DNA from: Octopus vulgaris
Lineage: Eukaryota
DNA length: 64,000 bases
Assembly: GCA_951406725.2 (NCBI GenBank)
Contig: OX597831.1
Location: 44,454,001-44,518,000 of the forward strand
Reading direction: 5' to 3'
Part shown: positions 1-64,000 of the stretch, piece by piece
How the letters are laid out: each line of letters starts with the position of its first letter
How positions within the stretch are numbered: the stretch's first letter is position 1
Notes under the pieces: generated by a model
Databases searched by the model: none
What the model was told of the DNA's origin: nothing
The model's input: the letters and a program-made list of their open reading frames with translations, nothing else
Position numbers and translations under genes: made by a program

Positions 1-1084
1 TTAGACGTTTAAAGTCTCTGATTTCACCAACACGACCATCCTCCCTGATATATTACAGGTACTTGGTTTATCATTGGCTAAAAAGGCAAAAATAAACTAC
101 AAAGTTAAGTCTAATGGGATTTGAACTGGAAACAAATGGCTAAAATCGAAAATTGTAATGCTTTTATTTCTCTTTTTGTCTTTTTTGCATACAGATCTAC
201 CTCCCCCACACGTCATAAATAGCAAAGACTTTATCTTTTTGAAGTTTTAAGTTATGAAATACACATCTCTATTAAGTATCTTAATTACTTCATGATGTAC
301 AGCCTTCCTCTAGGATTATCTTGGCAGGGAGAAGTGGGTGAACACTAATGAGTTGTTAAGTAGTGTAACTAAAACCAGTCATTTCAATCATCATCTCATG
401 TTACCCTAAAGGCCCTCACAGGGGCCTAATTTAACAATGAGACTATGGATATGACTATTTATTTATATTTTTGATGAGTTATTAATGATAATAATAGCTT
501 ATGAAATAACTTTCTACTGTCCACATGCACTTTTGATTTTTTTAAATCTTTTTCTTTTGTGTGTGTAAAACAATCTCAAACTGATTTGCTTTCTGTTCAT
601 TTGCACTATTCACTTGCATGTGCTCAGGCCGGGATGGAACCACCAACCTTCACTTCTTGATGTACGTATCAAAACGATCCTATCCATAAACTATACCACC
701 ACCATCAGTTTCGGTCTACTGTGGCTGGCATAATCAAAAATTAGTTAAAGTATTTAAAAACCTTACTTTAATTATTCTGTAATCAATGGCTCACTGAGAC
801 ATTGGCCCTGGTGGATACGAACATCGGTAAAACTAAATTAAATAAAGGTTAGCAAGTTCATTGCACCTAATAATGAACAAAGAAGCTATTTCAAACAAAT
901 GTTTTACAATACAAAAGAAAAAAAATATCAGAATTAATCATATGAAGTCATTCCATCCACATGAAAAGTACTGATCATAGTTAAGTTTGTTTGTTTTTTG
1001 GTTTTTTCACAATAGAACATCACTTTGGTTTTCAAAGTTGCAAGGAGGTGTTTGGGAGTTTATCCCCATTATGATTTTATATGC

Positions 1085-1137
<53 letters not shown>

Positions 1138-1410
1138 TATAATTAAACCGTATGTGATATATTTCTTTCTTACACTGGACATTTATATTATTTTTTTTTT
1201 AACTGTTGTATAGTACTTTTTTTAGTTTCAAATTCCTTTTTATTTTTTTTAAATGTCATAACTAATCAAGCTTATTGGCAAGGTAGACTTTGATATGAAA
1301 CAATGGAGATTCTTTTATTTAATTTCCTTGTCAAGAATTTATGTGGTGTAATTTTAGTAGAATAAATTTACAGTAAAACTCAACTGGATTTGATTTTATT
1401 TTTAATGTTA

Positions 1411-1639
1411 TGAACCTTTTCGCATTTAAACTGGCCATATCCAGCCCAAATGTTCTACTTGTTTTATGTTTAAAGTGGTCAGATCCAGCTTCTTAAACCT
1501 ACCCTACAATGTCATTCCAAAAATGAACAATCACACTCTCAAAATCTTAAAGGCATGAGATAATGCATGATTAATTCAAAGCAGTGTGAATAAATAAGCA
1601 TTACATTTTGACAGATTAAACCAAATGCTAAAGGATTAA
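1411..1639 (+). mobile_element. piggyBac-like MITE, degenerate
   Basis: Termini tgaaccttttcgcattt...aaatgctaaaggattaa; related copies at 14935-15162 and, reversed and interrupted, at about 30083-30577. Confidence 0.55.
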
Positions 1640-1667
1640 AGTCTGGAACTTTGGTATATAAAGCTGA

Positions 1668-2657
1668 TTAGGTTGGGTCGAAAGCTGTTTTGACCTCATG
1701 GGCCCAATCAGCCAAGAATCTGGTTTTTCCAGATTTTTTGAAAATGGCCTGTTGCCCCCACCCAAGTGTCACCTGTGCCTGGAACCAGGCCACATTAAAA
1801 AGAACTGTCCGCAGGACCAGAGTAGGGTCCTGGAACAGTTGGTTGTAGAAGAGACCTCCTCGGAAAAAAAGGAAAAAGGGGAGCAATAATGGTTGCTCAC
1901 CAAAGGCCCCTAAAGCTGTGGGAGGGAGGGATGATCCCCTGGTTAAAGTAGAGGAACCAGCCCCTCCCGTATCAAAGACAAGAAAAAGAATGGGACAGTG
2001 CCAGCAGTTAGCAGTGCGCTGCTGTCATGTCCCAAAACCTCGTCGGTGGGAATTGTGCTACCGACGGAGGAAACTGGCCCCTCCCAGTATAATAAATGAA
2101 GAATTTGTGATCTTTCTTAAGGGAGGGGCCGTAGAGAACTTTGTGAGGAATCTGGAAGGTCAGGAACAGGCGGTCCTGACCTGCATTGAAAGCCAGGATT
2201 GGCCTCCACAGGTGGCTGCTTAGGTCATGGAGGAAACTTATTTCTACAGGGTGATGGATTCCTTTACCAAGGATGAATACAATTATCTCTTATGGGGCCC
2301 CGGCTTGAAAGTGCAGGCAGCAAGAGACTTAATCGGGGAGGTAGAGTAAGAGGTCTTAGTGCCTCAATTCAAACTTTGTGATTTTGGTAAGAGGCTTAGC
2401 GCCTCAAGTTGAATATATTTGCTGAACTTTTTTTTGATTGGTAAGACGATCAGCGCCTCACTTTGTAACTGTTGTAAGAGCATGAACACCTCATTTGTGT
2501 TTTAAAAAAGAACAATGTTAGGAAGTAACAATCGGCAGATGTTGGCTGCTTCCACCACCAACCATCTCTTTTTTTCATTTCATCATTGTGTCTGTGTCCA
2601 GCCCACAAGCTTCCATCTGTATTATGCCTTTATGGCAAATGTAATGAAATAAAGAAG
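1668..2657 (+). mobile_element. Decayed retroelement with a gag/ORF1-like CCHC zinc knuckle
   Basis: CHLCLEPGHIKKNC (CX2CX4HX4C) in ORF 1698-1889; stop-interrupted continuation to about 2350; ends in aataaagaa at about 2656. Confidence 0.6.
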
Positions 2658-3035
2658 CTTGCTTCCCAACCACATGGTTCTGGGTTCAGTCTCACTGCGT
2701 AGCACTTTGGGCAAATGTCTTCTACTTTGGCCTCAGGCTGACCAAAGCCATGTGAGTGGATTTGGTTGATGGAAACTGAAAGAAGCCTCTCATACATTTT
2801 ATATGTATGTGTATATATATATCTATGTGCCCCCCCACTCCACCATTTGGCAACTGGTGTTGGTGTATTAACATTCCCATAACTTAGTGGTTCGGTAAAA
2901 AAGACTGATAGAATAAGTACTAAGCTTTAAAAAATAAGTCCTGGTGATGATTCATTCAACTAAAATCCTTCAGGTGGTGCTACAGCATGGCCACAGTCAA
3001 TGACTGAAACAAATAAGATATATATATATATGTTA

Positions 3036-3403
3036 TATAAAATCTGTTCTGTCTGTGTGTGTGTCTTCTAGGATCTCGGACATCCGATTGTGCTCAAATT
3101 TGATATGTAGATACTAACAGTATCAGGGCATGTATAAGTCTTGAAAAAATTACAAAAATCGATTCCAGGTGAGAATGCGATCGATAAAGCCGTGGGAACG
3201 AGCATTTGTACACACAAGTACATCAGCTGTTGCAATCAATAGTACGCATGCGCGAGAAAAATGCACATGCAGTTTGTGCAAAAAAAGCCGGCTGGCTTGA
3301 AATAATGCTACAAAATGGGACGGTCAGACAAGTTGTTTAGAGAAAATTTGATTTAAATGTTTGACAACTCAGCACCCTCCATTGGACAGGGGGCGTTTTG
3401 CTC

Positions 3404-3406
<3 letters not shown>
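3036..3406 (+). mobile_element. Non-autonomous Helitron-like element in (TA)n
   Basis: 5' tatataaaatctgttctgtctgtgtg and 3' ...gcgttttgctcgt(ata)n, a CTAG-like end; architecture resembles 56320-56690. Confidence 0.4.
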
Positions 3407-3442
<36 letters not shown>

Positions 3443-4417
3443 CCCAGGCATGGCTGTGTGGTCAAGAAGTTTACTTCTCAACTACATGGTTTCAGGTTCA
3501 GTCCCATTGTGGTGCCCTGGACAAGTGTCTTCTACTGTTGCTCCAGGCCAACCAAAGCCTTGTGAGTGCATTTGGTAGACAGAAACTGAAAGAAGTATGT
3601 TGTGTATGTGTGTGTCACCTTGTTTTGATATCACGTAATAATTGTAAATGGCTATAAACCAAACTGAAATTCGTTTCCAATATTCTGCAAAATCATGCCT
3701 AGCTATAAGGAAATATTACCTTGCTTAGTAGCAGTTGAAGGTTGACAACAGGAAGAGCATCCAGCCATCAAAAATCTGCCTCAATAAATTCTGTCCAACC
3801 CATGCAAGCATGGAAAAGTGGTCATATAAAAAGAAACAAAAGTCGATGGATATAATATGCTACTCGAAAGTTTCACCAGATGAATTGCATAACTTTTATA
3901 GCCTGTGTGAACATACAGGATCTTCAGGCACATCACATCATTTCTGATCCGAATCATGTGCCTGGGTATCCTATGAATTCATAGAATGCTCTAGAAATTA
4001 TTATGAAATTCTTCTAGAGAAACTTCAGAGTAGCACTCATATTCACCTTGCACTGCATTTTCATATCTATGATCAGCCAGCACCTTGAGCAAGTAACAAA
4101 CACACAAACTTGCCATTAATTCACGCCTAATTCCTACTTTACCTAGTACTTTCTTTATATTAACTATGTCTTTTTAGTATCTCTGAAAAAGGCTTATAAT
4201 TTTATATTTTTAATAGTGTAGAACTGAATTGTCTCCCTTTATGGCAATGGGCATTTTATCTTACAAGAACGAAAGGAGTCACAAGTACCAAGGTGGATAT
4301 AATCAACTAAACACCCTTGAAGATGGTACTCCAGCATGGCTGATTTCCAATAACAGAAAGCTGGCAAATAATAAAGGAGGACATGTAAAAGTTTTCTTGT
4401 TGACTTATTTGATTATA

Positions 4418-4628
4418 CAGGGTGGCCCAAAAGTAGATTAGTTATCACGTAGGCACTTTAAATTTCTTTTAAAACGTTTTATTGCATTTAAATTTCTATC
4501 TTACAATTAACTAAATTAGCATAGAATAATGGTTTCATATTTTTTTCTATAATTAAGATCTAAACTGTTAATATATGAATGCGAAAGAGATAGTTGAATA
4601 ACTGTAAACCTACATTTGGGACACTCTG
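4418..4628. mobile_element. Tc1/mariner-type MITE
   Basis: TA-flanked imperfect TIRs cagggtggcccaaaagtag / ctacatttgggacactctg. Confidence 0.7.
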
Positions 4629-5016
4629 TATGTTCTCGCTTCTACGCTAATCTGATGGTAGGAATTTCTCTCTACTTGCAACCGTAACCAAAGTAATGTT
4701 CTATTGCAAAAGAGGTTGGCATTAGAAAGGGCACCCAATCATAAACACCATGCCAAAACAGCAGAACCTGATGTAGTCCCCAAGCTTGCTTGCCAGCTCC
4801 CGTCAAACTGTCCAACCCATGTCAGCATGGAAGCTGGATGTTAAATGAGGATGATGATGATTATATATCATCATCATCGTCCGTTTTCCATGCTAGCATG
4901 CGTTGGACAGTTTGACTGGGGTCTGGGAAGCCAGGAGGCTACACCAGCCTCCAGTCTGATCTGGCAGTGTTTCTACAGCTGGATATATATATACACACAC
5001 ACACATATATATATAT

Positions 5017-5346
5017 AGGATAGGAGCACTCCGTCGGTTACGACGACAAGGGTCCCAGCTGATACGATCAGCGGAACAGCCTGCTCGTGAAATTAAAGTG
5101 CAAGTGGCTGAGCACTCCACAGACACGTGTACCCTTAACGTAGTTCTCAGGGAGATTCAGCGTGACACACAGTGTGACAAGGCCGGCCCTTTGAAATACA
5201 GGTGCAATTCATTTTTGCCAGCTGAGTGGACTGGAGCAACATGAAATAAAGTGTCTTGCTCAAGGACACAACGCGTCGCCTGGAATCGAACTCACGACCT
5301 TACAATCGTGAGCCGAGTGCCCTAACCACTAAGCCACGTGCCTTCA
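5017..5346 (-). mobile_element. tRNA-derived SINE, near full length
   Basis: Minus strand shows A box tggcttagtgg, B box gagttcgattcc, then tgtgtccttgagcaagacac; partial copies near 18135-18245, 20703-20900, 50660-50780 and 58300-58435. Confidence 0.75.
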
Positions 5347-5348
5347 CT

Positions 5349-5384
<36 letters not shown>

Positions 5385-5983
5385 TATATAATAGGCTTCT
5401 TTTAGTTTCCATCAAGAAAATCTACATACAAGGCTTTGGTTGGCCCCAGAGCTATAATAGAAAACAGTTGCCCAAGGCACCACACAATATAACTGAATCT
5501 GAAACCATGTAGTTGGGAAGTAAATTTCTTAACAGAGCCATGTCTGTACCTGTGTGTGTGTGTGCTTCAAATTGTCTTCACATTGTCACTATGTGACATG
5601 CCATTTATATCTCTCATATACATTATGTTCCTTAGCACACCAGTTTCATTATATGGGAAGAATGAAATAGAAATACCTTGAGAAACAAAAACAAACATAG
5701 GTTAATGACAGAAAGGGCATCAATATCTCTCATCTATCCAAAGGTAACATCATCATCATCATTTAGCGTCCGCTTTCCATGCTGGCATGGGTTGGACGGT
5801 TCAACTGGGATCTGGTAAGCCATGGAGGCTGCACCAAGCCCAGTCTGATCTGGCAAATGTTTCTGTGGCTGGATGCCCTTCCTAAATGCGACAATGATGA
5901 TGATGATAATGATGATAAAGACGTGGAGGTAAAAAAATAAAAGAACATTCTTATTTAGTAAAAAATTGATTTATGTACAAAAT

Positions 5984-6239
5984 TTATAAAATCGAGTCCT
6001 CTTTTTCTGGTTCTGAGTTTTCTTTGGAATGAGTCTCAAGAGCTTGAGAAAGTCGCTGACACATTACTTTAATCTGGTTGTTGGTCATATGTTCAGCAGA
6101 AGCTATGGCATTAGCTACAGCTATCGTATTTACTGCTGATGCTGCTTTGATCCACACGCGTCCATTCATGCCAATTGCAACTTCAAATTGGATGTTTTTT
6201 CCCAATGACTTCAACAAAACACACTGAGGATTTAAAAGT
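5984..6239 (-). CDS. EXOSC3: RRP40 coding exon 4 (KH domain to stop)
   Basis: tttccAG acceptor; LLNPQCVLLKSLGKNIQFEVAIGMNGRVWIKA...EKEDSIL*; GMNGRVW motif; exons sum to 765 nt = 254 aa + stop. Confidence 0.95.
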
Positions 6240-6319
6240 CTGGAAACAAAAATAAACAGAAGAAATGAAAATAATTACAATTTAAAGTGAGTGTGGTTTT
6301 GTTTTCTTTTTTAATTAAT

Positions 6320-6790
6320 CAGAAATGAAGCTAGCGTGCTCCAGTGGATCGGTAAAGTCAGTGTGCATACATGGCAGTGTAAATGATTTAAGAGGAAAAC
6401 TGGGTATAAGAGGCAAGAGAGAAGACTGCACTGGTTTGGTCATGTGATGAGGTCAGCTGCCATAAAGAAGTGCCAAGCTCTAATTGTGGAGGGAACCTGT
6501 AGAAGGCGTAGACCCAGGAAAACATGGGTTGAAGTGGTGAGAAAGGATCTTCAGATGCTGGGAATCACCGATAAAATGACAAGGGAGGCGATTTGCTGTT
6601 CTTGAGACGTCATCCATACAAACAGGCGTGTCCTTTATAGGTACTGGTGCCATATAAAATGCACTTGTGCCACTGCCACATACATGCACTTGTGTCAGTG
6701 GCACATAAAAAGTACCCAGTACACTCGGTAAAGTGGTTGGCATTAGAAAGGGCATCCAGCTGTAAAAACCATGCCACAACAGACAACTAG
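6320..6790 (+). mobile_element. RTE-clade LINE 3' fragment in EXOSC3 intron 3
   Basis: Degenerate RRLHWFGHVMR and GTCRRRRPRKTW ORF2 C-terminal motifs, followed by the family 3' UTR motif gttggcattagaaagggcatccagctg. Confidence 0.7.
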
Positions 6791-7001
6791 AGTCTGGGAA
6801 AGGAAGGCCTTTCCCCAGAGAAACATGATATGGTACAGCAAAATCTGAAAAGAAGTTACAAAGAAAAGCAGGGATCTGACAGGAGAAAAGCAGAAAAGAC
6901 ATCCCAGAATCAAGAACAGTGGAGAACAGTCATTGATGGCCTATGCTCTTCAGGGAGTAAAGGGCTTAAAGAAAGAAAAGAAAGATTCTAAGCAAACTTA
7001 C

Positions 7002-7153
7002 TTGCGTACAAGATGTAGAGGACAAGTGAAGAGGAATCCACCATCTCTGATGACACCCATTCCAGCTGATTTGCCTTGACTGTTGATACAAACTATTTCT
7101 GATTCCATGTCCTTATTAGCAACCAATATTTTGCCATACAATAAATCTCCAAC
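7002..7153 (-). CDS. EXOSC3: RRP40 coding exon 3 (152 nt)
   Basis: tttttAG acceptor; [51 protein letters not shown]; GTAAGT donor, phase 2; not in the ORF track, translated by hand. Confidence 0.95.
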
Positions 7154-7944
7154 CTAAAAAGAAAGAAACAAACTATTTTTTACAGATCTCAGACACAGGA
7201 CTGCAAGGAGCACACAAAAGGGAAAATTAAGGAATTCATGTCTAACCAATATCTGTTATTTTTCCCTTGTTTTAGTCACTGGACTGTGACCATGCTGGGG
7301 CACTGCCTTAATGGGTTAAGTCTAATAAATCAACCCCATACGTATTTATCAGTCTATTTTGCTAAACACTAAGTTATGGGGATGTAAATAAACCAACACT
7401 GGTTTTCAAGTTGTGTTGGGGGACAAACACATATACAAAGATACATAAATACAGAGAGAGAGAGAGCTTCTTTCAGTTTCCATCTATTAAATCCACTCCC
7501 AAGGCCATAGTAGAAGACACTTGCCCAACATTCTACACAGTGAGATTGAACCCGGAACCATATATTTCTTACCGCAGAGCTACATCCACACCTGTAGCAC
7601 ACAAAAAATTATTTCATCTTCATGTTTCTGGAATGAGTTATTAGTAGAGAAACTAACCAGTCTATCAATTCTTTATTTTTCATTTGTCAACAGAATTTTT
7701 TTTTTTTTTTTTATTATGTTAACGCTTTGAATACCAAGTCATCAGAGACCACCTCTGATCTACAATACAAATTTCTCGATTTAAAGCAATCTGCCTTGAA
7801 ATCATCCATTGAAATTTCATTTTAACTTATGATCTAAACACCATCTTGATATTGATGGAGTAATTTTACTAAATTCTTCATCATTTCCCAAATTAATTGA
7901 AACAAAATCAGTGTATTTCAACAGAAATTTAGAAACAAAAGAGA

Positions 7945-8027
7945 TGTGACTGTGAGGTAAGAAGTTTGCTCCTCAACTGTAAGGTTCCGGGATCAGTCTC
8001 ACAACATGGCACCTTGGACAAGTGTCT

Positions 8028-8071
<44 letters not shown>

Positions 8072-8890
8072 AATTATTGTATACAGTGCTCAGGTGCACC
8101 ACAACTTGTCAGAAAGTGCATATAAAGTACATGCAATAATGTAAAAATGTCTGGAAAGCGAACAATGTATGAGACAGATACATGCCCGTGTGTGTATGGA
8201 GGGGAGAAAATCAGGTGTAGTGTTGGCGAATCTCAGAAAGCATGGAAGTTTTGAAGGATTCAGTGCTCCGACAACTAACAACTGATGCCGGCAGTTTGTT
8301 CCATGCTTCAGCAATTCTCAGCGTGAAAAAATGTTTCCTGAAGTCATGGGAGCTGTGCTGTTTTCTGACTTTGTGTCTTCCACTTAAGTCTCAGGCCAGC
8401 CAAAGCCATGTAAGTGGATTTGGAAGACAGAAACTGAAAGAAGGCAGCGAGCTGGCAGAATCGTTAGCACGACGGGCAAAATGCTGAACAGTATTTCGTC
8501 TGCCGTTACATTCTGAGTTCAAATTCTGCCAAGGAAGACTTTGTCTTTCATCCTTCTGGGGTCAATAAATTAAGTACCAGTTACGCACCGGGGTCGATGT
8601 AATCGACTTAATCTCTTTGTCTGTCCTTGTTTGTCCCCTCTATGTTTAGCCACTTGTGGGTAATAAAGAAATAAGAAACTGAAAGAAGTCTGTCGAATAT
8701 ATATGTGTGCGTGTGTGTGTGTCTGTATTTGTCCCCTCAGCACCGCTTGACAACCAGTGGTGATGTGTTTATGTCCCCGTAACTTAGTGGTTCAACAAAA
8801 CAAATCAACAGAATAAATATCAGACTTAATAAGAATAAGTATCGAGGTTGATTCATTCAACTAACTAAAATTCTGAAACAAGTAAAAGAT
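7945..8890 (+). mobile_element. Nested cluster: tRNA-SINE interrupted by a CR1-like LINE tail (about 8030-8372, minus) and a second SINE (8444-8673)
   Basis: 15-bp TSD agaaactgaaagaag at 8429-8443 and 8674-8688; gtgtctt duplicated around the LINE fragment; the LINE piece matches 32645-32880 in reverse. Confidence 0.8.
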
Positions 8891-9012
8891 AAAACAATAA
8901 ACTGGGATCAATTTAATTCGCTTACCCCTCCCCTAAAATTGGTTGCCTCCGGCCAAATTTTGAAGCCAATATCATAAAGATCACAAAAAAAAAAACAACT
9001 AGTTATACATAC

Positions 9013-9162
9013 TTTCACATCTGGTCTGTTACGTTTGTTGGAGCCTTCAAAAGAGAGAAATGATAATCCTGCAGGTTCATTACTTCCAATGTCCACTCGA
9101 AATACATCTCCAGCTTTCATTGTGCAGATTCCAAGTACGTGGTCTCCTCGCACAGGAACATA
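9013..9162 (-). CDS. EXOSC3: RRP40 coding exon 2 (150 nt, S1 domain)
   Basis: ttttaaAG acceptor; [50 protein letters not shown]; GTATGT donor; hallmark RRP40 FEGxxKRNRP motif. Confidence 0.96.
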
Positions 9163-9597
9163 CTTTAAAATAATCAATATATATATATATGTATTAAAGT
9201 ACTTTTTTAGTCTTCTAAGAAAGATTTCCGGACAATGGACATGAGTTAAAATAATAAAATAAGAACAGTAATAAACGAGTGAAGAAAATATATACAGTGC
9301 ATGTGTTTATTTGGCAACAAGAAAAAAAAATGACCATCCCAAAATACTGTATTATTAAAGCTGCAAAAACTGCTACTCCGAATTTCACATTCCTGCTTGT
9401 CAGACAACGGTGATCAAGAATGGAATAAATTTGTGATGGCACATGGAATGTACCATCGCATGTAATTCTTCCTTGTTTTGCATTTATGTGCTTACTCGTG
9501 TATATATTGAAGTAGTTTGATTAATAAATATTCTTTTTCTACATAGCATTTTGTCAAAATGACACATTAAGACGCTAAATGGTGATGATGATGATGA

Positions 9598-9970
9598 TCA
9601 TCATCATCATCGTTTAACGTCCGCTTTCCATGCTAGCATGGGTTGGACGGTTCAACTGGGGTCTGGGGAGCCCGAAGGCTGCACGAGGCCAGTCAGATCT
9701 GGCAGTGTTTCTACAGCTGGATGCCCTTCCTAACGCCAACCACTCCGAGAGTGTAGTGGGTGATTTTATGTGCCACCGACACAGGTGCCAGACGAGGCTG
9801 GCGAACGGCCACGATCGGATGGTGTTTGTTACGTGCCCACAGCACGGAGGCCAGTCGATGCGGTACTGGCTACGGCCACGTTCGGATGGTTTTCTTATGT
9901 GCCACCGGCACTGGTACCACAAAGACACAAATTCCATTGATGTTCATCGATTTTGATTTGGTTTGATTTT
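9598..9970 (-). mobile_element. 5'-truncated RTE-LINE 3' UTR copy with a (GAT)n tail
   Basis: Same sequence family as 23976-24710, 30753-31250, 36480-36890, 42371-43102 and 54891-55570. Confidence 0.75.
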
Positions 9971-11562
9971 CAATTGCTTTCGCCATCATCACTGCTCACA
10001 TATTGCTTTTCTATAATGAAGTGAAAATTGCCAAGTTACAAAGTAACAGCTCTCTGTGTTTCTTAATTTTATAGGATCTTATATGTGAAGCCTTTCGTAT
10101 ACACATTAGTTGGTTACACAATAGTCTTAACATATTTAATACAAGGAAATAAAAAAGAAAAGAACAACAATAAATGTTTAAGGGCCATTTCTCTTGCTAA
10201 AGCAGAGGTTAGCCCTGTGATTCCCTTGCCAGTCATGTAGTCATTGTGATTTGCTGCCACTAACACTTTTTGTAACTTTGTATGATGAAAAGCTAACTAG
10301 AAACAACTATGTGGCGAAGAAAAAATATTAGTCAATGACTTTGCTTCTTTTGATAAGCAGAGAAAACAACGCCAGACATGTTTCAGTCTTATTAGATCTC
10401 CTCAGTGAAACACTGACCATACCATATTTATGAGAGAATCACTAAATGTACAAGAATGTACAAAGTTCCATATAACAAGCTAATGTTCAGTAACTAATGT
10501 TCACAGTAGTTTGTTCTTTGGATATTACTTTTTATTTACAGATTTGGTTTTAATTTCTTGTATCCAAAAATGTATGTTCAACTAACATCCATTCAAATTA
10601 CATCACCATCACTTGCGTTCGTTGACCAATGCTTATAATACACATTCATCTTTTCAACTTGAGCTCAGTTAAATGTTTTGAGTAGACCCCTTCATGAGAG
10701 AATTAGAAAGGCAATGCAGATTTTTAGTACTCTCCTCAAATTCTAACGACACAATGAGGAAAACTGAGCGATTACACGTGCCGCTAGAAATAGAAATTAT
10801 CTATTAGGTGAAAATTAAACTTTAGCAGATTAAATGACTACTTTGATGCAGACTCTCCTTCTTCAATTCTGTATATTTAACCTTACACAGTAAACCCTCT
10901 GATGCCGTTGACCCCACTACCAATGTATATGTTTGTAGAACAAACAGCTGACATAGCAACTCACACATTCACCAATTCGTTGTGTCCAGTTCAAATTATC
11001 GAGTAGATAAAACTTAAAGATTAACGATTTATTTGATTTATTGTACATGGTAATTGGTGAACAATAGCATCGTTAGCTTCAGGTTCTCGATGGACAATCA
11101 TTAGATTAACTGCACTTCTGAAGGTTATTGTAAAACAAATATTGAAAATGTACCGGCTTCACGTATTTTTCCCCCCGTTCACGTTACATCTGGATCTTTT
11201 TAGTCAAGATTGCTTTTGTTGGCGTAGGCATGTCGCTCTTGTTAAAAGGTAAACAATCGAGATATTACAGTATTTAAACAATGAAAATATTCGATAATGA
11301 AAGTAAGTCGTGTGTGTGTGTGTCTGTGTGCATTCATACACCATAAGCTTCCGTCGATCAATTCCCCATACAAAGTAATGGTCAACCCAGCCGTGGTAGA
11401 AGTCACTTGCTGAAGATTCTGCGCAGTAGAATCGAATCCAAGACTATGTGGTTGCACAGGAACTTCCAAATCCCACAGCCATGCTTGCACCCATTTGTAA
11501 TTAATTTTTTTTATTTTGCATATATCAAGAAATACGTGCAGTCTATGAAAGCGACTACATAC

Positions 11563-11769
11563 CCTACGTTGGTGACAGTCAATCCAGTAGGTGTTATTTT
11601 CTTTAAAACGAAGAATTCCAGGCTTTGTCACTAATACTTGTTTTTCCTGAACCCGTAATCCTGGCCCTAACACTATTTTATTCTCTTGTTCATCAATATC
11701 TTTCAAATCCTGAATAATTTCACCGGGAAGGAATAATTGATCAACACAAGTTAGCACGTCGTTCGCCAT
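11563..11769 (-). CDS. EXOSC3: Exosome complex component RRP40, coding exon 1 (69 codons)
   Basis: ATG at 11769 gives MANDVLTCVDQLFLPGE...VLGPGLR...VTKPGILRFKENNTYWIDCHQRR, then a GTATGT donor; matches the RRP40 N-terminal domain; phase 0. Confidence 0.93.
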
Positions 11770-12950
11770 CTTGTTGCTAAGTAAAGCTAACTTCTTCACT
11801 TTTTCATCCTTCCCAACCGTATTACATCATATTCTTTTAATTTCTTTTTAGATAACCATTTAATAGAATCTAAAATAATAATTATTTTGTTTTTCGCTGT
11901 TTCATGTTTTACTGCAATGCTTTTATTCTTCGAAATCTACTTTCATTAAAACCAATCAGACTTACTTTGTTCGAAACTACATGTTCACACTTATTTATAT
12001 TATCAGCTCCACCAATTCCTTAATGCTAACTTAACGGGTTCGTCCTCTACATTTCTTTGAATGAACCTCTTTTTTTTTTAATTATTTTAATTATCATTAT
12101 TTCTTTTACTATTTAAATCTGTCTGAAGGGGAAATATATTCATTTAATGAATTAATCGCTAAACATGTCACATTTTAGTGAAAAATGTACACGTGCGTCT
12201 TTCAAAACAAAAAGCAATATTCGTGCACACCCTGTCCTTCTGTCCCTCTGCACATTGAGACAAGAAGACAAGATATTTTGGAAGAATTATTGTCTCCAGA
12301 TATGTGATATAATCCCCTTCCGGCATTGGATCATTATTAAATATGACTTCTTTCCAGATTACGTGATATTTTCCTTTTAATATAGATCGGTACTACAGCA
12401 CGAGGAAGCCTTTACTGGTTACTCGGCACTCTAGAAACAACAGCCAAACCTGCCTCAAATCATATTCCACCGGTTTAAATATGGAAGCTACTTATTGGAT
12501 GTAGTCCTTGACAATATTCTCGCCCATCCCCAAAAAAAAGATGGGATGATGACGGTCAGAATTCCTTAAACCCGTGATTCTCAACAAGGTCCTTACGACC
12601 CTTGGGGGTCCACACGAGCAAAATAGTAAATTGGGTACAAAACTGGGCGATTGCGAGGCTAAGGAGTTGGGAAAGCCAAACACCCTCACGAGCATCACCT
12701 GACACATCAGTGAGGTGAGCTGCCAACGTTGACGAGAACTTCGCGGTTAGTGGCCCAGTCCCTACGAACGTCTCAAACGCCACAGGTTGGAAGAGATAGT
12801 TCACTGTCAGGTCCCGATGCTTCAGGTTTTTCTTCCGTTCGGCTACGGAAGCAGTGACCCTCTCATTAACTGCGGCATCCAGAAATATTTTATGGTAGTT
12901 ACATATATAGGTAGCTTGGTAGATTGCGACAGTTTCTCATATTTTCATAT
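11770..12950. promoter_or_regulatory. Putative promoter region of EXOSC3, possibly shared with the divergent methyltransferase gene
   Basis: Immediately upstream of the EXOSC3 ATG; locally more CpG by eye; CCAAT-box-like AACCAATCA near 11950; TSS cannot be fixed from sequence. Confidence 0.35.
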
Positions 12951-13356
12951 TGACCTGGAGAAGTCTAAGTTATTAGTATATGAGTCCTGTTTAGAATAGA
13001 AGTAAAAAAGAAAATGTTACCCAACCGCATGATATTTTAGCTTAATCCAAGTAGCTGTGGGGTTCGACTCTTTACAGTCATTCAAACCAAACTCTAATTC
13101 TCTCCCAACCCACACTTTTCCTGCAGATATCAACCTACAAATAGTCAAGCTAAGTATCAGTATATCATTTTCACCAATCTGAAAGAAACCATAAAATCCT
13201 TGGGCTCCACACCCCAACTGCACACAGACATACTCACTAACTTATAAAATAAATTCTAAAAAATAAGGGAAAATGTCAGTAAGAAGATTTTATAGTTTTC
13301 AAAGAATTTAAACCTATAAATTCATCATCCATCATTTAGCATCTTTCAGTGGCATG

Positions 13357-13765
13357 CAGGGCTAGATTAACACTCATAGAGGCCCTCAGCACTTAAAAGG
13401 TTTTGGTGCCCTCAAGTATACATAAATGGTTCAAAATGTAAACAATAATAAACCATAAAATAAATTTTTATTTTTCAAAATGAAACAAAACCAACAGTAA
13501 AATGGAAAATAATGTTCATTTTTGTATAATCCCACTTTATTTATATTTGAAAAGTTTTCTTTTTTTTTAATTTTTTTTTTTTTTAATTAATTTTACATAA
13601 AATTTCTGCTTCTATACTTAGTAGAGATAAGGCATCACGAATATTATTTTAGCAAGTTTAAAGTGATTTCTTTTGTGTCGTAAACCATTTTCATTACTGT
13701 GGTGCCCCCATCCTTTGATGCCCTAAGCACATGCTTATTTTGCTTAATGGGTCAATCCAGCACTG
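13357..13765. mobile_element. Non-autonomous hAT element (MITE)
   Basis: TIRs cagggctagatt / aatccagcactg; exact 8-bp TSD gtggcatg at 13349-13356 and 13766-13773. Confidence 0.8.
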
Positions 13766-14934
13766 GTGGCATGAAACAAAGGTACTCAGTACACAGTGTA
13801 AAATGGTAGGTGTTAGGATGGGCATCTGGCCATAGAAACTGTGCCAAAGGAAACACTGGAGTATGATGTAATCTTTAGATTCATCAGTTCCTGTTAAACT
13901 GTCCAACCTGTGCCAAAATGGAACATCCTCATCATTTAGCAGACAATGGACACTAAATGATGATGATGATGATGATATTCCATAATGGCATAGGTTGGAC
14001 AGTTTGACAGGAACTGATGCATCAGAGGACTACATCATACTCCAGTGTCTACTTTGGCATGGTTTCTATGGCCAGATGCCCTTCCTAACACTTACCATTT
14101 TATAGTATGTACTGAGTGCTTTTGTTTCGTGCCACTGGCACTCTTGAGATCACCATGTAGCTCACAGGTCAATAAACCCAGAGAGAGAATATATTGCATC
14201 TGTATGTTAGATGGGGTTTAAGGTATGAGGGAAGAAGTTGAAGGTAGAGCGAGGTTCCTGCTGTATAGGGGTTACATGACTACACACATTTAGGGGAGTG
14301 AGTGAGAATGAATTAGAAATATCTCCAAGGAGATAGCCAGTGGTAATGAGGTGTCCAAGTGGCGCTCCAGGTAGCAGGAACAATAATGGGGGGTGGGTGC
14401 AAGAGTGTTTGAAGAAAGAGATAGTGGAAGAGGAAGTAGACAACATCTGAAAAGATTGGGGCAAGGTTGAGGGGAGGGAGATGCACAAGTTGGGGAGGCT
14501 GAAGGGATGCTATCAGTCAGGTAGTAATGAATTATGTAAAAATAAGTTTCTACTACTAGTCTGGGGCTTAACAATGTTTTACATTTTATCATGAAAAATC
14601 ATTATCCATAATCAAGCATAACGTCCACTTGATAAATAAGCTACATAATCAATATTTTCAACAGATATCTGGAAATGAGCATTTTTTTCCCAACATAAAA
14701 TCTATAAAAATTGTTCCTCTGTTCCAATTTAGAGATGCTAATGATTCAGTAATTACTGTCCAAACTAATGAGGGTATCTTTACATGGTTTCTGGATCTGC
14801 TAGAAATAGCAGCTAATCCTCCTTCAGATCACACTCTACTATCTTTTAAAAAAGAGAAGACACATTAGATCAAGGCTGTGGGCTGCAGACTTTTATCTCA
14901 CAGCCTGCTTGATACTTTCTTGAAATAGGTTTAT

Positions 14935-15162
14935 TTAACCCTTTAGTGTTTAAACCGGCTATATCCGGCTCAAATATTCTACTCATTTTATGCTCAAACT
15001 GGCCAGAACCAGTATCTCACACCTACCCTGCAATATCATTCTAAAAATAAACAATTACATCTTTCAAATCTTGAAGTCACAAGATAATACCAGATTAATT
15101 TTTTAAAATGTAAATGAATAAAGATTACTTTTGACATATTAATTCGAACGCTAATGGGTTAA
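14935..15162 (+). mobile_element. piggyBac-like MITE
   Basis: TTAA-CCCTTTAG...CTAATGGG-TTAA termini; colinear with the 1411-1639 copy. Confidence 0.65.
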
Positions 15163-15619
15163 ACAATCATTTAAAAAATTTTATCAAAGATTTAAGATTG
15201 TAATGAAAAATAAAAAGAAAGATACTACTGTTTTTGTAACAATAATATTTCATGTTGAATCAATGATCATTCATTCATTATTGTAATAAGAGCACAAGAA
15301 AACAAAATGCTTTTAATTCTGTCAGCGGACATTAAACGATGATGGTGAATGTAACACAACAAGCATTACTTTTTTGGCGGTGGGGACCGACAGGAGGTAG
15401 TGAGGTTGTAGAGCCTTGCTTCGGTCGAGGGTAAATAATATAAATTTGTCCTATTGTAAAAAAGTAGGCAATTTGAATGCTAAATGGTGAAATGTTCTCC
15501 ATCTTGTAGACCATTAAATGCTAGCATAAAAATTTACAGTGCTATGGTGTGTATCTCAGTTTACGGAATATCTGTGTGTATCTTTGTTTTTAGGGTGGAT
15601 ATACCATTTTTTAAGGGTA

Positions 15620-16334
15620 AAGATATGGTCAATTACATCAACCCCTATACTTGACTGGCACTTTATTTCATTGACCCCCTCAAAGGATGATAAGCGAAGT
15701 TGACCTCAGCAGTATTTGAACTCAGGACATAAACAGTCAAAAGAAATACTGCTAAGCATTTTGTCCAATATATTAATGATTCAGTGAGCTTGCTACCTTT
15801 ATAATAATAATAATCCTTTCTATTCAGGGTACAAGGCCTGAAATTTGCTAGGAGGGGACTAGTTGATTACATCAACTCCTGTGTTTCACTGGTACTTAAT
15901 TTTATCAGCTCCAAAGGGATGAAAGGCAAAGTCAACCTCAGCGGAATAATAATAATAATGATTTCAAATTTTTGCCTCAAGAGCAGCTTGTGGGAGGGGA
16001 TTAAGTCGATTATATTGACCCCACTGTTTCACTGGTACTTAATTTATTGACCCCAAAAGGATGAAAGGCAAAATGACCTCAGTGGAATAATGATAATAAT
16101 AATAAAGATTTCAAATTTTTGCCTTAAGGGCAGCTTGTGGGAGGGAATTAAATCGATTACATTGACCCCAGTGTTTCACTGGTACTTAATTTATCAACAC
16201 TCAAAGGATGAAAGGTAAAGTTGACCTCGGCGGAATTTGAACTCGGAATGTAGCAACAGGCGAAATACCACTAAGCATTCCGTCCAGCATGCTAACGATT
16301 CAGCTAACTCACCACCTTAATAATAATGATGATG

Positions 16335-16369
<35 letters not shown>

Positions 16370-16880
16370 CCTTTCTACTATAGGCACAAGGCCTGAAATT
16401 TGGGGGAAGGGGATTGTTGATTACATCACCCCCAGTACTCAACTGGTACTTATGCTATCAACCCCAAAAGAATGAAAGGCTAAGTGGAATTTGGCAGAAT
16501 TACTACTACTACTACTAATAATAATAATAATAATAGTTATGGTTTCAAATTTTGTCAAAAGGCCAACAATTTCAGGAGAGAGGACATGTCAGTTACATCG
16601 ACCCCTGTGTTTGACTGCTGCTTCTTTTATCGACTCCAAAAGGATAAAAAGCAGAGATGACTTTGGTGGAATTTTAACCCAGAACATAATGACAGAAAAG
16701 ATGCTCTTAAGCTTTTTGTCCAGTGTGTTAATGATTCTACCAGTTTGCCACCTTAATGATACTAATAATACTAATAACTCTTTCTACTATAGGCACAAGG
16801 GCTGAAATTTTGTGGAGATTTTTAGTTGATAACATCAACCTCAGTACACAACTGGTACTTCTTTTATTGACCCTGAAAAA
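15620..16880 (-). mobile_element. Tandem cluster of about 7 partial SINEs with a Nin/Deu-like domain, separated by (AAT)n
   Basis: Repeated module gattacatcgacccca...actggtacttaatttatcgacccc..aaaggatgaaaggcaaagtcgacctc. Confidence 0.75.
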
Positions 16881-16962
16881 ATGAAACTTCGAAACCAATA
16901 TTAATGCTATAATTCTTTTGCCGTAAAATAATTCAGAAAATTTTTTTTTTTTCAGATAAAGA

Positions 16963-17124
16963 ATGAGCAACCACATTGCCGACACTTTACTACAACATGA
17001 ACACATAGTTAAAGAGGACCACCTTACACAACTCTTCAACTTTATTTCCAAACACCAATGGATTTATGACTTCCAGTTTACAAAATTCTTTGTGGAAGAA
17101 GTTTGGAAGAAGGCCCCTGCAGGA
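16963..17124 (+). CDS. METTL25B: METTL25-family methyltransferase, coding exon 1
   Basis: ATG at 16963, MSNHIADTLL...HQWIYDFQFTKFFVEEVWKKAPAG, GTAAGT donor; preceded by a polyT-CAG acceptor at 16955; paralogue assignment (METTL25B vs METTL25) is tentative. Confidence 0.8.
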
Positions 17125-17824
17125 GTAAGTTCTGTTACCTGAGATATATTACCTCTTAAAATGTGAAATGGGATAAGGTGTTAGGATGTGCAGCTGTTAT
17201 TCTTGTTTGCCCTAGGTCAGCCTTGATCAAGTAGATCTCAGAATTCATCATCATCATTGTCAACATCATCATCATCGTCATCATCATTGTTGTCATCATC
17301 ATCATCATTGTCATCATTATAATTGTTGTCATCATCATCATTGTTTTAACGTCTGCTTTTCCATGCTTGCATTGTTTGGATCAGAACAAACTGGAGCTGA
17401 ATTTTCTACAGCTGGATGCCTTTCCTGTTACCAACCCATGCCTATTTTCCCTGGAAGCAAGCATCACTATTGAAATGAGCCTTTTTGCTTACAAAGACCA
17501 TGCAACATATCAAGAACATATCAGATATGCTTTTGTAGTGAACTATTATATACAACTAGCAAACCCATAAAAATGAGGGAAAATAAGAACTCATTCACAT
17601 GCTTGCACACACATACACACACACACACACACACATAAAAATATGCCTTTTTTTGCAGTTTCTATCTATCAAATCAATTCACCAGGTTTTGGTTTGTTCA
17701 AAGCTATAGTAGAACACACATGCCCAAGATATCATGCATGGGGACTGAACCCAGAACCAGGTGATTCAGAAGTGAATTTACCACAAAGCCTCACCTGCAC
17801 CTATTTTGTGTGTGTGTGTAGTAG

Positions 17825-18030
17825 GCATCCATCAGTCTAGGGAGGCCATGGATTTGTGCTCAAAGAAATCTTGTCAGCTGTTTATGATGGTACACTGCCT
17901 CCTGTGTCTGTAGAGGCCCACATCGGAGTGGCAGTTACGCATACAGCAACTGCATTTGAAGGAGCTCGCTGTCAGCACTACTGGCTTTTCCTTCCAACAA
18001 GTGTGTTCCTCTTTTTCTTCACCTCGCTTC
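17825..18030 (-). mobile_element. RTE/BovB-like LINE extreme 3' fragment
   Basis: C-terminal CSCCMRNCHSDVGLYRHRRQC zinc-finger-like motif typical of RTE ORF2. Confidence 0.6.
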
Positions 18031-18405
18031 ATCCCCTCTCGCAGTATTTGTCCCCAGCATGGGCGATCATTTGTACCCTCCTCCCATCTCAGAACATCAC
18101 TATTACCTGTACAGGTGTACAATGTGCCACATGTCGGATGAAATGGTTTGCTCAAGGACACTATACAACACTCTGTGTGGGAATCGAAACCACAATCTCA
18201 TAATCATGAGTACAACACCCTAACAACTGAGCCATACACTTTCACATGCACACACACATTCACACACACACACATACACATATAAAATAGTAAGAAATGA
18301 AAAGCATGCATAGCATTTCATCAAATAATAAGTTTCAAAATTTGAACAGAAAACCATACAAAGGAACAAAGAGAAAATTCATACACAGGACAAGATGATG
18401 CTAAT

Positions 18406-18445
<40 letters not shown>

Positions 18446-19375
18446 GAGGGCATTACTATACATAAATGCTTCACGCTAGGAGGGACCCTTAAAGTCAAAA
18501 CTAGCTTTGACTTTAAGAGTCCCACCTAGCATGAGGCATTTATGTATAGTAATGCCCTTAATATAAATAAATGTATTTAAAGGGAATAATTAACAAATTT
18601 TTCCCTTATGAGGTTAGGTTTTTCATGCTAACTACTTGATAATCTCTTATAAAGATTTTATCCTATTTTTAAATTATATATATATATATATATAAAACAA
18701 ATTAAATGGGTAGCTTATTAGCAATTTGAATCTAAAGGCAAAATTAATACGGGTCACAAAAGTGACCAAGGGTGCTGACCAGCACCGCCCATTTAATTTG
18801 TTGTTTGCACTTTTACTGCTTTGAAAATCAGCACAGGTTTTCAACGGTTTTTCTTATAAGACTGACAGCGGTAGTTGAGTTTAACCCTAGGCATTAAGAG
18901 TCACTGACAAGGATTAAGCTGCTATGCCTCAAAATCCAAAATTATTCGATCCAGTTATATACAGTGGGGACTTACCTCCCTTCGTCAATCATTAAGTACA
19001 GTGCTTTGTGGCTTTTGAGTTATTTTAACTCTTGTTTCTGGCAATAGCTGGTGCTGGTCAGTACCTTCGGTCACTTATGTGTCCTCTATTAATTTTGCCT
19101 ATATATATATTACAATTACATCATAAAATTCTCAAAGCTAAGAGATAACACATTATTAATTCACAATAATGGGAATAAATAAGCATTACATTAGGTGGAG
19201 TAATCAGAATGCTAAAGGGTTAACTGATAATGCATGAGCTATTAATCCAACATGTTATTTTATTAAGAGCAAGGTCAGTATTTAAAAAAATAATCTTTAT
19301 CATTCATTGCTCAATTTGTTATACCTTAAAACTCTCCAAAATGTTTTTGTTTCAATTTCTTTGTTTCGTTTCTAG

Positions 19376-19441
19376 TGGCTGGATTATTTAATAACATTGT
19401 CAACAGAACAACTTAAACACCTAACAGAAGGAACAATAACG
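19376..19441 (+). CDS. METTL25B: METTL25-family coding exon 2 (66 nt)
   Basis: ttgtttcgtttctAG acceptor, WLDYLITLSTEQLKHLTEGTIT, GTAAAT donor; phase 0/0; continues the WxxxPxxW motif. Confidence 0.75.
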
Positions 19442-19529
19442 GTAAATATAATAATTATTTCTCCTCCATTTTGTCAGTTGTCATCAAAATATTCTATTGG
19501 GGAATGAGTGTTTTCTTGTTGTTTTCTCA

Positions 19530-20235
19530 TCTCTATATCTATAAACAGCAAAATGTCTGTGTATCCGTGTGTCTGTGTGTCCTTTATACAAATCCACAGT
19601 TTTTCATGTAAAAGGCTCGCATTTTCTATGGGCTTTCAAAACTGTCTGAGGGTGGTTGTGAAGATCTTTTCATTTCCTCAGTCACCCCAGAAAGCCATTA
19701 AAAAAAATCGATAAACCGACCCCTTATGCCCATAAGTTATGGGCATATCCATTCAAAATCGCTAAAACATAGAAATTTGTACGCGGTGCATGCGTACAGC
19801 TAGATACGCCAATAGACTGCCAGCTGTTTTTTGATTGGACACCTCTGCCAGTCAAACTCCCAACCCATGCATTCCCGTCGTGACACTGATTGTGCAGAAC
19901 TGGGTTGGGTGTGAAACCAAAACTCATCAAACAAGATTTATGTGTATTTTCAAAATCATGCTATTTTGCAGCCAAACTCAAGTTTTTCACTTTCTTCTGC
20001 CTTCTTTTTTGTCTGACTAATGGCTTGTGCACAGTCCCACTAATTTTCCATGATTATGCCATTCCAGGTGTGAAAACCAAAGTCCAATGAATATTAATTA
20101 CTCTCATAAAAAGCTCCAACTAGCTCATAAACAAGAAAACTGGCCCGGGCTGAAATGTGATAAGAAACTTAGCTCTTGATTTAGTGAGAAATTTTTACTG
20201 CGACCCGGCAATGAACAACATGCACTAGCACTAGA
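19530..20235 (+). mobile_element. Probable non-autonomous Helitron-like element
   Basis: 5' tctatatctataaac...gtctgtgt start; CTAG near the 3' end; internal CpG-rich segment. Confidence 0.35.
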
Positions 20236-20934
20236 CCTGGCAACATATATATTTGTGTCTGGTGATGTGTTTACGTCCCCGTAACTTAGCGGTTCGGCAT
20301 AAGAGACCGATAGAATAAGTACTGGACTTGCAAAGAATAAGTCCTGGGGTCAATTTGCTCAACTAAAGGTGGTGCTCCAGCATGGCTGCAGTCAAAGGAC
20401 TGAAACAAATAAAAGAGTAAAGAGAGAGACATTGTACTAAAGTAAAAAATAATAATCTTGGAAGTCAGGAGAGCTTCTACATAGTGCCATGGTGACACTA
20501 ACTTCTAATGTTTTTTCAAAAGCAATACATTGGTTATTGTAAATCAGTGTACACTATTCCTGAAAAATTAAGATTGGATGGTCACGGTAGAAATGCCTTT
20601 GATCATAGGTTTGCTCAGTCATAGCTTACCTAATGTTTAACAACAGCAGCAGCAAATTTCCAAGTATTAGAGAGTATCTATCCAGATAATTCTTTAATGT
20701 TGAAGGCATGAGGCCGAGTGGTTAAGCCGTTGAACTCATGATCACAAGATCACGGTTTCAATTCTTGGATTGGTTGGGATTGCATTGTTTTTTTTTAGAA
20801 AAAGACTTCAGTTCACATTGCTGTGTGATCACTTTGACACCTACAGCTGTTCAGGCAACATCAATTTCATGGTGGGAATGAGCTAACATACAGCACAAAC
20901 ATTTGATCACTTTTGTTATTTGGGAAATAGGGTG

Positions 20935-21486
20935 GATGTGGAGCAGCTGTGATGTCAAGAGTGAGACTTGGCGGGGTGAAGTTCAGGGAATGTGGAGTGT
21001 TATTATATGGGAAAAGGTTCTCCTTGAAGATGAAAGGAAGGGTTTATCAGAGTTGCGTGAGATCTACAATGCTGTATGGGAGTGAGGCATGGTGTCTGAG
21101 GGAAAGCGAAATGGCAGTTTTGAGAAGGACTGAGAGAGCAATGTGTGATGTGAAACTGTTGGATAAAAGGAAGGCTGAGGACTTGATGAGGATGTTGGGG
21201 TTGAAGGAATCGATGGAACAACTGGCAAGGGTGAATGGAGTGCGGTGGTTTGGACATGTGTTGAGGAGGGATGTGGATCATGTTCTGAGGAGAGTGCTTG
21301 AGTTCAAAGTGAATAAACCATGAAAGTGAGGTTGGCCAAAAAAATGTGGAGGGTACAGGTGGAGCAGAGGATTGAGGAGGGAGGACGTCCAAAACCAGGC
21401 GAGATGGTGTGAGAGCAGTTGCTATAAGAATGAGGTAGATCTGACCACCCCTGTTAACAGGGACAAACCCAGATTTAAAATATTGG
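20935..21486 (+). mobile_element. RTE-clade LINE ORF2 3' fragment
   Basis: KGRVYQSCVRSTMLYGSEAW...RWFGHVLRRD...LRRVLEF, canonical RTE post-RT motifs. Confidence 0.9.
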
Positions 21487-21677
21487 AATTCAGCAACAAA
21501 TTGCAGAACCATCTTTCTTGAACTTTGAAGACTACTATCATGTATGATTTGACAACCATTGTCAAATCCTGAATAGAAATACACGACTATTATAAATACT
21601 CATTTCTTCTATGTTGGAAAATCTGAAGACCTTTTTTGGCTTAATAAAGAATGAATTTGTTTTTATTTGTGTTACAG

Positions 21678-21899
21678 AGTAACTGTCCAGATAGCCTGAA
21701 AGAATACATTGAGACATGCATAGAGTTATCTACACACCGGAAACAGTTGGACAACTTTGATCCTCCACCACTTAATTCATTTTTCACTGATGGCCTGAGT
21801 ATGAAGAAAAAACATGAAATAACTGCCATGTCAAGTCTTGTTCATAATCTAGCCTCTTGTGCAAACATCCATACTTTGGTTGATGTTGGTTCTGGTCTG
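21678..21899 (+). CDS. METTL25B: METTL25-family coding exon 3 (KKxHE motif and SAM-binding motif I)
   Basis: ttacAG acceptor; SNCPDSLKEY...GLSMKKKHEITAMSSLV...LVDVGSGL; GTGAGT donor. Confidence 0.92.
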
Positions 21900-22452
21900 G
21901 TGAGTATTGCTTCTTGCATTGAAACAAGTTTAAACTAATTTTAATTATTTTGTGCACAGCACAACACAGCATTTACTGGATAATGTGAAATATTTTATGC
22001 AATCTTTATCTTTCGTTTTTTTGTTTTTTTCTTTTACTTTTTACTTGTCTCATTCGTTGGACCGTAGCCATGCTGGGCCACTGCCTTGAAGAATTTGGTA
22101 GAACAAATTGACCCTAGTGCTAATCTTTTTTTCAGTCTGGTATTTACTCTTTCAATCTCTTATGCCAAACTGCTAAGTATGGGAACATAACAAACCAACA
22201 CTAATTGCCAAGGAACAGAAGAAACAAACACAAACACACACACATTCAACTGTGTATAGACACACACACACACACACATCCGAATTTGTATGATTGTGTA
22301 TTGAAGAATATGTTAATCAATCAAATTCCAATCTAGTCTGATTTTTACGTTTTATTATTTACAATTTTCACAATATTATAATAACAGAATTTTATATATT
22401 TATTGTTATAAAACTAGTACCTTCATGTGCTACGCAATCATCAGGTTTATGT

Positions 22453-22513
<61 letters not shown>

Positions 22514-23108
22514 ACAGTCGTCATCATCATCACCTTCATCATCCTTTAATGTCTGCTTTCCATGCTGGCATGGGTTGGATGGTTTGATTGGCAAGCTGGA
22601 GAGCTGTACCAGGTTCCAGTCTGATTTGGCTTGGTTTCCACGGCTGGATGCCCTTCCAAATGCCAACCACTTTACAGAGTGTGCTGAGTGCTTTTAATGT
22701 GGCACCGCACAAGCGCTGTTACATGGCATCAGCACAGGCCACTTGCAAACCACGCCTCCTCACTTTATTAAATAGTCTAAAGTGGTTCTGAGAAAATAAG
22801 CACAGGTATGGCTGTGTAGTTTAAGAAGTTGAACAAGCATATGATCAAAGAAGCATTCCAACTGTGGCCATCCATAAATTTATATATCTAGAACTACATT
22901 GTCACATTCATCCTTCCCTTTTTGAGATTGTAGGATATGATTTGAATGAGATTTGGCTACTATGTTTAACAGTTTGTGCAATTTCATTAAGGATCCCTCA
23001 TTAGTTTACTAAGTAACTTTGTTGTTGTAATTGTTGTTATTGTGGAGCAGAGGAAGCAGGAAGACAAGGATTTATTTCTAATATTTCATTTAATCTCTTA
23101 ATCCACAG

Positions 23109-23214
23109 GGTTACATAGATCATGCATTATCTTCTACGCATGGCTATGATATTTTGGGCATTGAATGCCATGAAATTTTTGCTCATAAATCTGAAATGCG
23201 TGCTGCTCAATTTG
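23109..23214 (+). CDS. METTL25B: METTL25-family coding exon 4
   Basis: ccacAG acceptor; GYIDHALSSTHGYDILGIECHEIFAHKSEMRAAQF, completing DVGSGLGY; GTAAGC donor, phase 1. Confidence 0.9.
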
Positions 23215-23316
23215 GTAAGCATTATTCCATAACTTCAAATAACCAATTTACCATTTTGCTGCTGTGCTTTGTAATGCTTCAGATCTATTTTTGCTTTTCA
23301 CTTTCTTCCCTCACAG

Positions 23317-23598
23317 AAATTGAACAGCTTCCAACTTGTAAATTTTCCACTTGCATCCTTCAATTGAAGCAGTCAAAAGAATGCCTACAACAGTTTGAAG
23401 AAGCCCTCAGTAACCATCAACAACAACATAGAAGACCTCCTACAACAGCATCACCGTCCGCAGAAGAACCTGTAATGTTGATGGGGTTACATTGTTGTGG
23501 AGATTTGACACCAACAGTCATGAACATCTTCCTGCAGCTAAACCAAGCTCGTATATTGTCATGTATCAGTTGTTGCTACCACAAAATGGATTATAACA
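23317..23598 (+). CDS. METTL25B: METTL25-family coding exon 5
   Basis: ctcacAG acceptor; contains LMGLHCCGDLT and SCISCCYHKM, the family GLHxCGDL and CCY motifs; GTGAGT donor. Confidence 0.93.
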
Positions 23599-23975
23599 GT
23601 GAGTTCTTATCATGTCTGCTGTGAAGTTCTTCAGTAAACATCTATCTCCATTTTTGATTCGATTTTAGGCTTTTTCTCAAAAATTCCATTGTTAGAATAT
23701 ATCTGATTCACACATGAATGGACAGCTCTGTCAAACAGGTCATCGTTTTATCTTTTGTTATCTTTTACCTTTTCCGGTCATTAGACTGGGGCACCACCTT
23801 GAAGCAATTTAGTCAAACAAATCAACCCCATTGCCTTTTATTTTTTAAAGCTTGGTACTTAGTCTATCGGTCTCTTTTGTTGAACCACACAAAGTTATGG
23901 AGGACATAAACACACCAACACCAGTTGTCAAGGTGGTGGAAGACAAACACAGACACAAAGACATACACACACAGA

Positions 23976-24710
23976 TATCATCATCATCATCATTTAACGT
24001 CTGCTTTCCATGCTGGCATGGGTTGGATGGTTTGACTGAGGACTGGCAAGCCAGCAGCTGCACCAGGCTCCAATCTGACCTGGCAAGGTTTGTACAGCTG
24101 GATGCCCTTCCTAACACCAACCACTCCAAGAGTGTAGTGGGTGCTTTTTACGTGCCACCAGTACGAGGGCCAGTCAGGGGGAGCTGGCATCGACCACACT
24201 TGAATTGTGCTTTTTACATACCACCAGCACAGGAGCCAGTCAGGCGGCACTGGCAATGACCACACTCAAATGGTGTTTTTTACATGCCATCAACACAGGT
24301 ACCAGTCAGGGGGCACTGGCATCAGCCACGTTCGGATGGTGCTTTTTACATGCCACCAGCACAGGAGCCAGTCAGGCGGCACTGGCAATGACTCCGCTCG
24401 AATGTTGCTTTTTACGTGCCACCGGCACAGGAACCGGTCAAGGAGGCACTGGGAATAGCCACGTTCAAATGGTGCTTTTTTACGTGCCTCCAGCATGGGA
24501 GCTAGTCAGGCAGTACTGGCATTGGCCACGACAATGATTTCACTTGACTCAACAGGTCTACTCAACCACAGTTTATTGCCCAATGATTGAAAAGTATTCT
24601 TAAATGGGCTGGTTATGCTACCCTGGCATAGGCCACGGTTATGGTCTCACTTGACTCGCCAGGTCTTCTCTAGCACAACATATCTCCAAAGGTCTCTGTC
24701 GCTCCATGAG
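23976..24710 (-). mobile_element. RTE-LINE 3' UTR copy with about 6 internal 60-bp repeats
   Basis: (CAT)n start, family core, and repeated gtgctttttac(a/g)tgccacc units at 24140-24530. Confidence 0.75.
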
Positions 24711-25469
24711 GTGGTGGTGGCGACGACGATGGTGACTACAGCGACGACGATTTCGTTGGGAAGGAGGTTGTCCTATCATGTCTTTCACTAGTTTAGATCT
24801 ACTTGGACTTTTCAAGTTAAAGTCCTTGAGATACCATGCAGTATTACTGATAATGATAATTTCTATAATAAGTATAAGGCTACTAATATTGACTGGAAGT
24901 GTGCAGTCAACTTAATCATCCACACTACATGATTAACACTTACTTTATTGACCGTCAAAGGAATGAAAATGCACAGTTTACTTCGAGATTTGAAGCCAGA
25001 ATGTAAGGGGGATAACTACATACATCCCCCACCTCGGGCTTTTCGTCCAGTTCTCTACCGTTACTGCTATCCACTGTGCTAATTAATAAATTATTTCTGT
25101 TTTTGGTATCAGGACATATTATAGAAAAAGAAAAGTTCAATTTAACTAGCATCAGTACTTTACTGTCACTGAGTGCGAATTTATCGACCCCCTTTTGTGA
25201 TCGATAAATTCACACTCAACTCAAACCCTACCATCTTTTAAAAGAAGGATGCCATTGAACAAGAAAAAGATCGTTGATCACAGCTGTGACCAGCGATCTT
25301 CTGTAATCATTATTTTCCTGAGGAGGGGCATCATTGTTGTTTTAAAGAAGTTGTTCCTCTTTAACCATTTTTGTTGTTTTATATTGACTTTTCTTTTTAT
25401 TTTATTTTTTCCTGTTTCGGCAGTTTAAACCATTTCCACAGTAACTATTACATAACTATGAAGTGTTAC

Positions 25470-25950
25470 TACTTATTTCTTTATTGCCCACAAGGGGCTA
25501 AACATAGAGGGGACAAACAAGGACAATCAAAGGGATTAAGTCGATTACATCGACTCCAGTGCGTAATTGCTACTTAATTTATCGACCCCGAAAGGATGAA
25601 AGGTTAAGTTGACCTCGGCAGGATTTGAACTGTGAACGTAACAGCAGACGAAATACTTATTTCTTTATTACCCACAAGGGGCTAAACACAGAAGGGACAA
25701 ACAAGGACAGACATAGGTATTAAGTCGATTACATCGACCCCAGTGCATAACTGGTACTTAATTTATCGACCCCGAAAGGATGAAAGGCAAAGTCGACCTC
25801 GGCGGAATTTGAACACACAACGTAACGCAGACGAAATACCGCTAAGCATTTCGCCCGGCGTGCTAACGTTTCTGCCAGCTCGCTGCCTTAAAAGAAATAC
25901 TGCTAGGCATTTCGCCTGGCGTGCTAACGTTTCTACCAGCTCGCCGCCTT
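25470..25950 (-). mobile_element. Two tandem young Nin/Deu-domain SINE copies
   Basis: Duplicated cccacaaggggctaaaca...tttatcgaccccgaaaggatgaaagg...gaatttgaac, with a duplicated tRNA-like head; also at 43835-44069, 46128-46352 and 57188-57405. Confidence 0.8.
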
Positions 25951-26137
25951 ATGAAGCTAAGGCTAAAGAATGAAGTGAGGCAGGCAGAGATATGCAGAAT
26001 TTATGGGTATTCTGCAGATATAGGTTGAATGTTGGGGGAGGGTACGAAGGCAATCAAATGGTAAGTCCTAGCTATTAAGAAATTGTAGTGTTATGCGCAA
26101 TTGACTTATCAATTGGAAAGATGTAGGATGTTGTTTT

Positions 26138-26448
26138 ATATACGAATATGTTATACAGGATGTGGAGACTACTTTTAATATGTGGACATGTTTTCCTGGA
26201 AAGGAAACACCTGGTGGTAATAGTAGTGCACTACTTATCATTAAGGAGCTCAAAGAAAGATGGGGTTATATACTAGACTTTGCCTAGTACCGAGTTAGAG
26301 GAGATATACGAATATGTTATACAGGATGTGGAGACTACTTTTAATATGTGGACATGTTTTCCTGGAAAGGAAACACCTGGTGGTAATAGTAGTGCACTAC
26401 TTATCATTAAGGAGCTCAAAGAAAGATGGGGTTATATACTAGACTTTG
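26138..26448. repeat. 145-bp direct duplication with a 21-bp spacer
   Basis: 26138-26282 equals 26304-26448; no mismatch seen by eye. Confidence 0.9.
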
Positions 26449-26774
26449 GAATTTATATAGGTGGTGTTGATATTATTTTATTATATTATAGTGTAATTGC
26501 CATTGTGTTAATCAGGTAATGCACCTCTGGACAATAGTCGTGGGTAAGAGGTTTGGATAGTGTGTTTCATCTATCATTTAACATGCACAGCACAAATAAC
26601 TGTATCTAGGTATAAGGAGTGGAAAATGGAGCATTTTCCTATTGCCTGTTCATTAAAATGTTCATTTACTTTTGTTTTATTCATTCATTTGTGTTGTACT
26701 CTGTATTTAGTAGCCCTTTTCTTGTGTTGAATGTCTGTTAGTAAACCATTCCACTTTATTTCTTTTGTTTCTAG

Positions 26775-26904
26775 TCAATGAGCATCAATTCACTAACTTC
26801 CCCATGAGTGCCAAGGCCAAGAGAGCTTTTAGCTTCCAACAAGGGATCAATGGGTCCTCTCATCTGAATGTCTACGCCCTGAGATTGGCAGCTCAGCAGA
26901 CAAA
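26775..26904 (+). CDS. METTL25B: METTL25-family coding exon 6
   Basis: tttgtttctAG acceptor; NEHQFTNFPMSAKAK...YALRLAAQQT with the family FPMS motif; GTAAGA donor; phase 1->2. Confidence 0.88.
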
Positions 26905-27155
26905 GTAAGAAAAGTTCACATGAAAACTTTTTTTTAACCCTTGATACTTGTGTGTATATATGTGTATGTGTGCCTATGTAGTGGAGAGGATTTCAGTATA
27001 TCCACAAATATACATTTATTCATTCCTTCCATTTAATGTCCATTTTTCCATGGTAACATCATTAAAATGATGATGATGATGACGATGATGATCATCATCC
27101 TCCATTTTCATTTTATAAAACCCTTTAAAGTAATCAAATATTTTTATATTGTCAG

Positions 27156-27247
27156 AGGTCAGTGGATGAACCAAACAGAAGCTCAGTATGACTACTGTAA
27201 AAAGAATGTGACATTGCGAGGGTTGCTAGAAATCTTGTTTCTGAAAG
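27156..27247 (+). CDS. METTL25B: METTL25-family coding exon 7
   Basis: ttgtcAG acceptor; GQWMNQTEAQYDYCKKNVTLRGLLEILFLK; GTTAGT donor; phase 2->1. Confidence 0.82.
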
Positions 27248-28712
27248 GTTAGTTGTAAACATCCAGCATTATCTTAGAAAATGCTTCACCTTCTTTTATT
27301 ATGTTTTCTGCCTTAACGAACAAATCATTATCTTTATAACAAAGCTGGTTTTCTTGAATCTGTGTATGAGTATCTGTGTGTGTGTGTGTGTATGTGTAAT
27401 ATATATATATTTACTTTTTTACTCTTTTACTTATTTCAGTCATTTGACTGCGGCCATGCTGAAGCACCGCCTTTTACTCAAGCAAATCGACCCTAGGATT
27501 TATTCTTTGGAAGCCTAGTACTTATTCTTTCGGTCAATTTTGCCGAACTGCTAAGTTACGGGGACGTAAAGACCTCACCATCGGTTGTCAACAGGCAAAG
27601 TTGTTGATAAGAATTACCAACAAAAACAAAGCTGATAAATACACACAAGTGTTGCAAATTAAGTTTAATTACCAATAACCATCAGCTTAGATGACACTTT
27701 ATTCAACTGACAGAGGAAGGTGACTGATCAAACTGATTATGTAAACAGAATTTTTTTCCCACCTATTCTTGTTGGAATCTTTGATATGGAGTATCAAAAG
27801 TTTAACCCCTTCCACACTTATAAAATGTCAAGCAAACTTTAAAATTTGTCATTACCGTTATTGTCAGTATGAGCAGAACTTACAAATCATTTACTACGAA
27901 GGAGAAATTAAATATGTTGAATATGCATTTGAATGTGGCAATAGAGCCAATGTTTGAAATTGGTGTAAACAGTACAACAAACTTAAAACTGTGCCTAAAT
28001 AATAAACAGACAAAAATAAAAACATACTATCAACATTATATCATTACATTTTTTTTCAGTCAGGAATATTCATATCATTATGTATGTTAATGGTGCCCCA
28101 TTGTGATAGGTAGAAACTCGAAACAATGTAAAATATGGCCTGGACTGTGTTTACTAGCATGAACATCAGACTTCAAAAAATAGTTAACCAATTAATGGTT
28201 TTTAGTAAATTTATACAGAAAAGTAAGCATTATACCGTCAACTTCATATTTAAGCCATTATTTTTTTCTGTAAAAACCTTTTCTGACATTAAATGAGTCA
28301 AATGTTTACATTTTGTACATTTTTTTACAACCAAAAGAAATTCTGAAAACTATCTACTCATGTAATTTATACACCCTCTAAAGTTTATTTTTATTTTTGC
28401 AAAAAAATGTGCATAAATTACATGGGTTTTTATGGTAGATAAAATTATCTCATTCCATTTCTAGGAAGGGCCTCCCCACCACTCAATCTCCTAAATTCAT
28501 TTCCTACTTTTGTTTATGCTTAATCGGTAATGCTTTTCTATGTATTTATATATAACTAGCTTAAAAATTGCCCTATTAGGCGGCATTTTTTTTCTTCAAG
28601 ATCTCTGACAACTATATCTGGCCTATTGGCCTTAATTTCTCTATCTGCATGTATTGGCATTATTACTATTATTATTATTATTATTTAAGATTCTTTGTAT
28701 AATATTTTCCAG

Positions 28713-28820
28713 AGGGCATTGCTCAGTCAAAACAAGTGTGTCGTGTGAAAAAGAAGATCAATTATTCGACAGCTGAGGCTTACATTGATGCTGTACTTTC
28801 AAATATTCAAGATATTGCAG
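28713..28820 (+). CDS. METTL25B: METTL25-family coding exon 8
   Basis: ttttccAG acceptor; GIAQSKQVCRVKKKINYSTAEAYIDAVLSNIQDIA; CAG|GTAATT donor; phase 1->1. Confidence 0.8.
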
Positions 28821-29067
28821 GTAATTTCTCCATTCTTTCTTTTATTTCTCCATTCTTTCTTTTATTCTTTAACTTTTTTCAGTCATTTGACTGTGGCCAT
28901 GCTGGAGCACTGCATTAAAGGGTTTTTAGTCAAAGAAATCGAGCCTAGTACTTATCCTATCAGTCTATTTTGCCAAACTGCTAACTTACAGGGACGTAAT
29001 CACACCAACACCGGTTGTCAAGCAATGGTGGGGATGAGCAAACACAGACACACACACACTTAAATAT

Positions 29068-29445
29068 AGGCGCAGGAGTGATTGTGTGGAAAGAAGCTTG
29101 CTTCCCAACCACATGGTTCCGGGTTCAATCCCACTGCATGGTACCTTAGGCAACTGTCTTATACTATAGCCTCAGGCCAACCAATGCTTTGTAAGTGGAT
29201 TTGGTAACTGAAAGAAGCACGATGTTTGTGTGTCTGTGTGCCTGTGTTTAAGCCCTCATCATCACTTGACAACCGATATTTGTGTGTTTACTCCCCCATA
29301 ACTTAGCAGTTCAGCAAAATAGACCAATAGAATAAATACTAGGCTCACAGAGAATAAGTCCTGGGGTCGATTTCTTTGACTAAAGGCTGTGCTCCAGCAT
29401 GGCCACCGTCAAATGACTGAAACAAGTAAAAGAGTAAAAGAGTAA
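29068..29445 (+). mobile_element. Full-length tRNA-derived SINE (dominant family)
   Basis: Head ggcgcaggagtg..tgtgtgg...ccgggttcaatcc; tail tgactgaaacaagtaaaagagtaaaagag; other copies at 37816-38245, 46535-46950, 50835-51276(-), 51705-52052(-), 59140-59526 and 62559-62850(-). Confidence 0.85.
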
Positions 29446-30096
29446 ATCAAATCAACTCTAAGGTGATGAACTTGCAGAATTTTTAGCACACCGGGCAAAT
29501 TGCTTAGTGGCATTTCATCTGTCTCTACCTTCTGGGTTCAAATTCCACTAAAGTCGACTCTGCCTTTCATACTTTCGAGGTCGATAAATTAAGTACCCAT
29601 TGAGCATTAGTGTCAATTTAACTGACCTTTTCCTCTGACCTTGTGCCAAAATTTGAAAGCAATAATTAAATCAACTCTGCAATTTGATTTAGGTTTTTAG
29701 ATGAAGTGATTTAATTCCTCTTACGCTGCCAAATTTCTTGGAAGATACATAAACATCACAGCACACCATTTCTCATTTCATGAGTCTGTCAGATCTATCA
29801 CCAGCCAGTGTGCTGTAGCCATCAAAGTTCTCTTAATATCTTGCATTTTAAAGACTTACAGCAACTATTCTACAATAACTGAAACCCATTTTATGCTAAG
29901 TTAACTTGTGCTTTGCCCAAGACATAATACACTGCCCAGACAGGGAGCTGAACTTGCAACCTTATCATCATGAGTCCAACAGCCTAACCACTCAGCCAAA
30001 CATCATCACATAGACCAACCTATACATTTGTTAAAAGACATGAGTATTTTGTGTATTCACTCACTTTCTGTAGCATGATTCACCCTTTAGCATTCA

Positions 30097-30359
30097 ATTA
30101 CAGATAAGTTCACCACCATCAGTTCAATGCATGGGAGTTTGCTGCTATCAATTCACCATGAACATTAGAGTTAAAAAATAAGGCTTTTTTATTCTTTTAC
30201 TGTGAACTTATCTCTGTGTAAACTATTTTTTGTGAACTTTCTTCACAGTGAATGTTCTTCGCAGTGAATGCTCCTTACGGTGAACTTTCCCCTGCAGTGA
30301 ATTGATAATGGTGAACTTTCCCAGCAGTGAACTGATGACAGTGAATTTACTGGACATGA
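30097..30359. mobile_element. MULE-like non-autonomous element inserted into a piggyBac-like MITE
   Basis: 9-bp TSD tagcattca at 30088-30096 and 30360-30368; internal gtgaact subrepeats. Confidence 0.6.
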
Positions 30360-30618
30360 TAGCATTCAGATTTCTTTGTCAAATTATTTCTTATTTGTTC
30401 TCATGGTTTTGAATTAGTCATATATTACATTGTAGCTTCAAGATTTCAACAGTGTGTTTGTATATTTTTAGAACAACATTGTATGATAGGTGTGAAAGAT
30501 AGGATCAGGTCAGTTTGAACATAAAACAGGTAGAATATTTGGGCTGGATGTGACTGAATTACAAGCTGAAGGCTCAATATTTTGATGTAATTTCTCTTCT
30601 ATTTTTATGAAATGTCAG

Positions 30619-30704
30619 AAGATCGTGCACATTACCTTAGCAAGGAGTTTCTCCAGCTATTCGCAGACAACCAGACTAATTTCCAGTTTATAGAACCAAT
30701 AACA
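30619..30704 (+). CDS. METTL25B: METTL25-family coding exon 9
   Basis: tgtcAG acceptor (NAGNAG); DRAHYLSKEFLQLFADNQTNFQFIEPIT; GTAAGT donor; phase 1->0. Confidence 0.78.
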
Positions 30705-31824
30705 GTAAGTTCTCTCTCTACTTTCTTTCAGAATTACTAAAATAAATTAAGTATCATCATCATCATCATCATCATCATCGTTTAATGTTCACTTTCCATG
30801 CTAGCATGGGTTGGACGATTTGACTGAGGACTGGCGAACCAAATGGTTGCGCCAGGCTCCAATCTGATCTGGCAGAGTTTCGACAGCTGGATGCCCTTCT
30901 TAACGCCAACCACTCCGAGAGTGTAGTGGGTAATTTTACATGCCACCAGCATGAGGGCCAGTCAGGCGGTACTGGCAATGGCCATGCTCAAATGGTGTTT
31001 TTTACGTGCCACCTGCACAGGGACCAGTCCAGCAGCACTGGCAACGACCTCACTCAAATGTTTTTCATGTGCCACCAGAACAAGTGCCAGTAAGGTGACG
31101 CAGGTAATGATCACGCTTGAATGGTGCTTTTTATGTGCCACCAGCACGGAAGCCAGTCAGCTGCTCTGGCAACGATCACGCTTGGATGGTGCTCTTAGCG
31201 CTCCACTAGCACAGATGCCACTCATCAAATTTGATTTCAATTTCATCGATTTGTTATTTTATTTTTATTGTTATGTTCAGAGTGCTTTGAACACCATCAT
31301 CATCATTTAATGTCCGTCTTCCATGCTGGCATTGGTTAGACAGTTTGATAGGAGCTGGCCAGCCAGAGAGCTAACCATGCTCAATTGTCTGTTTTGGCAT
31401 GATTGCTACAGCTGGATGCCCTTCCTAATGTCATCCACTCTACAGAGTAAACTGGATACTTTTTACATGATACTAGTGCAGGTGCTTTATACACAGCACC
31501 AGCACAGGTACCTTATATGTGACACTGGTACGGGTGCTTTATATATGGTACCAGCGCAAGTGATATATAAGTGGCATTTGCACAGGCGCTTTATGCATGG
31601 AACCGGCACAGGTGCTTTATCGTAAGAGAATATTTTTGGTTTTCTTACTTTAAGATAAGGCAGAAAGTTTTTCCAGTCTCCTTTCAATAAATGATAGGAA
31701 CAGTTGATTAAAGGTTTTTTTGTTGCATCTGAAATATGTCAAACTTCTATAATGATGGTTCTTTCTCATTTTTTTTTCTATGCCCTGCCATTAATCTGCC
31801 TTGTTTTACCTCTTTTTCTTCCAG

Positions 31825-31980
31825 TGTTTGCAGGTTTTGTTACAACCCGTTCTGGAAACCTTGATTCACTATGACCGTCTGGCCTTTCTCCAAGAAAATG
31901 GATGTCGAGCGTATTTGATACCATTGTTTAATGAACAGATTTCTCCACGAAATATCATAATTGTTGCAGAGAAGAAATGA
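31825..31980 (+). CDS. METTL25B: METTL25-family terminal coding exon 10
   Basis: tttttcttccAG acceptor; CLQVLLQPVLETLIHYDRLAFLQENGCRAYLIPLFNEQISPRNIIIVAEKK*, matching the family C-terminal ETLIxxDR...SPRN motif; total 1410 nt = 469 aa + stop. Confidence 0.92.
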   Translation, partial: CLQVLLQPVLETLIHYDRLAFLQENGCRAYLIPLFNEQISPRNIIIVAEKK

Positions 31981-32339
31981 AAATACATATTTCAGTTTTT
32001 TTATAGATCACTGTCACATACCATTTTGGTCTTGTCTTATGGAACTAACAAGTCAGTTTGAAAATTGCCGACTGACCAAATTGATTGGATGTGAGGCTGT
32101 CTTCAGAAGCATCCATTGTTTGTATCCTATCTTTGGTACCATGATGTGTCCTTCAGTGTCCTTTAGTCCATCAAAACCTGTTGCCTAAGAAGACTGATGT
32201 ACGCATACAACTAGAGATAATATCTCTCTTCCTCACCTCCCGTCTTTACCAGTCATCAACTCCAAGACCCTAACTGATCCACTATGGCAACAGACATTGG
32301 CCATCTCATCTCACCATGTAATGTTTTGATTGACAGATG

Positions 32340-32945
32340 ACTGCCAACACATATTTCCTCTCAAGGTACAGATGAACTTTGACTTCTCCGTGAGAGGGTT
32401 TTCCATCGTTTGACAGGTTTTAATCTTAATTCTACTGGTTGTCCACACATTCTGCCCGCTAAAGTGGACATAAGGGTGTGTGTATCCTTAAGGTCTCCTC
32501 CACTGGATACATTGAAACTTCGACGTCTGGCAGCTGACTTGGCAGACACCCATAAAATTATTAACCATCTTACTAACAATAACTCTGAGCACCTTTTCAA
32601 ACTCCACCTGTCTAACACCCGTGGGCAAGTTTACAAAGTCAGAAAACAGCACAGCTCCCATGACTTTCGGAAACATTGTGTCATGCTAAGAGTTGCTGAA
32701 GTATGGAACAGACTGCTGGCATCAGTTGTTAGTTGTCGGAGCACTGCATCCTTCAAAACTTCCATGATTCCTGAGATTTGCCAACACTACACCTGATTTT
32801 CTCCCCTCCATACACACGCAAGCATGTATCTGACTCATACACTGATCACTTCCCAGACATTTGTACATTACTGCATATGCTTTATATATTTGTACATTAC
32901 TGCATATGCTTTATATATTTGTACATTACTGCATATGCTTTATAC
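32340..32945 (+). mobile_element. CR1/L2-group LINE 3' fragment downstream of the methyltransferase stop
   Basis: LDTLKLRRLAADL...TRGQVYKV...RVAEVWNRL...SFK ORF2 C-terminal motifs; 29-bp x3 tandem duplication in the tail at 32859-32945. Confidence 0.85.
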
Positions 32946-33050
32946 AGTATAAGTGTTATATGTTTCAATAACTTACAGTACTGATTCTCATTTCCCATCC
33001 ATCCATCCATTTCTTCTGCCTACCATTCCTGGGATGGTTGTGAAGTTAGA

Positions 33051-33285
33051 GTCCTCAGACATCTCCTCCATGGGACCCTGTCCTCAGACACCTCCTCCAT
33101 AGGGTCCATTTCTTAGATACCTCCTCCATAGGGTCCAGTCCTCAGACACCTCCTCCATAGGGTCCAGTCCTCAGACACCTCCTCCATAGGGTCCAGTCCT
33201 CAGACACCTCCTCCATAGGTTCCAGTCCTCAGACACCTCCTCCATAGGGTCCAGTCCTCAGATACCTCCTCCATAGTGTCCAGTC
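33051..33285. repeat. 29-bp minisatellite, about 8 copies
   Basis: Unit gtcctcagacacctcctccatagggtcca at 33051, 33080, 33109, 33138, 33167, 33196, 33225 and 33254. Confidence 0.95.
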
Positions 33286-36200
33286 AGAAGCAACCATCAT
33301 TGGACTTTCCATTTGGATTCCCAGTAGTGACCAACCGAGATTATCAATATCATCCAACCATCTCCGTTTTGGTCTATCCCCATGCAATTGAATTTAATAA
33401 ATTATGTTTAAAACAGATCATCATAATTATTTTGTTGTGTCTTGGAAGGGTTGTTGCACCAATAATAAATGACACATGCACTGGTTCAGTATCACTTCTT
33501 ATTTGTTAATCAGTTGGTTGAATATCTAACCAACTAACTAATCAACCATTTTATTTAATGTGCTGGTTAAACAATCAATTGGTTGTTTGTCAGTCAAAGT
33601 TCTTTCATCGCAACTCACGACCTTTTCAGTGACTTCCCTCTCTCTCTCCAAGGTTTATTTTAGTCTGTCCAAGAACTGGTCTTATGCCTGTGTGAATGTA
33701 TGAAATATCTTAATTATAGTTTTAATGTCAACTTTCCCATACTTATTCTATCGGCTTCTTTTGCCAAATCGCTAAGTTACAAGGACATAAACACATGACC
33801 ACCAGTTGTCAAGCAGTGGTGTGGAACAAACACAGACACAACCCCCTGCCACACACACATACACAGCATCTGAAAGTTTTTAGTCGAAAAAATCGATCCC
33901 AGGACTTTTTTTTTTAAGCCTAATTTTCATTCTGTCAGTCTCGTTAACCAAACCGCTAAGTTATGGGGGCAAAACACACCAACACGGGTTTCAAGTAGTG
34001 GTGGGATATAAACACAAGGACATACACATATAGATAAATATATATATATATATATAGAATTAAGAGACAGAACCTCCATAAAGTAATTCAATTAATAATG
34101 AAAGATATTATCTATAATAAATTATAAATTTAAATATATTATTAATATTGTACTAAAAATTACTATACTAAATAATACACATTAAAACGACAACATGCGT
34201 TTCGTAATGATATATTTAAATCAACAATATCAAAATCGATAATCTCAAAGATTAATATTTCTTCGATCCAACGATCTTAATTCTACATATGTATAATATA
34301 TCGTGAAATTTGATTTAGTATTACTAAATTGAGTTTGTTTTCCCCTGTTGCCTTGGAATTTTATATTCCCTACTACAATTAATAATAATAATAATATATA
34401 TCTATATATATATATATTTTAAATATAGGATAAAATCTTTGTAATAATTTATCAAGTAGTTAGCATGAAAAACCTCATAAGGGAAAAATTTATTAATTAT
34501 TCCCTATAAATATATTTATTTATATTAAGGGCATTACTATACATAAATGCCTCATGCTAGGAGGGACTCTTAAAGTCAAAACTACTATAATAACCACTTT
34601 GTATAGTAATGCCCTCAATATAAATAAAATATATATATATATGATGGGCTTCTTTCAATCTCTCTCTACTAAATCGACTTGCAAGGCTTTGGTCAGCCCT
34701 AGGCTTTAGTAGAAGACACTTCCCCAAGGTGCATGCAGTGGGACTGAACCCGGAACCATGTGGTTGGGTGTCTGTCTATTTACATATATTGACATACTGG
34801 AGTATATGGCTATCTGCTCTGTTTGTATATTATCTGTCAGTATCTCTTTTGGTTCTTCCTTCTTTTTATCAACACACACACAAGTTGTTATCAGTATTGT
34901 GTATACTAACTTTTTCACACTCTCTTTTCCTCTTCCCTCTTTGAAGTTGTTCAATCTGACTAAAACTTTGATCTTGAAAAGTTTTTTTTAGTGACCCTCA
35001 TAATCTGTGCCATGCGTGAATGATTGTCTAGTAACATTTGTTGAAGCCTAATATAGTTTATAAAAGTGGACTAAAGTTTTTTGCTGTGATAACGGGAAGA
35101 CATTAAATGTTGTAGGAATGACCCTGTTCTTTGAGTGAGACGAAGGATTTTTTTTTACTTGAAAATGCTATGTAAAATGAGATCCTAAAACCATCTCAAT
35201 TACACAGTCATTCTTGCACCTAATATGTGTGTGTTTACGTTTGTTGTTAAATCAAGTATTGTGTCCCACTAGGTATCAAGGTTATCAGTTCATCAAGCAG
35301 AGATCTATAAAATAAATGCCAGATTGAAATACATACTGAGGTCAGTATGGTCAATTACATTTTTGAAGGTGATACTCCATCATGGCGACAGTCGTAAAAC
35401 TAAATCCAGTAAAATAATACTTAATGACTCAATGGCTTCATATTTAAGGTAATAGATTACTAACCACATGATAATGAGTTCAAAACTTCGTATTGAACTT
35501 CCACTCTATACAATGGCTATATGTACATCTCAGTGTACTTGACTTACAAAAATTAACAAGTTGAATCGTTAGCAGTAAGAAGGATGTTAAGATTTCTTAA
35601 AATATTATTGTGTAAAATATTCTGAGAAAAAGTAATTTTTTCACCACAACAAAATGCAGATACATCCACAGAGGTGTGTCTGTAGTAACTTGAGCTACTG
35701 CAAATAGCAGCCAAATCTCTATTAAAACACATACTTTCATCAGAAGAACACAGATTTACAGTATTTCAGGAAGAAAAAAAAAAAACTATGCAATGAGTCT
35801 GCTACATCAGAGGCAACTCTGGCCTAAACAAAACACAGACAAACATACTTCACATTGGAAGATTATCTTCTAAATAATACTAATAAAGTTGACTGTATAT
35901 CTCCGAAGTTACATTCCCTAGTAAAATTCCATATATTTTAAACATTTTCTTATTATGCTCAATCTAAGACATAAGAATTGTTCAGGCAGAGTTGCCTCCC
36001 TTAGCTAAAGACCTCAAAATTGTGCGACCTGACTTCATTTATGAGGTTATTTTTTTAGTAAAAAAGAGTTGTGCCAAAAACATACTTTATTTGGTAACCG
36101 AAAGATTGCTGAATCTTTTGATACCTTATACATCAAAATCAGCAACTCAGTTTTCGAATCCATAAGGAACATACCTGCACACACAAAAACTCTGTTTTAT

Positions 36201-37815
36201 ATATTAAGATTATAGATATAGATACATGAGTGAAAATCGAACCAGTGAGTGTGTTAGATAATAAGGCATTAAGACAATATGACTCTCCTCAGACACAACA
36301 TAAGTAGCTATTCTGTTTTGCTAATAAGTTGCATGGACATAAACAAAAACACAAGTTGTCAAGTAGTAGTGGAGGACAAACATAAAGATACACACAGACA
36401 GAGATATATACATGCATACATACATATTGTCAGTAGTTCATATATTCAAAAAAGAAGCTCACACTAAAAGATTAGAGCATCATCATCGTCGTCGTTTAAC
36501 ATCCACTTTCCATGCTGGCATGGGTTGGACAGTTTGACTGAGGACTGGTGAGCCAGAAGGCTGCACCAGGCTCCAGTTTGATCTGCCAAAGTTTCTACAA
36601 TTGGATGCCCTTTCTAATGCCAATCATTCCGAGAGTGTACTGGGTGCTTTTACGTGCCACTGGCACGAGGGCCAGTTAGGCGGTTCTGGCAACGACCACG
36701 CTCAAAAGGTGTTTTTTATGTGCTACTTGCACGGGAGCCAGTCCGACAGCACTGGCAATGACCTCGCTCCAATGTTGTTTTTCACGTGACACCAGCACAT
36801 GTGCCACTAAGGCAACGCTGGCAATGATCATGCTCAAATGATGCTTTTTACATGCCACCGGCATGGGAGCCAGTTCATGGCCCTGACAACAATCTGTTAG
36901 TGCAGGTGCCACTTAAAAGCACCTGGTACACACTGTAAAGTGGTTGGTGTTTGAAAGGGCATCCAGCTGTAAAAACCTTGCTAAAACTGACTTTGCCTGT
37001 GCTTGTGCCACGTAAAAAGCACTACTCACCTCACCTATGCTTGTGCTACGTAAAAAGCACTAAATTCACTCTGCTGAGTGGCTGGAGTTAGGAATGGCAT
37101 CAAGCTACAAAAACCCTGCCAAAACACAGAATCTAGTACAGGCTTCAGCCTGGCTGACTCTTGTGACACCATCCCACCTATGCTTGCATGGAACACGGAC
37201 ATTGAACAACAACGACGACTATTATTGTTATTATTATTATTATTATTTCAAAATATATTCAAACAATAGATAATTCAAGAGAAAACAGACTCAGATTACT
37301 GACTGAAAGAGTTTGAAATATGAAAATCAAAATAGAAAAAAATTGAGAGCCTTTCGGTTATAATACTGGCTTCAAATTTTGGCTCATAGTCACCAATTTC
37401 CAGGCAGGCAGTAAGTCGATAACGTCAAGTGCTTAACTGGTACTTATGTTATCAACCTTGTAACGATGAAAGCAATGTCAACCTCAACAGAATTTGAACT
37501 AACAATGTAAAGACAAATGAAATGGTACTAAGCATTTTGCCCAACATGTTAAGGACTCTTGTCTCCTTCCTCTCAGTTATAGTAATGGCTTCAAATCTTG
37601 GCACAAAGCCAGAAATTTCTGGGGAGGGAATACATTATTATATCAATACCAGTGCTTAACTGGTACTTATTTTATCGACCCTGAAAGGATGAAAGGTAAA
37701 GTTGACCTCAGCAGAATTTGAACTCAGAATGTAAAGACAGAGGAGATAGCACTAAACATTTTGCCTGGCATGCTAACGATTCTTGCCTCCTTTTCAATTA
37801 TTATATTGATGAATA

Positions 37816-38245
37816 GGCGCAGGAGTGGCTGTGTAGTAAGTAGCTTATGAACCACATGGCTCTGGGTTCAGTCCCACTGCATGGCACCTTGGACAAGTGT
37901 CTTCTACTATAGCTCAGGCCAACCACAGCCTTGTGAATGGATTTGGTAAACAGAAACTGAAAGAAGCCCGTCGTATATATGTATATATATAAGTGTGTGT
38001 ATGTGTCTGTTCTGTGTTTGTCCTTCCACCATCGCTTGACAACCAATGTTGGTGTGTTTATATCCCCGTAACTTAGTGGTTCGGCAAAAGAGACTGATAG
38101 AATAAGTACTGGGCTTACAAAGAATAAGTTGTGGGGTATTCCCTACCCAGAAATTCCTGGCTTTGTGCCAAAATTTAAAGCCATTACTATAAAAGAATAA
38201 GGCAGTGCTCCAGCATGGCCGCAGTCAAATGACTGAAATGAGTAA
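37816..38245 (+). mobile_element. Full-length tRNA-derived SINE with a short internal insert
   Basis: Colinear with 59140-59526. Confidence 0.85.
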
Positions 38246-38329
38246 AAAGAAAAAAAAAGAAATGCTCTATGTTTATGTATTGAATCAGGTAATTTATTGC
38301 TTCTTGGTGAATCAAAAAAAAATTCTACA

Positions 38330-41660
<3,331 letters not shown>

Positions 41661-42332
41661 ATCTTTATATATGTTGTTTTGTTTTTGTTTCTATTTTTCT
41701 GGATCGGCTTTTAAATGATAGCAATTTCTAGAAAGAATAAAAGGTAAAAAAAAAAAGTCATACAATACAATAATTTTTAATTTTAAAACAAAAGTCTTTC
41801 ATGCTAGTATTAATGTGTCATTTACGGTGGTGCTATCTTCACTTCGTTATCCAGTAAATCCATTTCATTAGTGGGACAGATAATTACTAATCATTTCAAA
41901 CCAATAAGATTCTTTTTCTCTATAAATATTCTTTTTTTTTTTCATCTTTTTGAGGTTTTTTTTTTCTTTTTCTAATAATGATAAATCACGCTGAAAATAT
42001 TTGTGCTGAAGTAGTTACTACCACCACCACCACCACCACCACCACCATCACCGACTACCACCACCATCATCACTGTTCCTGTAATTATAAACATTATCAT
42101 GATTAAGAAATACATTATCATAGGTTCTGTGGTTATGAAATTCACTTTGCAACTGTAAAGTTTTTGGTTCAGTTCCACCGTCTGGCACCTTGGGCAGGTG
42201 TCTTCTATTGTATAGCCTTGGGCTGACCAAAGACTTGTGAGTGGATTTCAAAGATGGAAACGGAAAGAAGCCTGTTATATATGCATGTATGTAGCATACA
42301 TACATATATATATGTATATATATAAATTTGTA

Positions 42333-42370
<38 letters not shown>

Positions 42371-42373
<3 letters not shown>

Positions 42374-43102
42374 TCATCATCATCATCATCATTTAGCGTC
42401 CGTTTTCCATGCTAGCATGGGTTGGACGGTTTAACTGGGGTCTGTGAAGCCGGAAGGCTTCATCAGGCCCAGTCAGATTTGGCAGTGTTTCTACGGCTGG
42501 ATGCCCTTCCTAACGCCAACCACTCCGCGAGTGTAGTGGGTGTTTTTTACATGCCACCTGCACAGGTGCCAGACAGAGCTGGCACAACGGCCACGAACGG
42601 ATGGTGCTTCTACGTGTCACCGGCACCGGGCCAGGCGATGCTGGCAACGGACACAAACGGATGGTGCTTTTACTTGCCACCGACACGGGGCCAGACAGAG
42701 CTGGCAAACGGCCACGAACGGACGGTGCTTTTACGTGTCACTGGCACGGGGGCCAGCCGAGGCTGGCAACGGACAGGAACGGGTGGTGCTTTTACGTGCC
42801 ACCGACACGGGGCCAGACAGAGCTGGCAAACGGCCATGAACGGACGGTGCTTTTACGTGTCACCGGCACGGGGGCCAGCCGAGGCTGGCAACGAACACGA
42901 GCAGATGGTGCTTTTACGTGCCACCGACATGGGGGCCAGACAGAGCTGGCAAACGGCCATGAACGGACGGTGCTTTTACGTGTCACCGGCACGGGGGTCA
43001 GCCGAGGCTGGCAACGGACAGGAACGGGTGGTGCTTTTACGTGCCACCGACACGGGGCCAGACAGAGCTGGCAAACGGCCATGAACGGACGGTGCTTTTA
43101 CG
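42371..43102 (-). mobile_element. Young RTE-LINE 3' UTR copy with an expanded 60-62-bp tandem array
   Basis: About 9-10 units marked by ggtgcttttacgtg; CpG-rich; alternating A/B units. Confidence 0.85.
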
Positions 43103-44361
43103 TATGTATATCTTTGTATATCCTCTGGTAAACACGATACTGGCAGGCATCATGAAAGGGTTTGGGCTCCTCTTAAAAGACCTGGAGTACCAGCTGGCCA
43201 CTGCCTTCCACCCCAAGTTCCACCTTTTCTGGCAGGAGCAGTATAATAACAGCCAGGTTAGCAGAGTAAGGAACATCATGGAGACCATTGTAAAGACAGC
43301 CCTTATGGAGACCAGTGAGAAGAGCAGCAGCACAACCAGCAATGAAGGTGAGGAAGATAATTTCTTCAGCAACATCATTTGGTTCCAGGAGAGCAGGATC
43401 CACAGGTCTAAGGCACAGAATTGGCTGGAGGCTGTCTTGAAGGAAATCCTGATTGAAGTCTCTTTTTTGGGTGAGCAGGTCTTGATTGACCTGGTCATGA
43501 AGTATAACACCACCATTCCATCCAGTACTTCAGTTGAATGCCTATTCTCTTTAGGCAAAGATATTTCGAGGGCCAAGAGAGCCACCCTATCAGATGGTAA
43601 CTTTGAGAGGCTGATGTTTATGAAGGGCAACCAGCAGCACATTGAGGTGATGAAGAAGGCCCAACCAGAGTAGCACACCATGATCATCATCTGAGCATGG
43701 CATGCTATACTATACCTTTTTTTATTCATTTAATACTTTTTGTACAGTAAATAAAATGTATGTTGACTGAAAAACTAATGTTTAATTTCATTTGTTTATT
43801 TAATTGTTTGCGTACACCTTGATCCTCATCTGACCTTATTCCTTTACTGCCTACAAGGGGCTACACACAGAGAGGACAAACAAGGACAGACAAATGGATT
43901 AAGTCAATTATATCGACCCCAGTGCATAATTGGTACTTATTTAATCGACCCCAAAAGGATGAAAGGCAAAGTTGATTTCGGCGGAATTTTAACTCAGAAC
44001 GTAACGGCAGACAAAATACGGCTGAGCATTTTGCCCGGCATGCTAATGTCTATGCCAGCTCGCCACCTTTAGAGTAGTACACTATGATCATCATCTGATC
44101 TTGGCATGCTATACCTTTTTGAAAAGCTCTATGTTTTAGCTACAACAGGAAAATTTCAGCTCCCTAGCTCAGTTTCTAAGGGTTTTAAAGCCAAAAAAAA
44201 AAAAAACCGAAGCTAAATTCATATGATAAATTTAGCAGTTATCCATTAGCATTAGCTTCTGCTAATTATTTTACCTGTTTAGTGGTTTAGCATGTGCAAA
44301 GTTAATTTTTTAGTTAACAGATTAGCGAAGCTAACTTTTTGGTTAGCTGTGCCCACCACTG
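43103..44361 (+). mobile_element. hAT transposon 3' remnant: transposase C-terminal dimerisation domain plus right terminus
   Basis: ATAFHPKF...KYNTTIPSSTSVECLFSLGKDISRAKRATLSDGNFERLMFMK (hATC, SxxxERxFS-like); terminus ...tgcccaccactg at 44361; SINE inserted at 43835-44069. Confidence 0.85.
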
Positions 44362-44898
44362 TATATATATATTGCAAAACACACACACACACACACACGG
44401 ACATACATATGCAAGGAGACAGAGGTGCATACATATACAAACACATGCTCACACGCAGACATACATAAAAAATACACAAACACGGACATGCAAGCACATG
44501 AATATGCAGAATACATACATAGAGATGCACACACATACATATATACATATGCATACACTCACATATATACATACACACACATACATACATGCATAGACAT
44601 GCACACACACACACATACACACACATACACACACACACTGAACCACACACATGCACACAAACATACAACAAGGAATGCAATGTAAATAATGGACAGAGTC
44701 AAGACTATTGAAAAGGTTGCAAAATGCAACGAAAATTTTAGGGAAATAAAAATAAGATATAAGTGGAAATTTTACCGGTGAGTGTGTTAAATTATAAGGC
44801 ACAAAAAGAAAATGACTCTCCCCAGACGCAACAGAATATGCTTCAACACACAAACTCACATAAAGAATCATGCAAACCAAATCCAAAAATGAAATATA

Positions 44899-44942
<44 letters not shown>

Positions 44943-44961
44943 TGTGTGTTATATATATATA

Positions 44962-45234
44962 TATATATTAGAAGAAATGAGGTAATCAGAAGATTGGATG
45001 GTTCATATTTATAGATATTTATTTATATATTACATTTTTTACATATATATATCATATCATTCAGATCATATCATTCAGATTATTAGCGCTTTCTCCCATT
45101 TTAGTGGGGTTTTCAAACTGAATGATATGATCTGAATGATATGATATATATATGTAAAAAATGTAATATATAAATAAATATCTATAAATATGAACCATCC
45201 GATCTTCTGATTACCTCATTTCTTCTAATATATA
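44962..45234. repeat. 117-bp near-perfect inverted repeat with a 39-nt loop (Penelope-like fold-back element)
   Basis: 44962-45078 is the reverse complement of 45118-45234, one mismatch seen; the ORF track shows RRNEVIRRxDGSYL on both strands. Confidence 0.92.
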
Positions 45235-45668
45235 ATACCTGTACATCATCTCCAAACCTTCCAATATATATATATACACACACATATGTATGTATGTATT
45301 TATAAAATATATTTATATTAGCAATAATTATTGCAATATAGAACATAGAGATTTGTTTGTTCATCCTTAAAATTTATTTCCTCTTATTTTACAATTTTAT
45401 ATAGCATATTACACTATAAGCACTACACTTGAAATCAAAGCTACAGTCTACTCAACCACAACAGTACACAAAGAGCCCTGTGTAAACACTAACATCAACG
45501 TTGACCTAACTGGACCGAACCCTGACCTCAGACAGCAACTGGTGTGGATTTGAAGTCAATGACATAAGCCTGCAAACATATCCGGTTTCAGTTTCACCCC
45601 CCCCCCTCCCGAACTATCACAAAACAATTAATTCCACTCAGTTTGCTTCGAAACTAGTCAAATTGGCA

Positions 45669-45752
45669 GATCCTGAAGAAGCTGCATTGAAAATCATGCC
45701 AGGTTGCATCCGCAACTGCCTGTAATCTATGCAGTGGAAACACATGTAGGTC
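45669..45752 (+). ncRNA. Candidate type-I hammerhead ribozyme
   Basis: gatc-CTGAAGA-a-gctgcat...atgcagt-g-GAAA-c-acat-GTA-ggtc: complete core, 4-bp stem I, 7-bp stem II, minimal stem III, GUA site; the 10.1-11.1 pair is A/G (non-canonical). Confidence 0.6.
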
Positions 45753-46097
45753 ATAAAGACCATAATAATATATTGTATAAAATTGTTAAAATAAGAGGAA
45801 ATAAATTTTGAGTGTGAACAAGTCTTCATATTCTCTGTCATTATAATTATTGCTTATATATACCCCAGACAATATTACGGCCCAGTGAAGCAAACACTGA
45901 ATTACCCATTGGAGGAATTTACAGAGTGACTGACAAGTTATAGTAGTCATAGATATTAAATAGTGATCGATGTGGTTAGCTCTAGCCTGGAGCATAACTG
46001 AGAGCCATGACGGTATCCGCCCAGATGATATATCCCTCCAAATTCGGATAGATAGAGATGTAGGTAGGTAGGTAGGTAGGTAGGTAGCCAGGCAGGC

Positions 46098-46129
<32 letters not shown>

Positions 46130-46388
46130 TTCTTTACTACCCACAAGGGGCTAAACACAGAGGGGACAAACAAAGACAGACAAACGGATTAAGTCGATTA
46201 CTGGTACTTAACTGGTACTTAATTTATCGACCCTGAAAGGATGACAGGCAAAGTCGACCTCGGCGGAATTTGAACCCAGAACGTAATGGCAGACGAAATA
46301 CGGCTACGCATTTCGCCCGGCATGCTAACGTTTCTGCCAGCTCACCACCTTTAGGTAAGTAGGTAGGTAGGCAGGCAGGTAGGCAGGC

Positions 46389-46475
<87 letters not shown>

Positions 46476-46979
46476 GAGGCAGACAGACAGATAGATAGAT
46501 AGAGAGGCAGACAGACAGATAGATAGGTAGACAGGTGCTGGCATGGTTGTGTGGTAAGAAGATTGCTTCCCAACCATGGTTCCACTTTGTAACCATGTAG
46601 TTTTGGGTTCAATCCCACTGCATGGCATCTTGGACAAGTGTCTTCTGCTATGGCTTTGGGCTGACCAAAGCCTTGTAAGTGGACTTGGTAGGCAGAAACT
46701 GAAAGAAGCCCGTTGTATATGTATGAGTGTATCTGCTTGTGTTTGTTTGTCCCACACCTCTGCTTGACAACTGGCATCAGTTTATTCACACCCCTGTAAC
46801 TTAGCAGTTTGGCAAAAAGAGATCAATGGAGTAAGTATCAGGCATGAAAAGAAAAGTGCTGGGGGTCAATTCATTCAAATAAGAAATTCTTCAAGGCATT
46901 GCCACAGCATGGTCGCAGTCTAATGACTGACACAAATAAAGAGTAAAAGATTATTATTATTATTATTATTATTATTATT

Positions 46980-47313
46980 GAGTGAGATAGCAGTGCATGC
47001 CATCAAAGTGACACTGGGGTAAAATATACGAAGCCCAATATACCCATCATGACTACCCGTCTGATAAGGGCACACCAGGCACACGCATCACAACCATATG
47101 TGCGTGACATGGTGATCTCATATCAAGATAAACAGCACATGACCTTGCAGGTGGGGCCCAGTTAGAATTTTCTTCAGGTTGAATAGCCCATCCCGCTCAA
47201 AAGGTCCCTGAATAAGGGTTGTTTAAGGATGTTGAAAGAACCACCCATGTTTCCAGAGGTGAATTATTCAAACCCCAAAGAATCCCTCTCAACACATGGC
47301 TATGATGCTCCCC

Positions 47314-47314
<1 letters not shown>
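46980..47314. mobile_element. Interspersed-repeat-like insert flanked on both sides by (ATT)n
   Basis: About 335 bp of complex sequence between (att)n runs at 46950-46979 and 47315-47370; family not identified. Confidence 0.4.
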
Positions 47315-47369
<55 letters not shown>

Positions 47370-47499
47370 GTTATGTATTCGTTAGTCAACTCATTCTTGT
47401 TATTGCTTAGTTTTTTTGTGTCTTTTTCTTTCTTTCTTTTTCTTTTTTAAAAATAAATTTTTGAAAATTTCATTTCAAACCAGAAAAATGACATTTCAT

Positions 47500-49256
47500 T
47501 ATGTCTGTGTATGGTTTTTTCTCTGTAAGTATGCATGTGTAATGTATGTGTTTGTATGTGTGCATGTGTGTGCATGTCTGTATGCGTAATGTGCATATGT
47601 TGTTTTGTGTCTATGCATGTCTGCGCATATGTATCTATGTATGTATGTATGAGTACATGTGCTTGTGTGTGTGTGTGCATGTGCATATGTATGTGTTTGT
47701 GTGTGTGTGCCTGTGTATGTATGTGCTTGTGTGTGCATGTATATGTATGTACCTGTGTGTGAAGGTGTATGTACATGCTTGTATGTGTGTGTGTGCATGT
47801 ATGTGCTTTTGTGTGTGCATGTATATGTATGTACTTGTGTGTACAGATGTATGTACGTGCTTGTGTGTGTGTGTGTGTGTATGTGCATGTGTACATGCTT
47901 GTGTGTGTGCATGTGTATGTATGTGCTTGTGTGTGTGTGCATATGTATGCACATGCTCGTGTGTGTGCATGTGTATATACATGCTTGTGTGTATGTGCAT
48001 GTGTATATACATGCTTGTGTGTATGTGCATGTGTACATATGTGCTTGTATGTGTGTGCATATGTATGCACATGCTCGTGTGTGTGCATGTGTATATGCAT
48101 GCTTGTGTGTATGTGCATATGTATACACATGTTTGTGTGTGTATGTGCTTGTGTGTGCATGTGTATGTACATGCTTGTGAGTATGCATGCATATGCACAT
48201 GCTTGAGCATGTGCATATATAAGTATGTGCTTGAGTGTATGTGTGTGCATATGTATGTGCTTGTGTGTGTATGTGTATGTGTTTCCATGTGTGTGCGTCT
48301 CTGTATATATGTGTCTTTGCATAGGTGTGTACATGCTTGTCTGTGTGCATGTGTGTGAGCACATGTATATGTGCATATATGTGTCTGTATCTGTGTGTGT
48401 ATGTGTGCAAGTATATAACCATGTGTGCATTTATGCAAGCATATGTATGTCTATATGTATATATATGTGTGTGTGTGTATGTGTGTGTATATATATATAT
48501 ATACTTGTGAATATATATATATGTATATATATATATGTGTGTTTGTATATATATGTCTATGTATATGTATATATATCTATATATATGTGTGTGTATGTAT
48601 ATATATAAATATGTGCCTGTATATATATATGTATGTCTGTGTATATATGTGTGTGTGTGTATATATATATATGTATGTGGGTGTGTATATATGTACATGT
48701 ATGCAAGCATATGCATGCATATCTATGTGTATATGATGACAAATCATAGCTAATGAATTTTTGAGAGGTTTTTTGTTTTACATTTTATGTTTTTTTTTTG
48801 TCATCCGGCATTGTATTTTTATCAAAAATAATAAGAATGATAAGTTATTTAATCTCAGTGGAACAACTGAGATTTTTACTTGTAATCAGCAATGAAAATA
48901 CAAATTATTATAGTTAAGAATACTAGTAATAACTTAATATTAATGTTTGACAAACTAATGCAATGCTAATGTATGTAGTGAGGGGGGTGCGTGTGTGTAT
49001 GTGCATGTCTGTGATGTGTGTGTGTGTATGTGTATGCGTGAACTTGTGTGGATATGTGTCTATGTTGCATGTGTGTCTATATGTGTGTACATGTGTGTGT
49101 ATGTGTGTGTGAGTGCATATATGTGTGTATGTGTTTCTATATGTGAGCAGGAGTGTATGTGTCCGTGTACACATGTGTATACATTTGTGTATGTGTGTGT
49201 GAGTGTGTGTGTATCAGTGTATGTGGGTATTAGTGTATGCATGTGTGTGTGCGTGA
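47500..49256. repeat. Large degenerate (TG/TA/TGCA) purine-pyrimidine simple-repeat field
   Basis: Directly visible; recurring gtgcatgtgtat..acatgctt units; source of the long H/T/Y and C/V/M ORFs. Confidence 0.92.
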
Positions 49257-49391
49257 AATAAGTTGTCCATCGGTTTTATGTGGAAAATGGAAGATATCAA
49301 TTGAATCTGGTTGTTGTTTTCACTTTCTTAGTTATTTATTCGAAATTAAACATTTATTTTTAAATATGAAGTTTACATTAATTTGAAATTA

Positions 49392-49829
49392 ATGGTGGTG
49401 GTGGTTTTGTTGTTGTTGGTGGTGGTGGTGGTAGTGATGGTGGTGGTAGTAGTAGTAGTAGTAGTGGTGGTGGTGGTGGTAGTGGTGGTTGTGGCAGCGG
49501 TGGTGGTGGTGGTGGCAGTGGTGGTGGTGGTAGTGGTGATGGAGGTTTTGGTCGTGATGGTGGTGGTGGTGGTGATAGTGATGGTGGTGGTGATAGTGAT
49601 GGTGGTGGTGGTAGTAGTGGTGGTGGTGGTGGTGGTGGTGGTGGTGGTGGTGGTGGTGGTGGTAGTGGGGGTAGTGTAGTAGTAGTATTAGTAGTGGTGG
49701 TGGTGGTAGTGGTAGTAGTGGTTGTAGTGGTGGTGGTATGGTGGTAGTGGTGATGGAGGTTTTGGTGGTGGTTGTGGTGGTGGTGGTAGTAGTGATGGTT
49801 GTGGTGGTAGTGATGGTGGTGTTAGCGTT

Positions 49830-49870
<41 letters not shown>

Positions 49871-50168
49871 GGTGTTGTTGTTGGTGGTGGTGGTTGTAGT
49901 GGTGGTGGTGGCGGTGGCGGTGTTGGTGGTGGTAGTGGTGGTGGTGGTAGTGGTGATGGAGGTTTTGGTGGTGGTGCTGGTAGTAGTGATGGTAGTGGTG
50001 GTAGTAGTAGTAGTAGTAGTGGTGGTGGTGGTGGTGGTGGTGGTGGTAGTGTAGTAGTAGTAGTGGTGGTGGTGGTGGTGTTGGTAGTGAAGTAGTAGTA
50101 GTGGTGGTGGTGGTGGTGGTGGTGGTGGTGGTGGTGGTGGTGGTGGTGGTGGTGGTGGTGGTTGGTTG
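49392..50168. repeat. (GGT)n/(AGT)n trinucleotide field
   Basis: Directly visible. Confidence 0.95.
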
Positions 50169-51039
50169 GGAGATTCAAATTGAAAAAAAGAAAAAAAATT
50201 TCTTTTTCTTTTTAACTGAAAATAAAATATGAACATAAATTGAAAATTTAGTTTACAAGTAAATAAAAAAAAAAGCTTCAAATATTTTCTTTATTGATTT
50301 TTTTTTTCCTTTGAATATTTCTTCTTTTGAATATTCTAGATTTACCTGTTTTAAGTTTCAAAAATGGAAACAGGGGAAAAAAATGGAAACATTAAAAAAA
50401 AAACTACTCATATGTAAATTCTTTTCCTAATTTAAAAAGAAAAAAAAGGATTTACACACTGCTCTTTATTTAAAGTTTATCTGATCAATATTTCTTCTTT
50501 TCCCTATAATAAACTGCATTATTAAAGAGATGCCTGTGGTTAAGGGATAAACCAGTCATTTGAGGTAGGATTAACATTGAGGAAAAACATCAAAAGAATT
50601 CCTGCCTTGCGCATTCCACCTTTTGTATATTTATAACTATTTATTCCCACTTGTGGATGGAGGCATGTGGTTTAGTGGTTAGGATGTTGGCTTCATGATC
50701 GTAAGATTGCAGTTTCAATTCCTGGACTGGACGAGGTATTGTGTCATTAAGGCAAAACACTCAGCTGGCAAAAATGAGTAATCCTATCCTTTACTCACGT
50801 GTTTATTTGACATATTATTTTATTCCTTTACATGTTTCAGTCATTTGACTGTGGCCATGCTGGAGCACTGCCTATTAGTCAAAGAAATCAACCCCAGGAC
50901 TTATTCTTTGTAAGCCCAGAACTTATTCTATTGGTCACTTTTGCCAAACTGCTAATTTATGGACACGTAAATACACCAACATCGGTTGTCAAGCAATGGT
51001 TGGAGGGACAAACGCAGACACAGAGACACACACACATAA

Positions 51040-51132
<93 letters not shown>

Positions 51133-51933
51133 AGGTGTCTTTTCAGTTTCCGTCTACCAGATCCACTCACAAGGTTTTGGTTGGCTTGAGGCGATAGTAG
51201 AGGACACTTGGCCACTGTGCCATGCAGTGGGACTGAACCTGGAACCATGTGGTTGGGAAGCAAGCTTCTTACCACAGCAATACAGTGTGCCAGTACTTCT
51301 ATGTGGATTGTACTTCAGCTCTGTGATCAAAGTTGAAGCATATTGTGGATCTAAAGTGGAAACCTAACCTTTGAAGTGCCATTCAGGAATATGTGGTCAT
51401 AGGAGAGCATTTGAAGTGACTTTGAGAGTTTAACTGTGTGTCATTTACTGACCAGCCTGATGAGGTTTTGTTTTACATTTAAAATGTAAAAGTATACTGC
51501 AGCAAAATACATTTTCAGACAAGTACATAGTTGCAGGATTTCATTTTATCATTTATCCAAAATACCAAAATGATTCAATCTAGGAGTGTTTCCAGTTTTT
51601 AATTTCTTTTTATTTATTTTTTCAATTTCAAAATGATTGTATGAGGGGGGTGCTAAAAGGTTCCTAGCTTTGGGTAAAAGGAAATACAAGAGGATCAGTT
51701 AATTACTCTTTTACTCTTTTACTTGTTTCAGTCATTTGACTGTCACCATGCTGGAGCACCACCTTTAATCAAGCAAATCGACCCCAGGACTTATTCTTTG
51801 TAAGCCTAGTTCTTATTCTATCGGTCTCTTTTGCCGAACCGCTAAGTTACAGGGATGTAAACACACCTGCATCGGTTGTCAAGTGATGTTGGGGAGATAA
51901 ACACAGACACACAAACATATACACACACATACA

Positions 51934-51975
<42 letters not shown>

Positions 51976-52092
51976 ACAGGCTTCTTTCAGTTTCTGTCAA
52001 CTAAATTCACTCACAAGGCTTTGGTTGGCCTGAGCTATAGTAGAAGACACTTGGTGGTGGTGGTGATATATACATATATATACATATATATA

Positions 52093-52974
52093 CAAGTTGT
52101 TCTGGCTAAATTTGACATTGTGCAGAAAAAGAAAACAAAACATTACATCCCATCCAAAATTAGAAAAATCAGAATTTTAAAAGATCAAAAATTATCAACT
52201 AATTTACGGCTAGGAGATAACAGTTTTCCCAATGTAGCCACCATCAGCTTCCACCATTGCCTGAAGATGGCTCCAGGGCCTCGTGTATGTATTTCTCATA
52301 GTGTGCCTGGGAATCTCTTAGGTCACCTCCTTGATCTAGGCTGCCAGCTCAGCCTTTGTGTTGCAAGCAGAGCAGCTGGTGTCCTTCTCAACCATGCCCC
52401 ACACTTAGTAATCCATGAGAGTACAATCTGGGGGATTAAATGACCAGAAATTGGAGCTGGTGAAGTCATAGAAAATTTGCAACAATCACTTTTGACTTTT
52501 TATGGAGCTATGGCGAGGAACCGAATCCTGCTGCTACACATATGGCATTCCAGCAGCAGCAACCCTCTCCATCTAGAGTTTGACAGAGTCATCTGAATTG
52601 AGCCTAAGCCCTGCTCAGAGATGTGTAGAAGCATGGTGTCACCCTGACCGGAGACACACCCAAAGACATCACAGTTTGGGGGGACTTGATTTTCATGATA
52701 TCTATGTCATGTCTTATAGCCTTTATTCTGTTCACAGTGCCTTGTGCAGCAGTCATAATGTTGGCATTTTGATACCTGTGGCATGAATCACCATGATACA
52801 GGTAACTCTTTTCCAATATTCAGATGGCTTCCGATCCTCTGTGTCAGCTAACTTTTTCTCAACTACAGCTCTAATCTTTCTGCTCTCCAATGTAGTTGAT
52901 GGTTCACAATACATCAAGTTGTTCTTGAAAAAAGGTGACATAAAAAATTCCTTAAATTTAGCCCAAACACCCTG
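52093..52974 (-). mobile_element. Internally deleted Tc1/mariner-superfamily transposon relic
   Basis: TA-flanked TIRs caagttgttctggctaaattt / aaatttagcccaaacaccctg; minus-strand remnants QQDSVPRH and FWSFNPPDCTLMDY*VWG, resembling QQDxAPxH and WPPNSPDLNPxDY. Confidence 0.8.
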
Positions 52975-53062
52975 TACATACATACATACATACATACATA
53001 CATACATACATACATACATACATACATACATACATACGTACATACATACATATCATTTAAGT

Positions 53063-53115
<53 letters not shown>

Positions 53116-53201
53116 TTCATCATTTAAGTAAATATGACAATATCTAGATATGCAAGTATATGCGTAAGAAAACATACATAAAACAAAACATACATACATA
53201 C

Positions 53202-53244
<43 letters not shown>

Positions 53245-53668
53245 AATATGTATGTATCTAAATGAAGGTATGTATGAATGTTACATATGTATAAATGTAT
53301 GCAAGTATCTAACATGTTTATAACTCTGTGTGTGTGTGTGTGCTGGCAGGCAGGCGTGCATGTGTGTGTGTGTGTATGCATGTAACCTGGATTTCATCCA
53401 AAGATTTTGAAAATATTAAAATGGATTGACGATTAGCTGCCTAGTTTGCAAAGAATTTCAAAATTAACCTAAATATTTGAATAATTATATATACATGGAG
53501 GACAAGTGAGTGAAGAGGATGTCTAACTCTACCTTTCTCTACTGTCGAGACCACCCTGGCTAAGTGTTGGCATGAAGGTATGTGTGTGTGTGCATGTATG
53601 TGTGTGTGTATGTACATATATACGTGCGTGTGAATGTGAATATGTATATATGTATATATGTATGAATG

Positions 53669-53885
53669 TATGGGGGTAGTGCTAAAAGTTCTTGGCTGTA
53701 AGGATATCACGAAAGGCCTGGTTGGAGGCCCAACCTTCTGAGTTCTTTTAAAGGGCTCAGAAAATTGAAGGACCACTGCAATAAGTGTGAGAATATGAGA
53801 GGGGAATATGTCGGATAAAATCATAATTAATTCACCTGTATTTTCTTTTACCCAAAGCCAGTAACATTTCAGCACCCCCTTGCAT
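53669..53885. mobile_element. mariner-type MITE
   Basis: Imperfect TIRs tatgggggtagtgctaaaagttcttggct / agccagtaacatttcagcaccccct; a solo end of the same family at about 51639-51705. Confidence 0.6.
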
Positions 53886-53898
53886 ATATGTAGATATT

Positions 53899-53910
53899 TA
53901 TGTATATATA

Positions 53911-53946
<36 letters not shown>

Positions 53947-54178
53947 TGTATGTATGTATGTATGTATATATATATTATGTTTGTATGTATGTATGTATGT
54001 ATGTATGTATGTATGTATGTATGTATGCTTGCATGTATGTATGTATGTATGTATGTATGTATGTATGTATGTATGCTTGCATGTATGTATGTATGTATGT
54101 ATGTATGTATGTATGTATGTATGCTTGCATGTATGTATGTATGTATGTATGTATGTATGTATGTATGTATGTATGTAT
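53899..54178. repeat. (ATGT)n microsatellite with periodic gcttgc interruptions
   Basis: Directly visible; interruptions about 48 bp apart. Confidence 0.9.
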
Positions 54179-54534
54179 TAGAGAGTAAAAGTAGGAAAAA
54201 TTACATCATAAAGATCACAGTAGAGATATATCCATAATATAAACGATATTGTATTAATAAATAAATATATAAAGTATAATTATGATTATTTAAAAAGATT
54301 TGAGAGATCCAATGATTGTTTCAGAAATATACTACCTTTCGAAATGAAATCCAAAGGTGATAACCATTATTTCGAAATATATCCATTCATCAGAGAAAAG
54401 GATGAATTTCAGTGTAGTAAATCGAATGATAGAGATGCTATTTAAAATCATAAGATCTCTCAAATCTTTTAAAATAATCATAGTATTCCATTTTCTAATT
54501 TTGTAGTATGTTTCTCCATTTTCTAATTTTGTAG

Positions 54535-54581
<47 letters not shown>

Positions 54582-54890
54582 AATAATCAATGGCGGTGCT
54601 CCAGCATGGCCACAGTCATTGGACTGAAACATATAAAAGAATAAGAGAATAAAAGAATACTTTATATATTTATTTATTGATTCAATATTGTTTATATAAT
54701 GAATGTATCTCTGCTGTGATTTTTATGATATAATTCTACCTGCTGTTACTCTCTAGTATATAATTGCTCTAAATGAATCTCTAAACACTTTTAAGCTTTT
54801 AAACATTTCTCATATCAACAGAACTTATCTGAAATCCAGTAGAATGTATTCTCAAAGGATATATTTGATTAACTATATATATATATATAT

Positions 54891-55570
54891 ATCATCATCA
54901 TTGTTTAATGTCCGCTTTCCATGCTAGCATGGGTTGGACAATTTGACTGAGGTCTGGCAAACCAGATGGCTGCACCAGGCTCCAATCTGATCAGGCAGAG
55001 TTTCTACAGCTAGATGCCCTTCCTAATGCCAACCATTCTGAGAGTGTAGTAGGTGCATTTATGTGTCACCTGCACAGGAGCCAGTCCAGCGACACCGGCA
55101 ACGACCTCACTCAAATGTTTTTTCACGTGCCACCAGCACAAATGCCGGTAAGGCGATGCAGGTAATGATCACACTCGAATGGTGCTTTTTACATGCCACC
55201 GGCATGGAAGCCATCTTGTTGCTCTGGCAACGATCATGCTCAAATGGTACTCTTAGCGCTCCACTAGCATGGATGCCAGTCATCAAATTTGATTTCGATT
55301 TCAATTTCAATTTCCCTTGCTTCAACAGGTCTTCGCAAGCAGAGTTTAGTGTCCAGTAAAGGAAAGGTATGCATAAGTGGGCTGGTTATACCCCTGGCAT
55401 AAGCCACAAGGCTATGGTCTCACTTGGCTTGCCGAGTCTTTTCAAGCACAGCATATTTCCAAAGGTCCCGGTCACTAGTCATTGCCTCAGTGAGGCCCAA
55501 TGTTCGAAGGTCATGCTTAACCACCTCATCCCAGGTCTTCCTGGGTCTACCTCTTCCACAGGTTCCCCCA
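54891..55570 (-). mobile_element. RTE-LINE 3' end: ORF2 C-terminus plus the repeat-containing 3' UTR
   Basis: GTCGRGRPRKTWDEVVKHDLRTLGLTEAMTSDRDLWKYAVLEKTRQAK* runs directly into the family 3' UTR and (GAT)n tail. Confidence 0.88.
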
Positions 55571-55944
55571 ATATATATATATATACATATATATAAGAGA
55601 CCAAAGTGTACATACGCTGCCATATGTATATAAAAAGGAAAACAAAAAATGGGACAAGAACGCAAAACATCCAGATATTAAGATGATACAAAAAAAGGGA
55701 CAACAAAACATCCAGATAGATGATACAAAAGAGGGACAAGAAAAGTACAGATGGGTCATTCGAAGTTTTCTTTCCTCAGTCGAGTTCCAGATTATCTTTG
55801 CAATTTCGGCTGGTTATACTCAAGATTGCTCCAGTCTGGCCACGCCCAAGGAAAATTAAGCTAAGAGCATTAGATTTCTTGGAAGAAAGCAGCGAATGTA
55901 TACAAAAACAAGGACGGGAAAAAAAAAACGGAGAAATGGTACAC

Positions 55945-55988
<44 letters not shown>

Positions 55989-56319
55989 TGTGCAAGTATA
56001 TATGTTATGTATGTGTGTAAGTTCTGAATTTTAGACCATTGTTCTTCATCAAGGAGACTGAAATTTTACATAGGGGCACACAGAGGTACACAGTAAATAC
56101 ATAGGGATACATGTTTTCAAGGAAAACTTCATAAACCATGTGATCTTCCCTAATATTTTGTAAACTTTTAGAAAAAAGTCTAAGAATATTGTATACCTCC
56201 AAATGCTGTAATTGATTAGCAAGGTATTGATTAGCAAAAACAATTAATATAAAGTAATGAATCATCATCATCATCATCTATATATATATAGAAGCCCATC
56301 ATATATATATATATATATA

Positions 56320-56690
56320 TATAAAACTGAAGTTGTCTGTGTGTATGGCAGGTTTGGTAGCCTTCAGCTAACACTATCTCCTCTGAGACCCTGCGGTGCA
56401 AGTTGACCAAAATTGAGCGTATGATAGAAGGCTTGCTCTTCCTTCCATTGAAGAAAAAATTCAAATTGGACCATGTTAACACCAAAAATTATTTACATCA
56501 AAAAGGTGCTTTTTTCTATGAAAATCCCTATTTTTTACGATTTTTTTACTGCTGTGTCGCCATTTTTCAGTGTATTTCTACCAGAAAAATGTTCACTTAA
56601 AGAGAATAACAAGCTACAAAACGCAAAATTTTTACTTTTCAAAAATTCCAATTCTAAAGGGTCGAAACAAACCCGGGCGATACTGCTAGT
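56320..56690 (+). mobile_element. Non-autonomous Helitron-like element
   Basis: Sits in (TA)n; ends with GC-rich acccgggcg followed by ctgCTAG-t, resembling a Helitron 3' end. Confidence 0.6.
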
Positions 56691-56809
56691 ATATATATAT
56701 ATATGTATGTATATATAGCTATGTATGCGTTTGTGGTTGTCCTCACCATCACCACTTTACAACCGGTGTTGGTGTGTTTATGTCCCCGTAACTTAGCGAA
56801 CTGATAGAA

Positions 56810-57552
56810 TTAGTACCAGGCTTAAAAAATAAGTACTAGGGTCGTTTTGTTTAATGCGATATCCCCAAGCCCGTTGCCAGACTTTGGTGCCTGGGAGTGC
56901 TTCAGAATATTCTGGGTGGACATTTGTACTGTGGGAAGATTTTAGTAAACTGTAATTTCTAAATTTGAAGGTGCACCATCGAATCGTGAGTGGGGTGCAG
57001 TGCCATCCAGTGCACTCTAATTAGCGACGGGCAAGGCTGCCCTAAACAGGGCAGCAGTCCAATGCCTGAGACAACTAAGAAAGTAGAACAAGGGAGGAAA
57101 CTCTCAAAGAATATCATCATCGCTATCATTGTCTATCATTTTGTCAGTGACAAATGTCACCCTGTCGTTTATATTGCAAAGTGACTGAAGGCGGCGAGCT
57201 GGCGGAATCGTTAGCGCGTCGTACAAAATGCTTAGCGGCATTTCGTCCGTCTTTACGTTCTCAGATCAAATTCCGCCGGAATCGATTTTTGTGTTTTATC
57301 ATTTCGGGGTCGATAAAATAAAGTACCTGTTGAACACTGAGATCGATGTAATCGATTTATTACCGTCCCCCCAAAATTGCTGGCCTTGTGCCAAAATTTG
57401 AAGCAGTATTACACGACACTTATCGTCTTTCTCTGTATGACACAATTTGTAATATTCTGAAGCACTCCCAGGCACCAAAGTCTGGCAACGGGCTTGGGGA
57501 TATCGCATTAAACAAAACGACCCTAGTACTTATTTTTTAAGCCTGGTACTAA
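56810..57552. repeat. 102-bp inverted duplication (56810-56911 / 57451-57552)
   Basis: Arms read as exact reverse complements by eye; spacer about 540 bp. Confidence 0.9.
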
Positions 57553-58974
57553 CATGTCATAACATGTCTTCGTGAGACATTGTTTTGTTGTTATTTTTCA
57601 TTTCTTTTCAGTTTTTTCCTACTGTTTATTTTGTTTTATTATCAGTCAACGTGTAACCCAGTCCGTCAGCAAGTTGTTGGTGATATCTATCGTCGCTTGG
57701 TATTCTGTCACCGTATCTCACCTTGCATTGTTAACTGATATTCTGTGTGACCTCAGATTTATCATAAGGTATTATCTATTTATATTTCTTAAATTTTATA
57801 TTACAATTATCAAAAAACAGCATTGATATCAACAGATTTTCAGCCAGGTAATCTGTCGGTGATAGCGACAATAAACGTCCTTCAAGATTTTCCTCCGTAC
57901 AACACCAATAATTTGATTTTCTCATCTATTTATATCAGCAAACGAGCGACAGAAAGAACATGAATATCAAAAGGTTACAATGGAGGTTTCAAATTTTGGC
58001 ACAACGACAGTAATTTTAGGGGAGGGTGCATTTGATTACCCTAACCCTAATAATTAACTGGTACGTTTTATCGACCCCGACAGGATGAAAAGCAACGCCG
58101 ACTTCGGCGGAATTGGAGTTCAGAACATAAAGAGCCAGAAAAAATGCCGCTAAGCATTCTGTCCGATGGGCTTCTCGCCGGCTTACCGCCTTAAGATTAT
58201 AAAAACAGAAAAGGATCAAAGGTCCTCCTCGAGCCATTAGCTCATAAGGCCTGTTTTTTCTGATTCTATGGTGTGTATATTCCCCTATTGGATAGAATTA
58301 CTTATTTTTGCCAGCTGAGAGGACTGGAGTAACGTAAAATGAAGTGTTTTGCACTCGCATCGCCTGTATAGGAACTGAAACCACAATCTTATGATCACGA
58401 GTGCAACACACTAACCACTAAGCCACACATCTTCACTAAGATTATAATGATGGTTTCCATTTTGGGCACAAGGCCAGCAATTTTGTGGAGGAGATAAGTC
58501 GATTACAACGACCCCAGAGTTCAACTCCGAAAGGATGAAAGGCAAAGCCAACTTGGGCGAAATTTGAACTTCGGTGGAATTTGAAACCAGAAATTTGGCG
58601 TGAGAGACTTTGTTTTCATTAACCCCGGAGGATGAAGATGATCTCGACATGATATGGCAGGTATCTCCAAACAGCTACTTGGACCAGTCTGAGAATCCTA
58701 TAGGCCCCGTGTTATCCTTAATCCCAAATAAGGTGCATTCTCCTAGCTGTATTTCAGAAACAACATTACCTCTTTGTCCTAGCGCTGACCGAAAGGTGTA
58801 CACCTAGTAGTCATTGAAGAAATACACACATCCGGGCGTGTATCCGGGAACACCAGGTCTCATTTATCGCGATCACATTTAAATCTACATGTGCATGCTG
58901 TGAATAGGCTATTTATTCGAGCCATACTCACAACACCTGCACAACTTTTATCAAATTAACTGGCAGCAACTCCT

Positions 58975-59017
<43 letters not shown>

Positions 59018-59139
59018 GTATCTTTCTTTTTATCTCTCTTTCTCTCTCACCTTCCTCTCCAAGTATTATTTGAAGAAATTGATAAGTACTTCGTCGAACA
59101 AAAGAGCGTCAGTCGTCAGTCCTATCTATCTCATCAGAC

Positions 59140-59526
59140 AGGCGTAGGAGTGGCTGTGTGGTAAGTAGCTTGCTTACCAACCACATGGTTCCGGGTTTAG
59201 TCCCACTGCGTGGCACCTTGGGCAAGTGTCTTCTGCTATAGCCTCGGGCTGACCAAAGCTTTGTGAGTGGATCTGGTAGACGGAAACTGAAAGAAGCCCG
59301 TTGTACATATGTACATATATATAAGTATGCGTGTGTGTGTTTGAGTGTCTGTGTTTGTCCTCCCAACATCGCTTGACAACCGATGCTGGTGTGTTTACAT
59401 CCCCGTAACTTATCGGTTCGGCAAATAGGTACTAGGCTTACAAAGAATAAGTCCTGGGGTCGATTTGCTCGACTAAAGGCGGTGCTCCAGCATGGCCACG
59501 GTCAAATGACTGAAACAAGTAAAAGA
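59140..59526 (+). mobile_element. Young, near full-length tRNA-derived SINE
   Basis: ggcgtaggagtggctgtgtggtaag head through to the tgactgaaacaagtaaaag tail; many CpGs retained. Confidence 0.88.
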
Positions 59527-61350
59527 AGTCATACAAACCTCTTTCACTATTGTCACTCTGCAGAGAAAAACTTCATGCTTTGTCAAGGGATGTGATTGAG
59601 CGATAGATTCAATTGATGGCTTACAAGTGACAACAGCGTTTCAGCACAACTCCACAAGTCAGAAAAGCTTTGATATTGAACGAGGGCATGCAGAACGGTT
59701 CATTGCTATGCCTGTAGAATCTATCCCGCTAACCCTAACAGGCCAAGGTTTCAGTGCGTTGACCATAGTCTACAGGTTAGAACTCATTCGGAATAGACCG
59801 GTCATTTGATCTTCGTCATCGCCCACTATCGCCATGAGAATGTTGTCACCCTTACTTCTGTAGCAAGCATGAACAGCCTTTGTGGAGAAGCGGGCCGCAT
59901 GAAACAGGGCTCAGCACCAGGTAGGCCGCACTACTAAAAAAGTTCAAGTTTATTTTTCGTTAGTTGTGCCATTTAGTAATTCTTACGGGCTGCAGTTTGC
60001 TCACGTCTGTTTTATAGATTACAAGGGTTGACATATCACTGACCTCATTGACAGGCTAGTACAAAAATGCTTGCGCCCATCATCATTCTAAATACCATCA
60101 CGCTCAAAACCGATTGGATGAAAACTGTAATATCGCATGACAAAATAAATGTCCTGTGTCCATCACAGTTAGCAGTAAGGTGCTACTGGAAAACCTGTAC
60201 TCATCTTCTTGGATTCAAATTGTACGCACCTAAGGTGGTCCAACAAAATCCTAATTATAATTTTCTTGACACGCTGAGCTCCTATCACTTGTGCCAGTCT
60301 TGAATGATTCTTGCCCCATAAACTATTACCCCGCTAATCTATTATTTTTTATTGCTACTTCTTTTCTATACCCCGTCGATTCTCTTCTGACTTTCTTCAG
60401 ACAGATACACCAGTTGCTATTCAGAATCGCTTGTGTAAACTCCCACTCAGTTACTTCGCTGATCCGATGGCAATAGATTTTTTGCACAAATAGCTTCAGC
60501 TTCCGATAACCGCGCCACTATCTTTTAGGCCTACCAAACTTGTCTGTTTTTACAACCGGCTGAAACTATAAACATCCTACTTGCCAAGACTTTCTTACTC
60601 TTTCTCGCTCTCCTTTTTCCATCAGTCAACAAAAGATGAATTTAACAATCTACAGACTGGATAAGAGAACGGCAAATTATCATTGTATAACAACACCTAG
60701 AAGAAGAAGTATCTTACTTTGTAACAATGAAAATAAAGGTCCATTTCAACTAATTATATATTCTCTTCCTCTCATTAATGTGCTACATAGTTAATTATCA
60801 TGCGTTTATCCAAGTCCACATTCGGGAAATCCAGTCGATACCGACAAGATTTCCAACGGGTTTCTTGAAGAGGTTTGCGAGGCTTTAACTCTCCCCACCG
60901 TTACCGAATCGGTAACTCTCGTACAGTCCCAGTGTGCGTTGAAGATGCCGTTCTAGTCGGGCCAACTGAAAAATACAGTATAAATAAGAGTGAAGCTAAG
61001 ATGTCTAATATCAGCGATGATCGTCTTGATTGTACCGGGAATTGTTTCTCCTCTTTCTTTGTTTAACCTATACAAATCTAAAACTACATTTCCCACTTTC
61101 AATTTCATTGACCCTACTGCCTTAAAGAAAGGACCTAATGGATAATGTAATCCAAAGCAGGACCTCTAAGAGAAATTCTATCAGAAACTACATCATTTCT
61201 TCCTAAAATGTGAAGGTTGGTCTTTATCATACGCACCCCTTTTCTGACCTTTGAAAACTCCCGAACCGGAAATCTTTTCTCATAATCCCTGATCCATTGT
61301 AGGATCAGGGACTATGATTATGATTGAACAAAGTACAGTCATGTTCGAAA

Positions 61351-61523
61351 GAATCCAGGTAAAAAAAATTCACAGGGGTTTTGTACGGGGGATTTTGTCC
61401 GCGGGGTTTTTGTTCAGATCCCATAAATTAATTGTGACTTATTTTTCTGTGACATTTTTTCCTAGCCAAAATTGTGACTTTATTACTGTGACTTTTTCCC
61501 CTGTTACTTTATTACCGGTCACC
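61351..61523. mobile_element. Short non-autonomous DNA element (MULE- or hAT-like)
   Basis: Direct repeat gttcgaaa at 61343-61350 and 61524-61531; internal tgtgacttt subrepeats. Confidence 0.5.
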
Positions 61524-62558
61524 GTTCGAAATTCCTTACTTCGGGCGTACCATATCAAAGGTGACCCGGGGTGAACAACAACAGCAACGGCAAATATACA
61601 CACACCATTGAAAGTGCTTCTCCATGGTCACTCAATCTGATTAAAATAGCAGCTAAATTTCGCTCATGTCACAGCCAGCCGCCTTAAAATAAAAAAAAAG
61701 ATACACTGGATATTGTAGTTCTTAATAAGCTAAAAATGCGAGAGGTACGCAGCTGGAATATCTTTGATCGTAGTTTTGCTCAATAAACGCTGACCTGGGG
61801 CTAAACAACTTTCTTCTCAACTCTAGACTACATTCATCGAATATATACCTGAGGTCAAAAGTCTTCTAGCAGAAACCATGTCATTTTTTTTTACAGGTAT
61901 ATAGAATCTATTTTTCACAGTAATTTATTTATGATAGTTACGGAATTGTTCAACTATTTCCGTACTTTGTCGAAATATGAACCTTCTCACCCAAAGGTGT
62001 CCTTTGCTTTTCATGTGATTTCAAAGAGATTTAACTGCTATTTCTATTTCAAGTAAAGACTCCCCTTTTAATTGTCTACTGTTCCCTTTTAGTTTGATAC
62101 GAATGCCATATCATTGATTGGAAATGTTCAATTCAAGAAAGCACAAAAATGTTTCTTCCCCCTCCTCTCTCTCCTCTTTCTGTCTCCAACTAACCAATTC
62201 TTCACAGTGTTGATGTGTTATTCCAAACTTCGCTGAATATTGGGCAATTGGTTAAAAGATCGTGGATTTCCCACATCTCTTATCACATTATTCTTTTATG
62301 GCTCTGATATATTTGATCCTTTACAACTGTATGTACAAAGACCCCTTTATTTCTCACCCCTTTTTGCCTAGTATGTTCTCACTCCCAGTACGCCAAACCA
62401 TTCAAAATCAACACCACGAGCGATTCTATTAGGGTGCCTGTGTCAATTAAAAACAGAAACGTCAACAGTATGATTTTAATTTACATGCGGACGACCAAAA
62501 GTAGTAGAGGGGAAAAAAACCCAAAGATTTTCACATAAATTTACAGAAAGATCTCTCG

Positions 62559-62850
62559 TTTACTTGTTTCAGTCATTTGACTGCGGCCATGCTGGAGCAC
62601 CGCCTTTAGTCGAGCAAATCGACCCCGAGACTTATTTTTTGTAAGCCCAGTACTTATTCTATCGGTCTCTTTTGCCGAACCGCTAAGTGACGGGGACGTA
62701 AACACACCAGCATCGGTTGTCAAGCAATGCTAGAGGGACAAACACAGACACACAAACATATACACACACATACACATATATATATATACATATATACGAC
62801 AGGCTTCTTTCAGTTTCCGTCTACCAAATCCACTCACAAGGCTTTGGTCG
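62559..62850 (-). mobile_element. Young 5'-truncated tRNA-SINE copy
   Basis: Reverse complement of the dominant SINE 3' portion, CpG-rich. Confidence 0.85.
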
Positions 62851-63399
62851 AAGTCCCATACTATCAGAATTTGATTCCCATGCCCACAGAGGGTTAAGAA
62901 ACCCCTGCTTTACGGAAGGTGGACATGAGATATACGCTTAAGCCTTTACCGAAGATACTACCCGCGAAACATGAAACGAAATGGTATTACTTCATGTGCT
63001 TGTCTCTGTTACATGTTTATGTATATACAGTAAGTGACATTGTCATAAGGCTTCTTGGTTTTTTCTTAACTTTCCATTTTAAATCAACACCCACACAATC
63101 GAGTGACATAATTAACAAACGTGACTCGGTAGTAGTGGCAGAACTGAGAGAAAAATATCTTTTTTATTCTCAGAAATTTATTTAGTTACGGAATTGATCG
63201 ACCATTTCCGTAGTTTGTCGAGAATATGAACCTTCTCACTCATTTTAAAATGTTTACATGACGTTTGTTTTTCAACATCTTTCTCTCACACGGCTGGCTG
63301 TTGTTGATAATAAAACGACGACGATAATTCTCCGCCGCGATCAGTGTTTCGTTCGCGATTTAAAAGCCATAATCACGATTTCAGTCACAAGAGTGTTGC

Positions 63400-63785
63400 G
63401 ACCACCAATATCCCACCACCGTCCTCCCGACTCCACCACCACCACTACTCCAATCACCAACATCACCCTCACTGTATTAATATCACCACCACCACTTTCA
63501 CTACACTGATATTACCACCACTTTCGCCGCACTGGTATCGCCACCGCCACCTCCGCAACACTAAATCCACTAGCACTGACAGTACAGTCACAGCGAGTTA
63601 ACACTAATAAAGACTACCACTAACATCAAAAACACTACTACTACTACTTCGACTGTCACCACTGCAAATCGCCCTCACCACCACCATCACCATTACCATC
63701 ACTACTGCTGCTCCAACTGCAACTAGCTTGCTGCTGCTACTGCTACTGTAGCTGCTGCTGCTCTGCTGCTGTTTCCACCGTCCCC
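63400..63785. repeat. Degenerate (ACC/ACT/GCT)n low-complexity tract
   Basis: Directly visible. Confidence 0.8.
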
Positions 63786-64000
63786 ATCAGAGATGTGTAG
63801 CCGGTAGCTGTGACAGATATTAGTCAGGTACAACAACACAAGAAGATAAACTCACCACCGCCGATCTTTAAAACAAGTCTTCTCTCCAACAGTGGTCAAG
63901 CACGTCACCCCCTCCTCCTCTATTTGACCGTTGCACTAATTAAACCGTTTTCAACCCCCACCACCAGAGCACCATGGCTTATAGTTTTGTAGATAGCTTT

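What the first reader, a model, noticed from the sequence alone, without database searches (positions are those of the whole stretch)
44962..45234. 117-bp hairpin whose loop is a U3-A8 variant hammerhead core
Seen: near-perfect 117-bp arms (1 mismatch). Read on the minus strand, the 39-nt loop is t-TTGAAAA-c-ccca-ctaaaa-tggg-a-GAAA-gcgc-TA-ataat. This maps onto the hammerhead core with the C3-G8 pair swapped to U3-A8, a 4-bp stem II and a palindromic stem III (AGCGCU). Established: positions 3-8 form a Watson-Crick pair that tolerates covariation, and palindromic stem III is typical of Penelope hammerheads that fold as dimers. Inference: a young element in which the long arms would extend stem I past a 4-nt bulge. 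The same hairpin would be a strong ADAR/Dicer substrate or DNA cruciform. Searches demanding CUGANGA would miss it.
Basis: partly seen in the sequence, partly recalled or inferred. Interest (0 to 1): 0.72.

Follow-up and report, generated by a model that had tools for sequence, protein, structure and literature searches.

The report
Head-to-head Penelope ends, decaying hammerhead
The hairpin is two short end pieces of a common octopus jumping gene sitting head-to-head; its loop holds that gene's hammerhead-type self-cutting RNA motif, which likely ended up unpaired by chance and probably cuts poorly or not at all, so the locus is ordinary, although the family's variants offer a ready test of whether these elements need their ribozyme.

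Summary
The hairpin is real (117-bp arms, one mismatch). It is one insertion of a Penelope-like retrotransposon with reverse transcriptase and C-terminal GIY-YIG nuclease (Neptune/Nematis type): two 5'-truncated 3' ends, head-to-head, one with the 30-nt tail, in (TA)n. The loop is the longer copy's overhang; the motif is unpaired in only 5 of 18 such hairpins, so the arms are not a designed stem I. The motif is hammerhead-derived: relatives carry C3-G8 (303 matches), U3-G8 (287) or U3-A8 (2,112), rarely C3-A8 (42); stem II covaries; U3-A8 arose at least twice. U3-A8 Penelope hammerheads and inverted ends are published. This lineage lacks the 10.1-11.1 pair, has a 2-bp stem I, and its youngest intact-ORF subfamily lost A13. 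Copy 5' ends pile up just upstream of the motif (34 of 96), not at the cut site (3 of 96). Cleavage, editing and this junction's presence in reads were not testable. The scan noted similar hairpins elsewhere in this genome. Verdict: new member of a known kind; modest interest.

The parts
44950..44968 (.). (TA)n run at the left end; likely target site (overlaps the first 7 nt of the arm)
   Evidence: sequence; nearly all fetched copies end in (TA)n
44962..45117 (-). Inverted, 5'-truncated copy of the Penelope-like element's 3' end (pLTR), without tail; begins 34 nt upstream of the predicted cut site, 1 nt before U3
   Evidence: alignment to ORF-linked copies L063/L061
44962..45078 (+). Left arm of the hairpin, 117 nt, one mismatch at 44995
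45079..45117 (-). 39-nt loop = the part of the longer (inverted) copy that the shorter copy lacks
45084..45116 (-). Hammerhead-derived motif: U3 45116, A8 45111, C10.1 45109 and A11.1 45094 unpaired, 4-bp stem II 45108-45105 with 45098-45095, GAAA 45093-45090, palindromic stem III to 45085, A17 45084; the cut would fall between 45084 and 45083
   Evidence: homologous canonical cores in sister families
45118..45234 (+). Right arm = sense copy of the same 3' end, truncated 5 nt downstream of the predicted cut site, so it holds no motif
45235..45264 (+). 30-nt Penelope 'tail'; in tandem full-length copies the same sequence runs on into the element body
   Evidence: L091, L093; PMC8557442, PMC11167929
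45265..45276 (.). (TA)n run at the right end; no target-site duplication can be read

Best explanation
The hairpin is two 5'-truncated 3' ends of a Penelope-like retrotransposon joined head-to-head in a (TA)n tract, likely the product of one insertion event, and its loop is the overhang of the longer copy, which carries the element's hammerhead-derived U3-A8 motif, probably left unpaired by chance and predicted to cut weakly or not at all. Steps: (shown) the arms match the 3' end of a ~5-kb element with RT and C-terminal GIY-YIG; one arm has the tail, the other not; junctions vary between copies. (Inferred from published PLE work) the element's nuclease nicks AT-rich DNA and the RT starts at two sites, one on each side of the tail, giving two short cDNAs that are joined at their truncated ends. 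(Shown) the motif descends from canonical cores via U3-G8, with stem II covariation. (Inferred) selection kept the fold and the dimer palindrome, but this lineage has since lost the 10.1-11.1 pair and, in its youngest subfamily, A13, and the copied RNAs were mostly uncut.
For: Element identity: 80 matches and 1,184 candidates for the hairpin in the own genome; upstream sequence of longer copies leads into a GIY-YIG ORF; a 775-aa ORF with RVT_1 E=4e-10 and GIY-YIG E=9e-6 is open in all 9 full-length loci fetched (chosen because one search listed them as open). Tandem, inverted and tailed forms in those loci match the published architecture (PMC8557442 passages; PMC3846280 passages). Arms of one locus differ less (mean 1.2 per 75 nt, 17 loci) than arms of different loci (2.2, 136 pairs). 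Chance placement: motif unpaired in 5 of 18 hairpin loci; in 40 motif-selected loci the script found 6 inverted pairs, none with the whole motif free. Hammerhead descent: counts C3-G8 303, U3-G8 287, U3-A8 2,112, C3-A8 42, controls 3, 3, 4, 1; pair 10.2 is C-G in 149 of 158 window-lineage copies and U-A in 56 of 59 older ones; U3-A8 rows rejected as one clade, p-AU 1e-101, with positions 3, 8, 13 masked. Weak activity: 10.1-11.1 paired in 1 of 158 copies, third stem I pair in 25 of 158; GCAA in place of GAAA in the youngest clade, nested among GAAA copies with near-zero branches; 5' ends of 96 arms: 34 at -51..-32, 3 within 3 nt of the cut site against 1.6 expected; in an anole Poseidon element cleavage was not needed for insertion in vitro (PMC11167929 passages).
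Against: No cleavage assay and no raw RNA reads. Retention of the 3-8 pair (156 of 158), stem II and the palindrome, and the rarity of C3-A8, argue that function lasted until recently; copies are not independent, so these counts stand for few events. U3-A8 cores are active in other hammerheads (PMC3088659 section 8), and the anole ribozyme cut only with its protein, so activity in the particle is possible. A13C was amplified twice, once on a canonical C3-G8 core, which could mean it is tolerated. In a canonical-core sister family 2 of 30 copies start within 1 nt of the cut site by eye: too few to show a contrast. The pile-up upstream of the motif is weak in the youngest subfamily (3 of 30, two of them apparently one local duplicate), and cut RNAs might simply not be copied. 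Bootstraps had not settled (correlation 0.949). Clade placement rests on motifs, not on a tree with named references.
Confidence: 0.8

Rival explanations
1. Same origin, but the U3-A8 motif is still an active, dimer- and protein-assisted ribozyme in this subfamily, trimming a ~40-nt leader from a minority of transcripts.
For: 3-8 pair kept through a U-G step in two lineages, C3-A8 never amplified; stem II forms with probability 0.78-0.99; two native leaders pair through the palindrome at -20.9 against -10.6 kcal/mol for two monomers; natural U3-A8 cores and a U-U mismatch at 10.1-11.1 are active elsewhere (PMC3088659 section 8); protein-dependent cleavage in Poseidon (PMC11167929).
Against: C-A at 10.1-11.1 and a 2-bp stem I; no pile-up of 5' ends at the cut site; descendant subfamily amplified with GCAA.
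Confidence: 0.25
2. One reading: a self-contained young element whose long arms extend stem I and so make the looped hammerhead functional.
For: In the window and 4 other loci the motif is unpaired between long arms; a fold with U2.1-A1.1 and a 4-nt bulge can be forced.
Against: Each of the 18 loci has its own junction; 12 of 18 bury the motif in duplex and 1 lacks it; forced fold 4.2 kcal/mol above the MFE, pair probability 0.02; the unit lacks the upstream TATA-like motif; no second copy with this junction among the 80 and 49 matches that I could view (30 loci each).
Confidence: 0.04
3. A MITE (non-autonomous DNA transposon with long terminal inverted repeats and TA target).
For: Short, inverted, inserted in TA, many copies.
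Against: Ends are asymmetric (tail on one side); 34 of 40 motif-selected loci scored as single-armed by script, at least 3 of them with a partner seen by eye; arms continue into an RT/GIY-YIG element.
Confidence: 0.01
4. The palindrome at this one locus is an assembly artefact.
For: No listed contig in 4 runs bridged the junction; long inverted repeats can be misassembled (PMC8557442).
Against: Arms differ at a CpG site, only one has the tail, the loop has a private change; other inverted junctions of this family occur in independent contigs of run X5.
Confidence: 0.03

Closest known systems
Canonical C-terminal-endonuclease Penelope-like elements of the Neptune/Nematis type (Craig et al. 2021, PMC8557442)
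   Same: RT followed by GIY-YIG, CX2-5CxxC linker, DKG motif, heavy 5' truncation, tandem and inverted pLTRs, 30-40-nt tail on one end, (TA)n target, hammerhead near the 3' end
   Different: Not Naiad_Obim or Hydra-1_Obim of that paper's supplement (domain order and motifs differ; three peptide motifs of this ORF were not found there). Has a long upstream ORF1 overlapping the RT ORF in the -1 frame. Neptune versus Nematis not resolved.
Minimal U3-A8 hammerheads of Schistosoma mansoni Cercyon PLEs, and the Drosophila virilis Penelope variant (Cervera and de la Pena 2014, PMC4209133)
   Same: U3-A8 covariation in a pLTR (about 1,300 hits in S. mansoni); pairs of motifs on opposite strands 100-700 bp apart; palindromic short helix III and 2-bp helix I as in D. 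virilis
   Different: Their consensus keeps G10.1-C11.1; this lineage has C-A there, and two subfamilies have C13. The paper's text reports no U3-G8 intermediate subfamilies (parts 1-2 of 4 read; supplement file 1 not searchable).
Adineta vaga Penelope elements with inverted pLTRs (Arkhipova et al. 2013, PMC3846280)
   Same: Head-to-head inverted pLTR of unequal length, 31-bp tail on one copy, TATA-like motif in the pLTR
   Different: Here both copies are cut down to under 160 nt and no ORF is included
Poseidon element of the green anole (Frangieh et al. 2024, PMC11167929)
   Same: Tail, hammerhead in the pLTR, no genomic or transcript trace of cut ends
   Different: Canonical C3-G8 core with protein-dependent cleavage shown in vitro; different clade

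Membership tests
Penelope-like elements (EN+, C-terminal) | RT followed by GIY-YIG endonuclease in the parent element | tested here: met
   RVT_1 289-456 and GIY-YIG 687-774 in the 775-aa ORF of L091; its 3' end matches the hairpin arm at 80%, ORF-linked L063 at 97%
Penelope-like elements (EN+, C-terminal) | Tandem and inverted pLTRs with 5' truncation | tested here: met
   L091, L093 tandem; L091, L092, L096 inverted; 29 of 96 arms flagged with an inverted partner
Penelope-like elements (EN+, C-terminal) | 30-40-nt tail on one end | tested here: met
   45235-45264 on the right copy only
Neptune/Nematis clades | CX2-5CxxC linker before the endonuclease, DKG motif, (TA)n bias | tested here: met
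   motifs at ORF residues 644 and 154; (TA)n flanks
Neptune clade | Groups with named Neptune RTs in a phylogeny | not testable with these tools
   No named reference proteins could be loaded; one search returned unnamed relatives only
Hydra or Naiad clades | DKT and CxCX5C linker without CCHH (Hydra); N-terminal endonuclease (Naiad) | tested here: not met
   DKG, CX4CxxC, C-terminal GIY-YIG
Type I hammerhead ribozyme (PLE minimal form) | Core U4 G5 A6 N7, A9, G12 A13 A14, A15.1-U16.1, H17 with a Watson-Crick 3-8 pair | tested here: met
   3-8 paired in 156 of 158 lineage copies
Type I hammerhead ribozyme (PLE minimal form) | Stem II with covariation | tested here: met
   4 pairs, probability 0.78-0.99; pair 10.2 C-G versus U-A, pair 10.3 C-G versus U-A across lineages
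Type I hammerhead ribozyme (PLE minimal form) | Closing pair 10.1-11.1 (consensus G-C) | tested here: not met
   C-A in 142 of 158, paired in 1 of 158
Type I hammerhead ribozyme (PLE minimal form) | Stem I of at least 3 bp | tested here: not met
   Two pairs in most lineage copies, third in 25 of 158; in the window the junction removes the native second pair and the first has probability 0.02. A 2-bp helix I is reported for D. virilis (PMC4209133)
Type I hammerhead ribozyme (PLE minimal form) | Palindromic stem III allowing a dimer | tested here: met
   6-bp self-duplex, -10.3 kcal/mol; it appears in both co-folds; prediction only
Type I hammerhead ribozyme (PLE minimal form) | Self-cleavage after H17 | not testable with these tools
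   No raw RNA reads were offered; indirect genomic test shows no excess of copies starting at the site
MITE | Fixed symmetric termini and a uniform unit | tested here: not met
   variable junctions, one-sided tail, mostly single-armed copies

The most novel reading that the evidence does not exclude
This octopus Penelope lineage records, inside one genome, a hammerhead core walking from C3-G8 through amplified U3-G8 subfamilies to U3-A8 at least twice and taking up A13C twice, with the youngest intact-ORF subfamily still spreading on a GCAA core; the fold and dimer palindrome are kept for a non-cleaving role at the very 5' end of the transcript (for example RNA dimerisation or RT loading), so Penelope hammerheads need not cut.
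Probability: 0.3. Interest if true: 0.55.

Novelty: new member of a known kind. Interest (0 to 1): 0.28.

Why it matters
The locus itself is a routine retrotransposon scar. The family matters modestly: what Penelope hammerheads do is an open question (PMC8557442, PMC11167929), and this genome supplies a natural series of cores (C3-G8, U3-G8, U3-A8, with and without the 10.1-11.1 pair and A13), each amplified to many copies, that can be assayed side by side and compared with copy number and with where copies begin. It also shows that CUGANGA searches miss most motifs of this family here (303 canonical against 2,399 U3 matches plus 686 without A13).

Tried and rejected
Rfam at E<=10 over 40000-50000 and 45040-45160: no hammerhead family among the listed hits (26 low-scoring rows not shown). 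The repeat finder over 10 kb was swamped by microsatellites. Sequencing runs: no RNA holder listed and only contigs, so expression, editing and cut ends could not be read. Laying contigs on 45079-45420 and 45080-45155: no listed piece bridged the junction; no verdict. First DNA tree kept only 22 rows through an over-strict filter and was replaced (then 59-60; one search used 101 of 232 rows after length filters, random thinning of large subfamilies, and removal of all C3-A8 rows and distant families). In the EN tree one long-branch row (L265) is probably an unrelated neighbour. BLAST-based truncation mapping missed partner arms and was redone; four rows with values near -920 were script artefacts, checked and counted as very short copies. 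One search covered 96 of the first 100 of 344 listed matches (4 matches of two loci already held, L002 and L027, were left out). The +5/+6 values are artefacts of an ungapped walk. Comparator with a canonical core (30 of 48 matches) was inconclusive. An upstream CGAAAC stretch was considered as an alternative 3' half and dropped: no matching 5' half or palindrome. Lunse et al. 2016 and Nelson and Uhlenbeck 2008 were not held; that A13 is catalytically required is recalled, supported here only by its place in the core consensus of PMC3088659. Literature searches for an octopus Penelope hammerhead, U3-A8 with wobble, A13/C3U/G8A and Neptune frameshifting found no description of this family; subscription papers, Repbase and supplement file 1 of PMC4209133 were not searched.

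Full report
1. The observation. The hairpin is as described: arms 44962-45078 and 45118-45234, 117 nt, one mismatch at 44995, a 39-nt loop. On the minus strand the loop maps to hammerhead numbering with U3 at 45116, A8 at 45111, G12 at 45093 and A17 at 45084. Two things were missed: positions 10.1 and 11.1 are C and A and do not pair, and a 30-nt extension follows the right arm before the (TA)n run. Rfam listed no hammerhead hit. The host is an octopus: a gene at 16963-31977 is 96% identical over the query exon to a protein named RRNAD1-like of Octopus sinensis; the hairpin lies 13 kb beyond its stop codon.

2. What it is. A search of the 2.8-Gb own genome gave 80 matches among 40 scored of 1,184 candidates. 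The 18 distinct hairpin loci among the 30 fetched each have their own central junction, end in (TA)n and mostly carry the extension on one side only. Longer copies run upstream through a 1.2-kb microsatellite-rich 3' UTR into an ORF ending in GIY-YIG. Nine full-length loci hold a 775-aa open frame with RVT_1 and GIY-YIG, DKG, YLDD and a CX4CxxC linker; the unit is about 4.98 kb and occurs in tandem and inverted forms, with the tail running on into the element body. This is the architecture described for endonuclease-bearing Penelope-like elements: partial tandems, an inverted 5'-truncated copy, a 30-40-bp tail on one end, (TA)n targets (PMC8557442, passages and section 11; PMC3846280, passages). 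The window's right arm is a sense copy cut 5 nt downstream of the predicted cleavage site, with tail; the left arm plus loop is an inverted copy cut 34 nt upstream of it, without tail. Arms within a locus are closer than arms between loci (1.2 against 2.2 differences per 75 nt), as expected if both come from one template.

3. Is the loop placed there for a reason? No sign of it. Among the 18 hairpin loci the motif is unpaired in 5 (window included), at least its 3' half is in both arms in 12, and it is absent in 1. Among 40 loci chosen by the motif in genome order, the script found 6 inverted pairs, 5 with the motif fully and 1 partly paired; at least 3 more pairs seen by eye also have it in both arms. 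In the window's minus strand stem II forms (0.78-0.99) but the first stem I pair has probability 0.02, and forcing the hammerhead-like fold costs 4.2 kcal/mol.

4. Is the motif a hammerhead? By descent, yes. With the family's 3' half fixed, the genome holds 303 C3-G8, 287 U3-G8, 2,112 U3-A8 and 42 C3-A8 matches, with 1-4 for reversed controls. The listed U3-G8 matches form subfamilies, whereas the C3-A8 ones are scattered over several families (read by eye from the first 100 and all 42 rows). Stem II covaries: the second pair is C-G in 149 of 158 window-lineage copies and U-A in 56 of 59 older ones. A DNA tree of 101 rows with positions 3, 8 and 13 masked rejects one clade for the 46 U3-A8 rows (p-AU 1e-101) and places them in two lineages, each beside or mixed with U3-G8 copies (bootstraps rough, stem II not masked). 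The order C3-G8, U3-G8, U3-A8 is my inference from these placements; the tree is not resolved within the older group. U3-A8 is published for Penelope hammerheads of Schistosoma, along with motif pairs on opposite strands (PMC4209133, parts 1-2 of 4 and supplement passages), and for other natural hammerheads (PMC3088659, section 8 and passages).

5. Does it cut? Probably little. The consensus G10.1-C11.1 pair is present in relatives but paired in 1 of 158 window-lineage copies; stem I is two pairs. A pattern without A13 has 686 matches (control 24), mostly GCAA in two subfamilies, one old with C3-G8 and one the youngest; the youngest carries the intact ORFs and nests among GAAA copies with near-zero branches. 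In 96 arms chosen by a downstream anchor, 34 begin 32-51 nt upstream of the cut site (4.7 expected from the downstream background; Poisson p 2e-18, arms treated as independent) and 3 within 3 nt of it (1.6 expected). A TATA-like motif at -73 would put a transcription start near -43, so these copies likely come from uncut RNAs; but a -4.4 kcal/mol hairpin ends at the same place and could stall the RT, and the youngest subfamily, which lacks that hairpin, shows only 3 of 30 ends there and none at the cut site. Either way no excess of cut templates is seen. Against inactivity: the kept 3-8 pair and palindrome, a predicted dimer gain, published activity of U3-A8 and of a U-U closing mismatch, and protein-dependent cleavage in the anole element, where cleavage was nonetheless not needed for insertion (PMC11167929, passages). 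In a canonical sister family 2 of 30 copies start at the cut site by eye, too few to judge.

6. What could not be tested. Only contigs were available, so editing, small RNAs and RNA ends are open. No listed contig bridged this junction; other inverted junctions of the family do occur in run X5. Other papers seen: PMC6765202 and PMC12602865 (passages), bioRxiv 10.64898/2026.07.22.740005 (passages; supplements closed). Earlier notes of this scan reached the same kind of reading for other hairpins in this genome; none lay near this window; my reading was formed before that look-up.

7. Verdict. Observation confirmed; interpretation partly supported. A new member of a known kind: an inverted Penelope stub with a known core variant. 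Confidence: Penelope inverted ends about 0.97, hammerhead descent about 0.93, little or no cleavage about 0.7. Interest 0.28, resting on the family's natural series of core variants and not on this locus.

Noticed in passing
L091:2270-6182 and L093:1910-5822 (full-length parent element): An ORF1 of about 530 aa with no Pfam match overlaps the 775-aa RT/EN frame in the -1 frame; a U-UUU-UUA heptamer sits in the ORF1 frame at the start of the overlap in all 9 loci, and homology of the RT frame starts about 15-25 residues before its first Met: a candidate -1 ribosomal frameshift. The downstream structure is weak (-9 kcal/mol). One search found no description for Neptune elements.
   Followed up: partly
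own genome, subfamily of L084-L099: Very young subfamily: dozens of equal-scoring endonuclease copies and more than 10 listed 775-aa open frames, 287 exact matches of its 3' anchor; probably still active, and its hammerhead motif reads GCAA.
   Followed up: partly
own genome, L101, L103, L254-L271: An older subfamily combines a canonical C3-G8 core and long stem II with A13C, so this change was amplified twice.
   Followed up: partly
own genome, L141-L170 and L404-L433: The commonest canonical-core family has U-U or G-U at 10.1-11.1, a pairing reported as tolerated in PMC3088659.
   Followed up: no
window 10375-10405 (minus strand): A second Penelope-type hammerhead motif with canonical core and palindromic stem III.
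   Followed up: no
window 16963-31977 (+) and about 11242-11826 (-): RRNAD1/METTL25B-like gene in 10 exons, head-to-head with an exon that looks like exosome subunit EXOSC3/Rrp40 (name recalled, not tested).
   Followed up: partly
L023 (C1:210841243-210841506): A hairpin of this family whose centre is an unrelated GC-rich palindrome in place of the motif.
   Followed up: no
L059:1842-2350, L036, window 42963-43673: Fragments of other transposons near family copies and in the window (RTE-like RT end, Tc1-like transposase, hAT-like C-terminus; names recalled from the translations).
   Followed up: no
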